This document shows, in pieces, positions 1 to 64,000 of a stretch of 64,000 nt of DNA. The notes under the pieces are model-generated. The model had not been told where the DNA came from, did no database searches, and worked only from the letters and a program-made list of their open reading frames with translations. The DNA is taken from NCBI GenBank assembly GCA_020351875.1, contig CP070671.1, positions 1,995,722 through 2,059,721 of the forward strand, in the 5' to 3' direction. Source of the DNA: Chromatiales bacterium. Lineage in GTDB: Bacteria > Pseudomonadota > Gammaproteobacteria > Steroidobacterales > GCA-2729495. Positions within the stretch are counted from its first letter, which is position 1. Every line of letters begins with the position of its first letter. A program made the position numbers and the translations under genes.

Positions 1-644
1 GGCTCGACGTGCTGATCAATAATGCGGGCATCACCGAAACCGTGCGGCGCGACAGCGTGCACGGTTACGAGATGACGATGGCGACCAACTGCCTCGGCCC
101 GTTCCTGATTTGCGAACTGCTGAAGGACAAGCTCAAGGCCAGTGCGCCGTCACGGGTGATCAACATCTGTTCCGACGCGCACAAGATGATCAAGGCCCTG
201 GACTTCGACGACATCGACAATCGCGCGGGCTGGCAGGGCGTCAACCACAACAAGGGATTCCAGGCCTATGCGCGTTCGAAGCTGTCGCTGGCCGCGGTGT
301 CTTTCAAACTGGCGGCCGAACTGCAAGGGTCCGGCGTCACCGTGTACACGGTATCGCCAGGTTACTTCATCCAGACGAACATCCATCGCCACATGCGCGG
401 GCTCTGGAAGCTCGGCGTCAAGCTCTGCTGGCCTTTCCTGCAATCCGCCGAGCGCGCGACGCGAACCTACGTCTACCTGGCAAGTGAACCGGCGGTCGCG
501 GGCGACAGTGGGCAGTACTGGGAACACATGGCGCACAAGGAGCCGTCACCGGCGAGCCGCGACCGGGCCTTCCAGGACAGGATCTGGGATTATGCCGCTG
601 AAGCCACCGGCACGTTGCCGGGTGCCGGGGCTGCCGCTGCCTGA
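1..644 (+). CDS. short-chain dehydrogenase/reductase (SDR family), 5' end cut by window edge
   Basis: ORF 9..644 stays open back to base 1 (reads ..LDVLINNAG, the SDR NNAG motif). YARSK matches the YxxxK catalytic motif. Confidence 0.85.
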   Translation, partial: LDVLINNAGITETVRRDSVHGYEMTMATNCLGPFLICELLKDKLKASAPSRVINICSDAHKMIKALDFDDIDNRAGWQGVNHNKGFQAYARSKLSLAAVSFKLAAELQGSGVTVYTVSPGYFIQTNIHRHMRGLWKLGVKLCWPFLQSAERATRTYVYLASEPAVAGDSGQYWEHMAHKEPSPASRDRAFQDRIWDYAAEATGTLPGAGAAAA

Positions 645-652
645 GTCGGTGA

Positions 653-1858
653 CTAGATGACGCCGCGCTCGCGCAGGTCCGCCAGTTCGTCGGCGGACAT
701 GCCCAGCACGCCGCTGTATATCTCTTCGTTGTGCGCGCCGACGTCCGGCCCCGGCCAATCCGTGCGCCCAGGCGTGTCGCTGAGCTTCGGCACGATGGCC
801 GGAATCTTCAGTTCATCCCCGTTGATCTGCACGGTTTCAAACATGCCGCGCGCCTGGTACTGGGGATCTTGCAGCATGTCGACGACGCTGTAGATCGGGC
901 CGCCGGGCACGCGGGCCTCTTCCAGTGCCGTGAGCAGTTCATCGGAGGTCAGCGTCTCGGTCCACGCCGTGATCGCGTCGTCCAGCTCCTGTTCGTGCTC
1001 CACCCGACCCGCGTTGTCGGCCATGCGCGGGTCTTCACCCAGGTCATCACGGCCCATCGCGTGGCAAAGCCGTTTGAAGATCGAATCGCCATTGCCGCCG
1101 ATGATCACGAACTTGCCGTCTTTGCACCGATAGGTGTTCGTCGGCACGATGCCGGTGATGGTCGAACCGGAAGGCTCGCGAATCACGCCGGCGCCGTCGT
1201 ACTCGGGCACCACACCTTCCAGCAGGTTGTACACGGCCTCGTAAATGGCCGAGTCGACGACCTGGCCCTTGTGTTCCGGGTCCCGCGACCGGTTCACCAC
1301 TGCGAGCAGGATGCCGATGACGGAGTGTATGCCAGCCAGCGTGTCACCAATGCTGAGATTCGGGCGCACCGGCGCCTCGCCAGGATGACCGTTCACGTAG
1401 CGAAAGCCACCGAAACCCTCACAGACCGACGCAAAGCCGGGCTTCGACGCGTAGGGGCCCGTCTGGCCGTAGCCGGAGATGCGCGCGTAAATGAGTCCCG
1501 GGTTCGCGCCCCTGAGCACCTCCGGGCCCAGGCCCCATTTCTCCATCGTGCCGGGCCGGAAGTTCTCGACGATCACGTCGGCGGTTTCTGCCAGCCGGCG
1601 CACCAGGTCGCGGCCTTCATCCGTTCGCAGGTTCGCTGTCACGCATTTCTTGTTGCGGGCCAGGCTGTGCCACCAAAGGGCCATGCCGTCTTTCATGACC
1701 CGCCACTTGCGAATCGGGTCACCGTCGCCGGGCGTTTCCACCTTGATGACTTCGGCGCCGTAGTAGCCGAGCATGGTGCCGGTGAAAGGCCCGGCCAGCA
1801 GCTGGCCGACTTCAATCACACGGATGCCGTCGAGGGGGCGGGCGTTGTTCTTTGTCAT
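653..1858 (-). CDS. family III CoA-transferase (CaiB/BaiF type)
   Basis: 401-aa ORF. The N-terminus PLDGIRVIEVGQLLAGPFTGTMLGYYGAEVIKVE is the typical CaiB/BaiF signature. Confidence 0.85.
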   Translation of the reverse strand: MTKNNARPLDGIRVIEVGQLLAGPFTGTMLGYYGAEVIKVETPGDGDPIRKWRVMKDGMALWWHSLARNKKCVTANLRTDEGRDLVRRLAETADVIVENFRPGTMEKWGLGPEVLRGANPGLIYARISGYGQTGPYASKPGFASVCEGFGGFRYVNGHPGEAPVRPNLSIGDTLAGIHSVIGILLAVVNRSRDPEHKGQVVDSAIYEAVYNLLEGVVPEYDGAGVIREPSGSTITGIVPTNTYRCKDGKFVIIGGNGDSIFKRLCHAMGRDDLGEDPRMADNAGRVEHEQELDDAITAWTETLTSDELLTALEEARVPGGPIYSVVDMLQDPQYQARGMFETVQINGDELKIPAIVPKLSDTPGRTDWPGPDVGAHNEEIYSGVLGMSADELADLRERGVI

Positions 1859-1967
1859 GACACAGGCTCCCGTCTGCGCGGGGTTTGTTGTTGGTGGGAG
1901 AGTTTCAGTCTAGCCCAAGCCTGCCGGCCATGACAGCCGGCGGCAGCCGCTCTCCGTCAGTCGAATG

Positions 1968-1996
1968 CCGGGCCACCGGGCACGCTGGTGGCCCGG
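1968..1996 (-). terminator. possible hairpin terminator after the 2002..2508 gene
   Basis: 10-bp inverted repeat CCGGGCCACC/GGTGGCCCGG with a 9-nt loop, 5 nt past the stop codon. No clear U-tract on the minus strand. Confidence 0.3.
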
Positions 1997-2001
1997 TCCG
2001 G

Positions 2002-2508
2002 CTACTGCTGCGTCGCGCTCGTCGCTTCCGTCGCTTCGGTCAGCGGAATCACGCGGGCGAGGTCGAAATTGATCACCGCGTCGAGCTTGCGCTCGATTTG
2101 CAGGTAACGCATCACTTTGCGCTCGGGCAGCACCTTGCGGAACTCGCGAATGTACTTGCGCTGGAGCTTCAGCATGTCTTCTTCGTATTTCACGACCGCG
2201 TCGACAATCGCTCTCGCCTGCTCGTCGGTCATCGTCTCGTAGTTGTCCCGGAAGGCCTTGATGTTCTCCAGCCGGCGATCGGTCAGTGGCGCACGGTCGT
2301 ACTGGAAATCGCGGTACACGGGCCAGAACTTTTCGCTTTCTGCCTCGGTCAGCTGCAGGTTCTCGGCGACCAGGGCCTGGCGTTTCGTGGCGATCTGGGA
2401 GCGCATCACTTCCATCACGTCGCGTTCCTGCTGGGCACCGGCAACGGGCGCGTAGAGGCCCACAGCGAGGGCGATAGCGATGAAGGCGGAGCAAATCTTG
2501 CTGGGCAT
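2002..2508 (-). CDS. secreted/periplasmic helical protein, function unknown
   Basis: ORF 2002..2571, start trimmed to the ATG at 2508 (MPSKICSAFIAIALAVGLYAPVAGAQQ looks like a signal peptide). The charged helical remainder gave no family I can name confidently. Confidence 0.6.
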   Translation of the reverse strand: MPSKICSAFIAIALAVGLYAPVAGAQQERDVMEVMRSQIATKRQALVAENLQLTEAESEKFWPVYRDFQYDRAPLTDRRLENIKAFRDNYETMTDEQARAIVDAVVKYEEDMLKLQRKYIREFRKVLPERKVMRYLQIERKLDAVINFDLARVIPLTEATEATSATQQ

Positions 2509-2545
2509 GAGTGATCTCGCAGGTTGGGGAGGCGCGCACGTTACC

Positions 2546-3157
2546 CTAACGTGGCTGAGCTTGTCCAACATAGTGATAGGAGATGAAACGCGGCCCGTCG
2601 AAGTACTCCTTGCGCAGCTCAGAGAACCGGAAACCCGCGGCGTCGATCAGCCGGTCCATGGGCCGGTTCAGCGAGCAGCCCAGCAGCGGGCGGCTCAGCG
2701 GCGTCAGCCGGTCCTGCCACCTGGCCACGCCGGCGTCGGGCGCCCGGCCATGTTCCAGGAACAGCAGGCGACCGGCCGGTTTCAGCACCCGGCGTATCTC
2801 CGACAGCGCGGTGTCCAGATCTTGGATCGAACACAGGGTCCACGTCGTCACGACCGTATCGACGCTGGCATCCTCCAGCGGGATGGCCTCTGCCCCGGCC
2901 TCGATCAGGTCGACTTCAAAGGCCGCGCGCTCGGCGCGTTCCGCGGCTTGTTCCAGCAGCTTGCGGGCCGGTTCCAGCCCGAACACATGGGTCACCTCGT
3001 CGCCGTAATGCTCAAGGTTCAGGCCGGTGCCCAGGCCGACTTCGAGCACCCGGCCGGATGCCAGCGATGGCACCAGCGGTCGGTACTTGGTCATTTGCTT
3101 GTTTTCCATGCCGCGCGCGATCAGCGCAGGCAGGACACGGTCGGCGTACCAGCCCAT
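2546..3157 (-). CDS. class I SAM-dependent methyltransferase
   Basis: VLEVGLGTGLNLEHY is the SAM-binding motif I. Start trimmed to the ATG at 3157 because the longer ORF would overlap the upstream dehalogenase, which stops at 3162. Confidence 0.8.
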   Translation of the reverse strand: MGWYADRVLPALIARGMENKQMTKYRPLVPSLASGRVLEVGLGTGLNLEHYGDEVTHVFGLEPARKLLEQAAERAERAAFEVDLIEAGAEAIPLEDASVDTVVTTWTLCSIQDLDTALSEIRRVLKPAGRLLFLEHGRAPDAGVARWQDRLTPLSRPLLGCSLNRPMDRLIDAAGFRFSELRKEYFDGPRFISYHYVGQAQPR

Positions 3158-3161
3158 GAAA

Positions 3162-4034
3162 TCAGGGTAGCCGGCGCAGCCAGTCGGCGATGGCCGCGCC
3201 AATTTCGGGGCCGGAGTCTTCCTGGATGAAGTGGATGCCACGCACGGTCACTTCGCTCTGGTTCGGCCAGCTGCGGCAAAACTCGCGTGGCGCCCCGGTC
3301 AGGATGGCCCCGGGTTTGGCGTTGATGAACAGCTTCGGGATCTCGCAACGGGCAAGCCACGCAGCGTACTCGCTGACCACGGCGACGACGTCCGCCGGTG
3401 TGCCGTCGATGGGCAGCTCGCGCGGCCATGTCAGGGTGGGGCGCCGATCTTCGCCGGGATTCTCGAACGGGGTGCGGTAGGCCGCCATCTCTTCGGTGCC
3501 CAGTTCCCGGATAATCGATCCCGGCAGCACGCGTTCGACGAACAGGTTTTTCTGCAGCACCAGGTCTTCGCCGGACGCGCTGCGAAATGCCTGGAACAGG
3601 CTGCGCCCGGCTTCCGGCCATTCGCTCCATTTCAGCGGGCGCACGAGCGCCTCCATGTAGACCAGGCCGCGTACACGCTCCGGATGGCGCCGGGCCCAGT
3701 CAAAGCCCAGGGCGGAGCCCCAGTCGTGCAGGACGAGCGTAACCGCATCGCCGAGATCCAGCTGTTCCAGCAGCGCATCGAGGTACCGGCGATGCGTGTT
3801 GAAGCGATAGCTGTCAGCGTTGGAGTTCGCAAGTTTCTGCGACTGGCCCATGCCGATCAGGTCCGGGGCCAGGCAACGGGCCTGCCCGGCGATCTCGGGC
3901 ATCACATCGCGCCACAGGTAACTGGAGGTCGGGTTGCCGTGCAGGAATACCACCGGGTCCCCGGTACCCGCTTCGCGGCACGCCATGGAATGATCGAGCA
4001 CGTCATAGAAGCGCGTTTCGGTAGCCGTGCTCAT
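3162..4034 (-). CDS. haloalkane dehalogenase-type alpha/beta hydrolase
   Basis: 290 aa. VVFLHGNPTSSYLWRDVMP and VLHDWGSALGFDWA (nucleophile elbow with Asp) are hallmark haloalkane dehalogenase (DhaA/DhmA-like) motifs. Confidence 0.85.
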   Translation of the reverse strand: MSTATETRFYDVLDHSMACREAGTGDPVVFLHGNPTSSYLWRDVMPEIAGQARCLAPDLIGMGQSQKLANSNADSYRFNTHRRYLDALLEQLDLGDAVTLVLHDWGSALGFDWARRHPERVRGLVYMEALVRPLKWSEWPEAGRSLFQAFRSASGEDLVLQKNLFVERVLPGSIIRELGTEEMAAYRTPFENPGEDRRPTLTWPRELPIDGTPADVVAVVSEYAAWLARCEIPKLFINAKPGAILTGAPREFCRSWPNQSEVTVRGIHFIQEDSGPEIGAAIADWLRRLP

Positions 4035-4882
4035 TGGCGACGTTTTCGCAGGATCGCGTCGGCAACGAGCGCGAGGAAATCGGCCTCGTTCTCGATGGCT
4101 GCGGCTTCACGCGCCTCCACCGTATATCCGTGAGCGTCGGCCACGCCCTGGTACAGCGGGCGGCGGTGGCGCACCAGTTCCGGGAATATCCAGCTGACGA
4201 AGTGGTCCGGATCGATGTCGTCCGGGCCGTTGAGACTCTTCTCGCGCAAGTACAACGCCAGCCGTTCGTCCAGGAAATCTTCCCGGTAGTACAGCGGTTT
4301 CGGGTTGCTGACCGCGCGCTTGATCAATTCTTCTTCCATGTCGCTGCCCGCGCGCAGGTACAGGATGAGCGTGTGATCGATCAGTGTCTGCATGGCCGCC
4401 GGATTGTCGAGTTCGACGATGCTGCCACCGGCGTCATTCAGAAAATGATCGTAACCGTAGATCTCATTCGACTTGCGGATGAAACTCTTCACGTCGTTCA
4501 TGGCTGCCGCTTCTGCGTCGGCATGCAGATGCTGCCGGCGCTTGAACTCCTCGAGGGACAGCCCGCCGCGGTCGCGACGGCCCAGCTTGCCGAGGAAGCT
4601 GGAAACCGGCTCGAGATTGTGCACTGTGATGTTACTGGCAATGTAAATGGAATCACTGCGCAGCAGGTCGCGCAGGAAGTCCACTTTCATCGCCTGCCGC
4701 TTGATGTTGTCCAGTATCGGCTCTTCCAGGTACTTGGTGCCGATGCGGTAGTCCCCGGAGTAGTGGAACCAGCGACTTTGTGGCAAGCGATTGGCCAGGT
4801 AGGTCTTGCCCACGCCGGACATGCCCAGCAGGGTGATGGCCTTGCGGGGCCAGCGCAGGAATTGTTCCGCGGTCATCTGCAT
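4031..4882 (-). CDS. P-loop NTPase (kinase-like), function unknown
   Basis: Walker A LLGMSGVGKT. Start trimmed to the ATG at 4882 (MQMTAEQF) so it no longer overlaps the HNH gene. Its stop overlaps the dehalogenase start by 4 nt. Confidence 0.7.
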   Translation of the reverse strand: MQMTAEQFLRWPRKAITLLGMSGVGKTYLANRLPQSRWFHYSGDYRIGTKYLEEPILDNIKRQAMKVDFLRDLLRSDSIYIASNITVHNLEPVSSFLGKLGRRDRGGLSLEEFKRRQHLHADAEAAAMNDVKSFIRKSNEIYGYDHFLNDAGGSIVELDNPAAMQTLIDHTLILYLRAGSDMEEELIKRAVSNPKPLYYREDFLDERLALYLREKSLNGPDDIDPDHFVSWIFPELVRHRRPLYQGVADAHGYTVEAREAAAIENEADFLALVADAILRKRRQ

Positions 4883-4928
4883 GCCGGGATTGTTGCCGCG
4901 GGTGCCGCCCGGCGCAAGGCCGCCGGCG

Positions 4929-5933
4929 TCAGAGCCCGGCCAGGCGCCGGTGCAGGTCGAGGGAGTCCGTGCTGGGGCGGTGCGCCTCTTCCTTTGGATA
5001 GCGTAGCGGCCGGCCGGCCAGGATCCGGTAGTTCGTGTCGAGCATATCGTCGGCGATGATGACATTGAGATTGCGGGTATCCACCGCGATCTTGCCAAGG
5101 TCGAACAGCGTGTGGATGTCCGCCCGCAGCAGCAGGCCGTTGGTCGGATCGTTGGTCAGTCGCCCCCGGTACGGCACGATGTACGCAGCCTCCAGGGCGT
5201 CGGGCGCGTCGCAGCTGGTAACCGCACACTTGAAATCGTAGGCCGCGAGCAGACGCTTGCGGAATTCCGGGTGCCCGCGACGGCGGATTATCGCGTCGAC
5301 CACCTGGTTGCGGGCTTCCTTGCTGCTGGCCGTCTTGAAGGCCCGGAGCTTTTCCTGGTCGCGCTCGGTAAGCTGGATGATGCCGCTCATGTCCAGGATC
5401 GGCCCGCCCGCGCCCGTATTCAGCAACCGGCGCCGGACGAACCGGTCGACCGTCGCGAAATCCGCCTCGATCCGGTCCAGGATCTTGTCATCCACGCGCT
5501 GGAAGTCGCGGTACTGATCCGGGAGGTAGTCGGTCAGCTGGTTGCACGGCAGCGACAACGGGATCGGTTCCGACAGGAAAAACAGCAGTTCCCGGGCCGG
5601 CTCGTCAGGGTCGGTGTCCCAGATCGCCCGCGCGGCCCGTTCATTGTTGTAACGCCCGATCACCTTGGCGAAGTGGTGGAAGGTGTCCTTGTAGACCAGC
5701 AGCACACAGTCGCCCGGCGCCATCTGGAACCAGGCCTCGACGAACTCCGCCTGGTTGGGCAGCCCCCACGCATAGAAACCCCGGCCGCGACGCTCGATCT
5801 CGATGAGCTCGGGATAGGTCGCGTCGCTGAAGTTCGCAATGACTTTCTGCCGGTCGATGGCATGGATGATCGAGCGCTCCAGGTCTTTCCGGGAGCGGGC
5901 ATCCTCTGCGGGCGCGACGAACAGTTTCGGCAT
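4929..5933 (-). CDS. HNH endonuclease (HNH_2 type) with an uncharacterised ~200-aa N-terminal domain
   Basis: The C-terminal FRKRLLAAYDFKCAVTSCDAPDALEAAYIVPY...NGLLLRADIHTLFDLGKIAV matches the HNH_2 / predicted restriction endonuclease pattern. I cannot assign the N-terminal domain. Confidence 0.75.
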   Translation of the reverse strand: MPKLFVAPAEDARSRKDLERSIIHAIDRQKVIANFSDATYPELIEIERRGRGFYAWGLPNQAEFVEAWFQMAPGDCVLLVYKDTFHHFAKVIGRYNNERAARAIWDTDPDEPARELLFFLSEPIPLSLPCNQLTDYLPDQYRDFQRVDDKILDRIEADFATVDRFVRRRLLNTGAGGPILDMSGIIQLTERDQEKLRAFKTASSKEARNQVVDAIIRRRGHPEFRKRLLAAYDFKCAVTSCDAPDALEAAYIVPYRGRLTNDPTNGLLLRADIHTLFDLGKIAVDTRNLNVIIADDMLDTNYRILAGRPLRYPKEEAHRPSTDSLDLHRRLAGL

Positions 5934-6083
5934 AGGTATCTCGATGACGCCAGTGGATTATTCGCCCGCGCCGTTTGCATTGCAACGACGGGCTCCTCTG
6001 GCGATGCGCGGGGGGTTATCATTGCGGGCTTTGCGCGCCGCGGCCCGGTCCCCGGCGCTTCATCTTGGGGGCGGTCCCGGGCA

Positions 6084-8576
6084 ATGGGCAAGGATCTCTG
6101 GCAAGTCCACAAATTCGGCGGCTCCAGCCTGGCCGACCCGGACTGTTTCCGGCGGGTCGCGAATATCCTGCTGGATGCCGGCCCTGCGCCCATCGCGGTG
6201 GTCGTGTCGGCCATGGGCGGTATGACCGACGCGTTGCTGGGCCTGGTCGCCACCGCAGAGCAGGGACCAGACGACATTGCGCCAGGTCTTGAGGCCATCG
6301 CCGCGCGCTACGAAGCGGCGGTTGGCGAGCTCCTCGGAGATGGCGCCGAAGCGACTGCCGTACTGGATGCCTTCCGGGCCGAGCTGGGAGATGCGTCGGA
6401 CGTGCTGCACGCCATCTCACTGGTGCGCTCGGCAGCGGATCGCAGCCGTGACCTGGTCGCCGGCTTCGGCGAACTGTGGTCGTCGCGGTTGCTGGCCAGG
6501 TACCTGGAGCGCGAGTCCGTCGCCCGTAATTGCGAGACCGACATACGCTGGCTGGACGCCCGGCAGCTCATCGTCGTCGAGCAGGGCGAGATGGGCCCGG
6601 CCGTGCTCTGGGAACCGTCCCGGGCAAACGCCGCGCAACATTTCCCGGCGCCAGCCGCCGGTATCACCGTGATCACCGGTTATATCGCCGCGGACGAAGC
6701 CGGCCTGCACACCACGCTGGGCCGGAACGGCAGTGACTTCTCGGCCTCCATCGTGGGGGCCCTGTTGCAGGCAGACAGCATAAGCATCTGGACCGACGTG
6801 GATGGGGTGCTGAGCGCCGACCCGAACCGGGTGCCCGAGGCTGCCGTGATCGACGAGCTGTCCTACAACGAGGCCATGGAGCTGGCTTATTTCGGCGCCA
6901 AGGTCATTCATCCGCAAACGATGGCGCCCGCAGTGACCCACGGGATCCCGATCTGGATACGCAACACGTTCAAGCCGCAGGCGCCAGGTTCGTGCATTTG
7001 CGGTGACAGCAGCGCCGGCTCCCAGATCAAGGGCATCACGTCGATCAGCGCTGTGTCACTCGTGAACCTGGAAGGAGCCGGCATGATCGGCGTGCCGGGT
7101 ACCGCCGACCGATTGTTCGGGGCCCTGCGCGCAGCCGGGATCTCCGTGATCCTGATTTCCCAGGCGAGTTCGGAGCATTCCATCTGCTTCGCGGTGCCGG
7201 AGCGGCATTCCGCAGCGGTGGAACAGGTCGTGCGGCGGGCTTTTGCCGCCGAACTCGAACAGGGCCAGATACAGAGCGTGGAAGTGCAGCCCGACTGCAG
7301 CATCATTGCCGTCGTCGGTGACGGGATGGCCGGCACGCCGGGCCTCGCAGCTAAGTTTTTCAGCACCCTGGGGCGAGCGGGCATCAATGTACGCGCCATC
7401 GCGCAGGGTTCATCCGAGCGCAATATCTCTGCGGTCATCGACGCCGAGGACACCACGCGTGCGCTGCGCGCCGCGCATTCCGGCTTCTACCTGTCTGCCG
7501 AAACCCTGTCGGTAGGACTCGTGGGCCCGGGCAACGTGGGTGCGGCACTGCTCGAGCAAATGGCCACCCAGGCCGGCGAACTGCGGGCCAATTTCGGCCT
7601 GGACTTTCGCGTGCGCGGCATCGCCACTTCCAGTCGCATGCTGCTCGCCGAGCGGGCCGTCGACCTGGCCGACTGGCAGGCGGCTTTCGAGGCCGGTGCA
7701 GAACGGCTGGACTGGGAGCGATTCACGGCCCACGTGAACGCCGAGCATCTGCCGCACGCCGTCATGGTGGACTGCAGCGCAAGTGACGAGGTGGCCGGCC
7801 GCTACCTCGACTGGTTCCGGCAGGGCGTGCACGTGGTCACACCGAACAAGAAAGCCGCCAGCGGCAGCCTCGCGGCCTACGCCGAGCTGCACGCGGTGCG
7901 ACGCCGGCACAATGCGCGCTTCCTGTACGAGACCACCGTCGGTGCCGCGCTGCCGATCATCGACACGTTGCGGGATCTGCGCCAGACCGGCGACGACATC
8001 CTCAGTATCGAGGGTATTTTCTCCGGCACGCTCGCGTACCTGTTCAATGTCTATGACGGCAGTGAGCCGTTTTCGGCTATCGTGCGGCAGGCGCGGGACA
8101 GCGGTTACACGGAACCCGATCCGCGCGACGACCTGTCCGGCATGGACGTGGCCCGCAAGGTCATTATCCTGGCGCGCGAGATGGGCCAGCAGCTCGAACT
8201 GGACGACCTGGACGTGGAAAGCCTGGTACCGGCGGAATTGAGTGGCGGGTCCATCGATGATTTTCTGGACGCGCTGCCCGCCTATGACGCAGCCATGCAG
8301 GAACGCTGGCAACAGGCCACCGATGCCGGCCAGGTGCTGCGCTATGTGGGCCGGCTGAGCCGGGACGGCGGCGCGTCCGTGCGGCTGGAAGCCTTGCCGC
8401 TGGAGCACCCGTTTGCACGCATGAACCTGACCGACAACATCGTGCGCTACGTGTCGCGTCGCTACAGCGACAACCCGCTGGTGGTGCAGGGCCCCGGGGC
8501 CGGTCCGGCCGTCACGGCGGCCGGCGTGTTCGCCGACCTGCTGCGCCTGGCCGCCTATCTGGGCGCGAGCCGCTGA
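6084..8576 (+). CDS. thrA: bifunctional aspartokinase / homoserine dehydrogenase
   Basis: Real start is the ATG at 6084 (MGKDLWQVHKFGGSSLAD, aspartokinase N-terminus). The C-terminal half has VGLVGPGNVGAALLEQ (homoserine dehydrogenase NAD fold). Track ORF 5112..8576 is an artefactual upstream extension. Confidence 0.93.
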   Translation: MGKDLWQVHKFGGSSLADPDCFRRVANILLDAGPAPIAVVVSAMGGMTDALLGLVATAEQGPDDIAPGLEAIAARYEAAVGELLGDGAEATAVLDAFRAELGDASDVLHAISLVRSAADRSRDLVAGFGELWSSRLLARYLERESVARNCETDIRWLDARQLIVVEQGEMGPAVLWEPSRANAAQHFPAPAAGITVITGYIAADEAGLHTTLGRNGSDFSASIVGALLQADSISIWTDVDGVLSADPNRVPEAAVIDELSYNEAMELAYFGAKVIHPQTMAPAVTHGIPIWIRNTFKPQAPGSCICGDSSAGSQIKGITSISAVSLVNLEGAGMIGVPGTADRLFGALRAAGISVILISQASSEHSICFAVPERHSAAVEQVVRRAFAAELEQGQIQSVEVQPDCSIIAVVGDGMAGTPGLAAKFFSTLGRAGINVRAIAQGSSERNISAVIDAEDTTRALRAAHSGFYLSAETLSVGLVGPGNVGAALLEQMATQAGELRANFGLDFRVRGIATSSRMLLAERAVDLADWQAAFEAGAERLDWERFTAHVNAEHLPHAVMVDCSASDEVAGRYLDWFRQGVHVVTPNKKAASGSLAAYAELHAVRRRHNARFLYETTVGAALPIIDTLRDLRQTGDDILSIEGIFSGTLAYLFNVYDGSEPFSAIVRQARDSGYTEPDPRDDLSGMDVARKVIILAREMGQQLELDDLDVESLVPAELSGGSIDDFLDALPAYDAAMQERWQQATDAGQVLRYVGRLSRDGGASVRLEALPLEHPFARMNLTDNIVRYVSRRYSDNPLVVQGPGAGPAVTAAGVFADLLRLAAYLGASR

Positions 8577-8578
8577 CC

Positions 8579-9889
8579 ATGGACTTTCTCAGCACCCGCA
8601 ACGGTCCGCCGGTCCGGCTGGAACAGGCCATCATGAGTGGCACGGCCCCGGACGGCGGGCTTTACGTGCCGGCATCGTTGCCCCATTTCACGCCCGCGGA
8701 CTTCGCCGGGCTGGAAGACTTCGCGGACGTCGCGGCGAGGCTGCTGCAGCCCTTTTTCGACGGCTCGTCCCTGGCTGGCGAGGTGGGCGATATCTGTCGC
8801 GATGCGCTGACTTTCCCGGTGCCGTTACGCGCCGTGGAGACCGGGGCCGAACCACTGTCGGTCCTGGAGATGTTTCACGGCCCGACCGCGGCCTTCAAGG
8901 ACGTTGGCGCGCGGTTCCTGGCGGCAACGATGGCGCGCATCATTGCGCACGGCGAGTTCGCGCAACCCCCGGTCACGATACTGGTTGCAACGTCCGGGGA
9001 CACCGGCGGTGCGGTAGCGGCCGCCTTTCACCACCGCCCGGGCCTGCGGGTCGTCGGGTTGTTCCCGGAAGGCCGGGTGTCGCCGCGCCAGCAACACCAG
9101 TTGACCTGCTGGGGCGACAACGTGGTGTCACTGGCCGTACGCGGCGAGTTCGACGACTGCCAGCGGCTGGTGAAAGCGGCCTTTGCCGACGAGCAACTAA
9201 ACGCGGAACACAGCCTGTGTTCGGCGAACAGCATCAACGTTGGCCGGCTGCTGCCCCAGGCCGCTTACTATGCCTGTGCGAGCCTCGGGTACTGGCGCGA
9301 AACCGGGCAAGCCACCAGTTTCATCGTGCCCACCGGCAACCTGGGCAACGGCTTTGCCTGCGTGTGGGCCCGGCGCATGGGCATGCCGATAGACCGCATC
9401 GTGTTCGCGACCAATGCGAATATGACCATCACAGACTTCCTCAGCTCGGGAGACTGGGTGCCGCGGCCGAGCATCGCGACGCTGGCCTCGGCGATGGATG
9501 TGGGCGATCCGAGCAACATGGAGCGCCTGCGGGCCCTGGTCGGTGCGGACGCAGAATCGGTCGCACGTGAAATCGACGCGTACGCGGTCGACGATGACAC
9601 CATCAGGGCAACGATTCGCGATGAGTTCGACCGTCACGGAATTGCGTGGTGTCCGCATACCGCGACGGGTTTGCACGTTTACCGCGAGCTGGATGCAGCC
9701 GCGCGGCAGGGTCACCACTGGGCCGTTGTGGCCACCGCGCATGCGGCGAAGTTCGACACGATCGTCGAGCCGCTGCTCGGCACGACGGTAGAACCACCCC
9801 CCGAGCTGGCGGAGCTCCTGGGCTGGGAGTCACACTACGAGACGATCGATGCCGAGCTCCCTGATCTCGCGGCGCGACTCCAGGATTAA
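8579..9889 (+). CDS. thrC: threonine synthase
   Basis: 436 aa. GGLYVP near the N-terminus and TAAFKDVGARF (PLP lysine region). Starts 2 nt after the thrA stop. Confidence 0.92.
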   Translation: MDFLSTRNGPPVRLEQAIMSGTAPDGGLYVPASLPHFTPADFAGLEDFADVAARLLQPFFDGSSLAGEVGDICRDALTFPVPLRAVETGAEPLSVLEMFHGPTAAFKDVGARFLAATMARIIAHGEFAQPPVTILVATSGDTGGAVAAAFHHRPGLRVVGLFPEGRVSPRQQHQLTCWGDNVVSLAVRGEFDDCQRLVKAAFADEQLNAEHSLCSANSINVGRLLPQAAYYACASLGYWRETGQATSFIVPTGNLGNGFACVWARRMGMPIDRIVFATNANMTITDFLSSGDWVPRPSIATLASAMDVGDPSNMERLRALVGADAESVAREIDAYAVDDDTIRATIRDEFDRHGIAWCPHTATGLHVYRELDAAARQGHHWAVVATAHAAKFDTIVEPLLGTTVEPPPELAELLGWESHYETIDAELPDLAARLQD

Positions 9890-9907
9890 GGCACCGGCCG
9901 CATCACG

Positions 9908-10492
9908 ATGGACTGGCAGGCACTCTTGAATGATCCGCGGTTTCTCGGTGGTGCGGCCGTGGCCGCGCTGCTGCTGGTGGTGCTCGGCTGGGCCTGGCGC
10001 CGGCGCCGGCAACGCGACCCGCGCCAGCGCTTGCGGGAGGTGGCGCTCGACCTGCTCGAAGGCATCGTCGTACCGGACGGCGATGACGGCCAGCTCCACA
10101 TCGAGTTTGTGCTGTTAACCCCCGGCGGCGTCACGTTGCTGGACCTGCGGGACGTCGCAGGACACGTGTTCGGCAGCAACGCGATGCAGGACTGGACGGT
10201 GCTCGCGGAGCGCCGGCGCTTCACCTTTGCCAATCCGCAACATGCGATGCACGATCGGGTCGCCGCGGTGCGCCGACTGTTGCCGGGCATCGAGGTGACG
10301 GGGCTGGTCACGTTTACCTCGCGCGCGCGTTTCACGAAGGGCCTGCCCGAACACGTGGTGCTGCTGGACACGCTGATTGACAATCTGCGCCGGCAGCGTG
10401 GCGAGCCCGAGGCGCCTGGCCTGCGCGATGCCTGGGACCGGCTGCGGCGGGAAGCCGTGGCAGCCCAGGTTGGCCGGCTGATCGACGACTAA
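9908..10492 (+). CDS. membrane-anchored NERD (nuclease-related) domain protein
   Basis: N-terminal TM helix (AAVAALLLVVLGWAW). The block LHIEFVLLTPGGVTLLDLRDVAGHVFG...WTVL...FANPQHAM fits the NERD pattern. Confidence 0.6.
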   Translation: MDWQALLNDPRFLGGAAVAALLLVVLGWAWRRRRQRDPRQRLREVALDLLEGIVVPDGDDGQLHIEFVLLTPGGVTLLDLRDVAGHVFGSNAMQDWTVLAERRRFTFANPQHAMHDRVAAVRRLLPGIEVTGLVTFTSRARFTKGLPEHVVLLDTLIDNLRRQRGEPEAPGLRDAWDRLRREAVAAQVGRLIDD

Positions 10493-10506
10493 TGGGCAGA
10501 TATCGG

Positions 10507-10574
10507 AATCGCGGCTGAAGCCGCTCCTACCGGGGTCTCCGGATGGCGCGGTAGGAACGGCTTCAGCCGCGATT
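10507..10574. repeat. REP-like long palindrome / bidirectional terminator
   Basis: 26-nt arms AATCGCGGCTGAAGCCGCTCCTACCG / CGGTAGGAACGGCTTCAGCCGCGATT with 1 mismatch and a 16-nt loop. It lies between convergent genes and overlaps the tatD stop. Confidence 0.7.
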
Positions 10575-11381
10575 TCTCTCCGGCAAACCGAACAACCTTT
10601 CTGTATTCCGGGTCGCCGCTGCCGCCAGCTCCTCGGGTTCGCAGCCCATGAAACCCGCCGTCGCCTCCAGGATGTGGCGCAGGTAGACGGGCTCGTTGCG
10701 CCGCCCGCGCGGGGCTTCGGGCAGGTCCCGCGGGACCAGGTACGGCGCGTCGGTTTCCAGCAGCACCCGGTCCAGCGGCAACTCGCGCACCGCGGCCTGC
10801 AGATCGTGCCCCCGGCGCTCGTCGCAGATCCAGCCGGTCACGCCGATGTGCAGACCCATGTCGAGGTACTCCTGCATTTCGTCCGGGCCGCCGGTAAAGC
10901 AGTGCGCCACCCCGCCGTTGATGCGGTCCATGCGCTTGCGCAGGATGTACACGAAATCGTCGTGCGCATCGCGCTGGTGCAGTAAGACAGGTTTGCCCGT
11001 CTCCACCGCGATCGCCAGTTGTGCAGCAAAAGCTTCGCACTGTACATCCCGTGGCGAGTAGTCGCGAAAATAATCCAGGCCGCATTCACCGACGGCCACC
11101 ACGGCCTTGTCGGTCGCGAGTTCGGTGAGTTCGGCGATGGCAGCATCGTCCACGTCCGTCGCGTGATGCGGATGCACACCTGCCGTCGCGTAGAGCCGGC
11201 CAGGCGCGGCGTGCGCCATCGCTACCGCCTTGCGGCTGGCCGCCACCGTCGTGCCGGTGACGATCAACCGCCGAACGCCGGCCGCTGCCGCCCGCTCGAG
11301 CACCTGGTCCCGGTCGCCATCGAAGCTGTCGTGCCCGAGGTTCGCCCCGATGTCGACCAGGTCAATCAACGCTTCAGCCAT
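10563..11381 (-). CDS. tatD: TatD-family metal-dependent hydrolase/DNase
   Basis: Start trimmed to the ATG at 11381 (MAEALIDLVDIGANLGHDSF). HPHH and GECGLDY motifs are typical of TatD. Confidence 0.88.
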   Translation of the reverse strand: MAEALIDLVDIGANLGHDSFDGDRDQVLERAAAAGVRRLIVTGTTVAASRKAVAMAHAAPGRLYATAGVHPHHATDVDDAAIAELTELATDKAVVAVGECGLDYFRDYSPRDVQCEAFAAQLAIAVETGKPVLLHQRDAHDDFVYILRKRMDRINGGVAHCFTGGPDEMQEYLDMGLHIGVTGWICDERRGHDLQAAVRELPLDRVLLETDAPYLVPRDLPEAPRGRRNEPVYLRHILEATAGFMGCEPEELAAAATRNTERLFGLPERNRG

Positions 11382-11446
11382 CAATTCAAAGCCTCGATCG
11401 GTTAGAGTTCGGCGCAGGCAACCGGTTCGGTGGAGTGACCTTGGCA

Positions 11447-12178
11447 ATGATACGGAGATCGCGCTGGTTGAGCATCCTGCTGCTGGTGGGTATGCAGGCG
11501 CCGGCACTGGAACAGACCACGCAGGTGATGGCGATCCGGGACGGCATCGATCAGGCCGTGCTGACGGGCGATGGCGAGGCGCTGGCGGGCTATGCGGAGC
11601 AATTGAAAGGGGCAGAAGGCGACTGGGTCGACTACTACCGGGCCTACGTCGATTACCGTTCGTCACAAATCGCCGGCACGAAGAAAAAGCAGGCCAAGGC
11701 ACTGCTCAACAGCTGCATCGAGACGCTCAACGGACTGGTGAAGCGCCGCCCTGACCTGGCCGAAGCACACGCGCTGCACGCGACCTGCTACGGCAACAGC
11801 GCCCAGTTCTATATGCTGCGGGCGGCGGCGCGCGGTTCATCCTCGAACAAGGCGCTGAAGCAGGCATTGAAGCTGAGTTCCGGCAATCCCCGCGTGCTGC
11901 TCCAGGATGCCCAGAGCCTGGTCTTCCGTCCGGCCATCTTCGGTGGCGACAAGGAAAAGGCGATGAAGCGGCTGAAGCTGGCAGTCGAGGTGTTTCCGAA
12001 CTGGCAATCTCCAGACCCGGAGGCGCCGGTCTGGGGCGAAGCGGAGGCCTGGCTGACCATCGGCTGGCTGCACCGCGAAGCCGGCGCGGTGGACCGGGCC
12101 CGCGAGGCCTTCAACAAGGCCCTGAGCATTGCGCCGGATTACCAGGCTGCAAAGGACGAACTCAACGACCCGGGCTAG
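11447..12178 (+). CDS. secreted TPR-like protein, function unknown
   Basis: ATG at 11447 preceded by GGAG. MIRRSRWLSILLLVGMQAPA looks like a signal peptide. The C-terminal AREAFNKALSIAPDYQAAKDEL is TPR-like. Confidence 0.6.
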   Translation: MIRRSRWLSILLLVGMQAPALEQTTQVMAIRDGIDQAVLTGDGEALAGYAEQLKGAEGDWVDYYRAYVDYRSSQIAGTKKKQAKALLNSCIETLNGLVKRRPDLAEAHALHATCYGNSAQFYMLRAAARGSSSNKALKQALKLSSGNPRVLLQDAQSLVFRPAIFGGDKEKAMKRLKLAVEVFPNWQSPDPEAPVWGEAEAWLTIGWLHREAGAVDRAREAFNKALSIAPDYQAAKDELNDPG

Positions 12179-12187
12179 GGGCTCCGA

Positions 12188-12433
12188 CTACAGCGTTTCG
12201 CACTTCGCGTAACACGCGGACAGCTCGTTGTAGCACCGCTCCTGGCAGGCAGGTGTGCGGCGCGCCGACGAACCCACGCCACAGGGTTGTTCGCACTGCG
12301 CATAGCCGGTCTGGCAATCCTGAACACACCGCTGGCCTGCGGGCGTGTTGACCGTTGGCGCCTGGGGGGTGGACACGGGCGTGACACATGCGGTCAGGCC
12401 TGCAGCGAGCAACATGGTCAGAAATACGCGCAT
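12188..12433 (-). CDS. small Cys-rich lipoprotein
   Basis: Lipobox LTAC after a signal peptide. Eight further Cys residues in a 60-aa mature part. Confidence 0.6.
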   Translation of the reverse strand: MRVFLTMLLAAGLTACVTPVSTPQAPTVNTPAGQRCVQDCQTGYAQCEQPCGVGSSARRTPACQERCYNELSACYAKCETL

Positions 12434-12465
12434 GAGCGGGTCCCGGTGCTGGTAACGCCGTTCAG

Positions 12466-12506
12466 TATAAAGGCGAAACAGCGGGCCGGCCCAGTCGCCG
12501 GCCTGC
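12466..12506 (-). terminator. rho-independent terminator of acnA
   Basis: On the minus strand, a 10-bp GC stem (GCAGGCCGGC / GCCGGCCCGC, one G-U) with a 6-nt loop, then UGUUUCGCCUUUAU. It sits 5 nt after the acnA stop. Confidence 0.65.
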
Positions 12507-12510
12507 GGGT

Positions 12511-15168
<2,658 letters not shown>

Positions 15169-15342
15169 GAGTTGTCTCCGTAGGGTCTGTGCTTCGGACG
15201 GTGCGGCGGGGCGCCGGTTCTTGGCTTTGGTGCGGGCGCTGGCCGAAAACGCACGCGGCTTGCCGGCCGCCGCAGTCGCGGACGCGGCATTATAGCGGAA
15301 GCCATGGCTGCCACGGAGCCCGCCGGACAGGGGTGTCGTTGG

Positions 15343-16476
15343 TCAGCCGGCGGCGGCGGCGGTGACGGGAACAGCAGCGGGGCTTGCGCCGGCTTGGGCA
15401 ATCACCGCGCCGCCGAGACAGATATCACCGCGGTACAGCACGGCCGACTGCCCGCGCGTAATGGCCCACTGCGGTTCGTCGAAGCAGAGGTGCAAACCGC
15501 CCGCGAGCCGGGTCACCGTGCACGCTGCGTCGCGTTGCCGGTAACGGGTCTTGGCCGTGCACTCAAACGCGGCACCACTGGCCAGCGCGTCGGGTTCACC
15601 GGTAATCCACACCGGGGCTTCCGTCACCAGTTCACGGTCCCAGAGCGCCGCATCATCGCGACCCTGCACGACGATCAGGACGTTGCGCGCCGTATCCTTG
15701 CCCGCTACGTACCACGCGTCGTCCCCGTGCCCGGCCCGGCCGCCAATGCCGAGACCCTGGCGCTGCCCCCGCGTGTAGTACATCAGGCCATCGTGCCGGC
15801 CGACCACTTCACCCGCGGGTGTCTGCATCGCACCGGCCGGTGCCGACAGGTAGCGTTGCAGGAATTCGCGGAAAGGCCGCTCGCCGACAAAGCAGATGCC
15901 GGTGCTGTCGCGCTTGGTGTGCACCGGCAGTCCGGCCGCCGTCGCCAGTGCCCGGACGTCGTGCTTTTCCAGTTCGCCCACGGGAAACAGCGCGTGGGCC
16001 AGCGCAGCTGCCGGCACCGCGTGCAGGAAATAGCTCTGGTCCTTGTTGGAGTCCAGTCCGCGCAACAGGTGCGGCGGGGAGCCGGTGTCGAGACGGGCAT
16101 AGTGGCCGGTAGCGATACGCTGCGCGCCCAGGCGCCTGGCGTGTTCGAGGAACAGGCCGAACTTGATTTCCCGGTTGCACAGCACGTCGGGGTTCGGGGT
16201 GCGCCCGGCCCGGTACTCGGCCAGGAACTTGTCGAACACCTGTTCCCGGTATGCCTGGCTGAAGTTGGCCCGATGCAGCGGAATGCCGAGTTCGCGGCAA
16301 ACGCTGCGCGCATCCTGGAAATCCAGCGCGGCCGTGCAATAGCCGTCGTCGTCTTCCCAGTTCGTCATGTGCAGAGCTTCCACGTCGTAGCCCTGCCGGC
16401 ACAACAACAGCGCGGCCACGGCCGAATCGACGCCGCCGGACAGCGCAACGATGACTTTTTGTGGCGTAGTGGTCAC
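15343..16476 (-). CDS. mnmA: tRNA 2-thiouridine(34) synthase
   Basis: 377 aa. PP-loop VIVALSGGVDSAVAALLL. Conserved mnmA-nudix-purB neighbourhood. Confidence 0.93.
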   Translation of the reverse strand: MTTTPQKVIVALSGGVDSAVAALLLCRQGYDVEALHMTNWEDDDGYCTAALDFQDARSVCRELGIPLHRANFSQAYREQVFDKFLAEYRAGRTPNPDVLCNREIKFGLFLEHARRLGAQRIATGHYARLDTGSPPHLLRGLDSNKDQSYFLHAVPAAALAHALFPVGELEKHDVRALATAAGLPVHTKRDSTGICFVGERPFREFLQRYLSAPAGAMQTPAGEVVGRHDGLMYYTRGQRQGLGIGGRAGHGDDAWYVAGKDTARNVLIVVQGRDDAALWDRELVTEAPVWITGEPDALASGAAFECTAKTRYRQRDAACTVTRLAGGLHLCFDEPQWAITRGQSAVLYRGDICLGGAVIAQAGASPAAVPVTAAAAG

Positions 16477-16512
16477 GCCGGGATTTTATCAAGCCTGCCG
16501 CGGGCCGGGGAT

Positions 16513-16995
16513 TCAGAGCAGGGCCGCGCGCTCGACCAGCCCGTCCCGCTCATCGAGGTCTACCGGCAGCCGATGGCCCTGCAGGTAATCGTCGATGGAG
16601 CGCAGCACCATCGGGTTGCGCAGTCTCTCCGGGTGCGCAGCCACATCGTCCCGGGACAACCAGAGCGTGCGCAGGATGCCGGCGTCCAGTTTTCGGTCGG
16701 GCAGGTGGCTGGCGAGCTGGCCGGTGAAGACCACTCGCAGGAAGCTGCGTCCCGCGTCGGCGTCGGTCCAGAGATAGATACCCGTGATGAATTTGGGCAC
16801 GAATACCCAGCCGGCTTCTTCCAGGCTTTCGCGAGCCACGGCTTGCGTGAGGGTCTCCCCGGGCTCCACGTGCCCGGCCGGCTGGTTCAACACCGCGCGA
16901 CCCTGCACCAGTTCCTCGATCATCAGCAACCGGTCATAGCGCTCGGCCACCGCCGCGACCGTCAACTCGGGACGAAAATAATCGGCGGGACTCAT
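16513..16995 (-). CDS. NUDIX hydrolase
   Basis: Nudix box GHVEPGETLTQAVARESLEEAG. ATG at 16995; an alternative GTG start lies at 17040. Confidence 0.85.
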   Translation of the reverse strand: MSPADYFRPELTVAAVAERYDRLLMIEELVQGRAVLNQPAGHVEPGETLTQAVARESLEEAGWVFVPKFITGIYLWTDADAGRSFLRVVFTGQLASHLPDRKLDAGILRTLWLSRDDVAAHPERLRNPMVLRSIDDYLQGHRLPVDLDERDGLVERAALL

Positions 16996-17046
16996 CGGCT
17001 TTGGCGATTTCGGGTCCGCGGCCGCGGAGACGGCCACCACCGCGGT

Positions 17047-17544
17047 CTACACGCGCAGCTCGCGAATTTCCTGCTCGATCTCCGACGCGTTCCAGATGTC
17101 GTCGAACAGGCTCAGGTAACGCCGGGCTACCGCGGGTTCGTAGGTGTCGGCGATGCCTTCCCACTTGCGACCTTCCACGCGGTAGAGCAACGAGGTGTCG
17201 TCGGCGATCAGGTAGGCTTCACGGTGATCCTGGTAGTCAGGGTGCACGTTGCGGAATTCGATGTAGCTGTTCAGGCGCCGGCCGACTGACACGAGCCGAT
17301 TGCCGATTCGCACGGTCCGGCTGGGCTCTGAAATCAAGACGCGGATCTTCGCGTAGGGTTTGGCCAGCACGAGTCGCTTTGCCACGTCGAGGAACTTCGC
17401 ATGGTCGTAGATGCCCGGCTCCAGGTCGGGCGTATAAATCGATATCCACCGCTTTGCCTGGCTGGCGATTTCCGCCGCGGCGGCGCGGTTTTCCTCCTTG
17501 GAGGACAGCACCCAGCGGCGGCCTTGGATTCGTGTAGCTTCCAT
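17047..17544 (-). CDS. conserved hypothetical protein (no confident family assignment)
   Basis: 165-aa ORF in the slot between purB and nudix/mnmA, with normal coding composition. From memory, similar proteins occupy this position in other gammaproteobacteria. Confidence 0.6.
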   Translation of the reverse strand: MEATRIQGRRWVLSSKEENRAAAAEIASQAKRWISIYTPDLEPGIYDHAKFLDVAKRLVLAKPYAKIRVLISEPSRTVRIGNRLVSVGRRLNSYIEFRNVHPDYQDHREAYLIADDTSLLYRVEGRKWEGIADTYEPAVARRYLSLFDDIWNASEIEQEIRELRV

Positions 17545-17661
17545 CGCGGCGTCGTTATCCCAGCGGCGCGGGCCGGGCCGGCTCTGCAGCCAGCCGGGTC
17601 CATGCCCACCACGGTATTTTATGTTGTCAGGCTGTGACGCTATGCCGATCAGGTCACGATT

Positions 17662-20584
<2,923 letters not shown>

Positions 20585-20597
20585 CCGGGGCTCGGGC

Positions 20598-21200
20598 ATG
20601 CGCGAACGGATCCTGAGCCGGCTGGCCGGGACCCGCGCGGCGGCGGACCCGGCCCTGGCGGCAATCGAGGCGCTGGACCCGGAACTGGCGCGGGCGTTCT
20701 CCGCACTGCGACTCACACCGGCAGCCGTGCTGTTGCCGCTGGTCGAACGCCGGTCCGGACTGCACTTGCTGCTGACCCGGCGCACCGAGCAACTGCGGGA
20801 TCACGCCGGCCAGATCAGTTTCCCGGGCGGCCGCGTCGAGCCGCGCGATGCCGGGCCGCTGCATACCGCGCTGAGGGAATCCGAAGAAGAGGTCGGGCTG
20901 CCCGGCAACCAGGTCCAGGTGGCGGGCTATTTGCCGGCGCGCGCCGTCGTGACCGGCTTCGCCGTGACCCCGGTCGTCGGCTTCGTCGCGCCCGACCTCG
21001 CGCACGTGGCCGACACCCGCGAAGTTGCGGCGGTCTTCGAAGTGCCACTGGCATGGTTCCTGGACCGGCGCAATCGAATCGACTCCACCCGCCGGTGGGG
21101 CGGCGCGGAGTTCCCGGTGTGCGAGTACCACTACGACGCGCATCGCATCTGGGGCGCAACCGCGCAGATTGTCGACGAGTTTGTCCAGTTAATTGTCTAA
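20598..21200 (+). CDS. nudL: CoA pyrophosphatase (NUDIX, NudL-like)
   Basis: LLLTRRTEQLRDHAGQISFPGGRVEP...ALRESEEEVGL, a Nudix box with the upstream CoA-type motif. Confidence 0.8.
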   Translation: MRERILSRLAGTRAAADPALAAIEALDPELARAFSALRLTPAAVLLPLVERRSGLHLLLTRRTEQLRDHAGQISFPGGRVEPRDAGPLHTALRESEEEVGLPGNQVQVAGYLPARAVVTGFAVTPVVGFVAPDLAHVADTREVAAVFEVPLAWFLDRRNRIDSTRRWGGAEFPVCEYHYDAHRIWGATAQIVDEFVQLIV

Positions 21201-21213
21201 AATACATAGTCCT

Positions 21214-22005
21214 ATGTCTGATTTAGAGAAACTACTTGATGTCATGGCGCGCTTGCGCGACCCGGAGACAGGCTGCCCCTGGGACCTGGAGCAGGACTTT
21301 CGCAGCATTGCGCCATACACCATCGAAGAGGCCTACGAAGTGGCCGAGGCCATCGATCGCGGTGACCTGAGCCACCTGCGCGAGGAACTCGGTGACCTGC
21401 TGCTGCAGGTGGTCTTCCACGCGCGCATGGCCGAGGAGGCGGGGGCTTTCGATTTTGAAGCGGTGGCGACAGGCATCACCGACAAGATGGTGCGCCGGCA
21501 CCCCCATGTGTTTGGCGACGCCGCGGTCGCAACGGCCGCGGCACAGACGGCGGCGTGGGAAGCGCACAAGCAGGAGGAACGCCAAACCGCCGGAGCCGCC
21601 GCCGTGCTCGCCGGTGTGGGCCTGGCGCTGCCGGCCTTGCTGCGGGCTCACAAACTCTGCAAGCGGGCATCCCGGGTGGGTTTCGACTGGCCCGACGCGG
21701 CGGGCGCACGGCTGAAGGTCGTCGAGGAGCTCGCGGAGCTGGCCGACGCAGAACAATCAGCGGATTCGGCGGCCATCGAGGAGGAAGTCGGCGACCTGTT
21801 GTTCGCCACCGCGAACCTGGCCCGGAAGCTGGGTGTGAACCCGGAAGAGGCCCTGCGCCGCGCCAACCACAAGTTCGAGGGCCGCTTTGCGATGGTCGAG
21901 GGTGAAGTGCGCGCGCGGGGCGGCGACTGGTCTGCTTTCGACCTGGACACCCTCGACGAATTCTGGGCCCTGGCGAAACGCCGGGGCGCTAGCTCGACCC
22001 CGTAA
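21214..22005 (+). CDS. mazG: nucleoside triphosphate pyrophosphohydrolase
   Basis: [27 protein letters not shown] aligns with the E. coli MazG N-terminus. The track start 21193 is a TTG; the ATG at 21214 is preferred. Confidence 0.9.
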
Positions 22006-22783
22006 CCGCTGGCGGCCGCGAGTCCGGATTGCCGCGGTGGCCGATCTTCCCGAGGAGTGGTTCGATCAGGTCCATCGGTAGCGGAAACACGATGGTATTG
22101 GTCCGGTCCTTCGCAATTTCCGTCAGGGTCTGCAGGTAGCGCAGCTGCAGCGCGCCGCCCTTGGAACCCAGCGTGTCGGCTGCCGACGCCAGCATGGCCG
22201 AAGCCTGTTGCTCGCCCTCGGCGTGAATCACCTTTGCGCGTCGTGAGCGCTCCGCTTCTGCCTGCGCCGCGATCGCACGGACCATTCTCTCGTCCAGGTC
22301 CACGTGCTTGATCTCCACGTTGGAGACCTTGATGCCCCAGGCATCGGTGTGCTGGTCCAGGATGATCTGAATGTCGTCGTTCAGCTTGTCGCGTTCCGAC
22401 AGCATCTCGTCCAGTTCGTGCTGGCCCAGCACCGAACGCAGCGTGGTCTGGGCCAGCTGACTCGTGGCCTCGAACACGTTCGCGACCTGGATCACCGCGC
22501 GTTCCGGATCGATGATCCGGAAATACACCACCGCGTTGACCTTCACCGACACATTGTCCTGGGAGATCACGTCCTGGGTCGGCACGTCCATCACGATCAC
22601 GCGCAGGTCCGTCTTCACCATCTGCTGGATGATCGGGATCACGATGATCAGGCCCGGACCTTTCACGCCGCTGAAGCGCCCGAGCGTGAAAATCACACCG
22701 CGCTCATACTCTTTGAGGATCTTGATCGCGCTGATCAGGAACAGCGCAATTAAACCGCCTACTATCAGGGCACCCAAACCCAT
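21989..22783 (-). CDS. SPFH/band-7 (stomatin-like) membrane protein
   Basis: Start trimmed to [32 protein letters not shown]. Paired with the upstream NfeD gene. Its 3' end overlaps mazG convergently by 17 nt. Confidence 0.88.
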
Positions 22784-22811
22784 GTCTGCCTCCTGTGGCC
22801 CCTTCGAGCCG

Positions 22812-24227
22812 TCAGTCTTGTCGTTCCACTTCCAGCTCGAGCCCACGCATGCCCGTGACCCGTACCTGTTCACCGCGCCGCAGTTGTCCCTGCGCATGGG
22901 CGCGCCAGCGTTCACCGTGCACGAACACCGGTCCCTCATCGATGAAATCTTCGAGCACCTCCCCGGTGCTCCCCACCATCTGTTCGGCGCCGCTCACCAC
23001 CGGGCGCCGGAAGCTGCGGACCAGGAAGTACATCAGCGCCAGCAGCTTGCTGCCGGCCACCGCAGCGACGCTGCCAATCAGCAAACGGCTGATTTCGAAG
23101 CCAGGCACGTCGGAGTCCATCAGGATGATCGACCCGATCACGAATGCGACCACACCGCCCAGTCCCAGCGCGCCGAAGCTGGGTGCGAAAGCTTCCGCGA
23201 TCATCAATATCACGCCGAGCAGGATCAGGCCGAGGCCGGCGTAGTTCACGGGCAACACCTGGAATGCGAACAGCGCGAGCAATAAACAAATCGCGCCGAC
23301 AATGCCCGGCACCAGCGCCCCGGGGTTGTAACCCTCGAGGATCAAGCCATACACGCCTGCCAGCAACAGCATGTAGGCGACATTGGGATTGGTGATGGTC
23401 GCCAGCAACTGCGTACGCCAGTCGGCTTCGAATTCCTCGACCACGAGACCTTCGGTCTCCAGGGTCACATCTGTGTCGCCGACTTTCACCACGCGTCCGT
23501 CGATGGCAGCCAGCAATTCTTCCAGCGTCGCGGCCACCACGTCGATCACGTTCTCCTCGAGCGCGTCTTCGGCGCTGAGACTCTTGGCCTCACGCACCGC
23601 GCTCTCTGCCCATTCCGCATTGCGCCCCCGCAGTTCCGCGAGGCTGCGGATGTAGGCAACGGCGTCGTTGACGGATTTCTTCTCCATCGCGGACCCGCCG
23701 GCCGGCTCGGATTCCTCCACTTCACTGTCGTCCGCGGCGTCTTTATCACCGGCTTCGTCGCCGGGATTCGGCCGGTTGGGCAACGGCAGGGGCGGTCCGT
23801 CACCGCCAATGGCCACGGGCGTGGCCGCGCCGAGGTTGGTTGCGGGTGCCATCGCCGCCACGTGGCTGGCGTACAGGATGTAGGTGCCCGCGCTCGCGGC
23901 GCGTGAGCCGCTGGGCGAGACCCACGTGACCACCGGGACCTCAGAGCCGAGGATGCCCTTGATGATGTCGCGCATGGCCGAATCCAGACCGCCCGGCGTA
24001 TCCATCTCAATCAGCACCAGCCGCGCGTTGGTCGCCGCAGCCTGTTCCAGGCCTTCCAGGATGTAGTTGCTGGTGGCCGGGCCAATGGCGCCGCGGATTT
24101 CCATCCTCAATAGCGCGCCGTCTGCGGGCGGTTCTTCCTGGGCCAACCCACCGAAGGCGGCGAACAGGCCACCCAGGGTAGCCAGCATGGCCATGGTTTT
24201 TAGCGGGAGTCGGAGCATTTCATCCAT
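22812..24227 (-). CDS. NfeD-family membrane-bound ClpP-class serine protease
   Basis: 471 aa. N-terminal ClpP-like domain ([11 protein letters not shown]...[17 protein letters not shown]), central TM helices and a C-terminal NfeD OB domain. Classic NfeD-stomatin operon. Confidence 0.85.
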
Positions 24228-24322
24228 TCGGGACCGTAGAATTCGTCAGCGCAATGATACCAGCCGGGCCGCGACGCGGGCGGTAGTGCAATAATCACGG
24301 GTATTGGAGCCCGGAGTTCGCC

Positions 24323-25234
24323 ATGTATGCCCCTGCAAAGTTCCTCGCCGGCCTGATTGCGGTCGCGCTGATGCCGGCCGCGCCCGTCATTGCGCAGCAG
24401 CAAGACCTCAGCCAGGTGCAAATCGGCACGGTGCCGGTGGCCGACGGGCTCTACATGCTCACCGGCTCGGGTGGCAACATCGGGGTATCCGTTGGCGTCG
24501 ACGGCGTGATCGTGATCGACGACCAGTTTGCGGCGCTGGTGGACAAGATCCGTGCGGCAATCGCCGAGGTCAGCGACAAGCCAGAGCGCATGGTGCAGAA
24601 CACCCACTGGCATTTTGATCATACGGGCGGCAACGAATTGCTGGCGGGCGGCGGCGCCCTGGTCATCGCCCATGAAAACGTGCGCAAACGGATGAGTGCG
24701 GGGCAGTTCAACGAATTCTTCCAGTCCGAAACGCCGCCGTCCCCCGCAGGCGCCTTGCCCGTTGTCACGTTCAAGCGCGATGTCACCCTGCACCTGAACG
24801 GGCAGACCATCGAGGTGGAGCACGTGCCGGCGGCGCACACCGATGGTGATGCCATCGTGTGGTTCAGGGAATTGAACGCAGTGCACATGGGCGACACCTA
24901 TTTCAACGGTTTCTACCCGTTCATTGATTACGGCAGCGCAGGGAACATACGCGGGATGGTTGCGGCGGTGGCGGGCGCGCTGGAGCGTATGGACGAGCAG
25001 ACGCAGGTGATCCCGGGTCACGGCCCACTGTCGAACGTGGCGGAATTGCGCAAGTACCACGACATGCTGAAGACCGTGACCGAGCGGATGGATGCCCTGA
25101 TCGGCGCCGGCAAGGATGCCGATGCGATCGTTGCGGCAAAGCCGACGGCAGAGTTCGATGCGCAGTGGGGCAACGGTTTCATCAAGCCGGACGACTGGGT
25201 GCGGCTCGTGTACCGGGGCATGACCGCGAAATGA
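24323..25234 (+). CDS. secreted MBL-fold metallo-hydrolase
   Basis: Signal peptide, then HWHFDHTGGN (HxHxDH zinc motif). Confidence 0.85.
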   Translation: MYAPAKFLAGLIAVALMPAAPVIAQQQDLSQVQIGTVPVADGLYMLTGSGGNIGVSVGVDGVIVIDDQFAALVDKIRAAIAEVSDKPERMVQNTHWHFDHTGGNELLAGGGALVIAHENVRKRMSAGQFNEFFQSETPPSPAGALPVVTFKRDVTLHLNGQTIEVEHVPAAHTDGDAIVWFRELNAVHMGDTYFNGFYPFIDYGSAGNIRGMVAAVAGALERMDEQTQVIPGHGPLSNVAELRKYHDMLKTVTERMDALIGAGKDADAIVAAKPTAEFDAQWGNGFIKPDDWVRLVYRGMTAK

Positions 25235-26593
25235 AGGCCGTGGCACGCGAAGACTGGCGCCCCGATGGCTGGCGCGGGCGGGCAGCGCTGCAACAGCCGG
25301 TGTACCGCGACGCTGAGCAGCTCGCCAGGGTGACGGACGAACTGGCCGCCCTGCCGCCGCTGGTGACCAGCTGGGAAGTCGAGGCGCTAAAAGCGCAGCT
25401 CGCGCGCGCAGCAGGGGCGGGGCTTCGTCCTGCAAGGTGGCGATTGCGCCGAGAGCTTTGTCGAGTGCACGTCACCGAAAATCGTCGAGCAGCTGAAGGT
25501 ACTGCTGCAGATGAGTGTCGTGCTCACCGCAGGGCTGAAGATGCCGGTGGTGCGCGTGGGGCGCATGGCGGGCCAGTACGTGAAGCCGCGCTCGGCAGAT
25601 TCGGAAACGCGTGACGGCGTAGCGCTGCCGAGCTTCCGCGGTGACATGGTGAACCGGCCGGGCTTCTCCGGAGGCGAACGCGAGCCCGACCCGGAGCTGC
25701 TGCTGCGCGGCTATGAACGCGCGGCACTGACGCTGAATTTCATCCGCTCGCTGATGGACGGCGGTTTCGCCGATCTGCATCACCCGGAAAACTGGGACCT
25801 GGAGTTCGTTGGCAAGTCGCCGTCCGCCGAGCGCTATCACCGCATCGTGCAACGGGTGGCCGACGGACTGGATTTCTTCGAGTCGATCTCCGGCGAGAAG
25901 ATTCACGAGGCCAGGCGCGTGGATTTCTATGCGTCCCACGAGGGCCTGCACCTGCTGTACGAAGAAGCGCAGACGCGGTTCCTGGAAAAGCGTGGCGCAT
26001 GGTATGACCTGACCACGCATTTCCCTTGGATCGGCGCGCGCACTGCCGATCCTGACGGCGCCCACGTGGAGTTTTTTCGCGGTGTGGCGAATCCGGTAGG
26101 CGTGAAGATTGGCCCGGAGGTCGACGGCGCCGAGTTACAGGCACTGGTGCGCCGGTTGAACCCGGATGATCAGCCCGGCCGACTGGCGCTGATCCACCGG
26201 CTCGGGGCCGCCAATGTGCAACAGGCGCTGCCCAGGCTGATCAAGGCGGTGCGCGACACCGGCATCGGCGTGCTGTGGATCTGCGACCCGATGCACGGCA
26301 ACACCGTCACCACTGAAGACGGCGTGAAGACGCGCCGGTTCGCGAATATCGCCAGCGAACTGGAAACCGCGCTGGCCGTTCATCGCGCCGAAGGCAGCAC
26401 GCTGGGCGGGATTCACCTGGAACTGACGGGCGAGCACGTGACGGAATGCACCGGTGGTCCGCGGGGCCTGACGGACACGGACCTGCGGCGCGACTATCGC
26501 AGCACGGTGGACCCGCGCCTGAACTACGACCAGGCCATGGAAATTGCCATGCTGGTGGCCGGCCACGGCCCGGCGGACCTGAAACCCGCGTGA
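25231..26593 (+). pseudogene. class II 3-deoxy-7-phosphoheptulonate (DAHP) synthase, interrupted by a +1 frameshift
   Basis: The N-terminal ~60 aa (MKAVAREDWRPDGWRGRAALQQPVY...LKAQLARAA) lie in the frame of ORF 25165..25614. The rest (GFVLQGGDCAESF...QMSVVLTAG...) lies in the frame of ORF 25511..26593. That second frame is closed by TAA at 25388-25390, so the shift falls within 25391..25423, at GCAGGGGCGGGGC. Confidence 0.85.
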
Positions 26594-27222
26594 ACGCTGC
26601 GTTTTCCGTCGATTGCCGGCGCTGCAGCCGGCTCGCGGAGTTTCTGGCCGGGGTCCGCGATCGTCATCCGGAATATTTCGCGCGGCCGGTGCCATCTTTC
26701 GGCGATCCGGCAGCCCGACTGCTGATTGTCGGACTCGCACCGGGCATGCACGGCGCGAACGCAACCGGACGGCCATTCACGGGCGACTACGCGGGCTTGC
26801 TGCTCTATCGAACGCTGCACGAATTCAATTTCGCCACGGCCCCGGAGAGTCGTGCCGCAGACGACGGCTTGCAGCTGCTCGACTGCCGGATCACGAACGC
26901 GGTGCGCTGCCTGCCGCCGCAGAACAAACCGACCACCGCCGAGGTGGACACGTGCAACGATTACCTGCAGGCGGAGTTGAGCGGCGACTGCGCGCCGCAA
27001 GTCATCCTCGCGCTCGGCGCAGTGGCCCACCGGGCGGTGCTGCGGGCACTGGGTTGCCGGCTGTCGGCGTATCCCTTCGGCCACGGGGTGTGGCACGAAC
27101 CGGCCGGCGCGGTGCTGGTGGATTCCTACCACTGCAGTCGCTACAACACCCAGACCAGGCGCCTGACAGACACCATGTTCCGGAACGTATTCGGTGAGAT
27201 TCGATCCCGCCTCGACGCGTGA
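26590..27222 (+). CDS. uracil-DNA glycosylase, Fe-S family 4/5 type
   Basis: GTG at 26590 overlaps the DAHP synthase stop (GTGA). CRRCSRL and LLIVGLAPGMHGANATGRPFTGDYAG are typical of family 4/5 UDGs. Confidence 0.8.
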   Translation: MNAAFSVDCRRCSRLAEFLAGVRDRHPEYFARPVPSFGDPAARLLIVGLAPGMHGANATGRPFTGDYAGLLLYRTLHEFNFATAPESRAADDGLQLLDCRITNAVRCLPPQNKPTTAEVDTCNDYLQAELSGDCAPQVILALGAVAHRAVLRALGCRLSAYPFGHGVWHEPAGAVLVDSYHCSRYNTQTRRLTDTMFRNVFGEIRSRLDA

Positions 27223-29060
27223 GCCCGGCGATGGATGACGCGCCGTTCGACGCCAAGCGTTTTCTCGCCACCCTGACGCATCGCCCGGGCGTGTACCGCA
27301 TGCTCGATGCGCAGGGGCAGATCGTTTACGTCGGCAAGGCCCGGGACCTGAAACGCCGGGTCGCCTCCTACTTCGGCGCGAAAGCCCATCACCCCAAGAC
27401 CCAGGCACTGATGCGCGTGGTTGACCGGGTGGAGGTCACGGTCACGGCCAGCGAGCAGGAAGCGCTGCTGCTCGAATACACCCAGATCCAGGCGCACGCG
27501 CCGCGCTACAACGTGCTGTACCGGGACGACAAGAGCTACCCGTACATTCGCGTGACCACCCAGCAGGAATTCCCGCGTTTCGAATTTCATCGCGGTTCAC
27601 GCAAGCCGCCAGGCCGGTACTTCGGCCCGTATCCCAGTGCGGGCAACCTGCGTGAGGTGCTGGGACAGCTGCAGAAGCTGTTCCAGGTCCGCCAGTGCCG
27701 CGACTCCTTTTTCGCCAACCGCTCACGACCTTGTCTGCAGCACCAGATTCAACGGTGCACCGCACCGTGTGTCGGGCTCGTCAGCCAGGCGGACTACGCG
27801 AGGGACGTAGAGAACGCGATGCGCTTTCTGTCAGGGCGCAACGAGCAGGTGCTGGAGGACCTGGTCGACCGCATGGAAGCGGCCTCCGACGCGCTGGATT
27901 TCGAAGGGGCCGCCAGGATTCGGGACCAGATTGCCGCTGTGCGCCAGGTGCAGGCCACGCAGATCGTGGCCGGGAAGCAGGCGCGCGACCTGGACGTCAT
28001 TGGGGCGCACAGCGAAGCCGGGGTGCACTGCGTTGCGCTGGTAATGGTCCGGGCCGGCAGGGTATTGGGTACCCGCGCGCTGTTCCCGAAGGCCGCCGGC
28101 GCGCCCGATGCGGCCGAGCTGCTCGAGGCCTTTATCGCCCAACATTACTTCGAGCAGTCGGCCCCGCCGGAAGTGCTGGTCTCTACCCAGCTCGAGACCG
28201 CTGAACTCCTGGGCGCGGCGCTGACCGAACGCGCCGGCCACCGGGTGGCGATTCACCACCGGGTGCGCGGCACCCGCCGCCAGTGGCTGGAAATGGCGGC
28301 GGACAATGCTCGCGAGAGCGCGCGGCTGCGGCTGGCGGCAAATGCGGGACTCGGCAAACAGTTCACCGCGCTGGGCGAGGTGCTGGACCTGGACGCGACC
28401 CCGCAACGCATTGAGTGCTTCGACATCAGCCATACCGGCGGCGAGGGTACCGTCGCCAGCTGCGTGGTCTGGAACGCGCAGGGCCCGCTGAAGTCGGACT
28501 ACCGCCGTTACAACATTCGCGAAGCGGCCGAGGGCGACGACTATGGCGCGATGACCGAGGTGGTGCGCCGGCGCTACCTGCGTGTGCAGCGCGGCGAGGC
28601 GCCGATGCCGGACCTGATCCTGATCGACGGGGGTCCCGGCCAGCTGCGGGCGGCCAGCGGAGCGCTGGAAGAACTGCAGTTTCCCGAGCTGCCGCTGGTC
28701 GGCGTAGCGAAAGGGGCGGGCCGCAAACCCGGACGCGAGCAACTGTATCGGCCGGGCCAGGACAAGCCATTGCGCCTGGCACCGGACTCGCCGGCGCTGC
28801 ATCTGGTGCAGCAGGTGCGTGACGAGGCGCACCGCTTTGCGATCACCGGCCATCGCCAGCGCCGGGGCCGGGCCCGGCAGGGCTCCGCGCTGGAGCAGAT
28901 CGCCGGGGTCGGGCCGCAACGCCGCCGGGCGCTGTTGCAGCGCTTCGGCGGTCTGCAGGGCCTGAAACGGGCCAATGTAGAAGACCTGGCGAACGTACCC
29001 GGGATCAGCCGCGACCTGGCCCAGCGCATTTTCGATTATTTTCACGGTGGAGCCGCATAG
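27219..29060 (+). CDS. uvrC: excinuclease ABC subunit C
   Basis: GIY-YIG N-terminus PGVYRMLDAQGQIVYVGKARDLKRRV and a C-terminal (HhH)2. The GTG at 27219 overlaps the UDG stop; an alternative ATG lies at 27231 (MDDAPFDAKRFL). Confidence 0.94.
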   Translation: MSPAMDDAPFDAKRFLATLTHRPGVYRMLDAQGQIVYVGKARDLKRRVASYFGAKAHHPKTQALMRVVDRVEVTVTASEQEALLLEYTQIQAHAPRYNVLYRDDKSYPYIRVTTQQEFPRFEFHRGSRKPPGRYFGPYPSAGNLREVLGQLQKLFQVRQCRDSFFANRSRPCLQHQIQRCTAPCVGLVSQADYARDVENAMRFLSGRNEQVLEDLVDRMEAASDALDFEGAARIRDQIAAVRQVQATQIVAGKQARDLDVIGAHSEAGVHCVALVMVRAGRVLGTRALFPKAAGAPDAAELLEAFIAQHYFEQSAPPEVLVSTQLETAELLGAALTERAGHRVAIHHRVRGTRRQWLEMAADNARESARLRLAANAGLGKQFTALGEVLDLDATPQRIECFDISHTGGEGTVASCVVWNAQGPLKSDYRRYNIREAAEGDDYGAMTEVVRRRYLRVQRGEAPMPDLILIDGGPGQLRAASGALEELQFPELPLVGVAKGAGRKPGREQLYRPGQDKPLRLAPDSPALHLVQQVRDEAHRFAITGHRQRRGRARQGSALEQIAGVGPQRRRALLQRFGGLQGLKRANVEDLANVPGISRDLAQRIFDYFHGGAA

Positions 29061-29106
29061 CGCGTTATCATTGCCGGGCTGTTGTTGTTCTGCTGTGCGC
29101 CCGTCC

Positions 29107-29682
29107 ATGTCTCCAGTCACCAACATCGCCACGATGCTGACCTGGCTGCGCATTGCGGCCATCCCGCTGGTGGTGGTGATCTTTTACCTGCCCGTGCCGT
29201 GGGCGCACCCGGGTGCCGCGGCGGTGTTCATCCTGGCCGCCATCACCGACGGGCTCGACGGCTACCTGGCGCGGCGGCTGGAGCTGACGTCTGAGTTCGG
29301 GGCCTTCCTGGACCCGGTGGCCGACAAGCTGATGGTCGTGACCGTGCTGGTGGTCATCCTGCAGGCCGACCCGCGCATTTCCATCGCCGCGATCACCGCG
29401 ATCATCATTGGCCGCGAGGTCATGGTGTCGGCGCTGCGCGAGTGGATGGCGGAGGTTGGCAACCGTCAGCAGGTGGCCGTGACCGGCGTCGCGAAGTTCA
29501 AAACCATTGCGCAGATGTTCGGCCTGTCGCTGATGCTGTGGACACAGGACCTGTTCGGCATTCCGATCTATGCGATCGGCACCGGGCTGATGATCATTGC
29601 CGCGGGGCTCACGCTATGGACCATGGTGGTCTACATCAGGGCCGCCTGGCCTTACCTGGCGGGCCAGGCCGAGCTTCCTTGA
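29107..29682 (+). CDS. pgsA: CDP-diacylglycerol--glycerol-3-phosphate 3-phosphatidyltransferase
   Basis: Start trimmed to the ATG at 29107. CDP-alcohol phosphotransferase motif DGLDGYLARRLELTSEFGAFLDPVADK. Confidence 0.92.
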   Translation: MSPVTNIATMLTWLRIAAIPLVVVIFYLPVPWAHPGAAAVFILAAITDGLDGYLARRLELTSEFGAFLDPVADKLMVVTVLVVILQADPRISIAAITAIIIGREVMVSALREWMAEVGNRQQVAVTGVAKFKTIAQMFGLSLMLWTQDLFGIPIYAIGTGLMIIAAGLTLWTMVVYIRAAWPYLAGQAELP

Positions 29683-29719
29683 CAGGTGAAGCCGCAACGC
29701 TAAGATAACCGGCCTTCAA

Positions 29720-29795
29720 GCGGGCATAGCTCAGTTGGTAGAGCGATACCTTGCCAAGGTATAGGTCGCCAGTTCGAATCTGGTTGCCCGCTCCA
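29720..29795 (+). tRNA. glyW: tRNA-Gly (anticodon GCC)
   Basis: 76-nt cloverleaf folded by hand: acceptor GCGGGCA/TGCCCGC, anticodon loop CTTGCCAAG, TTCGAAT T-loop, encoded CCA. Near-identical layout to E. coli tRNA-Gly(GCC). Confidence 0.93.
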
Positions 29796-29809
29796 GACAA
29801 GATCGGGAA

Positions 29810-29833
29810 GGGGACGCACAGCGTCCCCTTTTT
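29810..29833 (+). terminator. rho-independent terminator after tRNA-Gly
   Basis: GGGGACGC-ACA-GCGTCCCC stem-loop followed by TTTTT. Confidence 0.85.
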
Positions 29834-29918
29834 CGTGCGTGTAGCCCATGCAGAATCCGCCGGGCAATCGTGCTAGCGTTATACGGATAACGACAGCCGC
29901 TGCAGGGAGAACAGGCCA

Positions 29919-30680
29919 ATGGGCAAAGCGGGCAAACTCATCGTCGGTGTCATCGTCACGCTGATCATCGTGGTCGGCATCGCGCTGACTTTCTTGCTCA
30001 CCAATCTCGACACCATCGTCGAGCGGGCCATCGAAACCGTCGGCAGTGATGTGGCGGGCGTACCGGTCGGTGTGGGCAGCGTGAAGATTTCCCTGGCGGA
30101 AGGCAGCGGCCAGATTAACGGGCTCACCGTCGGCAACCCAAAAGGGTTTCCCCGGGGCAACGCGCTGGAACTGAAGACCATCGCGCTGGCTCTCGACACC
30201 AGCAACCTGAGTGCGGAACTGGTGCGGATCAAGTCCGTATTGGTGGACGGGGCACAGGTCAACGCCATCCAGACCGCCGAGGGAAACAATCTGCAGGGGA
30301 TCCTGGATAACCTGGAATCCGATGCGCCGGCAGAGACGCCCGAAGAGGCCGGCGGGACCGAAACCAAGCTGATCATCGACGACTTCCAGTTCCTGAACGG
30401 TGGCGTGAGTGTCGAAATACCCAAGGTCGGCGAGCGCAACGGCAAGATTCCGGATATCCGCCTGAAAGGCATCGGTGCGAAGAGCAATGGCGCGACGGCC
30501 AGTGAGGCGGCCAAGCAGGTGCTGGAGCCGATCATCCGCCAGTCCATTTCGTCCGTGGCCAGTATCTCCAAGGAAGACCTCGAGAAAATGGGCCGCGAGA
30601 AACTCGATGAGACCCTGGGCGATGGCGCTGACATGGCCACGCGCGAACTCGGCAAGTTCCTGGGCGGCGGCAAGGACTGA
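29919..30680 (+). CDS. N-terminally membrane-anchored protein, function unknown
   Basis: 253-aa ORF with GGGAGA upstream. One N-terminal TM helix (LIVGVIVTLIIVVGIALTFLL), then a soluble Gly/Val-rich domain. The overlapping antisense 280-aa ORF was rejected. Confidence 0.65.
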   Translation: MGKAGKLIVGVIVTLIIVVGIALTFLLTNLDTIVERAIETVGSDVAGVPVGVGSVKISLAEGSGQINGLTVGNPKGFPRGNALELKTIALALDTSNLSAELVRIKSVLVDGAQVNAIQTAEGNNLQGILDNLESDAPAETPEEAGGTETKLIIDDFQFLNGGVSVEIPKVGERNGKIPDIRLKGIGAKSNGATASEAAKQVLEPIIRQSISSVASISKEDLEKMGREKLDETLGDGADMATRELGKFLGGGKD

Positions 30681-30732
30681 CGGGGCCGCTTTCCGGCGCC
30701 CGATGTGATAGATTTCCGCACCCGCCTGCAGG

Positions 30733-30806
30733 GGCTAGGTGGCAGAGTGGTTATGCAGCGGCCTGCAAAGCCGTGTACGCCGGTTCGATTCCGACCCTAG
30801 CCTCCA
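30733..30806 (+). tRNA. cysT: tRNA-Cys (anticodon GCA)
   Basis: 74 nt. Acceptor GGCTAGG/CCTAGCC, anticodon loop CTGCAAA, TTCGATT T-loop, encoded CCA. One C-A mismatch in the T-stem. Confidence 0.88.
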
Positions 30807-30994
30807 TCTTTTCTCTCGACAGATGACCGCGTTCGCCATCGACTCGCGGCGATCCCCAGCACCAGGCGTCTGCCGACGACGGGCATCGCGAGTGCCCTGC
30901 CGTGGGACTCACCGTATATTCTGATTTTCATGTGCTATACGTGCTAAGTGATGGGCACTGACGTGACAGGTCTGCTGCGGCGGCGCGGTGCGTG

Positions 30995-31942
30995 ATGCGG
31001 GATGGTCTGCTCGACCTCTACCACTTTGGGCATTTCGTGCTGGCGGAGGCCGTGGGCCGGGTGCCGTCGGCGGCATTGCGCCGGGCCGCCATCGACGGGC
31101 TGGCGCGCAGCGCCTACCTGCTGTCGCGCGACAAACGTCGGCGGATCGAACGCAACGTCGGACGCGCGTTCGGCGAGCAGGCAGGCCCGGCGCGGACCCG
31201 GCGCATCGCCATCGCCTGCTTTCGCGAATTCTGGCAGGAGATGGTGGAATGGGTGCCAGCCGTGGGCGATCGGCTGCCGGCGGCGGACATCAAAATCCGC
31301 GGCCTGGCACATTTGCAAGGTGCCCTTGCCGCGGGGACAGGCGCGATCCTGTGGGAGAGCAACGGCTTCAGCCGCCGCGTGCAGGCCAAGCGGACCCTGC
31401 ACGCGCACGGCATCCAGCTGCATCAGACCCACGGCGAGACCCATCTCGGCGTCATGTGGACCACCGCGGAACCCGGTACCTGGCTGCGTCGACGTCTGAT
31501 GCGGCCGACCTACGAACGGCGCGAGAGAGCTTTCGTCGCCGAAACCCTGATCATTCCGGTGCACAGTGCGATGGCGGCCGGCCGCGTCTATGTGAAACGC
31601 CTTCGGGAGAACAAGATCCTGTGCATGGCGGGCGATGGCCGCATCGCGCGCAAGCTGTATCCGATCGAGTTCCTCGGCCAGAGCGTCACTTTCGCGCCCG
31701 GAGCGGTCAAATTGGCGCGGCTCGTTGGCGCGCCGCTGTTCCCGGTGTTTTGGGTGCCCGCCGACGATGGACCTCCGGTCCTCGAGATCGATCCACCGAT
31801 CGTTCCCGACCCCGTGGGCGACGTGGATGCCCAGGTAGTAGACTGCCTGCAACGGTTCGCGAATGCGCTCCAGGCACGCGTTATGCGGTGGCCCGAAGCC
31901 TACCGCAACTGGCATATTGTCGACGACAGCGCCGGAGACTGA
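30995..31942 (+). CDS. LpxL/HtrB-like lipid A biosynthesis acyltransferase family protein
   Basis: About 315 aa. The overall pattern (GAILWESNGF..., ILCMAGDG...FLGQSVTFAPGAVKLARLVGAPLFPVF) resembles the Lip_A_acyltrans family. I did not find a clear HX4D motif. Confidence 0.55.
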   Translation: MRDGLLDLYHFGHFVLAEAVGRVPSAALRRAAIDGLARSAYLLSRDKRRRIERNVGRAFGEQAGPARTRRIAIACFREFWQEMVEWVPAVGDRLPAADIKIRGLAHLQGALAAGTGAILWESNGFSRRVQAKRTLHAHGIQLHQTHGETHLGVMWTTAEPGTWLRRRLMRPTYERRERAFVAETLIIPVHSAMAAGRVYVKRLRENKILCMAGDGRIARKLYPIEFLGQSVTFAPGAVKLARLVGAPLFPVFWVPADDGPPVLEIDPPIVPDPVGDVDAQVVDCLQRFANALQARVMRWPEAYRNWHIVDDSAGD

Positions 31943-32006
31943 CGCCAACGATGGCGGCGCACCGTCCAACAACAACTTTGCATAGACCGGCAGGGCCTTG
32001 CGCACG

Positions 32007-32741
32007 ATGAGCCGCGACGACATCTTCGACGACAGCAGGCCGCGCGGCAGTGATTTCACATTCAACGCCGAGGTCGCCGCCGTCTTCGACAACATGATCG
32101 CACGCAGCGTGCCGTTCTACCAGGAACAGCAGCGCATGATCGTCGAGGTGGTGAAGCGCTATTGGCGGCCGGGCACTGACGTTTACGATCTCGGCTGCGC
32201 CACGGGCACGACGCTGATCAACCTGGGGCATGCACTCGAAGGGCCCGGGCGCCTGGTCGGCTACGACAACTCGGAGGCGATGCTGCAGCAGGCGCGCGGT
32301 GCGGTGGCCACCGAGGGCCTCGCCAATCGCGTCGAGCTGCGGCACGGCGACCTCGATCAGCACCCCGAAGAGCTGGCGTTGGACGGTGCCGGCGCTGTAC
32401 TGCTGTGCTGGACCTTGCAATTCGTCCGGCCGCTGCAGCGCGAGGCGCTGATTCGCCGAGTCCACGACTCGCTCGCAGACGGCGGCGTGCTGGTGGTGAC
32501 GGAGAAAGTGCTCAGCAATGCCCGCGCCCTCGACCGCGACTTCATCGACTTCTACTATGCCTTTAAGGCGCGGTCCGGCTATACGAAGACGGAGATCCAC
32601 AAGAAGCGCGAGGCGCTGGAGAACGTGCTGGTGCCTTACCGCATCGACGAGAACAAGAAGATGTTCCGTCGTAACGGCTTCGGTGCTGTCGACAGTTTTT
32701 TCCAGTGGTTCAATTTCGTCGGCTTTCTGTGCGTGAAGTAG
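32007..32741 (+). CDS. cmoA: carboxy-S-adenosyl-L-methionine synthase-like protein
   Basis: Collinear with E. coli CmoA as I recall it (FTFNAEVAAVFDNMIARSVPFYQEQ..VYDLGCATG..LQFV..). The ATG at 32007 is preferred over the TTG at 31998. Confidence 0.8.
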   Translation: MSRDDIFDDSRPRGSDFTFNAEVAAVFDNMIARSVPFYQEQQRMIVEVVKRYWRPGTDVYDLGCATGTTLINLGHALEGPGRLVGYDNSEAMLQQARGAVATEGLANRVELRHGDLDQHPEELALDGAGAVLLCWTLQFVRPLQREALIRRVHDSLADGGVLVVTEKVLSNARALDRDFIDFYYAFKARSGYTKTEIHKKREALENVLVPYRIDENKKMFRRNGFGAVDSFFQWFNFVGFLCVK

Positions 32742-32768
32742 CCGGCGCCAGGGCGGAAGCGAACGACG

Positions 32769-33557
32769 ATGGCCTCCAGGATCGCCGACCGGTTGCGTGC
32801 CGTCGCGGCAGTGCTGCTGCCGCTCGGCGTACGGCAGTGGCTGCGCGCGCAGCACCGCCGCTTTGGACTGCATCGCAAGCCGGTCGGCACGGTCGCGTTC
32901 GGCGATCTGCGGCGGCTGACGCCGATCAGCCGGGTGTTCGGTCTCGATCGTGGCTTGCCGATCATCGACCGTTACTACATTGATAAATTCCTCGCCAGTT
33001 GCGCCGACGACATTAGCGGCCGGGTCCTGGAGATGGGCGACGCCACCTACACCTGCCAGTTCGGTGGCGACCGGGTGACCCGGAGCGACGTGCTGCACTA
33101 TGTCGCCGGCAACCCAGAAGCGACCATCGTCGGCGATCTGACCGCAGCCGACCACATCCCGTCGGACAGCTTCGACTGCATCATCCTGACCCAGACGCTG
33201 CAGATGATCTTGGACGTCCGCGCGGCCCTGCACCACCTGCACCGCATATTGAAGCCCGGCGGCGTGTTGTTGGCGACATCACACGGGATCAGCCGCATCG
33301 CGCGGCGCGAAGGCATCGACCCCTGGGGTGAATACTGGCACTTCACCGCGCAGTCGACCCGGCATCTGTTCGGCGCCCTGTTCCCCGCCGACCACGTGCG
33401 CATCGTCACCTATGGGAATGTGTTGTCGGCGGCCGCGTCGCTGTATGGCCTGACCGCGGCGGATCTGACACGGGAAGAGCTGGACCATTGCGATTCCGAT
33501 TTCGAGGTGATCGTTGCGGTGCGGGCGCAGAAGCCGCTGGTCGGCGTCGCGCGTTGA
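32769..33557 (+). CDS. class I SAM-dependent methyltransferase (polysaccharide/LPS-locus type), not CmoB
   Basis: PISRVFGLDRGLPIIDRYYIDKFL...GRVLEMGD and ILKPGGVLL motifs. Confidence 0.7.
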   Translation: MASRIADRLRAVAAVLLPLGVRQWLRAQHRRFGLHRKPVGTVAFGDLRRLTPISRVFGLDRGLPIIDRYYIDKFLASCADDISGRVLEMGDATYTCQFGGDRVTRSDVLHYVAGNPEATIVGDLTAADHIPSDSFDCIILTQTLQMILDVRAALHHLHRILKPGGVLLATSHGISRIARREGIDPWGEYWHFTAQSTRHLFGALFPADHVRIVTYGNVLSAAASLYGLTAADLTREELDHCDSDFEVIVAVRAQKPLVGVAR

Positions 33558-33571
33558 CCGCATGCTCAGGA

Positions 33572-34666
33572 TCAGAAATAGATGTTGAGCTGCAGAAAAT
33601 ACAGGTCCGAATTCTGTTGATCGTTCTGGGAAATGCCGTCCCGGAAACGCGCCCCGGCGCGAAGCTGGGTGTAGGAGAACGGGAAGTATTCGTACACAAC
33701 GCTGACCCGGGTCTGCTCGTCGTCTGACACATCATCATCCGGGTCGAAGCCGCCGTAGGTCAGCTTCAGGTTGTGGCCCTTGGTAATCAGCCAGTTGCCT
33801 TCGGCGAAACCCACCCACTGCTTACGACCGCTCGGTCCGAGGCTGTCATCGTCAATGTAGTCCACTTCCCCGAGCCAGCTGATCGGGCCGGTGCGCAAGC
33901 CGGCGAACCCGCCGGTTACAAAACGGTCGCCCGCGTCGGCGTCGTTGTAATTCACGCTGACGCCAAGCTGCCAGATGTTCTGTACGTAACTGGCCAGCAA
34001 GCTGTACTGCTTGCCGTCATCGGTTTCAGCGCCCCCGGCGCCGCCGTTGGAAATCGCCAACTGGACTGACGCGGGACCCAGTTCGACACCGGCTTCCACA
34101 CCGTCGTCCGGAGAGTTCATGTTGATGCCGACCACCGAACGAATGAACTCCGTGTCGTCCTCGAGGCGGAGGCCGAAGGGCAGGTAGATCTGTCCGGCTT
34201 TCACATAGGCCTTGCGGTCCCAGAAATAGAGCAATGCGAAGGCTTCACGATTGTCCGACGATGGCGATACCTGCTGGTCCAGGTAAAACGTGAGGCGATC
34301 CTTGAGCAGCGGGACCGCGACATACAGGCGACCTTCCTGCACATCGAACTCGGTGTCATTGCCCTGGTTCGGCACTCGCGTATGGGTGAAGTCACCCCGA
34401 AAGTTGGCGCCGATGGTCAGGTACTCCATGACCTCGCCGTCCCAGAAGCCGTCTTCAGGGACGCGAACCGGCATGGTGACCTGGCCAAAGGCATCGCCAT
34501 AGGCGGTGCGCATGCCACCGCCCGTCTGATTCACGTGGCACGCGGAGCACTTGTTGCCGGTCATGACCGCAAAATAGGGTTCCGCCCCGGCGGGTGCCGA
34601 AAAAGCAGCCACCAGGAACAGCGCAGCTGACAGCAGGCAAAGGCGGGGGCAGGCGACGGCAGTCAT
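33572..34666 (-). CDS. outer-membrane beta-barrel with an N-terminal CXXCH haem motif (fused cytochrome-porin, Cyc2-like architecture)
   Basis: Start trimmed to the ATG at 34666, with GGAGGAG 10 nt upstream. Signal peptide, then CSACH at 34535..34549 (residues 40-44). About 320 aa of alternating beta-strand sequence ends in ..LQLNIYF, a C-terminal aromatic OMP signature. Confidence 0.65.
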   Translation of the reverse strand: MTAVACPRLCLLSAALFLVAAFSAPAGAEPYFAVMTGNKCSACHVNQTGGGMRTAYGDAFGQVTMPVRVPEDGFWDGEVMEYLTIGANFRGDFTHTRVPNQGNDTEFDVQEGRLYVAVPLLKDRLTFYLDQQVSPSSDNREAFALLYFWDRKAYVKAGQIYLPFGLRLEDDTEFIRSVVGINMNSPDDGVEAGVELGPASVQLAISNGGAGGAETDDGKQYSLLASYVQNIWQLGVSVNYNDADAGDRFVTGGFAGLRTGPISWLGEVDYIDDDSLGPSGRKQWVGFAEGNWLITKGHNLKLTYGGFDPDDDVSDDEQTRVSVVYEYFPFSYTQLRAGARFRDGISQNDQQNSDLYFLQLNIYF

Positions 34667-34700
34667 GCGTTTGCAACTCCTCCGGACTAATTGCTTACGG

Positions 34701-35903
34701 TCACGGTCTCGCGCCCGCATCGATCCAGGCGCGAATCGCGTCGATCGTGGACTGCGGCAACGGCCCGCCGCCGAGGGGCATCGGGAAGCCGATGACCTGG
34801 TTACCCTCGAGTTTGCGAATGATGTAGCTGTCGTCGGCGTTGAAGGGCTCAACGCGCAGCAACGGCGGTTCACGCTCGCTGGTGACATTAACCAGGCTGG
34901 CCAGGCTGGCCGCGGCGGAACTTAGATCCTGACCCGCCGGCAGGCTCGGCCCCTGCGGGCCTTCGTGGCAACCAGCCGTCGCACAGGTCGGTGTGAAGAC
35001 ATTGTCCTGGATCGAAGCCAGCGTTGGCAGCACTGCTGCCAACCGGAACCCGCTGGTGAAGTCGCCGCCCGCCGTGCCGTCTTCATCACCGTCCAGGAGT
35101 ACGCCGGTGCTGGACGCCAGCGCGGTAGCCCCCGTGCCGACCAGCCGGAGCTCGTAGTCGTCCGCGGCAAACGGCACGCCGGCCATGTCCAGCACGAGCA
35201 GGCGGTCGTTACCGGGCGACAGCGCTACGCTGGCCGGCGTAATCGTGACTTCGTTACCGTCGGCAAAGCTGCCGTCACCACCACTGCGCTGCAGGACCAC
35301 CGTCGCATTGCTGACCAGTGTGCCGTCCATGTCCTGTGTGAAGGTCGCCGTAATCTCGACAGGCAGCTGGTCCAGCACCGCGCCGTCTGCCGGATCGGTG
35401 GCCACCACCGTGGGTGGCCCGCCGCTGCCGGCACCGGGGAGGGCGCCGTCGGTGATCCACTGGCGGATCACGTCCGTGGTGGACTGCGGCACGAAAGGCG
35501 GCCCACTCAACGGCATACGCTGGCCGCCTGCCGCCGTGCCCTCGAGCTTCTGGATCAGGTAACTGGCGTCCGGGTCACCCGGTGCAACGCGCAGCAAAGC
35601 CGGCACCTGGTTACTCGCGATAGTCACGAGCAGTGCGTAGCTGGCGTATTCGCTGAGGTCCAGGCCTTCCGGCGCCGCGGCGCCCACATGGCACCCGGCG
35701 ACCGCGCAGGTGGGCGTAAACACATTCGCCTGGATCGAGTCGAAATTGGGGCCCAGGGGCACGTTGCCGCCACCTTCGGACAACGGTCGCCCGTTCTCGT
35801 CCAGTCCGTCACCGCTGCCTGCTGTGCAAGCAGCCAGCCCCAGCCAAGCCAGCGCGGCCGCGAACAACGCGCGCCATTGTGTCCGGTCGCCAGTCCGCTT
35901 CAT
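34701..35903 (-). CDS. lipoprotein with two duplicated C-X4-CH (putative haem c) modules flanking an Ig-like domain
   Basis: Lipobox LAAC. Module 1 is SIQANVFTPTCAVAGCHVG..., module 2 is SIQDNVFTPTCATAGCHEG..., and each ends in ..WI(T/D)(D/A)GA. The middle part, PPTVVATDPADGAVL...ITATFTQDMD, is bacterial Ig-like (Big_5/SbsA type). Confidence 0.7.
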   Translation of the reverse strand: MKRTGDRTQWRALFAAALAWLGLAACTAGSGDGLDENGRPLSEGGGNVPLGPNFDSIQANVFTPTCAVAGCHVGAAAPEGLDLSEYASYALLVTIASNQVPALLRVAPGDPDASYLIQKLEGTAAGGQRMPLSGPPFVPQSTTDVIRQWITDGALPGAGSGGPPTVVATDPADGAVLDQLPVEITATFTQDMDGTLVSNATVVLQRSGGDGSFADGNEVTITPASVALSPGNDRLLVLDMAGVPFAADDYELRLVGTGATALASSTGVLLDGDEDGTAGGDFTSGFRLAAVLPTLASIQDNVFTPTCATAGCHEGPQGPSLPAGQDLSSAAASLASLVNVTSEREPPLLRVEPFNADDSYIIRKLEGNQVIGFPMPLGGGPLPQSTIDAIRAWIDAGARP

Positions 35904-35987
35904 CCACGTCCCCCGAGTGGAAGCATTGCCCCGTTAGTCAGCGCCGGCGTCGCTTTGGTTCCCGCCGTCCGCCGGGCTCATTCTGGG

Positions 35988-36689
35988 CTATCTGCGGCAA
36001 GAATTCCTGTGTCGCCGCCGCGTCAGCCCGAAAGTGATCGTTAGCGCACACAAAGTTATTCCACTCAACGTGCTGCTGCCGCCGCGTCCCCCGCCGAGGC
36101 TCGACACCGGAACGATGGTCAGGTTACCGGGATCAAAACCGAGATCGGTGATGTATTCCTCACCAAAGTCCACCTCAACCAGCGGGTTCAGGCTCGGGAC
36201 GTTGTTCGAGTTCTGGATCCGGCCCGTGCCGTTGGCGTCGAGTTCCAGCAGCGCCGGGTTAAAGCGGCCGGTGTCGACTTCCCGCCCGTTGAACGTGTAG
36301 ACGATGCCCCCGCCCGCAAGCTCTGCGACCTGCAGCCCGTCGGTCAGTACCGCGTTGGGACTGACCGTGAAACTCAACGAGCTGCCCTGGGCGTAAAACT
36401 CGGTACCCGTCATCGAGCGCTGCAGGGCGAAGGAGGGAAAGCCCGACGGCGTGCCGGGTTCCAGCGTGCCCGAGACGTCGTAGTCGACCGTGGTGATGGC
36501 CGGGTTGTCGTAGGCCATGCCGGCGACGAGCTCCTCGCCCACGAGGATTCGGAACGAGAACGTGGTGACGTCGCTGAACACAGGCATGGCCTGGAAGCTC
36601 GGGCTCGCGAAACGGATCTGGAATGACTGGGCCACAACGGGCGACGACAAGGCTGCCAGGACCAGGACAATCAACAGGCGTACGTTCAT
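35988..36689 (-). CDS. secreted protein with a Gly-rich/TM/Arg-rich C-terminal sorting tag (GlyGly-CTERM-like)
   Basis: Signal peptide MNVRLLIVLVLAALSSPVVAQ. C-terminus SSLGGGRGGSSTLSGITLCALTITFGLTRRRHR. I recognise no domain in the body. Confidence 0.6.
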   Translation of the reverse strand: MNVRLLIVLVLAALSSPVVAQSFQIRFASPSFQAMPVFSDVTTFSFRILVGEELVAGMAYDNPAITTVDYDVSGTLEPGTPSGFPSFALQRSMTGTEFYAQGSSLSFTVSPNAVLTDGLQVAELAGGGIVYTFNGREVDTGRFNPALLELDANGTGRIQNSNNVPSLNPLVEVDFGEEYITDLGFDPGNLTIVPVSSLGGGRGGSSTLSGITLCALTITFGLTRRRHRNSCRR

Positions 36690-36760
36690 CGGTAAGAACT
36701 CCGGGAGTTCGGTGCGCGCCGGGCATGCGTTGGCAGCCTAACATCCCGATGCGGTTAGCC

Positions 36761-36790
36761 AAATGAAAAGAGCCGCCTGGTGGCGGCTCT
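36761..36790 (-). terminator. rho-independent terminator after the VWA gene
   Basis: Minus strand AGAGCCGCC-ACCA-GGCGGCUCU followed by UUUCAUUU. Confidence 0.7.
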
Positions 36791-36815
36791 GATCAAACGG
36801 TCGGCAGGCTCGGTG

Positions 36816-37775
36816 TCAGGTCGTACGGCGACGCCAGAAGGCGAGACCACCCAGCGCCGACAGGAACAACGGCAGCGCGCCCGGGATCGGGATTATTGCC
36901 AAGCCGAGTTCCACCTCGAGCTTATCTTCCAGCGTGGTTTCGAATTCAGCAAAATTCTCCGCCGTGACGAAGAAGCCGTCCGGGTCACCGGCTACCAGCG
37001 TGGCCAGGAAATCGGGATCCACGTCGCCGACGCCAATGGCATTGACCGTGACGCCGGCCGCTCGCGCGGCATCCGCTTCATCGTAAGCGAGCTGGCGATC
37101 GAGTATATTCTCCGGCGATGTCGGATCGACGTCCAGGCCATCCGAGTTGGGTTCCGTCGGCTCGCCATCCGTGGATATATCGATCACGAGCGCGTCGCCA
37201 TCGATGCCGTTGTTCAAAATCCCTGCGACCTCGCCTTCTTCGACATTGCAGAAGTCAAGTATTGGATTGATCTGCGGAAACATTTCCGAGCCCGGGCAGC
37301 CCGCCGTTCCACCGCTGGTGGCAATGTTTATCGCTTCGGATGTGTTGGTTTTTCCGCCCGGCTGCGGCAGCGTCCCGAACAAGACTCCGAAGTCCGCCGC
37401 TTCCTGGTCATTATTGAGTACGGTCCAGTCGAGGAAACTCGTCACGACGATGTCGAAAGTGACCGTTTCGAGAACGTTGTCGTCTTGATCCGAAATGGGA
37501 ACTGATCCTGCGACCGAGGAAAATACATAGGCCGCGACGGCGACCTGGTCGTACGGGCCTTTCGATACGATGTTCGTAAAAAAGTCGTTCTGGAAGATGT
37601 TCTGGTATGCGCCGATCTGCAGACCCCAGTCGGGACCGGACTCATTACCCCGCGGACCGGAGATACTGCTCGACCCGTCAATAATCAGGGCGAGTTCCAG
37701 CAGCGCAGCGTGCGACGCTGATGCGGAGAACATCAGGAGGGTGGCAACGACGGCCGGGATTACACGTTGACGCAT
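36816..37775 (-). CDS. secreted von Willebrand factor A-like protein with a VPLPA/PEP-CTERM-type sorting tag
   Basis: GGAGG RBS and a signal peptide. VWA-like blocks LALIIDGSSSI, GGKTNTSEAI, VIDISTDGEPT and GVTVNAIGVG. C-terminus IPIPGALPLFLSALGGLAFWRRRTT. Confidence 0.7.
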   Translation of the reverse strand: MRQRVIPAVVATLLMFSASASHAALLELALIIDGSSSISGPRGNESGPDWGLQIGAYQNIFQNDFFTNIVSKGPYDQVAVAAYVFSSVAGSVPISDQDDNVLETVTFDIVVTSFLDWTVLNNDQEAADFGVLFGTLPQPGGKTNTSEAINIATSGGTAGCPGSEMFPQINPILDFCNVEEGEVAGILNNGIDGDALVIDISTDGEPTEPNSDGLDVDPTSPENILDRQLAYDEADAARAAGVTVNAIGVGDVDPDFLATLVAGDPDGFFVTAENFAEFETTLEDKLEVELGLAIIPIPGALPLFLSALGGLAFWRRRTT

Positions 37776-37953
37776 GACTCGAACCTCCAGGTTCGTTTCT
37801 TATTCATTGCGTCAACGGTGCTTGAGCATTGAAAAGCAACAATTCTGGTGGCAGGGCGCAAGCGGGGCCGCCAATGTGGCCATTCCGGGGCCGGGCGTGG
37901 ATTATGTTCACTGTTCGACGCCGACAGGGCAGGGCAGGACGAAAGGCAGGCAG

Positions 37954-38427
37954 ATGGCTGATTCGGATCCGGACATACCGGCGGCAGGCACAAACAGCGC
38001 AATGGCCAAGTGGCTCAAGGCGCTGGTGCTGGCCTACTGGCTGGTCGGCACCCTGGACGTCGCCGCATCGCTGTTTCTGACGGATGCGCTGCCGGCCGGA
38101 TTGCGCGCATGGCTGGAGTCCCGATCCCAGGCGCCGGACCTGGAGGAGTGGGTGAAACGCGGCTGGATGATCGCGCTCCTCGCGGCCCTGATCGGCGGCA
38201 GCCTCGGTATCCTGCGGCAGGAGAACTGGGGTCGGTGGGTCTTCGCCGGGGCGAATGCGGCGATGTTCGCGTCTTACCCGCTGCTCGACGCGATGATTTA
38301 CACGTGGTTCGGCGGGCTGTTCGCCGACCTGTCCATGGTGCTGACCGGGGCCATTCTGCTGGCCTGTTTCGCGCCGGGGTCAGGCAAGCTCTTCAACCGC
38401 AGCCCAGGCGGACACCCCGGGTACTGA
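37954..38427 (+). CDS. multi-pass membrane protein, function unknown
   Basis: ORF 37774..38427 trimmed to the ATG at 37954. Three or four hydrophobic helices. An alternative ATG lies at 38002. Confidence 0.5.
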   Translation: MADSDPDIPAAGTNSAMAKWLKALVLAYWLVGTLDVAASLFLTDALPAGLRAWLESRSQAPDLEEWVKRGWMIALLAALIGGSLGILRQENWGRWVFAGANAAMFASYPLLDAMIYTWFGGLFADLSMVLTGAILLACFAPGSGKLFNRSPGGHPGY

Positions 38428-38479
38428 CGGGGCAGGCTGAAGGTCGATCACGAGACCAACCCCCCCGCCGCTCATCGCC

Positions 38480-38485
38480 TACAAT
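38480..38485 (+). promoter_or_regulatory. possible -10 box (TACAAT) for tRNA-Leu
   Basis: TACAAT lies 8 nt upstream of the tRNA 5' end. No convincing -35 element. Confidence 0.3.
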
Positions 38486-38493
38486 GCTCGCGG

Positions 38494-38807
38494 GCCCGGG
38501 TGGCGAAACTGGTAGACGCAAGGGACTTGATGCTTGAGCACCCGGTCGGAAAGCGGCCGGTGTGAATGGAGTCAAATTCGGGGAAACCTCAGCGCGTAAC
38601 GGCGGTGGCAATCCCGAGCTAAGCCACGGCATAGCCGTGGAAAGTGTAGAGACTTGACGGCTCCCGCCTAAGTGCCGGACAGCAACGGCATAGGGTGAAG
38701 AGAAAGTCCAGACCCCGAATGCCTGCGGGCAGCGGCGAAAGTCGTAGCGGGTACGAAAATCCCTCGGGGGCAACCCCGTGCCGGTTCGAATCCGGCCCCG
38801 GGCACCA
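38494..38807 (+). tRNA. leuZ: tRNA-Leu (anticodon UAA) interrupted by a group I intron; exons 38494..38528 and 38756..38807
   Basis: The joined exons give an 87-nt class II tRNA. Acceptor GCCCGGG/CCCGGGC, D-arm GCG..AAACTGGTAGA..CGC, anticodon stem AGGGA/TCCCT with loop CUUAAAA, long variable arm CGGGGGCAACCCCGTG, TTCGAAT T-loop, CCA. Confidence 0.9.
38529..38755 (+). ncRNA. group I self-splicing intron (cyanobacterial tRNA-Leu, IC3-like), 227 nt, no ORF
   Basis: Inserted between U34 and A35. P1 is CUU|GA-UGC-UUGAG with a U-G pair at the 5' splice site, and the intron ends in G. The blocks GGGGAAACCU, GGCAAUCCCGAGCUAAGCC, GUAGAGACUUGACGG, AGGGUGAAGAGAAAGUCCA and GCGAAAG parallel the Anabaena pre-tRNA-Leu intron as I remember it. 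Confidence 0.85.
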
Positions 38808-38861
38808 ATCGGCCGCGTCGCGCATCGCGCGTTCCGCGGGCGTTGTGAAAATGGATGCAAC

Positions 38862-39404
38862 ATGACTAGCTTGGGTACACGCCTGGCCCGCGCCGCCACG
38901 CGGTGGCGGCTGGTGGATTCAAAGTTCCTCCACAACAAGCTTCAGTACGTGCTGCAGACACTCCTGGCTGTGATCACCATCATGGTCGTATTACTGGCGC
39001 TCGACCTGGTGCAGCAGACTGTGCTGATCGCGTCGCTTGGCGCGAGCACCTTTATCGTCTTCGCCATGCCGCGCAGTTATCCATCGCGCCCCCGGTACAT
39101 GATCGGGGGTTATTGCGTGGGCACCGTCGTCGGGTGCCTGCTGTCGTTCCTGACCTCAGCCCTGGCCGCTCAGACAGGGTTGGAACTACGCACCTCGCAG
39201 ATCATTTGCGGTGCACTGGCCACCGGGCTCGCGTTTTTCCTGATGGTGTTGACGGACACCGAACATCCGCCGGCCGCGGCCCTGGCGCTCGGCTACGTTC
39301 TGAACGAATGGCAGTTCGACACGGTGGTTGTAGTGCTCGGCGGCGTCACCGCGCTGGCGGTAGTCAAGCAACTGTTCCGGGAGCGGTTGATGGACCTAGT
39401 CTGA
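38862..39404 (+). CDS. HPP-family membrane protein
   Basis: Start trimmed to the ATG at 38862, downstream of the tRNA. Four TM helices and the eponymous motif in TDTEHPPAAALALG. Confidence 0.75.
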   Translation: MTSLGTRLARAATRWRLVDSKFLHNKLQYVLQTLLAVITIMVVLLALDLVQQTVLIASLGASTFIVFAMPRSYPSRPRYMIGGYCVGTVVGCLLSFLTSALAAQTGLELRTSQIICGALATGLAFFLMVLTDTEHPPAAALALGYVLNEWQFDTVVVVLGGVTALAVVKQLFRERLMDLV

Positions 39405-39443
39405 TCCGGCCGTTAAACCCGGCGGGGTTGATGAACCGGCGAA

Positions 39444-40361
39444 TCAGGAGGCAATTGCCTGCGGACCGAGCACGCCGGTGTCGGCGTGATCATCCTCTTC
39501 GTCTGCGCGCGTGGGCAGGCGGGCACCCAGCGGTTCGCAGTAACGCAACCGGTAGTGGCCGATCTGCAGCACGTCGCCGTCCTTCAACGCGTAGCGTTGC
39601 ACGCCGTTGCCATTCACGAAGGTGCCGTTGGTACTGCGCAGGTCCACCGCATAAATTCCATCGGCGCGGCCGACCAGCAGGGCGTGATGGCGACTGATGA
39701 AAAGACTGTCCAGCACCAGGTCATTCTGGGAATGGCGACCGATCATCACGCGCGGCTGATCGATCACCAGGCGATCCATGATCTTTCCCTGCAGCGTAAT
39801 TTCGAGCGCCGGTCGCAGCACGCTATCGTCCGCGTCGACCTCCGGCGCCGCATCGGGCTCGTCGAGGGAGTAACGCGACCGCGTGAGTTCCTGCAGCTCG
39901 CTGAGACCGGCAGAATCGAGGATCCGATGCAGATTGGGGGAGCCCGTCAGCACGAAACACAACGAGGCCGGTTCCTGGGGAGACTGCAGGACGAGGGCAC
40001 GGACCGTGTCCAGTACGTAGGGCCCGAAGTCCTGGGCGTCTTCCAGCACGATGACCGTCCGCCGCCCCTGTGCGGCCTCGTGGCAGGCAAACACGCCAAG
40101 GAGTTTTTGCAGCTCTTCGGTCGAGGATTGAAAGGGCTCGAAGCCCAGTTGTTCGAGCACCCGCTCCAGGAAGGCATGGCTGTCGCGGGTCGGGGCCGTC
40201 AAGTGGGCCGCGTGACTGACCTCCTGGTCCTGCAGGAACCGCCGCAGGAGCAGTTGCTTGCCGCTGTCCGGACCGCCGATGACCACGGCGACGGGCAGTC
40301 CGCGGTCCAGTGACTGTTGCAGGTAGTCTTGTGCGCCTAGAATCCGGGGAGGCTGGGGCAT
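39444..40361 (-). CDS. P-loop ATPase (ExeA/AAA_22-like) fused to a C-terminal FHA domain
   Basis: Walker A-like VIGGPDSGKQ and Walker B VIVLEDAQ. The FHA pattern is RVMIGRHSQNDLVLDSLFISRHHALLV...DLRSTNGTFVNG...LKDGDVLQIG. Confidence 0.7.
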   Translation of the reverse strand: MPQPPRILGAQDYLQQSLDRGLPVAVVIGGPDSGKQLLLRRFLQDQEVSHAAHLTAPTRDSHAFLERVLEQLGFEPFQSSTEELQKLLGVFACHEAAQGRRTVIVLEDAQDFGPYVLDTVRALVLQSPQEPASLCFVLTGSPNLHRILDSAGLSELQELTRSRYSLDEPDAAPEVDADDSVLRPALEITLQGKIMDRLVIDQPRVMIGRHSQNDLVLDSLFISRHHALLVGRADGIYAVDLRSTNGTFVNGNGVQRYALKDGDVLQIGHYRLRYCEPLGARLPTRADEEDDHADTGVLGPQAIAS

Positions 40362-40492
40362 TGTCCAACAATCGCTTGTAATGCTTTATTGAGGAGGATT
40401 GTTATGGGTTCGGAGTCTAGATCGACTGTCAGTTTATGTAAACTACTGAGTTAGAAATAGCTTGACTAATTATTCTTTATTTACTGTTTTTT
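40362..40492. promoter_or_regulatory. AT-rich divergent intergenic region (AAA-FHA gene <-> ccmA)
   Basis: 131 bp that is strikingly AT-rich against the GC-rich background. Contains TTGACT, several A/T hexamers and a GAGGAGG-N6-ATG 16-codon mini-ORF (40404..40454). Confidence 0.5.
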
Positions 40493-41131
40493 ATGATTAA
40501 TTTGTCTAATGACGCGATGCTGGTAGCCGATGAACTGACGCTGTGGCGCGGTGAGCTTTGCCTGTTCGATGGCCTGAGCGTGGCCGTGGAGCCCGGGCAG
40601 GCGCTGATGGTGCGTGGCCCGAACGGGGCGGGCAAGACCACGCTGCTGCGCGTGCTGTGCGGCCTCACGCGTCCGGAAGCGGGGCAAGTCCACTGGTGCG
40701 GCGAGCCGGTGGAGACCAGCGGCGAGCAGTTCGGCCGCGCCCTGGCCTATTGCGGCCACCAGACCGGACTGAAGGCTGACCTGAGCCTCGCGGGCAACCT
40801 GGCCTTTGCCGCGCGACTGGCAGGGCTCCACGGCGAGCCCTGGCGCGACATCATGGCCCAGCTGGGCCTCGCCAGCCGGGCCGACCTGCTCGTCCGCCAC
40901 CTGTCCGCGGGCCAGCAGCGGCGCGGGGCGCTGGTGCGGGCACTCATGGTGCCGGCGCAGCTGTGGGTCTTCGACGAACCATTCACGAACCTCGATGCAG
41001 CCGGCCGCGACTGGCTGGAAGCCCGGCTGGACGCCCACCTGGACCGTGGCGGGATGGCGATCATCGCGGCGCATCATGAACTGCGGCCCCGCCCGGGCCT
41101 GCGGACGCTGGAACTGGCGGAGGCCCGGTAA
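40493..41131 (+). CDS. ccmA: haem exporter ATP-binding protein
   Basis: Walker A GPNGAGKTT and ABC signature LSAGQQRR. First gene of the ccm operon. An alternative ATG lies at 40517. Confidence 0.9.
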   Translation: MINLSNDAMLVADELTLWRGELCLFDGLSVAVEPGQALMVRGPNGAGKTTLLRVLCGLTRPEAGQVHWCGEPVETSGEQFGRALAYCGHQTGLKADLSLAGNLAFAARLAGLHGEPWRDIMAQLGLASRADLLVRHLSAGQQRRGALVRALMVPAQLWVFDEPFTNLDAAGRDWLEARLDAHLDRGGMAIIAAHHELRPRPGLRTLELAEAR

Positions 41132-41133
41132 CC

Positions 41134-41802
41134 ATGGTCACGGTGGTTTCTGCCATCCTGCGGCGCGACCTGGAGCTCGGCTTCCGGCGTTGGGGCGACG
41201 TGGCCAGCCCGCTGATGTTCTTTGCGATCGTCACGGCGTTGTTCCCACTGGCCCTGTCGCCGGCCCGTGAAGTGTTGCAGGGGCTCGGCCCGGGGGTGCT
41301 GTGGATCGCTGCGCTGCTGGCCATGTTGCTGTCCCTGAACGCGCTGTTCCGGCAGGACCTGGAGGACGGCAGCATGGAACAGCTGGTCGTGGGCCCGCAC
41401 CCGTTGCCACTGATCATGCTGGCCAAAGCGCTGGCCCACTGGTTGCTGAGCGGTTTGCCGCTGGTCCTGCTGGCGCCGCTTCTGGCAGTCACCTACCATT
41501 TGCCGGCCGAGGGTGTGCGGGCCCTGTGTGTGACCTTGCTCCTTGGGACGCCGACCCTGAGCCTGCTAGGTTCAGTCGGCGCCGCGCTCACGGCTGGCGT
41601 GCGGCAGTCGGGTGGCTTGCTGGCCCTGCTGATACTGCCGCTGTGCCTGCCGGTGCTGATGTTCGGTAGCCGCGCTACCGCGCTGGCCGCCGAGGGTGAG
41701 GTCGTGACCGGGCCGCTGTACCTGCTCGGCGCACTGCTGGCTTTGGCCGTGACCCTCGTGCCCGCCACGTCGAGCGCCGCCATTCGAATCAGCCTGGATT
41801 GA
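41134..41802 (+). CDS. ccmB: haem exporter permease
   Basis: 222-aa polytopic membrane protein directly after ccmA, CcmB-like throughout. Confidence 0.9.
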   Translation: MVTVVSAILRRDLELGFRRWGDVASPLMFFAIVTALFPLALSPAREVLQGLGPGVLWIAALLAMLLSLNALFRQDLEDGSMEQLVVGPHPLPLIMLAKALAHWLLSGLPLVLLAPLLAVTYHLPAEGVRALCVTLLLGTPTLSLLGSVGAALTAGVRQSGGLLALLILPLCLPVLMFGSRATALAAEGEVVTGPLYLLGALLALAVTLVPATSSAAIRISLD

Positions 41803-41823
41803 GTCCGAGAGAGTCGACACGCG

Positions 41824-42579
41824 ATGAAACTGCCCACCTGGTTCCACAAGCTCGGCTCGCCGCCGCATTTCTATCGGCTGGCGACGTTGCTGACACCGTG
41901 GTTTTACGTGCCGGCCGTCTTGCTGTTGCTGGCGGGTACCTACGGCGGGCTCGTGCTGGCGCCGGCCGACTATCAGCAGGGCGATGGTTTTCGCATCATT
42001 TACGTGCACGTGCCGAGCGCCTACCTGTCGACCATGGTCTATGGCGTGATGGCCGTCGCGTCCGCCATCGGCCTGATCTGGCGCATGAAGCTGGCCCACT
42101 CCGTGGCAGCCGCAGCCGCGCCGATCGGGGCGTGGTTCACTTTTCTCGCGCTCGTCACCGGCGCCATCTGGGGCAAGCCCATGTGGGGCACTTACTGGGA
42201 GTGGGACCCGCGGCTGACCTCCGAGCTGATCCTGCTGTTCATCTATCTCGGCTACATCAGCCTGCGCGGCGCCTTCGACGACCGCGACAAGGCCGACCGC
42301 GCCTGCGCAGTGCTGGCACTGGTCGGTGTGGTGAATCTGCCGATCATTCACTATTCGGTGATCTGGTGGAGCAGCATCCACCAGGGCCCAACCATCAAGA
42401 AGCTGGATGCACCCTCTATCACCGGCGACATGCTGTGGCCCCTGCTGGTGATGATCCTGGCCTACACGCTGATTTTCGCCGCCCTGTTGCTGCAGCGCGT
42501 CCGGGCGGAAGTGCTGGACCGGGAGCGGAATGCGCGCTGGGTCTTGGATATCATGGGCGCACCGGCACAGGGAAACTGA
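41824..42579 (+). CDS. ccmC: haem exporter / haem lyase-associated protein
   Basis: WWD motif WGKPMWGTYWEWDPRL. Confidence 0.92.
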   Translation: MKLPTWFHKLGSPPHFYRLATLLTPWFYVPAVLLLLAGTYGGLVLAPADYQQGDGFRIIYVHVPSAYLSTMVYGVMAVASAIGLIWRMKLAHSVAAAAAPIGAWFTFLALVTGAIWGKPMWGTYWEWDPRLTSELILLFIYLGYISLRGAFDDRDKADRACAVLALVGVVNLPIIHYSVIWWSSIHQGPTIKKLDAPSITGDMLWPLLVMILAYTLIFAALLLQRVRAEVLDRERNARWVLDIMGAPAQGN

Positions 42580-42582
42580 CCG

Positions 42583-42750
42583 GTGAGTGATTTTCTCGCG
42601 ATGGGCGGCTACGCCGAATACGTCTGGAGTACCTTCGGGCTCACGGCGGTCGTCCTGGTTATCAATATGGTCGGTGCCCGGCGCCGGCTGCGAAATTCGC
42701 TGCGCGAAGCCGGCTTGCGGGCCGCGCGGCAAAGGAGACAGGCGTCATGA
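42583..42750 (+). CDS. ccmD: haem exporter subunit CcmD (55 aa; absent from the ORF track)
   Basis: Hand translation from the GTG at 42583 gives VSDFLAMGGYAEYVWSTFGLTAVVLVINMVGARRRLRNSLREAGLRAARQRRQAS. FLAMGGYAxYVW is the CcmD signature. The stop overlaps the ccmE ATG (ATGA). An alternative ATG lies at 42601. Confidence 0.85.
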   Translation: MSDFLAMGGYAEYVWSTFGLTAVVLVINMVGARRRLRNSLREAGLRAARQRRQAS

Positions 42751-43202
42751 AACCCAGGAAACAACGGATGGCAATAGTTGCAGTCATCCTGGTGGGCGTA
42801 GCCATCGCAGTGGGGCTGACGCTGCAGGCCTTCGAAGAGGGTGTGAGCTTTTTCTACAGTCCGAGCGAGTTGCTCGCCGGTGACGCGCCGCAAGGCCGCA
42901 AGGTGCGCATGGGCGGGCTGGTGCTCGAAGGCAGCGTGGTTCGCGAACCGGGCTCCATGGAAGTGATCTTCGACGTCACCGACATGGAAAACACCGTGCA
43001 GGTCAGCTACACGGGTGTGTTGCCCGACCTGTTCCGCGACGGGCAGGGGGTTGTAGCGCACGGCGTGATGCAGCCCGACGGGCAATTCGTTGCCGAAAAG
43101 ATCCTGGCCAAGCACGACGAGAACTACATGTCCCCGGAAGTGGCCGACATGCTCGCCGAAAAGGGTCACCCGCAAGGCGCGCCGGACGTCGCCGCCAACT
43201 GA
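42747..43202 (+). CDS. ccmE: cytochrome c maturation haem chaperone
   Basis: N-terminal anchor, OB fold and the haem-binding HxxxY motif (AKHDENY). Confidence 0.93.
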   Translation: MKPRKQRMAIVAVILVGVAIAVGLTLQAFEEGVSFFYSPSELLAGDAPQGRKVRMGGLVLEGSVVREPGSMEVIFDVTDMENTVQVSYTGVLPDLFRDGQGVVAHGVMQPDGQFVAEKILAKHDENYMSPEVADMLAEKGHPQGAPDVAAN

Positions 43203-43209
43203 GTCGAGC

Positions 43210-45171
43210 ATGATCCCCGAACTCGGACAGCTCTGCCTGGCGCTGGCCTTCTGTCTGGCCGCGATCCAGGGCGTACTCCCGCTGGTCGGTGCCGGCAGCC
43301 AGCGCTACCGGGCCTGGACTCGCGTCGCAACGCCGGCCGCTGCCGGCCACTTTGTCTTTGTCGCCATCGCGTTCGGGCTGCTCACGTGGTCGTTCCTCGC
43401 GAACGACTTCTCGGTGCTGTACGTGGCCAGCAATTCCAACAGCCAGTTGCCCACGCTCTACCGCGTGGCCGCGGTGTGGGGCGGCCACGAAGGTTCACTG
43501 CTGCTGTGGGCGCTGGTGCTCGGCTGCTGGACGGTCGCAGTGCTGATTTCCAGCCGGTCACTGCCGGAAGCGATGGCCGCGCGCATCATCGGCGTGATGG
43601 GCGTCGTGAGCGCCGGCTTCCTGCTGTTCATCATGATTACATCCAACCCGTTTTTGCGGCTGGACCCGATCCCGCTGGACGGTAACGACCTGAACCCGCT
43701 GCTGCAGGATCCGGCCATGGCCCTGCACCCGCCGATGCTCTACATCGGCTACGTCGGCTTTTCGGTGGCCTTCGCGTTTGCGGTGGCCGCACTGCTGGCG
43801 GGCAAAGTCGACCGCGACTGGGCGCGCTGGGCCCGGCCGTGGACCACCGCGGCCTGGACCTTCCTGACCGTGGGCATTGCACTGGGCAGCTGGTGGGCCT
43901 ACTACGAGCTCGGCTGGGGCGGCTGGTGGTTCTGGGACCCGGTGGAAAACGCATCCTTCATGCCGTGGCTGGTGGGCACCGCCCTGATTCATTCGCTGGC
44001 CGTGACGGAAAAACGCGGCCTGTTCAAGGGCTCCACGCTGCTGCTGGCCATCGCGGCCTTTGGCCTGAGTTTGCTGGGCACCTTTCTCGTGCGCTCGGGC
44101 ATTCTCGTGTCGGTGCATTCCTTCGCCAGTGACCCGACCCGTGGATTGTTTATTCTCGCGTTTCTGGCGCTGGTGGTCGGTGGCGCGCTGACTTTGTACG
44201 CCGTCCGGGCGGGTACCCTCGACCGCGAAGTCGGCTTTGCGCCGCTGTCGCGCGAGACTTTCCTGCTGATCAACAACATCCTGCTCAGCATCGCGGCCGG
44301 GCTGGTGCTGTTTGGCACCATCGCGCCGCTGGTGCTCGAGGGTTTTAACCTCGGCAAGATTTCGGTGGGCCCACCGTATTTCGAAATCGCATTCCTGTTC
44401 CCGACCTTGCCGCTGGTCCTCGCCGTCGGTGTCGGCATGCACACGGCCTGGCGTTCGGCCGATGGCAGCGCGCTGGCGCGTCGCCTGCGCTGGCCCGCGC
44501 TGATCGCCGTGGTCGGCGGCATCGCGCTGCCATGGCTGGTCTACGGCAGCCAGAGTGTGCTGACGGCGGTCGGCGTTGCGGCCGGGCTGTGGCTCGTCGG
44601 CAGCGCAGTCCTGGATCCCGTCGCGAAGCTGCTCGGGCGCGGGCCGCGACTAACCCGCGGCGTGATTGGCATGCAGCTGGCCCATTTCGGCCTCGGGCTG
44701 TTCGTGCTGGGTGTCACCGTGGTGTCCACCTACACGGTGGAAACCGACCAGCGGCTCGCGCTGGGTGAAACGATCGAGGTGTCGGACTTCCAGGTGACCT
44801 TCCGCGATCTGCAGGCCGTCGAGGGCCCCAACTACCAGGCCGTGCGCGCCGAAATGCACCTGCGCCGCGGGGAGCGTTCGGTTGCGCTGCTGTTTCCCGA
44901 AAAACGGATTTACCGCGTGCAAACTTCGCCGATGACCGAGGCCGCCATTGACGGTCGCTGGCACCGCGACGTGTTCATTGCACTGGGCGACGATTTGGGG
45001 GCCGGGGCTTGGAGCGTGCGCATCCAGTACAAGCCCCTGATCCGTTTCATCTGGCTCGGCTGCCTGTTGATGGCCTTCGGCGGGCTGGTCGCAATCTCCG
45101 ATCCACGTTATCGCCGGGCGCGCCAGCAGGCGGCCGCCGCCGATGACACCGCGCAAGCCAGCGCGAGCTGA
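43210..45171 (+). CDS. ccmF: cytochrome c haem lyase subunit
   Basis: Start trimmed to the ATG at 43210 (MIPELGQLCLALAF). WWD motif GWGGWWFWDPVENASFMPW. Confidence 0.93.
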   Translation: MIPELGQLCLALAFCLAAIQGVLPLVGAGSQRYRAWTRVATPAAAGHFVFVAIAFGLLTWSFLANDFSVLYVASNSNSQLPTLYRVAAVWGGHEGSLLLWALVLGCWTVAVLISSRSLPEAMAARIIGVMGVVSAGFLLFIMITSNPFLRLDPIPLDGNDLNPLLQDPAMALHPPMLYIGYVGFSVAFAFAVAALLAGKVDRDWARWARPWTTAAWTFLTVGIALGSWWAYYELGWGGWWFWDPVENASFMPWLVGTALIHSLAVTEKRGLFKGSTLLLAIAAFGLSLLGTFLVRSGILVSVHSFASDPTRGLFILAFLALVVGGALTLYAVRAGTLDREVGFAPLSRETFLLINNILLSIAAGLVLFGTIAPLVLEGFNLGKISVGPPYFEIAFLFPTLPLVLAVGVGMHTAWRSADGSALARRLRWPALIAVVGGIALPWLVYGSQSVLTAVGVAAGLWLVGSAVLDPVAKLLGRGPRLTRGVIGMQLAHFGLGLFVLGVTVVSTYTVETDQRLALGETIEVSDFQVTFRDLQAVEGPNYQAVRAEMHLRRGERSVALLFPEKRIYRVQTSPMTEAAIDGRWHRDVFIALGDDLGAGAWSVRIQYKPLIRFIWLGCLLMAFGGLVAISDPRYRRARQQAAAADDTAQASAS

Positions 45172-45177
45172 CCCATC

Positions 45178-45711
45178 ATGATTCGCTACGCTGCGCCGAT
45201 CGTCATCTTCGGCCTGATGGTGGTGGTCTTCTGGCTGGGCCTCGGCCGCGACCCGTCCGTCGTGCCGTCGCCGCTGGTTGGCAAACCGGCGCCGGCCTTC
45301 ACGCTGCCGCGCCTCGACGCACCCGACCAGCAACTCGCCGCCAGCGACCTGCGCGGCAAAGTGTGGTTGCTGAACGTGTGGGCGACGTGGTGCGTTGGCT
45401 GCCGCCAGGAACACGACGCGTTGCTCGCGATTGCCGCGTCGGGTGAAGTGCCCATTTACGGCCTGAACTGGAAAGACGACTCGTTGCAGGCACGCGCGTG
45501 GCTGGAGCAGCTCGGTAATCCCTACGTCGCGACCGGTGTCGATGCCGATGGCCGGGTGGCGATCGACTGGGGCGTGTACGGCGCACCGGAAACCTTCCTG
45601 ATCGGTCCGGACGGGACCGTCCTGCACAAACACATTGCGCCGATCACGTGGGACATCTTTGCCAGGGACTTCCTGCCGCTGATTACTGTCGCCCGGGGCA
45701 CGGGCTCATGA
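45178..45711 (+). CDS. ccmG: thiol:disulfide interchange protein DsbE/CcmG
   Basis: Thioredoxin fold with WATWCVGC and the GVYGAPETF motif. Confidence 0.92.
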   Translation: MIRYAAPIVIFGLMVVVFWLGLGRDPSVVPSPLVGKPAPAFTLPRLDAPDQQLAASDLRGKVWLLNVWATWCVGCRQEHDALLAIAASGEVPIYGLNWKDDSLQARAWLEQLGNPYVATGVDADGRVAIDWGVYGAPETFLIGPDGTVLHKHIAPITWDIFARDFLPLITVARGTGS

Positions 45712-46139
45712 GGCATTGGCTCACCTTGTTGCTGGTGGGACTGTGGCTGGCTGCGCCCGCATTGGCCATCGAGGCGGAGTTGCCGATCGCCGACCCCGAA
45801 CAGCGCGAACTCTACGACCGGCTCACGAACGAGACGCGCTGTCTCGTCTGCCAGAATCAGACCATTGCCGATTCCAACGCGGCCCTGGCCGTGGACCTGC
45901 GGCGGGAAATTCGCGGCATGGTGGAAGCCGGCCAGGCGGAAGACGAAATCAAGACCTTTCTGACCGACCGTTACGGCGAATTCGTGCTGTACCGGCCACG
46001 CTGGTCTGCTGCCACCGCCGTGTTGTGGCTCGCACCCGCGGTGCTGGTGCTGCTGGGCGCGCTCTGGCTGTGGCGCATCGTGCAGAGGCGCGCAGCGCTG
46101 CCGGTCACCAGCGAAGAACAGGACGCCCTGGATGCCTGA
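45708..46139 (+). CDS. ccmH: cytochrome c maturation protein CcmH
   Basis: The ATG at 45708 overlaps the ccmG stop (ATGA). LRCxxC motif TRCLVCQNQTIADSNA. Confidence 0.9.
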   Translation: MRHWLTLLLVGLWLAAPALAIEAELPIADPEQRELYDRLTNETRCLVCQNQTIADSNAALAVDLRREIRGMVEAGQAEDEIKTFLTDRYGEFVLYRPRWSAATAVLWLAPAVLVLLGALWLWRIVQRRAALPVTSEEQDALDA

Positions 46140-47154
46140 CGGACTGCCGGTCTTCCTGGTGATTTCCATCATCGCCGCGTTACTCGCCGCGGCGCTGGTT
46201 GCGATTCCGCTGTTGCGCCAGGGCGGCGCACCCGTGACGGCGTTCGTGCTGGCCCTTGGCATACCAGCCGGCGCGGTGTTCCTGTACCTGGCGGGCAGCA
46301 ACTATGGCTGGACGCCGGCGACCACGCAAACGGCAGCGCAGGGGGGCATTCCGGATCTCAATGCCGCGCTCGCGCAACTCGAGGCCCGGCTGCAGGCCCA
46401 GCCCGATGATCGCGACGGCTGGCTATTGCTCGGCAACACCTACCTGCAGATGCAGCGGCCGGCTGATGCCGAAACCGCCTTTGGCCAGGCACTGGCCCTC
46501 AGCGGCGGCGAGGATCCCACAGCGAAACTGGGCGTTGCTGAAGCCCTGGTGCTGCAGGATCGGAACGCGCTGACCGGGCAGGCCGGTACGATGATCGAAG
46601 AAGTCCTGGCCACAGAACCGGACAATGCGAAGGCCCTGTGGTACGGCGGGTTGGCCGCGCTCGCGCGGGGCGACCGGCCGACGGTCCAGGCGCGCTGGGA
46701 ACGCATGCTGAACCAGGACATTCCGGACCCGGTCCGCCAGGCCGTGACCCAGCAAATGCAAAGCCTGGGTTTCGCCGCCGACACGGCCACCGCGGCGGCG
46801 CCTGCACAGACGGCCATCGACGTGCGCGTGTCAGTGAGTGATGCGCTGGAGGCGCAGCTCGCCCCGGACGCGATGCTGTTTCTCGTCGCGCGCGATGCGA
46901 ATGCGGCGGGCGGACCGCCGGTAGCGGCCGTGCGCGAGCAGGCCGCCGGATTGCCGCGCATGCTGCGCATCAGTGACGCGAACGCGATGCTGGCCGGGCG
47001 CAACCTGTCGCAGTTGCAAAACGTGCGGCTGATTGCCCGGGTATCGAACGGTGGGGGCGCGATTGCGCAGCCCGGTGACGTTTTCGGGGAAGCGACCTGG
47101 GCGCCCGGCGAGGGTGCGGTGACGATTGTGATGGACCAGGTCGTCGAGCCCTGA
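46132..47154 (+). CDS. ccmI: c-type cytochrome biogenesis protein CcmI (TPR)
   Basis: Two N-terminal TM helices, then TPR repeats (GWLLLGNTYLQMQRPADAETAFGQAL). Last gene of the operon. Confidence 0.85.
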   Translation: MPDGLPVFLVISIIAALLAAALVAIPLLRQGGAPVTAFVLALGIPAGAVFLYLAGSNYGWTPATTQTAAQGGIPDLNAALAQLEARLQAQPDDRDGWLLLGNTYLQMQRPADAETAFGQALALSGGEDPTAKLGVAEALVLQDRNALTGQAGTMIEEVLATEPDNAKALWYGGLAALARGDRPTVQARWERMLNQDIPDPVRQAVTQQMQSLGFAADTATAAAPAQTAIDVRVSVSDALEAQLAPDAMLFLVARDANAAGGPPVAAVREQAAGLPRMLRISDANAMLAGRNLSQLQNVRLIARVSNGGGAIAQPGDVFGEATWAPGEGAVTIVMDQVVEP

Positions 47155-47187
47155 GGGCACGCCGGCCGGCGCGCCAATTGACCGTTT

Positions 47188-48345
47188 ATGCCGACTGCCG
47201 AACAAGCCCTGCTGAAAGACATCCGCGAACTGATTGCGCGGCCTTCCATCAGCAGCGTATCGCCCGACTGGGACCAGTCCAATGAACGGGTGATCGAATT
47301 CCTGGCCGAGCGCTTCTCCTCGCGGGGCTTTCGCGTGGACGTGCAGCCGCTGGATACACCCGGCAAGAGCAACCTTGTCGCGACGCTGGGTGCGGGGGAG
47401 GGCGGCCTGGTGCTGTCCGGGCATACCGACACCGTGCCCTGTGATCCGGGCCTGTGGCACAGCGACCCGTTCGAGGTGCAGGAGCGCGGGCAGAAGCTCT
47501 ACGGTCTCGGCACCGCCGACATGAAGTCATTTTTCGCGCTCGTGCTGGCGGCCACCGACGGCCTGCGGGCCGAACAGCTCAAACATCCGCTCGTCGTGCT
47601 CGCCACTGCAGACGAAGAGAGCAGCATGCGCGGCGCCCGGGCACTGGCACGGGCAGGTGCGCCCCTGGGGCGGCATGCGGTCATCGGCGAACCGACGAGC
47701 CTGCGGCCGGTGCGCTTGCACAAGGGCATCCTGATGGAGCGCATTCGCGTGATTGGCCGCTCCGGGCATTCCAGTAACCCTGCGCTGGGCAACAATGCAC
47801 TGGAGGGCATGCACGCCGTGATCGCGGCCCTGCTGACCTGGCGCAGCGACCTGGAAGGGCGCGCGCAGGATCCGGACTTCGAAGTGCCGGTCACCACGAT
47901 GAACCTCGGCCGGATCAGCGGTGGCGACAACCCGAATCGCATTTGTGGCCAGTGTGAGCTGGATGTCGATCTGCGCATGCTGCCGGGCATGCAGTGTGCG
48001 CCACTGCGTACAGAGTTGCGCGAACTGGTCGCGGAGGTGTTGCGCGGCATAGGTCTCGACAGCGCCTTCGACGCGCTGTTCGAGGGCGTCGACCCGATGA
48101 CGACGCCGGCCGTTGCCCCCATCGTGAAAGCGACCGAGGCCCTGACCGGTGCGCCAGCAGGCGCGGTGGCCTACGGCACGGAAGCGCCGTACCTCACGCA
48201 GCTCGGCATGGACGTCGTGGTGCTGGGGCCCGGCGCCATTGACCAGGCGCACCAGCCGGACGAGTACCTGGCGCTGGACGGGATCGAACCCGGCGTGGAG
48301 ATCCTGCGCGCGTTGATCCGCCAGTTTTGCCTGCAGGCCGATTGA
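47188..48345 (+). CDS. argE: acetylornithine deacetylase
   Basis: LSGHTDTVPCDPGLWHSDPF...KLYGLGTADMKSFFA...LATADEESSMRGAR parallels E. coli ArgE. Confidence 0.88.
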   Translation: MPTAEQALLKDIRELIARPSISSVSPDWDQSNERVIEFLAERFSSRGFRVDVQPLDTPGKSNLVATLGAGEGGLVLSGHTDTVPCDPGLWHSDPFEVQERGQKLYGLGTADMKSFFALVLAATDGLRAEQLKHPLVVLATADEESSMRGARALARAGAPLGRHAVIGEPTSLRPVRLHKGILMERIRVIGRSGHSSNPALGNNALEGMHAVIAALLTWRSDLEGRAQDPDFEVPVTTMNLGRISGGDNPNRICGQCELDVDLRMLPGMQCAPLRTELRELVAEVLRGIGLDSAFDALFEGVDPMTTPAVAPIVKATEALTGAPAGAVAYGTEAPYLTQLGMDVVVLGPGAIDQAHQPDEYLALDGIEPGVEILRALIRQFCLQAD

Positions 48346-48405
48346 CCAGCGCGAAGCCGCTAACATACGCCCGCGTGCCGCCGGCGGCGGCAAAAATCCA
48401 TTAAT

Positions 48406-50133
48406 GTGACTGCGTCGGTGGCCAACACCGCCGGCGCGGAGACTGTCGTGAACAAGCAAGACCAGCCCGTCGCGGTAAAGCTGCGCGGTCAGCAATTGAT
48501 TCATGAACCCTTGTTGAACAAGGGTGCGGCATTCAGCCGTGAAGAACGTGAAGCCTTTGGCCTCGACGGCATGATGCCCCACGGCATCCTGAGCATCGAG
48601 CAACAGGCGGAACGCGTTTACCGCAACCTGGCGAACTACAGCGACCCGTTGCAGAAATACGTATTCCTGGGTTCCCTGCAGGATCGCAACGAGACACTGT
48701 ACTTTCACCTGCTGGGTCAGCATCTGGAAGAACTGATGCCGATCATCTACACGCCAACTGTCGGCCTGGCCACTCGCCAGTACAGCCATGTCTTCCAGCG
48801 CGGCCGCGGCATCTGGGTCACGCCGGCCATGCGCGGGGCGATTGCGCCCGCCTTGCGTCGCTGGGCGGGCAGCCGCGACATCCGGCTCATCGTGGCGACG
48901 GACAACGAATCGATCCTGGGTATCGGCGACCAGGGGGCCGGCGGCATCGCGATTTCCATCGGCAAGCTCGCCCTCTACACAGCTGGCGCGGGTGTGGACC
49001 CGACCACCGTGCTCCCCGTGAGCCTGGATGTCGGCACGGACAACCAGGGCCTGCTGGCGGACCCGTTGTACCTCGGCTGGCGCGCGCGCCGACTACGCGG
49101 CGACGCCTACGTCGAATTGCTGGACGAGTTTGTCGATGCCGTCAACGAAGTGTTCCCAGGCGCACTCGTGCAGTGGGAAGATTTTCGCAAGGACAACGCG
49201 CTGCACATACTCGATAGCTACGTCGAGCGGGTGCCGTCATTCAATGATGACATCCAGGGCACCGGCGCGACCGCGCTGGCGGGTTTGCTGAGTGCAGAGC
49301 GGGTGCACGGCCGCCGGCTCTTAGACGAACGGGTTGTGATACTCGGTGCCGGCGCAGCGGGGCTGGGCATTGCCCGGCAGATTCGCGCCGCGATGATGGC
49401 AGAGGGCCTGTCGGAGGCGGACGCCACTCATCGTATCGCCGCGCTGGACAGTCGCGGGCTGCTGGTGGACGACGGTCGCTTGCGCGACGCCTACAAGCGG
49501 GAACTCGCTTGGGAACCGGCCATCACGGGAGAGCGGGGGCTGGCAGCCGGCAGCGACCTGCAGTGCGTCGTCACCGCCTTCGAGCCGACCGTGCTGATCG
49601 GCACGTCCGGGCAGCCCGGCGCGTTCTCGGAGGATGTGGTCCGGCAGGTCGCCAGTGCGGTGAGCCGCCCGGTCATCATGCCGATGTCGAACCCGACGGA
49701 TCAGTCCGAAGCCGTGCCGGGTGCAGTGCTCGACTGGACCGACGGCCAGGCCTTGATGGCGACCGGGAGCCCGTTCCCGGACGTGCATCGCAATGGGCGG
49801 CGTTTTCGCATCGGCCAGGGCAACAACGCGTTCATTTTTCCCGGCGTCGGGCTCGGCGTGCTGCTGGCCGGCGCCAGGCAGGTAACGGACCGGATGTTTT
49901 ACGCGGCTGCGCAGGCGCTGGCAGGCACCGTCAGTCAATCAGAACTCGATACCGGGCTGCTGTACCCGGCTGTGGATCGACTGCGTGCCGTGTCCGGTGT
50001 GGTGGCCGCTGCGGTCATGCAGGAAGCCGCGCGGGCCGGCCTGTGCGAGCCCATGGATGCCGATACGATCCAGGCGCGCGTCGCGTCCGGCACCTGGTCG
50101 CCGGTCTATCGCGCGTATCGCGCCGTCGACTGA
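48406..50133 (+). CDS. maeA: NAD-dependent malic enzyme
   Basis: 575 aa. LLNKGAAFSREEREAFGL, the FNDDIQGTGA signature and GAGAAGLGIA NAD fold. GTG start at 48406; the exact start is uncertain. Confidence 0.9.
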   Translation: MTASVANTAGAETVVNKQDQPVAVKLRGQQLIHEPLLNKGAAFSREEREAFGLDGMMPHGILSIEQQAERVYRNLANYSDPLQKYVFLGSLQDRNETLYFHLLGQHLEELMPIIYTPTVGLATRQYSHVFQRGRGIWVTPAMRGAIAPALRRWAGSRDIRLIVATDNESILGIGDQGAGGIAISIGKLALYTAGAGVDPTTVLPVSLDVGTDNQGLLADPLYLGWRARRLRGDAYVELLDEFVDAVNEVFPGALVQWEDFRKDNALHILDSYVERVPSFNDDIQGTGATALAGLLSAERVHGRRLLDERVVILGAGAAGLGIARQIRAAMMAEGLSEADATHRIAALDSRGLLVDDGRLRDAYKRELAWEPAITGERGLAAGSDLQCVVTAFEPTVLIGTSGQPGAFSEDVVRQVASAVSRPVIMPMSNPTDQSEAVPGAVLDWTDGQALMATGSPFPDVHRNGRRFRIGQGNNAFIFPGVGLGVLLAGARQVTDRMFYAAAQALAGTVSQSELDTGLLYPAVDRLRAVSGVVAAAVMQEAARAGLCEPMDADTIQARVASGTWSPVYRAYRAVD

Positions 50134-51944
50134 GGCACCTCGTCGTCTGACGGTACGGCGTTCTCGTTGGACACGCCGCCGGGAAAATAAGCTTTCAGCA
50201 CGTACTGCTGCACCATGCGCTGTGTATTGAAGAACGCGCCGTTCAACGCAATCGCATGGCGCATCACGTTCGTGTAGCCGTCCGGGTTTCCGTAGAACAA
50301 CGGCACGATCACCTGCTCGAGCTTGTGATAGAGGGACCCGGCGTGCACGTTTGGGTCCTGCACCGCGTGCAGCTGTTCACCGGGTTCGCCGATGGCCCAG
50401 CCGGTCAGGCCTTCCACACAGCCCTCGATCCACCAGCCGTCCAGCACGCTCAGGCTGGGCGTGCCATTCACCGCCGCTTTCATGCCACTGGTGCCTGAAG
50501 CTTCATTGGGTGGCAGCGGGGTATTGAGCCAGAGGTCCGCGCCCGCGGTCAGGTGCCGGGCGAGGGCGAGGTCGTAGTTTTCCAGGTAGACCACCGGCAC
50601 CTCGTCGCCAAGGGCCCTAGCGAAGTAGACGATCTGCTGAATCAAGGCCTGGCCCGCTTCGTCCCGCGGATGCGCTTTGCCCGCGTAGATGACCTGGAGC
50701 TTGCCCTTGTCGCGGGCGATGGCCTTCAGCCGATCGATGTCGTGGAACAGCAGGTCGGCCCGCTTGTAAGTCGCGGCGCGACGGGCGAAGGCGATGGTCA
50801 GCACGTCGGGATCCATGATCTTGCCGGTGCGTTCCCTGACGATGCCCAGCAACCGCTCCTTGGCCTGCCGACGGGCCACGCGCAGCTCAGCGGCCGGAAT
50901 ACTCAGTGCCGCCCGCAGGCTGAAGTTGTCCCGGCGCCAGTCGGGTATGTAACGGTCGAACAGCGCCTGGATTTCCGCCGACGCCCAGCGCGCCACGTGC
51001 ACACCGTTCGTGATCGCATCGATTTCATAACCGGAAAACATGTTGCGCGTGATCTCGCCGTGTTTCTTCGCCACGCCGTTCACGTAACCACTCATGTTCA
51101 ACGCGAGGTAGGTCATGTTCAGTCGCACGCCGGGGCGTACGAGGTCCCGCACATGCGCGGCCAGGTGCGCGTCGGTCTGCAGGATTCGCTGGACCATGTC
51201 CACCGCGGCGGCGTCGCGGAAATCCACGTAATGCTGGGAATTGATCCCCAGCACCGAGTCCAGCAACTCCACCGGAAACTGGTCGTGACCGGCCGGTACC
51301 GGCGTGTGGGTCGTAAAGATGCACATGTCGTGCACGGCCTCGAAGTCTTCGCGGGTCACGCCGCTGCGGCCGTGCCGCGCGGACTCGTAGCGCAGCAGCT
51401 GGAAAATCAGCAGGGCAGGGTGGCCCTCGTTCAGGTGATAGCGGTCCAGCTGGTGGTAACCCAGCGCTTTCAGCATGCGGACCCCGCCGATGCCGAGCAG
51501 GATTTCCTGGCACAGCCGGTAGCGGTCATCACCACCGTACAGGTGATCGGTCAGCGCGCGGTCTTCGGGGGCATTTTCTGGCAGGTCGGCATCGAGGAAA
51601 TACACGGGCACCTTGTGCCGGCTGACACCCGGCACATCCAGCCGCCAGGCGCGCAGCACGACCATGCGGTCAGCAATCTCCACTTCGCAGCGCGCCGCAG
51701 TCTCGACGAGAAAGTCTTCCGGGGCCCACGCCACCGGTTCGGCGACCTGGTGACCGTCCGAGTTGAGGCGTTGGGAGAAGTAGCCTTTGCGATACAGCAG
51801 CGTGATCGCCGTCATCGGCACGCCGAGATCGGCGGCCGCGGCAATGGTGTCGCCGGCCAGCACGCCGAGCCCGCCGCTGTAGGTCGGCAGGTCGGACTCC
51901 AGCGCGATCTCCATGGAGAAATAGGCGATCTTCGGTTCGGGCAC
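50106..51944 (-). CDS. alpha-glucan phosphorylase (GT35 family)
   Basis: IAYFSMEIALESDLPTYSGGLGVLAGD N-terminus and EASGTSGMKAAVNG (PLP lysine region). Overlaps the maeA 3' end convergently by 28 nt. Confidence 0.88.
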   Translation of the reverse strand: MPEPKIAYFSMEIALESDLPTYSGGLGVLAGDTIAAAADLGVPMTAITLLYRKGYFSQRLNSDGHQVAEPVAWAPEDFLVETAARCEVEIADRMVVLRAWRLDVPGVSRHKVPVYFLDADLPENAPEDRALTDHLYGGDDRYRLCQEILLGIGGVRMLKALGYHQLDRYHLNEGHPALLIFQLLRYESARHGRSGVTREDFEAVHDMCIFTTHTPVPAGHDQFPVELLDSVLGINSQHYVDFRDAAAVDMVQRILQTDAHLAAHVRDLVRPGVRLNMTYLALNMSGYVNGVAKKHGEITRNMFSGYEIDAITNGVHVARWASAEIQALFDRYIPDWRRDNFSLRAALSIPAAELRVARRQAKERLLGIVRERTGKIMDPDVLTIAFARRAATYKRADLLFHDIDRLKAIARDKGKLQVIYAGKAHPRDEAGQALIQQIVYFARALGDEVPVVYLENYDLALARHLTAGADLWLNTPLPPNEASGTSGMKAAVNGTPSLSVLDGWWIEGCVEGLTGWAIGEPGEQLHAVQDPNVHAGSLYHKLEQVIVPLFYGNPDGYTNVMRHAIALNGAFFNTQRMVQQYVLKAYFPGGVSNENAVPSDDEVPQSTARYAR

Positions 51945-52058
51945 GACGCGTCTCGTTGGTCTAGCCCGATGATGGGCTAACGGGGCGCCCGAGTGAAAGG
52001 GGCCGGCAAGATGGCCCAGGCAGTCGGATCAGGCGCTTTATTTAACATAATATACATT

Positions 52059-52733
52059 ATGCGTCTTTTAGCACTGCCTGGCAGAGCCCCCGATCTGCCC
52101 GTCGCGCAGCAGATCGGCCAGAATATGGTCCTGCCCGGTGGATTTGCGCCGGACGCGTTCAACGCCTGGAGGACAAACGTGGGCGAAAAAGATCCGGTCA
52201 TCGATGCGAAGCTGAAGGCATGGACGGAAAAACAGCCCATGTTTTTCGTCGCCACCGCGCCCGCGGACGTCAACGGCCACGTCAATTGTTCGCCGAAAGG
52301 CCGCGACACGCTGCGCGTGGTCGGGCCCAGTGAACTCGTATACCTGGACATGGGCGGCAGCGGCATAGAAACGGTGGCCCACCTGCGGGAAAACCAGCGC
52401 ATCGTGATCATGCTCTGCGCCTTCGAAGGCCCGCCGCGCATCGTGCGCTTCCACGGCCGCGGCGAACCGGTATTTCCCGGCGATCCCAGGTTTGCCGGGC
52501 TGCTGGAAAAGTTTCCGCCACCGCCGGCGCCGCCCCGGTCGTTTATTCGCATCGACGTGACGCGGGTGGCGGATTCCTGCGGCTACGGCGTACCGCTGAT
52601 GGACTACCGGGCCGAACGCCGCTCCATCGAGAACTACGTGAGCGACAAGACTGATGCCGACCTGCAGGCGTTCATGGACGAGTACAACGAAGTCAGCATC
52701 GACGGCCTGCCCGGTCTGCCGGACAGAAACTAG
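52059..52733 (+). CDS. pyridoxamine 5'-phosphate oxidase-family (FMN-binding split barrel) protein
   Basis: MFFVATAPADVNGHVNCSPKG...VYLDMGGSGIETVAHL...IVIMLCAFEGPPRIVRFHG. Start trimmed to the ATG at 52059. Confidence 0.7.
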   Translation: MRLLALPGRAPDLPVAQQIGQNMVLPGGFAPDAFNAWRTNVGEKDPVIDAKLKAWTEKQPMFFVATAPADVNGHVNCSPKGRDTLRVVGPSELVYLDMGGSGIETVAHLRENQRIVIMLCAFEGPPRIVRFHGRGEPVFPGDPRFAGLLEKFPPPPAPPRSFIRIDVTRVADSCGYGVPLMDYRAERRSIENYVSDKTDADLQAFMDEYNEVSIDGLPGLPDRN

Positions 52734-55438
52734 CCGGCGGCCCGGCGCTGCCGTCGCAGACTCGCCTTGACCAACTCGATGACGGGCAGAATGCTGCCCG
52801 CTGTCATTCCCACCAGCAGCCAGTCCGCCGGACCCAGCGCGACGGTGCCGAAAGCCCTTTGCAGGAATGGCGTGTAAAGCAACAGCAGCAGCAGAAGCAC
52901 CTGCGAACCCACCGCGAGATTCAGCCAGCCGTTGGCAAAAGGTCGGCGAATGACCGGCACGTGCTGCGAACGAAAGCAGAACGCCTGGATGAACTCGATC
53001 AGGAACAGGCAGCTGAAAGTCAGGGTCATCGCGTGCGCCTGGCTGTAGCCCAGGGCCCGCGCACCGAGGTATAGCGCGAGCGTCACGGCGCCGGTCCAGA
53101 TGCCCGCCAGGACCAGCAGCAACGTGACCGGACGGGTGAATACGCCGGTTTGCGGGTTGCGCGGTGCCCGCTCCATCACGTCTTCCTCCACCGGATCCAC
53201 TGCGAGCGCAATGGCCGGTAAACCGTCCGTGGCCAGGTTCACCAGCAGGATCTGCGCGGCGGTCAGCGGCAACGGCGCACCCACCAGGGTGGCACCTGCG
53301 ATCAGGCCGATTTCGCCGAGGTTTGTAGACAGTAATAATAGTAGGAATTTCTGTATGTTATCGAATATTTTTCGACCTTCTTCTATCGCCGCTTCGATGG
53401 ACGCGAAGTTGTCGTCCGTCAGGGTCATGTCGGCCGCTTCGCGGCTCACCTCGGTGCCGGTGCGGCCCATCGCGATGCCGACGTTGGCCTTGCGCAGGGC
53501 CGGCGCATCGTTCACGCCATCACCGGTCATCGCCACCGTGCAGCCAGCCTTCTGCCATGCGGCCACGATGCGTAACTTGTGCTCGGGTGCGACCCGAGCG
53601 TAGACGCCGATCTGCTGCACGCGGGCGGCCAGTTCGTCGGCAGACATCGCATCGAGGTCTGCGCCGGTGACCACCGCGGTGTCGCTATCGAGCAGGCCCA
53701 GTTCAGAGGCCACTGCCCTGGCTGTGCCCGGATGATCGCCGGTAATCATCACCGTCCTGATGCCGGCCTTGTGACAGGTCGCGATCGCGTCGGCCACTTC
53801 TGCGCGCGGCGGATCCTGGATGCCCGCCAGGCCCAGCAGACACAGTTCCTGTTCGGCGGCTTCCAGGCCCGTATCACGGTGGCGGGCCACGGCGATAACG
53901 CGCAGCCCCTGCTCCGCCATCGCCCGGGCTTCGTCGAGCAGGCTGTCACGCTCGCCCGGGCTCAGCGCGCGCTCGCCGCCGTCCGTCAGCACGGCCGTTG
54001 CCGCCGGCAGAATGACTTCCGGCGCGCCCTTGGTGCAGGCCAGCCTGCCCTCCCCGGCCTGGTGCAACGTGGTCATCCGCTTGCGCTCGGAGCTGAACGG
54101 AATTTCGCCCACCCGCGGGTACGCTGCATGTAATGCGTCGAGGTCGATACCACCCTTCACGGCGGCGACCACGAGCGCGCTTTCCGTCGGGTCGCCCTGC
54201 GCTTCCCAACCATCCGGCGTGGGCAAGAGGCGGGCGTCGGACGCGAGCGCGCTGGCTTCCAGGAAGGCCTGCAGGGTATCTGTCAGGACGACGGCGTGAC
54301 CGCGCTCGGTGAAGTCGCCGTCGGGGGCATAGCCCTCGCCGGATACGTCGAGTTCGTGGCCTGCCAGCACGACACGCCGCAAGGTCATCTCGTCGCGGGT
54401 CAGGGTGCCCGTCTTGTCGGCACAGATGACGTCGACGCTGCCCAGGGTTTCCACCGCCGGCAGCTTGCGCACCAGCGCGTGGCGCGCGGCCATGCGGGTG
54501 ACGCCCGCCGCCAGCGCAATGGTGACCACGGCCGGTAGGGCTTCCGGTACCACCGCGACGCCCAGGGCCACGCCGAACAGCAGCATGTCGAGCCAGTCGG
54601 CCCCCCGGTGCAGCCCGGCCGCCACCACCAGCACCGCGACGCCGGCAGCCAGCACCGCCAGCACACGCCCGAGCCGATCCAGGTTGGCCTGCAGCGGCGT
54701 GGCCCCTCGCTCCACCGACCCCAGCAACACGGACAAACGCCCGACTTCCGTCTCAGTGCCGGTGGCAGTGACCACGCCCCGCGCACGGCCGTAGGTGATG
54801 GCGGTGCCCGCGTGCACGAGGTTACGCCGGTCGCCCACGGGCAACGCGCGGTTCGCCAACGCGTCGCTGACCTTGTTCACCGGCTCGGATTCGCCGGTCA
54901 GCGGCGATTCGTCGGCCCGCAGGTTGTGGGTCTCCAGGAGCCGCGCATCCGCCGGGACCCGGTCGCCCGCCTGCAGCAGCACCACGTCTCCAGGCACGAG
55001 CTGGCGCGCGCTCACGACGTGTGGGCGGCCGTCGCGCAGCACGGTGGCATGGGGCGCGGCCAGTTCCCGCAGTGCCTGCAGGGCCTTCTCCGCGCGGCTT
55101 TCCTGGAAAAAGCCGAGGCCGACACAAAACACCAGGATCACCACGATGGTCGCGGCTTCCAGCGATTGGCCAAGCACCGCGGACAAACCGGCGGCCAGGA
55201 ACAGGATCGGGATCAGCGGATTGCGAAACTGGTCGGCCAAATGCGCGAATGCGCTCGGGCGCGGCGGTTCGGGCAACTGGTTCAGGCCGACCTTGCGCAG
55301 TCGCCTGCGCGCCTCGCTCGAACTCAGCCCACCACGCGCAGACTTCAGCTGTTTGAGCGCGGCATCAGCGTCGAGCGCGTGCCACAACGGTCCTGCCTTG
55401 TGCGCAGCTTTCGCCGACGGAGCCGGTCCCGTTGTCAC
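52730..55438 (-). CDS. cation-transporting P-type ATPase (type II, Ca2+/Mg2+-like)
   Basis: ICADKTGTLT phosphorylation site, VPEALPAVVT (TM4) and MTGDGVNDAPALRKA hinge. The start is most likely the GTG at 55438, 19 nt after the upstream stop. The ATG at 55522 would overlap the upstream gene by 65 nt. Confidence 0.88.
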   Translation of the reverse strand: MTTGPAPSAKAAHKAGPLWHALDADAALKQLKSARGGLSSSEARRRLRKVGLNQLPEPPRPSAFAHLADQFRNPLIPILFLAAGLSAVLGQSLEAATIVVILVFCVGLGFFQESRAEKALQALRELAAPHATVLRDGRPHVVSARQLVPGDVVLLQAGDRVPADARLLETHNLRADESPLTGESEPVNKVSDALANRALPVGDRRNLVHAGTAITYGRARGVVTATGTETEVGRLSVLLGSVERGATPLQANLDRLGRVLAVLAAGVAVLVVAAGLHRGADWLDMLLFGVALGVAVVPEALPAVVTIALAAGVTRMAARHALVRKLPAVETLGSVDVICADKTGTLTRDEMTLRRVVLAGHELDVSGEGYAPDGDFTERGHAVVLTDTLQAFLEASALASDARLLPTPDGWEAQGDPTESALVVAAVKGGIDLDALHAAYPRVGEIPFSSERKRMTTLHQAGEGRLACTKGAPEVILPAATAVLTDGGERALSPGERDSLLDEARAMAEQGLRVIAVARHRDTGLEAAEQELCLLGLAGIQDPPRAEVADAIATCHKAGIRTVMITGDHPGTARAVASELGLLDSDTAVVTGADLDAMSADELAARVQQIGVYARVAPEHKLRIVAAWQKAGCTVAMTGDGVNDAPALRKANVGIAMGRTGTEVSREAADMTLTDDNFASIEAAIEEGRKIFDNIQKFLLLLLSTNLGEIGLIAGATLVGAPLPLTAAQILLVNLATDGLPAIALAVDPVEEDVMERAPRNPQTGVFTRPVTLLLVLAGIWTGAVTLALYLGARALGYSQAHAMTLTFSCLFLIEFIQAFCFRSQHVPVIRRPFANGWLNLAVGSQVLLLLLLLYTPFLQRAFGTVALGPADWLLVGMTAGSILPVIELVKASLRRQRRAAG

Positions 55439-55457
55439 GCCGTCGGCAAACCGGTTC

Positions 55458-56783
55458 TCAGCGTGCGGCTGCCTGTGCGGCTGCGGCCGGAATTCGTATG
55501 AACAGCACCCGTTCACCCGCATGCTGCCAGGCGACGTACAGCGTGCCGTCCGCGCCCATCGCGGTGACCGGGTATGACGCGTTGCCCGCCGGTGCCGGCA
55601 GTTCCTTCGGCGCACCCAGCACCGGGCTGTCGGGCTGTTTTTCAGCCATGTACAGCCGCCGGTCGCCGCCGGTCTTCGCCTGCCAGACGATGCGCAGGGT
55701 GCGATCGGGGGCGAGACTGAGGCACGGGGCATCCGAATACGCAGCTTCCGGGTGCACCGCCTGGCCGTCGCGGAAGCTCTGCCCGCCGTCGTCGGAGCGG
55801 GCCAGGTAAACGCCTGCCGGTTCCTCACCGGCCGTGTAAGACGCCGCGTAAACGGTGTCACCGTCCACCGCCATCGCGGTGGGTTTCAACGGACAGCCAT
55901 CGATCTTCCACGGTGCGAACGGCAGTCTCGCCACACTGCCAAAACTCTCGCCCCCGTCAGCCGACAGGGCCACCGAGCTGTCACGGCCGTCGGTGTAGAT
56001 GCGCCGGTAACCCATCAAGGTCGTGTCTTCGCCAAAGGCCATCGTGAGCTGGCAACAGGGACAGACGTCGTTGTCGCCGAGCGCGCGGATTTCGGTGCTG
56101 AAGGTCTTGCCGTCGTCTCGCGAGATCGCCACATACGCATCGGCACCGTCTGCGTTGTCCGCCATGCCGCGCACATCCTGCCATGCCGCGATAACGCTGC
56201 CGTCAGGTGCCAAACCCATCGTGCCGAAAGAAAAGGTGGCCGCCAGCCCCTCGCCCAGCAGTGTCTCCTGGTCGAACCCGGCTGGCCGGTGCAGCGTAAT
56301 CGGCGTGCTGAAGGTCTTGCCGTTGTCAGTGGACCGCGTGTAGCGCGCCGTCACCGTGTCCTTGCCCACGGACTCCGACCACTCGTTGCCCGGGAAAAAG
56401 ATGTGAATCGTCTGGCTGTCGCCGACCACCACACGCGGTTTGCTGACCTGGAAACCCCAGACCGATCCGGGTTCATCGTTGACCCGCATCGGCTCGGACC
56501 AGGATTCACCGCCGTCGGCCGACTGGCTGTAGTACAGGTCGGTCACGGACCGATGGCTGTGCTCGCCGGGTTTGCGCGGCTTGGGCGGCGGCCGGTCCGC
56601 CACCAGGCCCTTGTCGAGCCAGATCAGGTGAATGGTCCCGTCCGGACCCACGGTGATTTCCGGGCTGATACCGCGCCGCTCCGGCGAACTGATTTGCTGC
56701 CACGCATCGGCGGCGGTGGCCGGCAGACTCCAGGCCAGCGCGCATATCCCCAGCGCTGCCAAACAGGTACGGCCAGTCTTCAT
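55458..56783 (-). CDS. secreted BNR/Asp-box repeat beta-propeller (sialidase-fold) protein
   Basis: Signal peptide and five Asp-boxes: SADGGESW, STDNGKTF, SRDDGKTF, SADGGESF, SDDGGQSF. Confidence 0.8.
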   Translation of the reverse strand: MKTGRTCLAALGICALAWSLPATAADAWQQISSPERRGISPEITVGPDGTIHLIWLDKGLVADRPPPKPRKPGEHSHRSVTDLYYSQSADGGESWSEPMRVNDEPGSVWGFQVSKPRVVVGDSQTIHIFFPGNEWSESVGKDTVTARYTRSTDNGKTFSTPITLHRPAGFDQETLLGEGLAATFSFGTMGLAPDGSVIAAWQDVRGMADNADGADAYVAISRDDGKTFSTEIRALGDNDVCPCCQLTMAFGEDTTLMGYRRIYTDGRDSSVALSADGGESFGSVARLPFAPWKIDGCPLKPTAMAVDGDTVYAASYTAGEEPAGVYLARSDDGGQSFRDGQAVHPEAAYSDAPCLSLAPDRTLRIVWQAKTGGDRRLYMAEKQPDSPVLGAPKELPAPAGNASYPVTAMGADGTLYVAWQHAGERVLFIRIPAAAAQAAAR

Positions 56784-56813
56784 GAAATCCCTCCAGCGGC
56801 GTTCGCCGCGGAA

Positions 56814-57566
56814 CTAGCGGAAGAACTGCAGACCCATAAATATATCGTAATCCAGCTCGTCTTCCCCGTCGGGCTCCCGCAGGCCCGTCGCCGCGGAAAA
56901 CAGGAAGTGAAAGTCCTCGGTGAACGCGAAGTCGAAGCCTGCCCGCACGTCCAGCAGGTCATCCTCGAAATCGTTGTCCGTGGCGCCGGCCAACTCGAAC
57001 AACAGCTCCCACCGGTCGTTCAATCCGTAGGCGACTGCCCCCGAGTAGAACCATTCGTCCCTGCCGTCGTCCACGCTCGCGTAACCGGCCGACGCGTTGA
57101 TCCGCCACTTGTCGTTCAACTGGTACTGCGCTGGCAACAGGAACACGGCGACATCCTCGTCGTCGCCAATGCCTTTCTCGGCGGTCCTGCGAGTCACGCC
57201 GAAGGCATACAGGAAGCCCGCTGCGACCTGCAGCCGCTCGGTGTTGATGAAGCGCCACTTGATCCCGGTTTCGAGATTGCCGAAATCCCATTCGGAGTCG
57301 CCGTCGTCAGGATCCACGTAGACGTAGGGATAGGCCGCAAAGACCTGGACGGAGTCCTGGATCAAACCCAGGGACAAATCCAGAAACGGGGCCTGCCACG
57401 TGTCGCCGCCGTCCGTCGAGGTCAGCGTCGTGGCGGTAATGATTTCCCATTGCCACTGATCCAGGATCTCCGGATCTTCGGTCTGCAGCGGTGGTCCCGC
57501 GACCGCGGCCTGGCAGACGGCCAGCACGGCGACCAGCGCGGCTGGCCGGGTAAGGAACAGTTTCAT
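56814..57566 (-). CDS. outer-membrane beta-barrel protein (MetA-pathway/transporter-like)
   Basis: Signal peptide, alternating beta-strand sequence rich in D/G/Y, and a C-terminal ..FMGLQFFR. Confidence 0.6.
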   Translation of the reverse strand: MKLFLTRPAALVAVLAVCQAAVAGPPLQTEDPEILDQWQWEIITATTLTSTDGGDTWQAPFLDLSLGLIQDSVQVFAAYPYVYVDPDDGDSEWDFGNLETGIKWRFINTERLQVAAGFLYAFGVTRRTAEKGIGDDEDVAVFLLPAQYQLNDKWRINASAGYASVDDGRDEWFYSGAVAYGLNDRWELLFELAGATDNDFEDDLLDVRAGFDFAFTEDFHFLFSAATGLREPDGEDELDYDIFMGLQFFR

Positions 57567-57632
57567 AACTACTTGCCTGAGTGAGTCGAAAAAGCAGAAA
57601 GACGCGGCAGCGAACCGCGTTAGCCGGCAGAC

Positions 57633-57944
57633 TCAGGCTGTTGGCGGGGGTACGGGCGGTGGTGCGCGGGAGCCGATGCGCAGCGTATGCCGCTGACTGC
57701 TGATGGCCGCGCGGGCATCAACCGGGCGCAAGCCGGTATCCGCGACCGCACCGACCAGGTGGCCGGCCATATGACAGCAATGGTCGGAGTGCTCGGCGTC
57801 CTCCGGGTCGTCGCTGCCTGCCTGGTGCGAATGGGCGGCGCCATGGTCCGCGTGAGCCGGCGCCACGAATGCGGCCTCCCAGCCGCTGAACACGACGGCC
57901 AGCAACAGCAGGTTGGCAAGAATTCTGGCGGGCCCGGCATTCAT
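57633..57944 (-). CDS. small secreted His/Cys-rich protein (putative metal-binding)
   Basis: Signal-like N-terminus, then HADHGAAHSHQAGSDDPEDAEHSDHCCHMAGH. A competing overlapping frame (57620..57940) has no such features. Confidence 0.45.
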   Translation of the reverse strand: MNAGPARILANLLLLAVVFSGWEAAFVAPAHADHGAAHSHQAGSDDPEDAEHSDHCCHMAGHLVGAVADTGLRPVDARAAISSQRHTLRIGSRAPPPVPPPTA

Positions 57945-58000
57945 GGGTGGGGGATTATACGGCCCGCAAATCCATCCACGGTAGACGGTAATATCCGCCT

Positions 58001-58462
58001 ATGGACCTGCCCCTGCTGGTGACGCTGCTGACCACCTGCGTCATCGTCTTTGTCTGCGTGTTGCTCCACTACGAGGGCCTGCGCGCGCTCAGCCGCTGGA
58101 TCACTTCCGATCTGCTGCCGCCGCGCGGGCGCATCGTCACCATGATCTTCGGCCTGATCCTGCTCCATGCCGCAGAGATCTGGGTCTTTGCCGGCGGCTA
58201 TTTCTATCTAGAGGGCGTCACCGGCTACGCCGATTTCCTGCATTTCGGTTCTGGCGAAGGTCTCGTCGAGCGGCCGATGACGCTGTTCGACCATGCCTAT
58301 TACTCGGTCGTCACCTACACCACCCTCGGTTTCGGTGACATCGTGCCGGTCGGTGCGGTGCGCTTCATGACCGGCACCGAGGCGGTGACCGGCCTTGCGC
58401 TGATCACGTGGTCGGCGTCGTTTATTTTCCTGGAAATGCAGCGCTACTGGGGCCGCGACTGA
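58001..58462 (+). CDS. small potassium channel (Ion_trans_2, pore-loop protein)
   Basis: Selectivity-filter motif TYTTLGFGD flanked by TM helices. Confidence 0.85.
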   Translation: MDLPLLVTLLTTCVIVFVCVLLHYEGLRALSRWITSDLLPPRGRIVTMIFGLILLHAAEIWVFAGGYFYLEGVTGYADFLHFGSGEGLVERPMTLFDHAYYSVVTYTTLGFGDIVPVGAVRFMTGTEAVTGLALITWSASFIFLEMQRYWGRD

Positions 58463-58492
58463 CGCTGGCCCACGGCCCGGACTGGCGGTGCG

Positions 58493-59530
58493 TCAGCCGG
58501 TTTCCTCTTCCACACCCAGCCGTTTCTGCATGATCGGACTCGTGGTGGTGTATTGCAGCGGCACTTTCTTGCCGGGCTCGATGATGGCCTTGGCCGCAAA
58601 GGCCGCGAGTGCGGCTTCGTGAAAGCCGCTCAGGATGAGCTTCTTCTTGCCGGGATAGTCGGCGATGTCACCGATGGCAAAAATACCCGGGATGTTGGTC
58701 GAAAATGTCGAGGTATCCACGTCGATGGTCTTGCGGCCCATCTCCAGGCCCCACTCTGCAATCGGGCCGAGCTTGGGTGACAGGCCAAAAAACACCAGCA
58801 GCTGATCGGTTTCCAGCACGCGCTTGGTCTTGTCCTCCAGTTGCGTGATCTCTACGCCCGTCAGCCGGTCGCCATCCAGTTCGAGCCCCGTCGCGTTGGC
58901 ACTCAGGACGATGTTGGCCTGGCCGGAATCGGCCAGCGCGCGCAGTTTGTCGGCCGTCGCCTCCGCCCCGCGGAATTCGTCTCGCCGGTGCACCAACGTG
59001 AGGCTCTCCGCCTCCGGGGCGAGCTCCACCGCCCAGTCCAGGGCCGAGTCCCCGCCACCCAGAATCACGATGTGCTGGCCGGCGAATTGACCCGGGTTCC
59101 GGACCCGGTAGTGCAGCTGCCTGTCCTCCAGGCCCTCGGCCTCCGGGAAGCGCAGCTTGCGCGGCGTAAATGAGCCGACGCCGCCGGCGATGAACACCGT
59201 CTTCGTGTCGAAGAGTGTGTCCTTGCTGGTGCGCACCCGGAACACGCCGTCCTGCGCGGACACTTCCTGGACTTCTTCCCCGAGATGGAAGGTCGCGCCG
59301 AAGGGCTTGATCTGGGCCATCAGCTTGTCAACGAGTTCCTGCCCGGTGCACACGGGGACCGCGGGAATATCGTAAATCGGCTTGTCAGGGTATAGCTCCG
59401 CGCACTGTCCGCCCGGGTGTTCCAGGCTGTCGACGATATGGGCTTTCAGGCCCAGCAGGCCCAGCTCGAAGATCTGGAAAAGACCGCAGGGACCGGCGCC
59501 CACGATCAATGCGTCTGTCTGAATGCTCAT
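58493..59530 (-). CDS. ferredoxin--NADP(+) reductase, thioredoxin-reductase-like type
   Basis: DALIVGAGPCGLF FAD fold, HPGGQCAELYPDKPIYDIP and a second GGGDSALDWA dinucleotide fold. Confidence 0.88.
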   Translation of the reverse strand: MSIQTDALIVGAGPCGLFQIFELGLLGLKAHIVDSLEHPGGQCAELYPDKPIYDIPAVPVCTGQELVDKLMAQIKPFGATFHLGEEVQEVSAQDGVFRVRTSKDTLFDTKTVFIAGGVGSFTPRKLRFPEAEGLEDRQLHYRVRNPGQFAGQHIVILGGGDSALDWAVELAPEAESLTLVHRRDEFRGAEATADKLRALADSGQANIVLSANATGLELDGDRLTGVEITQLEDKTKRVLETDQLLVFFGLSPKLGPIAEWGLEMGRKTIDVDTSTFSTNIPGIFAIGDIADYPGKKKLILSGFHEAALAAFAAKAIIEPGKKVPLQYTTTSPIMQKRLGVEEETG

Positions 59531-59590
59531 GCTTTTGTGTTCGGGCCTGGGGGAACCTTGTGGGCTGGGGGCGAAACCTGCCGTTGGATG

Positions 59591-60046
59591 CTAGTCCGGA
59601 TCGAACTCGATCACCTCCCACTTGGCAGTGTCTTCATTGCGCGCGAGACGGCGGATCGCGTCCGTGATCACGCGGTCGTTCCACTCCACCAGGTCGTCAC
59701 AACGGTCGAGGACCTCTTTCGGAATCGCGACCGTGCCACCGAAGGAGCGGACCGCAAGGATCGGCATCTTTTTCGCCTGGGCCGCATCCATCTGGTACCG
59801 CACCAGGTCGGGATTGCGTTCGAAGGTGACCACCGGCAATACCAGGATTTCAGCGGCCTGGATCTGTTCCAGCAGGGCCGCTTTCATGGGGTCCTGCCCT
59901 CCCTCGGTGGGGATGTCGTCGGGTCTGGCCGTATTGATGTAGAAAAACCGGCCCCGGCTCTCCATGTATTCGAAGACGCGCAGGTAGTCGATATCAGCCT
60001 CGAACAGGTGCGATACGAAGACGCGAATCGGATCCTTTTCAGACAT
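59591..60046 (-). CDS. TIR-like (DUF1863/MTH538-type) domain protein
   Basis: 151 aa. IRVFVSHLFEADIDY N-terminus, IQAAEILVLPVV and AKKMPILAV blocks fit the flavodoxin-like TIR-like pattern. Assignment by eye only. Confidence 0.5.
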   Translation of the reverse strand: MSEKDPIRVFVSHLFEADIDYLRVFEYMESRGRFFYINTARPDDIPTEGGQDPMKAALLEQIQAAEILVLPVVTFERNPDLVRYQMDAAQAKKMPILAVRSFGGTVAIPKEVLDRCDDLVEWNDRVITDAIRRLARNEDTAKWEVIEFDPD

Positions 60047-60149
60047 GGGCGATACCCCCGAGTTGGCCCAGCATCCTGAAGTTTAGCCCACGTCCGCGCC
60101 GCAGGCACCTGCTTTCCCGGCCGAGCGTTCGCGCATTACACTGCGCAGC

Positions 60150-60893
60150 ATGCGCCTGCTCGTGTACAACATCTGTTACGGCATCGGCCTCAAGGACCCG
60201 GCCACCCGGCGGCTACCGGGCGCCCGCTACCTGTTCGGCCAGTCCGGCGTGCTGGAACAGATCACGGAGTTCATCAAGGACCAGGATCCCGACATCGTCG
60301 GCCTGCTGGAAGTCGACATCGGCTCCATGCGCAGTGGCCGCGTGAACCAGGCCGAGACCATTGCGCAAGCCCTGGGGCATTTCTCGGCCTACGAGTGCAA
60401 GTACGGCGAAGAATCCGTCAACCAGTACCTGCCAATTCTGCGCAAGCAGGGCAACGCCTTCCTTGCCGCACCGCGGGTCACCGGCGAACGCTTCCACTAT
60501 TTCGAGCAGGGCGTGAAACGGCTGATCATCGAACTCGAACTGGAAGACGTCGCGATTTTCCTCGTTCACCTGTCACTGAAATATCGGCACCGTCATTTCC
60601 AGCTGCGGTATCTCTACGAACTGGTCAAGCAGTCCCGCAAACCGGTGATCGTGGCCGGCGACTTCAATACGTTCTGGGGTGAAAACGAGATCTTCCTTTT
60701 CAAAGAAGCGGCGGGCCTGAGCAGTGCCAACCGCGACGGCCTGCCTTCTTACCCGAGCCGCGCGCCGCGCATGGAGCTGGACTTCATTCTCTATGGCAAG
60801 GGCATCGAAGCGGTGCATTTCGAAATCCCGCGGGTAGATTATTCTGATCACCTGCCATTGATCTGTGACCTGGAAATCAAGGGGGGCGCATGA
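60150..60893 (+). CDS. endonuclease/exonuclease/phosphatase (EEP) family protein
   Basis: LLVYNICYG, DIVGLLEVD, VIVAGDFN and the terminal SDHLPLICDL are the EEP catalytic blocks. Confidence 0.8.
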   Translation: MRLLVYNICYGIGLKDPATRRLPGARYLFGQSGVLEQITEFIKDQDPDIVGLLEVDIGSMRSGRVNQAETIAQALGHFSAYECKYGEESVNQYLPILRKQGNAFLAAPRVTGERFHYFEQGVKRLIIELELEDVAIFLVHLSLKYRHRHFQLRYLYELVKQSRKPVIVAGDFNTFWGENEIFLFKEAAGLSSANRDGLPSYPSRAPRMELDFILYGKGIEAVHFEIPRVDYSDHLPLICDLEIKGGA

Positions 60894-62932
60894 GCGACGC
60901 CACATCGACATTCCAGCACTGGCGACTGGAGACCGATGCCGACGGCATCGCGTGGCTGTGCGCTGACCGAGCAGGCTCCAGCACCAACGTGCTGTCCCGC
61001 GCGGTGCTCGAAGAACTGGCGCGCATCCTCGATGGGCTGGAAGCAGCGCCGCCGGCCGGCGTCGTGCTGTATTCGGGCAAGGCGCAGGGCTTTGTTGCGG
61101 GTGCGGATATCGATGAGTTCCCGCAGTTTCAGACGGCGGAGCAGGTCTACCAGCTGACCCGCCAGGGCCATGAACTCTTCCGGCGTATCGAGACGCTGCG
61201 CTGCGCGACCGTGGTGGTCATGAACGGCTTTGCCCTGGGTGGTGGACTCGAACTCGCACTGGCCTGCGACTGGCGGCTGGCCTTCGAAGGCTGGCAACGT
61301 ACGCTTGGCCTGCCGGAAGTCAAGCTGGGGCTGCATCCCGGGCTCGGCGGCACCGTGCGGCTGGTCAACCTCGTGGGCGTGCGCGAAGCGATGCCGATCA
61401 TGCTGGCCGGCAAATCCGTGACTCCGCAACAGGCCAGGCGCATGGGGCTGGTCGATGCCCTGGTGACCGCGGACGACTGGCGCGCCACAGCCGTTCGCTA
61501 TGCGCGCCGGCCGGCCCCGGTGCGCCGGCCGCCGATTCTGGACCGCCTGCTGTCGACGGCGCCACTGCGCCCGTTGCTGGCGCGAACGCTCGCGGCCAAT
61601 GTCGCGCGGCAGGCCCGACGGAACTTCTACCCGGCGCCCTTTGCGATGCTCGACCTGTGGCGCGGGCACGGTGCTCGTGGGCCAGAGGCCTACGATGCGG
61701 AAGCGCGCTCTTTCTCCGAACTCGCTGTCGGCCCGACGTCGAAAAACCTGGTCCGCGTTTACGGCCTGCAGGAACGCCTGAAGCACACCGGTGGCGACAA
61801 GCGGGACGTGGCCACCCACGTGCACGTGGTGGGTGCCGGCGTGATGGGCGGCGACATAGCCGCGTGGTGTGCGCTGCGCGGTCTGAGCGTGACGCTGCAG
61901 GATCGCGAAATGCAGTACATCCAGCCGGCCCTGGACCGGGCGCGCAAGCTGTTCGAGCGGCGTTTGCGCGGCCCCGGCGAGGCCGCCGCCGCGATGAGCC
62001 GGCTGGTGGCTGATGTCACCGGTGAAGGCGCGGGCGACGCAGAAATCATCATCGAGGCGATCTTCGAAGATCAGGACGCAAAACAGGCCCTTTACCGGGA
62101 CCTGGAACCCCGCATGACCGGGCAGGCGATCCTGGCGACGAACACTTCGAGCATCCCGATCGAAGACCTCGCGCCGTGCCTGCGGCACCCGGAGCGCCTG
62201 GTCGGCCTGCACTTTTTCAACCCGGTGGCAAAGCTGCCGCTGATCGAGGTGGTTGCGGGCAACAACACCGGGGCCGCCGCTGCGTCCATCGCCAGCGCGT
62301 TCAGTCGCCAGATCGGCAAGTTACCGCTGCCCTGCCGCAGCCTGCCGGGTTTCCTGGTGAACCGGATTCTTGGGCCGTACATGGCCGAAGCGATGGTGCT
62401 GTTGGGCGAGGGCCTGGCACCAGCGGAGATCGACCAGGCAGCCGTCGACTTCGGGATGCCGATGGGGCCGGTCGAGCTGGCGGATTCCGTGGGCCTGGAT
62501 GTGGCGCTGCACGTGGCCCGGATACTGAGTCCGGTCATCGGCCGCCCCGTCGATACCCAACTGGAGGCCAGGGTCGAGTCCGGCCGGCTGGGCCAGAAGT
62601 CAGGAGAAGGCTTTTACACCTACGAGGACCGGAAGCCGGTTCGCCCGCGGATTCCGCCCGATTCGGTCGAACCGGAGGTCCAGGAGCGGCTGATCCTGGC
62701 CTACATCAACGAAGCGGCGGCCTGCCTCGCCGACGGCGTGGTGACGGATCCCGACCTGGTGGATGCGGGTGCCATTTTCGGCACGGGTTTCGCGCCGTTC
62801 CGGGGCGGCCCGTTGCACTATGCACGGTCCGAGGGCGTGGCCACGGTGGTTGCCCGGCTGGAGCGGCTGGCCGAGCGCCACGGCGACCGCTTCAACCCGT
62901 CACCCGGGTGGGCCCGGGTCGAGGGCAAATAG
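60890..62932 (+). CDS. fatty-acid oxidation multifunctional enzyme (enoyl-CoA hydratase / 3-hydroxyacyl-CoA dehydrogenase, FadB/FadJ-like)
   Basis: N-terminal crotonase fold (GFVAGADIDEF, GFALGGGLELALAC) and a central NAD fold (VHVVGAGVMGGDIA). The start overlaps the EEP stop by 4 nt. Confidence 0.88.
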   Translation: MSDATSTFQHWRLETDADGIAWLCADRAGSSTNVLSRAVLEELARILDGLEAAPPAGVVLYSGKAQGFVAGADIDEFPQFQTAEQVYQLTRQGHELFRRIETLRCATVVVMNGFALGGGLELALACDWRLAFEGWQRTLGLPEVKLGLHPGLGGTVRLVNLVGVREAMPIMLAGKSVTPQQARRMGLVDALVTADDWRATAVRYARRPAPVRRPPILDRLLSTAPLRPLLARTLAANVARQARRNFYPAPFAMLDLWRGHGARGPEAYDAEARSFSELAVGPTSKNLVRVYGLQERLKHTGGDKRDVATHVHVVGAGVMGGDIAAWCALRGLSVTLQDREMQYIQPALDRARKLFERRLRGPGEAAAAMSRLVADVTGEGAGDAEIIIEAIFEDQDAKQALYRDLEPRMTGQAILATNTSSIPIEDLAPCLRHPERLVGLHFFNPVAKLPLIEVVAGNNTGAAAASIASAFSRQIGKLPLPCRSLPGFLVNRILGPYMAEAMVLLGEGLAPAEIDQAAVDFGMPMGPVELADSVGLDVALHVARILSPVIGRPVDTQLEARVESGRLGQKSGEGFYTYEDRKPVRPRIPPDSVEPEVQERLILAYINEAAACLADGVVTDPDLVDAGAIFGTGFAPFRGGPLHYARSEGVATVVARLERLAERHGDRFNPSPGWARVEGK

Positions 62933-62976
62933 CGGAACTGGTCGGTTTCGCGACACAAATGCCAACGGTTAGAATG

Positions 62977-63005
62977 GCGCCTTCAGCGCGGGGCGCTGAG
63001 GGTGC
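62977..63005 (+). terminator. possible terminator hairpin after the fadB-like gene
   Basis: A roughly 13-bp stem centred on CAGCGC-GGG-GCGCTG with two G-U pairs. The downstream T-tract (CTTTAATT) is weak. Confidence 0.35.
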
Positions 63006-63021
63006 GCAACAGCTTTAATTA

Positions 63022-64000
63022 ATGAATTCGCGTAACGTCACAATTGAAGAACTGCGGCGATTCTCGCCTCTGGACGGCCTGAAACGCGAGAACATCGCCG
63101 CCCTGGCCAAGAAGACCACCCTGCGTTCCTTACCCAGTGGCGAAATGCTGTTCCGGATTGGCGACGCCGAGAAACGCACTTTCTACCTGATGGCCGGCGC
63201 GGTCGAACTGACGGATGCGAAGGGCACCACCCAGGTCATCCGGGCCGGCAGCGAAGAAGCCCGCAACCCCATTGGCCCCATGCTGCCGCGGCGTTTCAAC
63301 GTCAAGGCCGTAGACGATGTCGAATACATGTCGGTGGACACGGATCTGCTCGACGTCATGCTGACGTGGGACCAGACCGGTGACTACGAGGTCAGCGAAC
63401 TCACCATGTCGCAGGAACCGAAACCTGACGACTGGATGACGACCCTGCTGCAGACCAAGGCCTTCCACCGGGTGCCGCCGGCGAATCTGCAGGCCATTTT
63501 CATGCGCATGCAACGGATCGACTTCAACGAAGGCGACGTGATCATCAAGCAGGGTGAAGAAGGCGATTTCTTTTATGTGATTACCCGCGGTACCTGTGTG
63601 GTCACGCGGGAAACACCGTTGAACAAAGAGGGTATCAAGCTGGCTGAACTGGGGGTGGGCGACACCTTTGGCGAGGAAGCCCTGATTTCCGAAAACCGCC
63701 GCAATGCGACCGTCACGATGACGTCGCCGGGCACCACCATGCGGCTCGCGAAGGACGACTTCAACCGGCTGCTCAACGAACCCATGATCGACTGGGTCGA
63801 CTGCGAGGCAGCCAAGGAAGTCGTGAGCAACGGCGGCAAATGGCTGGATGTCAGGCTACCCAGCGAATTCGAGGCCTATCACGAGCAAGACGCGCTCAAT
63901 ATTCCGCTCTACTTCATTCGCCTGAAGCTCGGCACGCTCGACACCGGCGTCACTTACGTGCTCTGCTGCGATACCGGGCGCCGCAGTTCCGCGGCTGCAT
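63022..64000 (+). CDS. tandem cyclic-nucleotide-binding domain protein with a C-terminal rhodanese domain, 3' end cut by window edge
   Basis: Not in the ORF track because it has no stop in the window. Hand translation from the ATG at 63022 gives MNSRNVTIEEL... The second cNMP domain has GEEGDFFYVITRG...GDTFGEEALISENRRNATV. The rhodanese part has WLDVRLPSEFEAYH...VLCCDTGRRSS. Confidence 0.8.
   Translation, partial: MNSRNVTIEELRRFSPLDGLKRENIAALAKKTTLRSLPSGEMLFRIGDAEKRTFYLMAGAVELTDAKGTTQVIRAGSEEARNPIGPMLPRRFNVKAVDDVEYMSVDTDLLDVMLTWDQTGDYEVSELTMSQEPKPDDWMTTLLQTKAFHRVPPANLQAIFMRMQRIDFNEGDVIIKQGEEGDFFYVITRGTCVVTRETPLNKEGIKLAELGVGDTFGEEALISENRRNATVTMTSPGTTMRLAKDDFNRLLNEPMIDWVDCEAAKEVVSNGGKWLDVRLPSEFEAYHEQDALNIPLYFIRLKLGTLDTGVTYVLCCDTGRRSSAAA

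Follow-up and report, generated by a model that had tools for sequence, protein, structure and literature searches.

Fe(II) is oxidized by Cyc2, a fused cytochrome-porin of acidophilic and neutrophilic iron oxidizers. Cyc2, compared here on the basis of the Acidithiobacillus ferrooxidans protein and of Cyc2PV-1 from Mariprofundus ferrooxydans, is predicted to be a 16-strand OprO/OprP-like porin and is recognized by FAR[Q/K][T/Y] and PXL motifs together with a minimum length of 365 aa (Keffer et al., 2021; PMC8406198). FoxE from Rhodobacter ferrooxidans SW2 is likewise an Fe(II) oxidoreductase, soluble and periplasmic, built from contiguous Met-swapped domains and encoded in foxEYZ. A further set of systems, MtrCAB, PioAB/MtoAB and the Geobacter Pcc complexes, shares with the locus described below the logic of an outer-membrane barrel combined with c-type cytochromes, one of them a lipoprotein, that are encoded by adjacent genes. 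The barrels of MtrCAB, PioAB and Pcc, for which about 26 strands (MtrB) and a predicted number of about 20 (Geobacter porin-like proteins) apply, sheathe a separate deca- or octahaem protein.

Gene organization of the locus

The window, i.e., the entire stretch of 64,000 nucleotides analyzed, contains four consecutive genes on the minus strand that encode a VWA-type protein of 319 aa (36816-37775), a secreted 233-aa protein with a hydrophobic and basic C-terminal tail (35988-36689), a putative dihaem c-type outer-membrane lipoprotein of 400 aa in which two haem modules flank an Ig-like domain (34701-35903) and a putative monohaem, Cyc2-like cytochrome-porin of 364 aa (33572-34666). Two further assemblies of the organism, with gene calls made independently, contain proteins of exactly these lengths, and inspection of the sequence places a signal peptide at the N-terminus of all four products. 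The porin starts with the ATG at 34666; the mechanical open reading frame extends to 34888. A spacer of 34 nt (34667-34700, minus strand) separates the stop codon of the lipoprotein gene from the start of the porin gene and contains the ribosome-binding site GGAGGAG (34677-34683). A terminator-like hairpin, consisting of a nine-pair stem with seven G-C pairs and a subsequent T-run, is located 3' of the VWA gene (36769-36790, minus strand), while the genes for the 233-aa protein and the lipoprotein are separated by no predicted terminator. Haem motifs are present in no gene of the 64 kb besides those for lipoprotein and porin. The genome possesses a complete Ccm system, with ccmA, B, C, D, E, F, G, H and I all present at 40493-47154.

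The first-pass annotation of this DNA had listed four consecutive, exported-looking minus-strand genes, the short gap with its strong ribosome-binding site, the terminator behind the VWA gene and a full ccmABCDEFGHI operon nearby, all of which are confirmed. Its identification of the first gene product as a VWA protein holds as well, as DUF1194 (42 bits) and VWA (26.3 bits) are both matched above the Pfam cut-offs. The C-terminal sorting tags that it assigned to two of the proteins are apparent by inspection, including a PEP-CTERM-like tail on the VWA product, but reach no model cut-off: VPLPA-CTERM scored 16.1 bits against a required 25.35, and the tail of the 233-aa protein is matched by no GlyGly-CTERM model.

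The putative cytochrome-porin and its relation to Cyc2

The porin precursor begins with a signal peptide visible in the sequence (MTAVACPRLCLLSAALFLVAAFSAPAGA; 34583-34666, minus strand), for which cleavage is predicted after AGA; in the family alignment the N-terminus is variable up to an invariant A-EPY. The mature N-terminal haem peptide (EPYFAVMTGNKCSACHVNQTGGGMR.., aa 29-77; 34436-34582, minus strand) contains the N-terminal CXXCH noticed earlier in the form of CSACH at aa 40-44 (34535-34549, minus strand), twelve residues past the predicted cleavage site. The signature AEPYFAV..G.KC..CH follows the signal peptide as an invariant peptide and is kept in 117 members of a library of representatives at 50% identity. 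C40, C43, H44, G49-G51 and R53 are invariant in 117 sequences. Exactly one CXXCH was counted in 119 of 120 homologues, and the invariant columns of the 117 sequences include neither a Met nor a second His as conserved distal haem ligand. The expected barrel occupies the remainder of the protein (aa 78-364; 33575-34435, minus strand), where DSSP assigns 16 long strands to the region of residues 83-363 in an AF2 model with a pLDDT of 86.8 and a pTM of 0.82. Foldseek matches for this model are 16-strand porins, e.g., OmpF, PorB, Omp32 and OprO, and the Pfam family Porin_O_P is matched by 57 of 117 family members. Acidic loops of the barrel are highly conserved (PFG.RLEDD, FDPDDDV.EDE).

For comparison we used 81 full-length metagenome proteins that carry the published Cyc2 motif, a Cyc2-like set that is selected by motif rather than curated. 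Aligned with this set by hhalign, the porin family yielded probabilities of 97.8% with signal peptides and of 96.5% (local) and 98.1% (global) without them. With the haem peptide by itself, 96.9% was reached against its Cyc2-like counterpart (E 1.5e-10), and the barrel by itself showed no significant similarity to Cyc2-like barrels (probability 5%), so that the homology signal rests on about 30 columns. Within these, the spacing of A-x-P-x-F-A-x-x-x-3 aa-CXXCH is identical in both groups. Porin and Cyc2 also have in common the signal peptide, the position of the haem peptide at the mature N-terminus, the single CXXCH and the 16-strand OprO/OprP-like barrel. The haem His of the porin is residue 16 of the mature protein, and H16 is also designated as the haem His in a preprint that models Cyc2 of A. 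ferrooxidans, although the numbering scheme used there may be a different one.

On the other hand, the family has V[R/K]xGxK in place of R[Q/K][T/Y] and N-x-T-G-G-G-x-R after the haem motif in place of PXL, and the window porin with its 364 aa falls just under the 365-aa minimum for Cyc2. Family members measure about 345-408 aa as opposed to 405-542 aa for the Cyc2-like proteins, and their barrels are far more conserved (mean column identity 53-61%) than Cyc2-like barrels. Furthermore, a haem lipoprotein gene almost always precedes the porin gene, whereas canonical Cyc2-like loci are without one; the role of the partner can therefore not be borrowed from Cyc2. Judged from its sequence, the porin is a distant relative of Cyc2. 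The resemblance suspected in the first-pass annotation thus goes beyond analogy, as homology to Cyc2-type proteins can be detected in the N-terminal haem peptide. The annotation's remark that the components are unlike those of described systems is correct only by half, since the porin is a divergent Cyc2 relative.

The putative haem lipoprotein

The signal peptide of the lipoprotein (35826-35903, minus strand) ends in the lipobox LAAC, in which the lipidated Cys26, invariant in 77 orthologues, is followed by Thr. Under the +2 Asp sorting rule of the Lol pathway, the lack of Asp at this position suggests that the protein is sorted to the outer membrane. A conserved tether follows (TAGSGDGLDENGRPLSEGGGNVP; 35757-35825, minus strand), in which G29, G31, L34, G38, R39, P40 and E43 are invariant and pLDDT falls below 50 at residues 29-34; we infer, tentatively, that it docks the lipoprotein to the porin. 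As described before, the protein contains two C-X4-CH modules and an Ig-like domain, all encoded on the minus strand. Haem module 1 (aa 50-156; 35436-35756) has CAVAGCH at aa 66-72 (35688-35708) and an invariant Met130-Pro131, and haem module 2 (aa 291-400; 34704-35033) has CATAGCH at aa 307-313 (34965-34985) and an invariant Met375-Pro376. The beta-sandwich between them (aa 163-288; 35040-35417) belongs to the Ig-like Big_5 type with CopC-like fold (Pfam 28.9 bits, cut-off 23.6), is modelled with pLDDT above 90 and resembles CopC-like domains in Foldseek with TM values of 0.78-0.83, while no His, Met or Cys is conserved and no metal ligands occur among its invariant residues.

CXXCH, CX4CH and even CX3CH interchange at both motif positions of the lipoprotein family while the Cys and His residues and the downstream Met-Pro stay fixed, a behavior expected of haem c sites. 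The domain type of the haem module is PSCyt1 (PF07635, planctomycete cytochrome C domain), which is matched by 67 of the 77 orthologues; Cytochrome_CBB3 is matched by 21. The window lipoprotein itself reaches no cytochrome model in Pfam, probably because both of its motifs are CX4CH, and the database record with 100% identity bears no more specific name than 'Ig-like domain-containing protein [Chromatiales bacterium]'. The NCBIfam models for the SO2930 dihaem cytochrome and the LIC11213 lipoprotein gave weak partial matches; PSCyt1 and these two families are all without a known function and without a partner porin.

The best match in the PDB is FoxE (5MAB), with a whole-sequence E-value of 3e-4 and alignment of both modules, although the similarity per domain is weak (i-Evalues of 0.13 and 22). 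Both proteins consist of two tandem c-type haem modules with the pattern C..CH ... RMP.G ... WI..GA. Unlike FoxE, the lipoprotein is lipid-anchored, its modules are split by the 125-aa Ig-like domain and single-module versions exist. Homologues of FoxY or FoxZ do not adjoin the pair. From the Mtr, Pio and Pcc systems the pair differs in that its barrel has 16 strands and a single haem site of its own, and in that the partner has only one to three haems.

Conservation of the lipoprotein-porin pair

The family is large, with 504 species and 2116 representative clusters as lower bounds, and more than 1281 homologues of the porin were found. Porins and lipoproteins of this kind go by no other database names than 'hypothetical protein', 'porin' and 'Ig-like domain-containing protein'. 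A lipoprotein homologue is encoded directly upstream of the porin gene and on the same strand in 72 of the 76 evaluable species genomes. Estimated from the ends of tblastn alignments, the two genes lie no more than 90 nt apart in 65 of the 73 loci with an upstream match, and some of the genes overlap. The pairing is kept in very distant family members, in which the lipoprotein is reduced to one haem module (157-197 aa); in Woeseia, it is enlarged to roughly 1000 aa with many Ig repeats and three haem motifs. Distant members carry a gene for a dihaem c4-type cytochrome next after the pair, and the cassettes adjoin COX2 or cytochrome-bd-like and further cytochrome c genes, a context that echoes the cyc2-cyc1-cox arrangement of the A. 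ferrooxidans rus operon.

The link between haem lipoprotein and cytochrome-porin proposed in the first-pass annotation is thereby upheld: the two are a real and conserved functional pair, built like a redox module of the outer membrane, and the genes at 34701-35903 and 33572-34666 are best explained as a two-gene operon. Cultured genera named as carriers of the pair are Steroidobacter, Peristeroidobacter and Povalibacter, aerobic or denitrifying heterotrophs that are not known as iron oxidizers, which speaks against a role in Fe(II) oxidation.

Alternative interpretations

The same annotation had gone further and joined all four genes, tentatively, into one candidate cluster for extracellular electron transfer or metal oxidation; in the full form of this reading, the nearby ccm operon would serve the cluster. 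The genes are indeed adjacent, equally oriented and exported-looking, and no predicted terminator parts the 233-aa gene from that for the lipoprotein. However, the VWA and 233-aa genes accompany the pair in none of the 82 related loci, including the closest relative (79% identity), whose 4.4 kb of upstream sequence contains neither; of the four genes, only those for lipoprotein and porin stay together. The 233-aa family (630 homologues) is found without the pair in unrelated contexts, one Woeseiaceae chromosome carrying a homologue about 220 kb away from it, a terminator stands behind the VWA gene, and ccm genes are not among the conserved neighbors. The synteny survey largely refutes the four-gene cluster, which we regard as scarcely credible; VWA gene, 233-aa gene and ccm operon are chance neighbors of the pair. 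It is also very unlikely that the motifs do not bind haem at all, which would leave a plain diffusion channel with a metal-binding or disulfide-forming N-terminus next to an Ig-domain surface protein. Such a reading could draw on the failure of the window lipoprotein to reach a Pfam cytochrome model, on the unusual CX4CH spacing and on low AF2 confidence around the lipoprotein motifs, but low pLDDT is expected there because the cofactor is missing from the model. Joint invariance of C, C and H in about 120 homologues in each family, the PSCyt1 and Cytochrome_CBB3 matches of orthologues with canonical CXXCH and a Met-Pro axial-ligand motif conserved at the right distance all argue for haem.

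Sequence cannot fix the direction of electron flow, and respiratory electrons might instead leave the cell by way of the lipoprotein and then the haem of the porin, with Fe(III), Mn(IV), humic substances or an electrode as extracellular acceptors, or the pair might serve reductive iron acquisition. The Ig repeats and third haem motif of the Woeseia lipoprotein, as if reaching away from the membrane, would suit this idea, as would the soil and sediment habitats of the cultured heterotrophic carriers, where oxygen limitation is common, and the fact that metal reducers typically have lipoprotein cytochromes at the outer membrane, e.g., MtrC/OmcA and OmcB. We nevertheless consider outward flow unlikely, given that Cyc2 and FoxE, the two closest characterized relatives, are both Fe(II) oxidases, that only three haems, one of them in the barrel, would be available where known reducers span the membrane with ten or more, and that the c4-type cytochromes and oxidase genes adjoining distant members correspond to the layout of oxidizing chains. 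Improbable, too, is a redox module that does not act as a metal conduit across the membrane. In this case the porin would admit a different small substrate (e.g., Mn2+, nitrite, peroxide, sulfide or thiosulfate, or a compound resembling quinones), to be oxidized or reduced by the haems of porin or lipoprotein where the outer membrane faces inward, and the reaction would detoxify the substrate or supply additional electrons. An open, substrate-binding haem would fit a porin that lacks a conserved distal ligand, specific binding is suggested by the Ig/CopC-like domain and by the strong conservation of the barrel loops, and the genes surrounding the pair vary within the close family, so that nothing ties it to one pathway. 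Against this stand the specific relationship of the haem peptide to Cyc2, the Ig-like domain devoid of conserved metal ligands and the lack of any peroxidase, sulfur or nitrogen oxidoreductase signature in Pfam/NCBIfam.

Proposed function

Taken together, the pair probably moves electrons across the outer membrane. We favor, with some reservation, a reading in which it makes up an uncharacterized electron conduit of the outer membrane that resembles Cyc2 and has the lipoprotein as its dedicated relay, Fe(II) oxidation being the most likely use. The first about 45 residues of the mature porin (EPYFAV..G.KC..CH..) would receive one covalent haem c via the Ccm system and would be followed by the 16-strand barrel with its many conserved acidic residues. 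The partner would be anchored in the outer membrane and carry two His/Met-type c-haem modules of the PSCyt1/FoxE kind, held apart by the Ig-like spacer. A small reduced substrate, most likely Fe2+, would meet the porin haem through or at the barrel, the electron would then pass to the lipoprotein haems at the periplasmic face, and soluble c-type cytochromes may then take it up and deliver it to a terminal oxidase or reductase.

Arrangement of the four genes

The first-pass annotation had described four consecutive minus-strand genes for exported proteins. ORFs were recovered for all four: a VWA gene (36816-37775, 319 aa, VWA/DUF1194), a gene for a 233-aa protein without family match (35988-36689), a lipoprotein gene (34701-35903, 400 aa) and a porin gene (33572-34666, 364 aa), and inspection revealed a signal peptide on each product. 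Gene callers applied to two further assemblies of this organism gave the same four lengths. The mechanical porin ORF reaches 34888; translation truly begins at the ATG at 34666, 34 nt past the stop codon of the lipoprotein gene, with GGAGGAG ahead of it at 34677-34683. Haem-type motifs reside where they had been claimed, i.e., CAVAGCH and CATAGCH in the lipoprotein and CSACH in the porin, and beyond these two proteins neither such motifs nor multihaem proteins were found in the whole 64-kb window. A terminator-like hairpin does follow the VWA gene on its 3' side (36769-36790), and the haem attachment operon noted nearby is a complete Ccm system with all genes of ccmABCDEFGHI present (40493-47154). 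The C-terminal sorting tags proposed for the VWA and 233-aa proteins hold as resemblances by eye but not as matches to curated models: the VWA protein scored 16.1 bits with the VPLPA-CTERM model (cut-off 25.35), and the GlyGly-CTERM model did not match the 233-aa protein.

Both flanks of the window are of housekeeping character, one with uvrC, pgsA, two tRNAs, a lipid A acyltransferase and methyltransferases, the other with genes for an HPP protein and an FHA-AAA protein as well as ccm. An Rfam scan of the window returned the two tRNAs and no further match, and a promoter scan of 33000-38500 yielded no sigma-70-like promoter. Between 36001 and 38000 GC content dips to 0.605 vs. about 0.65, and third-position GC amounts to 0.70 in the VWA gene and 0.74 in the porin ORF, with about 0.82 in most genes; these anomalies may hint at a separate history of this stretch. 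Divergently from the VWA gene and overlapping its start by 2 nt runs a 217-aa ORF (37774-38427, plus strand); its third-position GC is good (0.79), membrane-like segments are predicted in it, and it matched no family. Two long ORFs without Pfam match at 15304-17289 (plus strand, 661 aa) and 19343-20785 (minus strand, 480 aa) have GC values of 0.81 at first and 0.70 at third positions, compared with roughly 0.65 and 0.82 in neighboring genes, and may be spurious or mis-framed rather than genes.

Occurrence and conservation of the lipoprotein-porin pair

Homologs of the porin number more than 1281 at 90% clustering, and a profile search of 1.84 billion representatives yielded 2116 porin clusters at E <= 1e-3. 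A scan of one genome per species detected relatives in at least 504 species, from which the best 80 loci were kept. These stem mostly from Steroidobacteraceae, Woeseiaceae and unclassified Gammaproteobacteria, the closest relative among them being encoded in a 'Chromatiaceae' MAG (79% identity). Among 72,556 plasmids, tblastn gave no match to the porin.

When the four window proteins were compared with related porin loci by tblastn, 72 of the 76 loci with enough upstream sequence proved to have a lipoprotein homolog immediately ahead of the porin and in the same orientation, mostly with a gap of at most 90 nt, such that the pair is indeed kept together across genomes. The VWA and 233-aa proteins, on the other hand, occurred in none of 82 related loci, and the proposal that all four genes form one cluster largely falls with this result; we consider it most improbable. 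The 233-aa family has at least 630 homologs in unrelated genomic contexts, and in one Woeseiaceae chromosome its gene is situated about 220 kb from the porin pair. On these grounds of synteny, a functional link between the pair and the VWA and 233-aa genes was rejected. Hosts of the 233-aa family include Woeseiaceae and other Gammaproteobacteria, with neighbors that vary between genomes; the window protein itself combines an N-terminal signal peptide with a Gly-rich, hydrophobic and Arg-rich C-terminal tail and is without match in Pfam and NCBIfam. Clustering of neighboring ORFs in the 80 loci revealed no other universally conserved neighbor, ccm included, and a functional link to the ccm operon was likewise dismissed. 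As only the lipoprotein and porin genes are co-conserved, the unit is a two-gene cassette.

The porin and its probable relation to Cyc2

Pfam and NCBIfam gave at most weak or partial matches for the window porin and lipoprotein. An alignment of 117 porin homologs is unusually conserved (mean column identity 53%), and its invariant start, A-EPY.A...G.KC..CH.N.TGGG.R, coincides with the predicted signal-peptidase site. This signature was seen again in 117 members taken from the library of 50%-identity representatives that had been searched by profile. Exactly one CXXCH is present in 119 of 120 homologs, and C40, C43 and H44 are invariant. The barrel expected of a porin was recovered by AlphaFold2 (pLDDT 86.8, pTM 0.82), with short N-terminal helices that carry the CXXCH followed by 16 long strands. 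Foldseek placed the model among classical 16-strand porins including OprO (4RJW), and 57 of 117 family members matched Pfam Porin_O_P. The alignment of the 117 homologs contains no conserved Met or second His as a candidate sixth haem ligand. Asp and Glu abound in the conserved loops (RLEDD, FDPDDDV.EDE), a composition that, as far as can be judged from the alignment, would suit cation binding. A function as phosphate porin was considered unlikely, since conserved residues are largely acidic and the haem motif is invariant.

Cyc2 is defined by a signal peptide, one CXXCH and a 16-strand OprO/P-like porin, with AXPXFAR[Q/K][T/Y] before and PXL after the haem site, and the pipeline built on this definition drops proteins that are shorter than 365 aa or lack PXFAR (Keffer et al., PMC8406198). 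The window porin has the signal peptide, evident from its sequence, as well as the single CXXCH, and its modeled 16-strand barrel resembles OprO/OprP. It deviates from Cyc2 in the motif before the haem site, which reads AEPYFAVMT in the window and AEP[YFW][LFIM]A[VI][RKQ] in the family consensus, such that upstream of CXXCH the two have no more in common than A-x-P-x-[F/L]-A and the spacing; Arg at the Cyc2 position, six residues before the Cys, is present in none of the 117 representative sequences. Instead of PXL four residues after CXXCH, the family has VN[PRM][TS]GGG[KM]R (VNQTGGGMR in the window). With its 364 aa the window porin also falls just below the 365-aa minimum of Keffer et al. 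and FeGenie, as do many members of 345-364 aa.

For comparison, the Cyc2 motif was back-translated and metagenomes were scanned, which gave 120 loci, with a 9-nt gap shared by all matches listed. From these loci 81 full-length ORFs of 405-542 aa were extracted, a Cyc2-like set that is chosen by motif and is not curated Cyc2. In the examples listed, this set has the PxL motif after the haem site. Its A-x-P-x-F-A-R-x-x-3 aa-CXXCH spacing equals that of the window family and places the haem His at mature position 16 in both; a modeling preprint on Cyc2 from A. ferrooxidans also names H16 as the haem His, in a passage that gives no numbering scheme. Profile-profile comparison of the window family with the Cyc2-like set by hhalign resulted in 97.8% probability (E 7e-13) with signal peptides included, 96.5% (E 1e-9) for a local alignment of the mature parts and 98.1% for a global one, colinear through the barrel. 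The haem peptide alone reached 96.9% (E 1.5e-10) and the barrel alone a non-significant 5%, the signal thus being confined to about 30 columns. A home-made HMM of the Cyc2-like set, motif-selected as it is, scored the window porin with 35.9 bits. Taken together, the family is best seen as a putative remote relative of Cyc2 that departs from the formal definition in three points, i.e., Arg-[Q/K]-[T/Y], PXL and length. A homolog of the lipoprotein was found in none of the canonical Cyc2-like loci.

The lipoprotein

The lipoprotein shares 100% identity with a protein whose sole annotation is 'Ig-like domain-containing protein [Chromatiales bacterium]'. It has the lipobox LAAC with Thr next to the lipidated Cys. 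According to the usual Lol rule, such a residue at position +2 leads to anchoring in the outer membrane. In 120 homologs CXXCH and CX4CH freely interchange at both motif positions (one of each in 87, two CXXCH in 17, two CX4CH in 11). The Cys and His residues do not vary, nor does a Met-Pro that follows about 58 residues later. Pfam searches with 77 orthologs detected PSCyt1 in 67, Cytochrome_CBB3 in 21 and Big_5 in 65. The best match in a PDB profile search was FoxE, the dihaem Fe(II) oxidoreductase of Rhodobacter ferrooxidans, with a whole-sequence E-value of 3e-4 and weak per-domain E-values. Both modules align with the two c-type haem domains of FoxE, and His/Met ligation is predicted. Motif exchange, invariance and the PSCyt1 and FoxE matches support the assignment of both Cys/His motifs as probable haem c sites and make it very unlikely that these motifs serve some purpose other than haem binding. 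The resemblance to FoxE ends at gene organization: foxEYZ includes FoxY (a PQQ propeller) and FoxZ (an inner-membrane transporter), whereas the window pair is surrounded by methyltransferases, the 233-aa protein and the VWA protein, and no conserved neighbor of FoxY or FoxZ type was found across the 80 loci.

In the AlphaFold2 model of the lipoprotein (pLDDT 83), a beta-sandwich lies between two helical modules. Foldseek results were dominated by the central Ig domain, with nothing for the haem modules. The sandwich is similar in fold to CopC (TM 0.78-0.83) but stays below the Pfam cut-off (20.9 vs. 23.3), and CopC-type copper binding was rejected because the sandwich has no conserved ligands, residues 160-290 being devoid of conserved His, Met or Cys. 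The segment GSGxGLDxNGRPxxEGG following the lipidated Cys is nearly invariant, yet modeled with low confidence, and we suspect that this tether docks on the porin.

Variants of the pair in other genomes

In many Steroidobacteraceae the lipoprotein adjacent to the porin comprises one haem module and the Ig domain, and a second module is located on a divergently transcribed CHRD/Big_7 protein, as if it had split off from the lipoprotein. One example is a 487-aa protein with Big_7 and CHRD domains at locus L001 (5524-6987, minus strand), with an equivalent position in about 28-30 Steroidobacteraceae loci, alongside which genes for an ECF sigma factor, an S8 peptidase and a Gcw_chp outer-membrane protein recur; its C-terminal haem module is 47-56% identical to the second module of the window lipoprotein. 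A Woeseia MAG (L004, 2526-5930, plus strand) encodes a lipoprotein of roughly 1000 aa upstream of the porin that starts with the module-Ig-module arrangement, continues with many Ig-like repeats and ends with a third haem motif (CDTCH ... EMPLG).

In three remote members of the family the cassette has three genes, for a lipoprotein with one haem module (157-197 aa), the porin and a dihaem c4-type cytochrome (L205, 264-3022 and 3182-6565; L209, 5506-13752; L210, 5491-8008). The wider contexts of the cassette are respiratory. L205 also encodes three further proteins ending in the same haem module as well as COX2, and L209 a cytochrome-bd-subunit-I-like protein, more cytochromes c and EB_dh domains. 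In the porin-family member of L209 (6001-7752, plus strand, 583 aa), haem peptide and barrel are separated by an insertion of about 230 aa with many Cys and charged residues. The single-module lipoprotein of L210 (5491-5997, plus strand) has CX3CH (CASRCH) at the haem position, and thus CXXCH, CX3CH and CX4CH all occur at one site within the lipoprotein family. From the variants across loci it follows that the constant core is a haem porin plus at least one PSCyt1/FoxE-type module on a lipoprotein.

Proposed function

Conserved operon structure, invariant haem motifs, the barrel fold, the probable kinship with Cyc2 and with the modules of FoxE, and the completeness of the Ccm system in the genome are the observations from which we start, and on balance they lead us to favor, with somewhat better than even confidence, an electron conduit, in the first place one for Fe(II) oxidation. 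The Ccm system would attach one haem to the N-terminal peptide of the porin and two to the lipoprotein. By analogy with proposals for Cyc2, the porin haem would lie within or at the barrel and oxidize an external reductant, most likely Fe2+; the electron would then pass, on the periplasmic side of the outer membrane, to the haems of the lipoprotein and from there via soluble cytochromes to an oxidase or denitrification enzyme. Such a conduit would differ from MtrAB, PioAB and MtoAB, in which a large barrel (about 26 strands in MtrB) surrounds a separate deca- or octahaem cytochrome, as opposed to 16 strands and a partner with two haem motifs in the window.

Against the proposed conduit weigh the shortness of the homology signal and the lack of a conserved distal ligand in the porin alignment. 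In addition, the named cultured genera that carry the pair are heterotrophs not known as iron oxidizers. Electrons might flow in the opposite direction with the pair reducing extracellular acceptors, which we regard as unlikely; to the same low degree we entertain that the pair acts on another small substrate or in detoxification.

Implications

Literature searches returned no description of the porin/lipoprotein family, and database names are generic throughout. 'Cyc2-homologues' detected with a custom HMM were found to be expressed in Woeseiaceae by metaproteomics (PMC6850669); these may or may not belong to the window family. What we rate as new is a Cyc2-like cytochrome-porin with a dedicated haem-lipoprotein partner and not a new principle. 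The interest of the family lies in its size, its hosts and its likely invisibility to standard iron-gene filters. For neutrophilic iron oxidation, Cyc2 serves as the chief marker gene in genomes and metagenomes. A probably related family of this size (at least 504 species genomes; 2116 clusters at 50% identity) would go unseen by published filters, and standard ones would probably miss it because it fails their motif and length requirements.

Host lineages of the family dominate marine sediments and are common in soils. Should the family carry electrons across the outer membrane, then the spread among microbes of redox capacity for iron, or for other extracellular substrates, is underestimated. 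The lipoprotein partner offers a simple candidate answer to the question of how a one-haem porin passes electrons to the periplasm. This question is directly addressable since cultured carriers exist (Steroidobacter, Peristeroidobacter, Povalibacter). Tentatively, and with rather less than even confidence, we propose that the pair represents an unrecognized sister system of Cyc2 with an obligatory haem-lipoprotein relay, which may enable very abundant 'heterotrophic' Gammaproteobacteria, namely Woeseiaceae of marine sediments and Steroidobacteraceae of soils, to use extracellular Fe(II), or else other minerals or metals, as redox substrates.

Follow-up and report, generated by a model that had tools for sequence, protein, structure and literature searches.

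Within the window, the 64,000-nucleotide stretch of DNA from a Chromatiales bacterium that was analysed here, a reverse-strand gene encodes a 400-amino acid lipoprotein that we read, with a probability of about 0.8, as an outer membrane-anchored dihaem cytochrome with His/Met ligation that passes electrons for a haem-porin encoded immediately downstream. Jointly with this reading, and with the same confidence, the two modules of the protein probably share ancestry with the pair of haem domains in FoxE, a protein that oxidises Fe(II), and their Cys-X4-Cys-His (CX4CH) motifs probably represent an expansion of CXXCH by two residues that is equivalent in function and has been gained and reverted many times. 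Haem binding as such is near certain, as judged by comparison with relatives; the membrane topology (periplasmic or surface-exposed), the direction of electron flow and the substrate are what we infer.

Architecture of the lipoprotein and its duplicated module

The open reading frame occupies 34701..35903 on the reverse strand, stop codon included, according to the ORF list and its translation; the features described below for this gene and for the porin gene lie on the same strand. At the N-terminus are a signal peptide and the lipobox L-A-A-C (35826..35903), whose Cys26 (35826..35828), the predicted lipid-anchor residue, is followed by Thr at position +2 and hence is without an Asp retention signal. 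A lipobox-like motif was present at 77 of 80 species loci, and relatives are numerous (at least 2394 at E<=1e-3 among 8000 candidates scored). Apart from the lipobox Cys, the protein has only four cysteines, all in the two CX4CH motifs, for a total of five. Between the anchor and the first module lies a Gly-rich tether (residues 27-52; 35748..35825) with the motif GLDENGRPL, nearly invariant in 66 aligned relatives. Counted across loci, this motif occurs in 17 of 63 porin-paired copies and at 19 of all 80 loci, with Gly- or Pro-rich low-complexity linkers elsewhere, and its confinement to one sub-clade led us to reject it as a general porin-docking signal.

The original prediction described a lipoprotein with an internal paralogous repeat, each unit bearing a CX4CH motif, on either side of a bacterial Ig-like domain, and all of these elements were recovered. 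BLASTP aligned residues 53-152 (35448..35747) with residues 294-400 (34704..35024) at 53 of 99 identities (54%, E 2e-27); the two modules, each a predicted haem c module, are paralogous, with a similarity far above chance. The motif of module 1, CAVAGCH (Cys66, Cys71 and His72; 35688..35708), is read directly from the codons TGC GCG GTC GCC GGG TGC CAT (35708..35688), and that of module 2, CATAGCH (Cys307, Cys312 and His313; 34965..34985), from TGT GCG ACG GCT GGT TGC CAC (34985..34965). These motif regions differ from each other at many synonymous positions, and recent gene conversion between the modules was rejected on this basis as the source of CX4CH in module 1. Further along each module a Met-Pro pair supplies the predicted distal axial ligand, Met130-Pro131 in module 1 (35511..35516), which aligns with the RMP of FoxE, and Met375-Pro376 in module 2 (34776..34781). 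Both pairs, together with Cys26, Cys66, Cys71, His72 and Cys307, are invariant in the 66 aligned relatives, and at least 90% of the rows also retain Cys312 and His313, the rest being alignment shifts. No second invariant His was found across the aligned relatives.

Pfam, AlphaFold2 and Foldseek together assign the spacer between the modules (residues about 163-288; 35040..35417) as an Ig-like domain of the Big_5 type with a CopC-like fold. The Big_5 match to residues 163-231 scored 28.9 bits against a gathering score of 23.6 (E 2e-6), and the AlphaFold2 model builds a beta-sandwich from strands within residues 166-288 at a pLDDT of 92-97. A Foldseek search with the full-length model, dominated by this middle domain, returned S-layer SbsC Ig and CopC-like domains with TM-scores of up to 0.83 (target-normalised). 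The domain has conserved Asp/Gly loops and is without a conserved Cys, His or Met site; moreover, an N-terminal His brace is impossible because the domain is internal, and a CopC-type copper site was rejected on both grounds. The remainder of the model is also confident, and confidence drops only in the loops that bear CX4CH, which is to be expected where a cofactor site is modelled with the cofactor left out. A C-terminal Big_7 domain carried by the closest relatives has been lost from the window copy.

Evidence for haem attachment at CX4CH

Searches with the 400-residue protein itself identified no cytochrome Pfam family at E<=1, no cytochrome by direct sequence search of the PDB, and only sub-threshold NCBIfam matches, including TIGR03806 over residues 103-151 (E 2e-4). 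Profiles built from its relatives, unlike these direct searches, do match cytochromes. The Pfam scan suggested with the original prediction gave a divided answer, negative for the window protein and positive for relatives, 54 of 66 family members matching PSCyt1 (PF07635) and 22 of 66 matching Cytochrome_CBB3; the proposed kinship to planctomycete cytochrome domains is upheld by the PSCyt1 matches. The window protein is missed by PSCyt1 because both of its motifs carry a two-residue insertion.

When the family profiles were compared with PDB sequences (hmmsearch), FoxE (5mab) was retrieved at E-values of 4.3e-6 and 7e-6, with both of its haem domains aligned in register at CXXCH, RMP and WIxxGA. 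Foldseek searches with a model of a single module (pLDDT 79.8, no haem) placed FoxE third to fourth with weak scores (E 1-2.5, TM-score 0.25) and also returned a weak match to the haem domain of hydrazine synthase alpha (E 0.07). Confirmation of the FoxE relationship at the level of fold therefore failed, with weak matches only, and we argue the homology from the sequence profiles.

The spacing of the motif varies freely across the family. Among 640 distinct module copies the same aligned position is occupied by CXXCH in 326, CX4CH in 304 and CX3CH in 7, with a single copy lacking any motif, and Met-Pro lies downstream of the motif His in 632 of the 640 (median 58-59 residues). The 304 CX4CH copies, with the consensus C-[AS]-x-[SA]-G-C-H, retain both Cys and the His in 100% of cases, the Gly before the second Cys in 90%, and the Met-Pro. 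As to whether C-X4-CH is invariant in homologues, a check put forward with the original prediction, the Cys and Cys-His residues are and the spacing is not. Most of 120 orthologues (87) combine one motif of each kind, 17 have two CXXCH motifs and 11 have two CX4CH motifs; proteins with two CX4CH motifs occur at 27 of the 80 species loci, a large clade included, and single-module lipoproteins with CX4CH as their only site also exist. On a tree of 77 species, changes of spacing numbered at least 2 for module 1 and 16 for module 2, with at least 9 of the latter changes forced by well-supported branches. In the well-supported clade of 38 members to which the window protein belongs, the other 36 members have CXXCH in module 1; on this phylogenetic evidence, module 1 of the window protein is a recent convert from CXXCH to CX4CH.

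Machinery for haem attachment is encoded nearby. A ccm operon lies 5 kb from the lipoprotein gene, on the forward strand (40493..45171), and comprises ccmA, ccmB, ccmC, ccmE and ccmF of System I cytochrome c maturation, identified by NCBIfam equivalog matches to CcmA (E 8e-66), CcmB (3e-68), CcmC (7e-78), CcmE (6e-57) and CcmF (2e-211).

Two readings without haem at these sites were weighed against these data. In one, Cys-X4-Cys-His binds a metal (Zn, Fe or Cu) without haem, or else its cysteines form a structural disulfide in a cytochrome-like fold that has degenerated and has no cofactor, consistent with the lack of a cytochrome Pfam match for the protein itself and with the CopC-like fold of its central domain (sub-threshold CopC match, E 8e-4). 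A site of this kind would have no reason to preserve the exact haem c ligand set, yet about half of the 640 copies are canonical CXXCH, and the repeated switches of spacing leave Cys, Cys, His and Met-Pro in place; FoxE, aligned in register, contains haem in its crystal structure, and the Ig domain contributes no conserved ligand. We consider this explanation highly improbable and rejected it on the interchange with CXXCH. Metal binding or a purely structural role had been offered as alternatives in the original prediction and are not supported, and homologues devoid of the Cys/His residues, which it expected to count against haem, amount to the one module copy without a motif, a frequency that favours haem.

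Even more improbable, in our estimate, is that only CXXCH modules bind haem and that both CX4CH modules of the window protein have decayed, leaving it non-functional or a scaffold. While the recent conversion of its module 1 and the loss of Big_7 could be taken as signs of decay, the intact ligand sets of the 304 CX4CH copies, the spread of two-CX4CH proteins over many species loci, the lipoproteins whose only site is CX4CH, and the functional CX4CH haem sites known elsewhere (PMC11492766) all argue against it. We retain the reading of CX4CH as a variant haem c attachment site, the first option of the original prediction, in agreement with orthologues that have CXXCH at the same position, with the invariant Cys, Cys-His and Met-Pro, and with the match to FoxE.

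The adjacent haem-porin and a possible route for electrons

The next gene downstream (33572..34666) begins 34 nt after the lipoprotein stop codon and encodes a porin-like barrel of 364 amino acids, which has a signal peptide, an N-terminal haem motif of the sequence CSACH (34535..34549), a C-terminal Phe and a weak Pfam match to Porin_O_P (E 0.003). No curated Cyc2 model matched it in the model libraries searched, and the term Cyc2-like is used here for its architecture only. Its orthologues are 45-59% identical, have an invariant CXXCH and lie downstream of the lipoprotein gene in unrelated contexts: the porin gene is found downstream on the same strand at 63 of 80 species loci, directly adjacent in 59, and the genes flanking the pair are otherwise unrelated between loci. 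The upstream genes for a 233-amino acid protein and a VWA/VPLPA-CTERM protein were rejected as parts of the system, as they are not beside the pair even in a 79%-identical relative. This conserved pairing, the relationship to FoxE and the ease with which CXXCH and CX4CH replace each other were all missed in the original prediction.

One clade of lipoprotein paralogues is without a porin neighbour. The +2 residue is mostly Gly, Thr or Ser in porin-paired copies and Asp in 10 of 12 members of the unpaired clade; some genomes add such an Asp+2 paralogue of the lipoprotein cytochrome, and this presumptive inner-membrane form could, on the tentative conduit reading given below, complete a relay from membrane to membrane. 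Within the genus, the gene pair occurs in 2 of 12 genomes, a distribution too patchy for a core component of respiration.

In the mechanism that we propose, the lipoprotein would be exported by Sec and lipidated at Cys26, and would probably be sorted to the outer membrane, because Thr rather than Asp occupies +2, a sorting rule that derives from E. coli. The Ccm system would then load each module with a single haem, held by two thioether bonds (to Cys66/Cys71 and to Cys307/Cys312), with His72 and His313 as proximal ligands and Met130 and Met375 as distal ligands, where either Met may serve either haem. Working with the haem-porin, the lipoprotein may relay electrons between the single haem of the barrel and periplasmic carriers. 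The likeliest direction would be inward, with Fe(II) or some other donor outside the cell as the source, since His/Met haems are typically high-potential.

A genuine dihaem cytochrome might instead serve outward transfer, reducing Fe(III)/Mn(IV) or other acceptors outside the cell, act as a general redox shuttle in the periplasm or outer membrane, or function in peroxide or redox stress. The only functional anchors, homology to FoxE (E-value of about 1e-6) and a neighbouring haem-porin that is itself uncharacterised, do not fix direction; no further iron-oxidation genes were identified among the window neighbours of the pair, and the patchy distribution also speaks for such roles. Metal-reducing conduits, however, use bis-His, low-potential, multihaem proteins, whereas the invariant His/Met without a second conserved His is typical of high-potential haems, and among solved structures the nearest relative is an enzyme that oxidises Fe(II). 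On balance we consider these outward or general roles unlikely, and inward transfer through the lipoprotein and porin is preferred. More tentatively, and with the odds somewhat against it, the FoxE-like lipoprotein and haem-porin may constitute a conduit, encoded by just these two genes and not described before, for electron uptake at the outer membrane. Such a conduit would occur widely among Woeseiaceae and other Gammaproteobacteria of sediments and would mostly escape annotation, since CX4CH replaces CXXCH in about half of its haem modules. If so, toggling between CXXCH and CX4CH would be a natural tuning of haem potential or geometry.

Relation to known cytochromes and implications

FoxE of Rhodobacter ferrooxidans SW2 (PDB 5mab and 5mvo) shares with the window protein export, tandem haem c modules of one sequence family and, as predicted here, His/Met ligation. 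The two differ in several respects: both FoxE domains bear canonical CXXCH, and FoxE is soluble without a lipid anchor and has a contiguous dihaem core, whereas the window protein has CX4CH twice, a lipobox and an Ig spacer of about 125 residues between its modules. FoxE also has a stabilising disulfide, Cys80-Cys258 (PMC10654088), for which the window protein has no spare cysteines. Its distal Met ligands are reported to be swapped between domains (PMC10654088), and ligation within each module is therefore not assured in the window protein. In genomic setting, FoxE belongs to the foxEYZ operon with the PQQ protein FoxY and the transporter FoxZ, and the window gene adjoins the haem-porin gene; no foxEYZ context was found at the window locus, where the neighbours are the haem-porin, a methyltransferase, the VWA protein and unknown proteins, and neither PQQ nor transporter domains were found.

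The same module type is found in PSCyt1 and in the C-terminal half of the SO2930-family dihaem cytochromes of TIGR03806, with a shared layout of N-terminal CxxCH followed by PG-P--S, MP and W-I--GA. PSCyt1 is usually N-terminal in very large PSCyt2/PSD1 proteins, in contrast to its placement here in a small lipoprotein. The haems of cytochrome c3 are bis-His, low-potential and held in a compact multihaem fold. The window protein is predicted to have one haem per module and differs further in its invariant Met and sequence family; searches of Pfam, the PDB, family profiles and Foldseek gave no family or structure match to cytochrome c3, and the bis-His pattern was not found. The likeness is one of spacing, the tetrahaem cytochrome c3 of Desulfovibrio having the same Cys-X4-Cys-His arrangement for covalent haem attachment, and CX4CH has been described as a motif that binds haem (PMC11492766). 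Literature searches gave no direct description of the cytochrome-porin cassette, of PSCyt1 biochemistry or of Ccm tolerance of CX4CH.

A c-type cytochrome module that escapes Pfam and NCBIfam when it bears CX4CH implies that inventories based on CXXCH or PSCyt1 undercount, affecting tallies of haems, cytochromes and iron-cycling genes. The family concerned is large: beyond the thousands of relatives of the full protein, module 2 as a query matched 4234 representative proteins (clusters) at E<=1e-3. It also amounts to a natural experiment in which a His/Met monohaem module occurs with 2, 3 or 4 residues between its cysteines, suited to studying how spacing affects haem attachment by Ccm, haem ruffling and redox potential.

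Pairing of a cytochrome gene with an outer-membrane barrel gene, seen here from gene order, recalls the Cyc2/Cyc1 and MtrCAB conduits. The lipid anchor of the cytochrome partner is a feature shared with MtrC, and the one N-terminal CXXCH of the barrel a feature shared with Cyc2; the partner here is encoded upstream of the porin and is a dihaem protein of FoxE/PSCyt1 type, unlike the c4-type Cyc1 or a decahaem cytochrome. The Woeseiaceae and other sediment Gammaproteobacteria that carry the pair are abundant in marine sediments and are not counted among the iron oxidisers; should the pair take up electrons from outside the cell, such a capacity would be directly testable in these lineages. Cyc2 homologues have been reported, and found to be expressed, in Woeseiaceae (PMC6850669).

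Paralogous modules and their Ig-like spacer

The open reading frame at 34701..35903 on the minus strand (ORF list and translation) encodes a 400-residue product, P0001, whose N-terminus is a signal peptide with the lipobox L-A-A-C (Cys26). The original prediction of paralogous repeats at residues 53-152 (module 1, 35448..35747) and 294-400 (module 2, 34704..35024) was borne out by a single comparison of the two, which gave 54% identity over 99 positions (E 2e-27). Each repeat also carries the Cys-X4-Cys-His attributed to it, read from the minus-strand sequence as CAVAGCH in module 1 (35708..35688) and CATAGCH in module 2 (34985..34965). Apart from these four motif cysteines, the protein contains only the lipobox Cys, for five in total.

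Full-length P0001 was modelled by AlphaFold2 with a mean pLDDT of 84.5 and a pTM of 0.75. Values below 50 were confined to residues 67-70, 308-311 and 314-317, the CX4CH loops, as is expected when a binding site is modelled and its cofactor is absent. The Ig-like domain proposed to lie between the repeats was recovered at residues about 163-288 (35040..35417, minus strand), both as a Pfam Big_5 match above the gathering score and as a confident beta-sandwich. It was the only part of the full model matched by Foldseek, to S-layer SbsC Ig and CopC-like domains with a TM-score up to 0.83 (target-normalised). A copper site in this CopC-like domain is not supported, because the spacer has no conserved His, Met or Cys in an alignment of 66 orthologues. 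Its two conserved Asp/Gly loops, SGGDGxFxDGNE and LDGDxDGxxGGDF, are acidic and Gly-rich and look like calcium-binding loops.

In the closest relatives, P0002 and P0004 (89% and 79% identical, 494 aa), module 2 is followed by a further Ig-like domain, a C-terminal Big_7 of ~94 residues, located in one relative at L019:4195-4563. P0001 stops directly after module 2 (34701..34706), and the gap to the next gene, encoding a porin-like protein, is 34 nt versus about 334 nt in those relatives; P0001 has therefore lost the Big_7 domain.

CX4CH and CXXCH at one predicted haem site

Among the candidates scored, at least 2394 were related to P0001 at E<=1e-3, and the 107-residue module alone as query matched 4234 representative clusters. 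The best 120 full-length relatives included 87 with one CXXCH and one CX4CH, 17 with CXXCH twice and 11, P0001 among them, with CX4CH twice; the mixed-motif rows inspected had the canonical form in module 1 and the longer one in module 2. When relatives were aligned, the first Cys and the Cys-His were in register, so that the two forms differ by a two-residue indel in between. A pooled set of 640 distinct module copies, drawn from 266 database proteins and the genomes of 80 species and skewed to relatives of the CX4CH query, included 326 CX2CH, 304 CX4CH, 7 CX3CH, 1 CX1CH and 1 CX5CH. The spacing is thus not invariant in homologues, the outcome that an alignment had been proposed to check. Homologues lacking the Cys and His would have counted against haem binding; the motif was absent from just one of the 640 copies, a degenerate module inside a 3575-residue protein (P0163).

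The putative distal ligand is likewise conserved: Met-Pro follows the motif His in 632 of 640 modules, at a median of 58-59 residues independent of spacing. Invariant positions in the 66-sequence alignment include Cys26, Cys66, Cys71, His72, Met130-Pro131, Cys307 and Met375-Pro376, and the same alignment contains no second conserved histidine. The consensus of the CX4CH form is F-T-P-[TS]-C-[AS]-x-[SA]-G-C-H-x-G; in 90% of copies the second Cys is preceded by Gly. Because the His/Met haem c ligand set is kept exactly while the Cys-Cys spacing toggles at the same site, the haem-type reading of the motif is strongly supported, and explanations other than haem attachment are very hard to sustain. 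CX4CH has been described as a less common haem-binding motif (PMC11492766), in agreement with its original designation as a known but uncommon haem c variant.

No cytochrome model in Pfam matched P0001 at E<=1, and a PDB sequence search returned no match; NCBIfam gave sub-threshold matches to a LIC11213-family lipoprotein (5e-5) and to the C-terminal part of the SO2930 dihaem cytochrome family (2e-4). Scanned singly, the 66 orthologues matched PSCyt1 (PF07635) in 54 cases, Cytochrome_CBB3 in 22 and Cytochrome_C in 2. The likeness to planctomycete cytochrome domains noted at the outset is thus borne out by profile matches in most of the family; P0001 itself is hidden from annotation because it has CX4CH in both modules.

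Family profiles retrieved FoxE from the PDB (5mab/5mvo) at E 4.3e-6 with the full-length profile and 7e-6 with the module profile; this protein serves the photoferrotroph Rhodobacter ferrooxidans SW2 as a dihaem Fe(II) oxidoreductase. The next matches were cytochromes c6 and c550, at E 0.04 and above. In both haem domains of FoxE, three landmarks fall in register with the family: the CXXCH, the methionine of R-M-P-L-G and the W-I-x-x-G-A of the last helix. The separate model of module 2 (pLDDT 79.8) shows four helices in a small unit and has weak Foldseek matches, to the hydrazine synthase alpha C-terminal haem domain (E 0.07, probability 0.84) and then FoxE (E about 1). Since this fold comparison was weak, we base homology of the P0001 modules to the FoxE and PSCyt1 haem domains on sequence profiles, which come close to establishing it. 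FoxE has methionines at distal positions and a stabilising disulfide, and its Met is reported to ligate the other module's haem (PMC10654088).

A maximum-likelihood tree (quick search) was built from 77 two-module proteins, namely the window's and one from each species genome. On this tree, module-1 spacing required 2 changes and module-2 spacing 16, at least 9 of them forced by branches with SH-aLRT >=95. Within a well-supported clade of 38, CX4CH in both modules is confined to P0001 and its L019 counterpart (79-81% identical). Because the remaining 36 have CXXCH in module 1, that of P0001 is a recent CXXCH-to-CX4CH convert. The DNA around its two motifs has many synonymous differences between modules, so the change in module 1 is a separate 6-nt insertion and does not stem from gene conversion by module 2.

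PSCyt1/FoxE-type c-type cytochromes are already known as a kind of protein, and CX4CH as a motif. In the literature searched, the use of CX4CH in about half the copies of a monohaem His/Met module, its free interchange with CXXCH, the consequent invisibility of CX4CH copies to annotation, and an Ig-spacer lipoprotein architecture coupled to a Cyc2-like porin (so termed by architecture only) appear undescribed. Copy number per protein ranges from one to at least seven (examples are P0163, 3575 aa; P0122, 960 aa; P0124; P0126): the module makes up stand-alone lipoproteins of ~140-190 aa that have a single CX4CH site, and it recurs in giant multi-module proteins. One P0163 copy has lost the motif.

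The porin partner and a proposed electron route

The porin gene (33572..34666, minus strand) has a good Shine-Dalgarno sequence and encodes 364 residues. Its product has a signal peptide, then CSACH after 13 residues of mature protein, and ends in Phe; it matches Porin_O_P weakly (E 0.003). Four metagenomic contigs whose neighbouring genes are otherwise unrelated carry the same pair, and there the porins are 45-59% identical and the CXXCH is invariant. A wider survey covered 80 loci in genomes that each represent a species (mostly MAGs labelled Woeseia, Woeseiaceae or Gammaproteobacteria). Of these loci, 63 have a co-oriented porin homologue downstream, which is adjacent in 59; 3 loci ended too early to judge, and 14 had enough room and no porin. 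The last group includes a well-supported clade of 12 paralogues, dihaem lipoproteins (L080, L084-L086, L089-L092, L094-L096 and L098; matches at about 3001-4100), and some genomes with an unpaired paralogue also hold a porin-paired copy.

Asp after the lipobox Cys is the classical inner-membrane retention signal in E. coli. This +2 residue is Thr in P0001. A lipobox could be recognised in 60 porin-paired copies, of which 50 have Gly, Thr or Ser at +2 and 4 have Asp; Asp also stands there in 10 of the 12 unpaired paralogues (C-D-V-E-T-F-D). The E. coli rule, which may not hold here, would send the paired form to the outer membrane and retain the unpaired paralogue in the inner membrane, and genomes with both forms hint at an outer- and inner-membrane pair of related cytochromes. 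The tether from anchor to module 1 is Gly- or Pro-rich and low-complexity in most members. In the window's sub-clade (P0001 residues 27-52, 35748..35825, minus strand) it bears a nearly invariant GxGxGLDxxGRPLxEGG; the GLDENGRPL motif is restricted to this sub-clade (17/63 porin-paired loci, 19/80 of all loci).

It is established, or nearly so, that P0001 is an exported lipoprotein, that each of its two paralogous modules has a complete His/Met haem c ligand set, that a Ccm system is at hand (a complete-looking ccmABCEF cluster at 40493..45171) and that the gene forms a conserved pair with a haem-porin. We propose that P0001 would bind one haem covalently per module, sit on the outer membrane beside the porin and pass electrons between the porin haem and periplasmic carriers. 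The electrons would probably flow into the cell, with Fe(II) or some other donor outside it as their source: a high potential is usual for His/Met haems, and the closest relative to have been characterised is an Fe(II) oxidase.

The cytochrome-porin pair is accessory, being present in 7 of 41 related genomes and in just 2 of 12 within the genus; the window's genome contains no further module copies. Genes for tRNA-Gly(GCC) (29720..29795) and tRNA-Cys(GCA) (30733..30806) lie upstream of the block holding the pair, which, with its patchy occurrence, fits accessory insertion in a tRNA array. Two upstream genes (35988..36689, for a 233-residue protein, and 36816..37775, both minus strand) are not kept beside the pair in relatives and were rejected as part of it. 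Their products' C-terminal ends resemble sorting tags: one has a Gly-rich tail, a TM helix and an Arg cluster, and the other a weak VPLPA-CTERM match on a VWA/DUF1194 protein.

Follow-up and report, generated by a model that had tools for sequence, protein, structure and literature searches.

A tRNA-Leu(UAA) gene split by an IC3-type group I intron in a gammaproteobacterial locus and overlooked by standard annotation

The tRNA-Leu(UAA) is the sole reader of UUA codons. At default annotation settings, the genome studied here would seem to be without this tRNA, two spurious ORFs being called in its place. The window (the whole 64-kb stretch of DNA that was analysed) was proposed in an initial annotation, made from the sequence letters, to contain the gene after all, split by a 227-nt group I intron of the "cyanobacterial/plastid type", an arrangement that was considered unusual for a proteobacterium. 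The locus raises the questions of whether the interruption is a genuine intron, whether the intron is likely to be functional and from which lineage it derives. The intron of the cyanobacterial and chloroplast tRNA-Leu(UAA), with which it was compared, was described in reports from 1990, including Kuhsel et al. 1990, as cited in PMC3984707.

With introns allowed, ARAGORN reads a single split gene, the parts of which are as follows.

38494-38807, forward strand: tRNA-Leu(UAA) gene, intron-split; ARAGORN call tRNA-Leu(taa) [38494,38807] i(36,227).
38494-38528, forward strand: 5′ exon, comprising the acceptor 5′ strand, the D arm, the anticodon stem 5′ strand and C32-U33-U34 (ARAGORN -i, joined-exon fold, direct reading).
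38529-38755, forward strand: group I intron of IC3 type, 227 nts, ORF-less (RF00028 match, core model R1, covariation-supported structure).
38756-38807, forward strand: 3′ exon, comprising A35-A36, the remaining anticodon loop and stem, the long variable arm, the T arm, the acceptor 3′ strand and CCA (ARAGORN -i, joined-exon fold).

Read directly, the 5′ exon ends in ...AGGGACUU and the 3′ exon starts with AAAAUCCCU, the first and last bases of the intron being G38529 and G38755. The break point lies after C32-U33-U34, i.e., between U34 and A35, which is the classical insertion site recognized in the initial annotation and agrees with the ARAGORN position i(36,227). When 38494-38528 is joined to 38756-38807, the product is an 87-nt class II tRNA-Leu(UAA), which has a long variable arm, the anticodon stem AGGGA/UCCCU and an encoded CCA. 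The anticodon loop CUUAAAA is restored in this product, and the predicted ligated junction reads ...GGGACUU/AAAAUCCC... (the slash marking the splice point). The joined 87-nt sequence is called tRNA-Leu(taa) by ARAGORN without any intron option, as expected for the complete tRNA described initially. Identical split boundaries are found in 87 homologous tRNA-Leu(UAA) genes among the matches listed from a genome scan described below. The tRNA-Leu(UAA) gene is a genuine intron-split gene, with the intron length and the exon ends (38528 and 38756) first given for it, and, as judged from the sequence, its intron is probably functional.

The structure of the intron was drawn by hand as the canonical P1-P9 arrangement with the P7 pseudoknot (61 pairs) and was tested on an alignment of 51 sequences, made of the window and 50 short Leu introns. 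The following elements were assigned.

38526-38538, forward strand: P1, CUU/GA (38526-38530) with the internal guide UUGAG (38534-38538); hand-drawn structure and local fold.
38539-38564, forward strand: P2 hairpin with a GAAA-type loop; local fold, compensatory changes at 10 of 10 pairs across the family.
38568-38573, forward strand: P3 5′ strand GGAGUC; partner 38659-38664, 5 of 6 pairs covarying and 100% of cells paired.
38578-38617, forward strand: P4 (38578-38583 / 38612-38617) around P5 and the P5 extension; hand-drawn structure and local fold.
38618-38645, forward strand: P6/P6a hairpin, its loop being the insertion site of HNH ORFs in relatives; hand-drawn structure and local fold.
38649-38654, forward strand: P7 5′ strand G(A)GACU with a bulged A; partner AGUCC at 38705-38709, nearly invariant in the 51 sequences.
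38659-38664, forward strand: P3 3′ strand GGCUCC; covariation on the alignment.
38665-38697, forward strand: P8/P8a hairpin; compensatory changes at 7 of 8 pairs.
38705-38709, forward strand: P7 3′ strand AGUCC, in a pseudoknot with P3; covariation alignment.
38713-38751, forward strand: P9 three-way junction, with P9 (38713-38716 / 38747-38751), P9a (38720-38731) and P9b (38733-38744); hand-drawn structure and local fold.
38755, forward strand: terminal guanosine (omega G) at the 3′ splice site.

Every helix from P1 to P9, including P1, P3 and P7, can be formed by the window sequence in the hand-drawn structure and local fold. The P1 helix places the wobble pair U38528.G38536 at the 5′ splice site, and a guanosine lies just before the 3′ splice site; both features had been read from the sequence initially and are invariant across the family, as U.G and as G, in 51 of the 51 aligned sequences. 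The P3-P9 fold is likewise borne out, the conserved P3-P8 and P4-P6 domains and the P3/P7 pseudoknot being present with covariation. P7, which by analogy with solved IC3 introns would be the guanosine-binding helix, is nearly invariant and hence uninformative for covariation, yet fully paired. The presence of P2, a short P5 without P5abc, P6a, P8 and, at P9, a GNRA-looped three-way junction (the P9b cap is a GAAA tetraloop) corresponds to the architecture of subgroup IC3. This assignment was made by comparing the helix map with the consensus structure given in the Williams seed alignment, in which the classical members are listed as IC3. The intron is a subgroup-IC3-type group I ribozyme by its fold and conservation. 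The core blocks quoted in the initial annotation are all found in the sequence, and architecture and core match those of IC3 tRNA introns.

In the hand-drawn structure, 96.0% of the 3089 cells are paired, compared with 30-45% when the partners are slid by 1-3 columns. Changes on both sides occur at 38 of the 61 pairs, with covariation at almost every pair of P3 and P2, and none of 500 shuffles reaches any of the observed measures. The RNAalifold consensus recovered P2, P3, P4, P5, P6/6a, P8 and P9, and 37 of its 56 pairs show compensatory changes. This program cannot draw pseudoknots, and the pairing that it proposed between the exon GGACU and the P7 3′ strand was rejected. The alignment contains 72 invariant columns; the window keeps all 72 of those that are invariant in the other 50 sequences and matches 108 of the 110 columns conserved at ≥90%.

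A covariance model of the core (R1, from P3 to the P7 3′ strand, 140 positions) was built from 30 relatives, solely other Leu.3Ug members, with the window left out. Over the 64-kb window, R1 gives a single match, at 38564-38712, with 128.5 bits and an E-value of 3.4e-27, covering model positions 1-140 of 140 with zero non-canonical pairs. The general Rfam model RF00028 (Intron_gpI), in a sensitive scan of 38400-38900 (501 nts), matches over its full length (model positions 1-253) with 37.0 bits and an E-value of 6.2e-8. Because the RF00028 match is full-length, the R1 match is single and the 72 invariant positions are all kept, chance is excluded. The Intron_gpI match foreseen in the initial annotation was therefore obtained, significant by its E-value and by the family-specific model, although its 37.0 bits remain below the curated gathering score of 50 bits. 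As stated in the preprint of Williams 2020 (bioRxiv 10.1101/2020.01.27.920355), the RF00028 seed is without bacterial members, the Rfam model under-scores bacterial tRNA introns and a cut-off of 18-20 bits was used for tRNA introns. Since the seed is non-bacterial and R1 reaches 128.5 bits, the sub-threshold score is a property of the model, not of the sequence.

The split gene is missed by standard tools. Over the window, default ARAGORN calls only tRNA-Gly(GCC) and tRNA-Cys(GCA), and at gathering thresholds neither the Rfam tRNA model nor RF00028 reports the split tRNA-Leu. Two ORFs cross the gene, 38010-38537 on the forward strand and 38393-38938 on the reverse strand. Neither has a Pfam match and neither is called in independent assemblies of the same locus, in keeping with their initial description as spurious protein ORFs covering an RNA. 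The main value of the finding is annotational: a split tRNA-Leu gene overlooked by standard annotation tools. At 62086-63754 on the reverse strand, the intron mode of ARAGORN also gave a tRNA-Asn(gtt) interrupted by a 1578-nt "intron"; this is a false call, with no tRNA or intron in a sensitive Rfam scan of 61900-64000.

The distribution of the intron was investigated by scanning species-representative genomes with a pattern that runs from the 3′ portion of the intron into the Leu 3′ exon, AGTCCAGAC...GCGAAAG...GAAAATCC, and that was chosen on purpose to disfavour the P7-flank sequence of cyanobacteria. At least 120 loci matched, 87 of which are tRNA-Leu(UAA) genes split at exactly CTT/...G/AAAA according to ARAGORN -i; the remaining loci among the matches listed were mostly called Ser or Phe tRNAs by the same program. 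The hosts of these at least 87 split genes are non-cyanobacterial and include Acidobacteriota, Alpha- and Gammaproteobacteria, Bacteroidota and others. The textbook "cyanobacterial/plastid" site of the tRNA-Leu intron is occupied in many other phyla, which bears on the age and origin of the intron.

Among the matches listed, the closest split genes are all gammaproteobacterial, with 74-81% identity over the whole 314 nts and ~81% for the top relative. They belong to Ca. Rariloculaceae (L047), Ca. Azotimanducaceae (L054), Peristeroidobacter soli (L110), Steroidobacter flavus (L028), Ca. Foliamicus (L107, whose intron is also 227 nts long), Salinisphaera sp. PC39 (L103), Steroidobacteraceae MAGs and several unclassified Gammaproteobacteria. 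All six named relatives share with the window the P3 type (GGAGUC/GGCUCC and variants) and the anticodon stem, and several of them also share the uvrC-pgsA-Gly-Cys and/or ccmAB neighbourhood. They differ in the lengths of the peripheral loops and in the spacing of the tRNA cluster, which in the window is lengthened by additional genes over 0.9 kb and 7.7 kb. The features around the split gene are listed below.

27219-29060, forward strand: uvrC, upstream of the tRNA cluster.
29047-29682, forward strand: pgsA, upstream of the tRNA cluster.
29720-29795, forward strand: tRNA-Gly(GCC) (default ARAGORN, Rfam).
29919-30680: DUF748/AsmA-like ORF, between tRNA-Gly and tRNA-Cys.
30733-30806, forward strand: tRNA-Cys(GCA) (default ARAGORN, Rfam).
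38480-38485, forward strand: TACAAT, possible -10 element, 8 nts upstream of the tRNA 5′ end (direct reading).
38862-39404: HPP membrane protein gene, downstream of the split tRNA-Leu.
39444-40361, reverse strand: gene for a 305-aa protein with AAA_22 (N-terminal) and FHA/YscD-like (C-terminal) domains, between the HPP gene and ccmA.
40493-41131, forward strand: ccmA, conserved downstream neighbour of the split tRNA-Leu in relatives.
41134-41802, forward strand: ccmB, conserved downstream neighbour of the split tRNA-Leu in relatives.

The order uvrC-pgsA-tRNAGly-tRNACys ... tRNALeu is gammaproteobacterial in style, as had been suggested. Together with this synteny, the assignment of the host to its class draws on UvrC and PgsA, which show 48-56% identity to gammaproteobacterial loci and 30-42% to alphaproteobacterial ones, within a limited set of loci. 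A tight cluster of tRNA-Gly, tRNA-Cys and intron-bearing tRNA-Leu is found in five gammaproteobacterial loci among the matches listed (L010, L025, L026, L103 and L108), four of which have uvrC-pgsA directly upstream; ccmA, mostly with ccmB, directly follows the split gene in seven of the loci listed. Because the same cluster is found in named relatives, the intron-bearing "leuZ" behind pgsA is a recurrent gammaproteobacterial arrangement and not an oddity of the window. The claim that a proteobacterial Leu(UAA) intron at the leuZ position is unusual is not supported, given this recurrence and the at least 87 non-cyanobacterial cases, and such introns are already reported in the literature, namely in Williams 2020 (bioRxiv 10.1101/2020.01.27.920355) and, for the Beggiatoaceae, Flood et al. 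2016 (PMC4853749). Similarly, the view that proteobacterial tRNA introns occur mainly in tRNA-Arg and tRNA-Ile corresponds to the literature of the 1990s, not to the present picture. The intron is genuine yet ordinary, the same intron at the same site being common in many non-cyanobacterial bacteria.

In the window, the Gly-Cys gap measures 937 bp (29796-30732) and the Cys-Leu gap 7.7 kb (30807-38493), compared with 46-483 bp in relatives. Most ORFs of the 7.7-kb spacer lack Pfam matches; Big_5 and VWA/DUF1194 proteins are also encoded there. The GC content of the stretched spacers (0.62-0.64) is slightly below that of the flanks (0.67-0.69). A search around the 7.7-kb spacer for att-like tRNA-fragment repeats, as expected of an integrated island, returned only T-loop similarity, with no integrase. 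The AAA_22-FHA gene is missing from the interval between tRNA-Leu and ccmA in relatives. From its sequence, the TACAAT at 38480-38485 is a possible -10 promoter element; a consensus promoter scan gave no complete -35/-10 site for the split tRNA-Leu, and a consensus terminator scan gave one terminator-like match, on the wrong strand and within the intron.

To place the intron among its relatives, a neighbour-joining tree and pairwise identities were computed from 197 intron columns that align well. In the tree, the window is placed in a gammaproteobacterial cluster of 10 members with a bootstrap of 39%, deeper nodes being poorly supported; at this value, vertical inheritance and transfer within the class may not be cleanly separable. 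The window intron shares 75-79% identity with the members of the gammaproteobacterial cluster. For proteobacterial Ser, Phe, Arg and Thr introns the values are 63-74%, for the GC-rich Williams seed Ncf2.Leu.3Ug 69.5% and for Sel1.Leu.3Ug, the cyanobacterial seed, 59%, the last figure being indicative, as this was the only cyanobacterial sequence compared. The initial label "cyanobacterial/plastid type" thus holds for the insertion site and the subgroup but not for the sequence, which belongs with the gammaproteobacterial cluster.

In the same tree (loci L001-L120), introns in genes that ARAGORN calls Ser or Phe are interspersed among Leu(UAA) introns from hosts of their own phylum (Alphaproteobacteria, Acidobacteriota) and do not group by tRNA type. 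This intermixing hints at a spread between tRNA genes within lineages.

Among the matches listed, long introns (680-850 nts) contain ORFs of ~155-215 aa with the motif LELDHINGD...NLRLLCPNCH, located in the P6a loop. Pfam HNH and HNH_3 were above threshold in two of the three proteins tested, those of Salinisphaera (L103) and L026. The HNH ORF is antisense to the tRNA in six loci, L103 (6041-6820, Salinisphaera sp. PC39), L026, L043, L108, L019 and L048, and sense in L020 and L045. In contrast to L103, L026, L108 and L043, where an antisense HNH ORF of ~155-185 aa occupies P6a, the window intron is without such an ORF. No intron-encoded homing endonuclease was found for it, the 227 nts holding no ORF of their own and the crossing ORFs having no Pfam match. 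The copy in the window is presumably immobile, and an HNH homing endonuclease is likely to have been the original means of spread.

The interpretation that we favour, with a probability of close to nine in ten, is that the window contains a leuZ-equivalent tRNA-Leu(UAA) gene with an ORF-less, self-splicing intron of IC3 type, which belongs to a resident gammaproteobacterial lineage and was most likely inherited with the gene. The splicing chemistry would be that of the family, the steps being those of two well-studied members of IC3, the introns of Anabaena tRNA-Leu and of Azoarcus tRNA-Ile (PMC3984707, PMC13168695). The 314-nt precursor would be transcribed, perhaps from a promoter with the -10 element TACAAT, and the intron would fold into the P1-P9 ribozyme, with P1 presenting the U34.G wobble pair. 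By analogy, an external guanosine in P7 would attack the 5′ splice site, leading to cleavage after U34. G38755 would then take the place of this guanosine in P7, and the free 3′-OH of U34 would attack the 3′ splice site, joining the exons and restoring the loop CUUAAAA. Normal end-processing would come last.

Since the intron comes from a gammaproteobacterial Leu(UAA) lineage in a conserved chromosomal context, inheritance with the gene is most likely, rather than a recent gain from cyanobacteria. Had the intron been acquired recently, by horizontal transfer from a cyanobacterium or a plastid-like source, it would descend directly from the "ancient" cyanobacterial tRNA-Leu intron. Such an origin could account for the common insertion site, the IC3 architecture and several core blocks. 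It is nonetheless very improbable, as the identity to Sel1.Leu.3Ug (a single cyanobacterial sequence) lies far from the 75-79% reached with gammaproteobacterial Leu introns and even below that of the Ser, Phe, Arg and Thr introns, the chromosomal context of the split gene is conserved in several gammaproteobacterial genomes, and the GC content of the intron (61%) is near that of the host (about 64-65%). Equally slim is the chance that the intron is a decaying, non-splicing relic in a tRNA-Leu(UAA) pseudogene backed by another gene elsewhere. The RF00028 score under the gathering threshold, the absent homing endonuclease ORF and a view limited to a 64-kb window of the genome would be compatible with such decay, whereas the intactness of all 72 family-invariant positions, of all helices including P1, P3 and P7 and of the terminal G argues against it, as do exons that form a canonical tRNA. 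Moreover, a low Rfam score is expected from a seed without bacterial sequences, as described in the preprint (Williams 2020), and the family model scores the same core at 128.5 bits.

Somewhat less improbable, though still unlikely, is that the intron is currently mobile, by means of an endonuclease acting in trans or of reverse splicing, and recently invaded an intron-less leuZ allele within the Gammaproteobacteria. Close introns at the same site do encode HNH ORFs, for example in Salinisphaera sp. PC39, and the grouping of introns by host phylum across tRNA types suggests some mobility. However, the window copy is without an ORF of its own, the top relative among the matches listed is only ~81% identical, so that no recent donor is seen, and the independent assemblies all carry the intron, with no intron-less allele observed. 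Inheritance with the gene in a resident gammaproteobacterial lineage remains the preferred explanation. A further-reaching proposal, which we advance tentatively and consider doubtful, is that the Leu(UAA) intron was already resident in the uvrC-pgsA-tRNAGly-tRNACys-tRNALeu-ccm locus before several gammaproteobacterial orders diverged (Steroidobacter, Salinisphaera, a Woeseia-like lineage and the uncultured one of the window), forming an old vertical lineage parallel to the cyanobacterial one. If true, the "ancient cyanobacterial" tRNA-Leu intron would represent a single branch within a bacterial family of much greater age and breadth, and antisense-encoded HNH endonucleases would be the agents of its occasional spread.

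A tRNA-Leu intron was reportedly described in a subsurface gamma-proteobacterium by Vepritskiy et al. in 2002. Such an intron is also present in Maribeggiatoa (strain BOGUAY) and Ca. Thiomargarita nelsonii (Flood et al. 2016, PMC4853749, citing MacGregor et al. 2013). The window resembles these Beggiatoaceae in its gammaproteobacterial host, in the tRNA concerned and in having been missed by annotation pipelines for the same reason; it differs in host family, and the likeness is one of description, not of sequence. In the survey of Williams 2020 (bioRxiv 10.1101/2020.01.27.920355), 80,413 bacterial genomes were reported to yield 5,292 split tRNA genes, with Leu.3Ug as one of four classical types, its C(-1) variant being exclusive to Proteobacteria. 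The window intron conforms to this class by its insertion between positions 34 and 35 with the loop CUUAAAA restored on joining, its CUU/intron ending in g/AAAA, its U(-1), its terminal G and its 69.5% identity to seed Ncf2.Leu.3Ug; its sequence and host lineage are not named in that text.

Compared with the cyanobacterial tRNA-Leu(UAA) intron, the window intron occupies the same gene and the same U34/A35 site, uses a UUGAG-type guide with CUU in P1 and has the same IC3 P1-P9 layout, terminal G and GAAA-capped P9 hairpin. It differs in its proteobacterial host, in sequence (59% identity to one representative over alignable columns) and in P3, P2 and the J8/7-P7 3′ flank (for example, AGUCCAGAC in the window versus AGUCCAAUU). 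The Azoarcus tRNA-Ile(CAU) and alphaproteobacterial tRNA-Arg introns (seeds Aol6.Ile2.5Ug and Rur1.Arg.5Ug) have the same compact IC3 core, with 58-67% identity over alignable columns, but interrupt other tRNAs, their insertion site in the anticodon loop lying two nucleotides downstream. The predicted splicing of the window intron is best modelled, in mechanism and in structure, on these introns (Azoarcus structures in PMC13168695). This kind of intron is already covered by published surveys, and the individual sequence is an addition to a known class; the window provides one more example, to which the scan adds dozens, and is not new in principle.

The locus is also represented in independent sequence data. 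The exact CcmB protein is present on Logan contigs of several sequencing runs, and the locus on these metagenome contigs is 99.2-99.9% identical to that of the window. Runs with this organism include SRR32197426, SRR34093450 and SRR32197394. Within the split gene, the sole difference between the window and three independent metagenome assemblies is at 38754, which is C in the window and A in the assemblies. This base directly precedes the terminal G and is A, C or U across the intron family.
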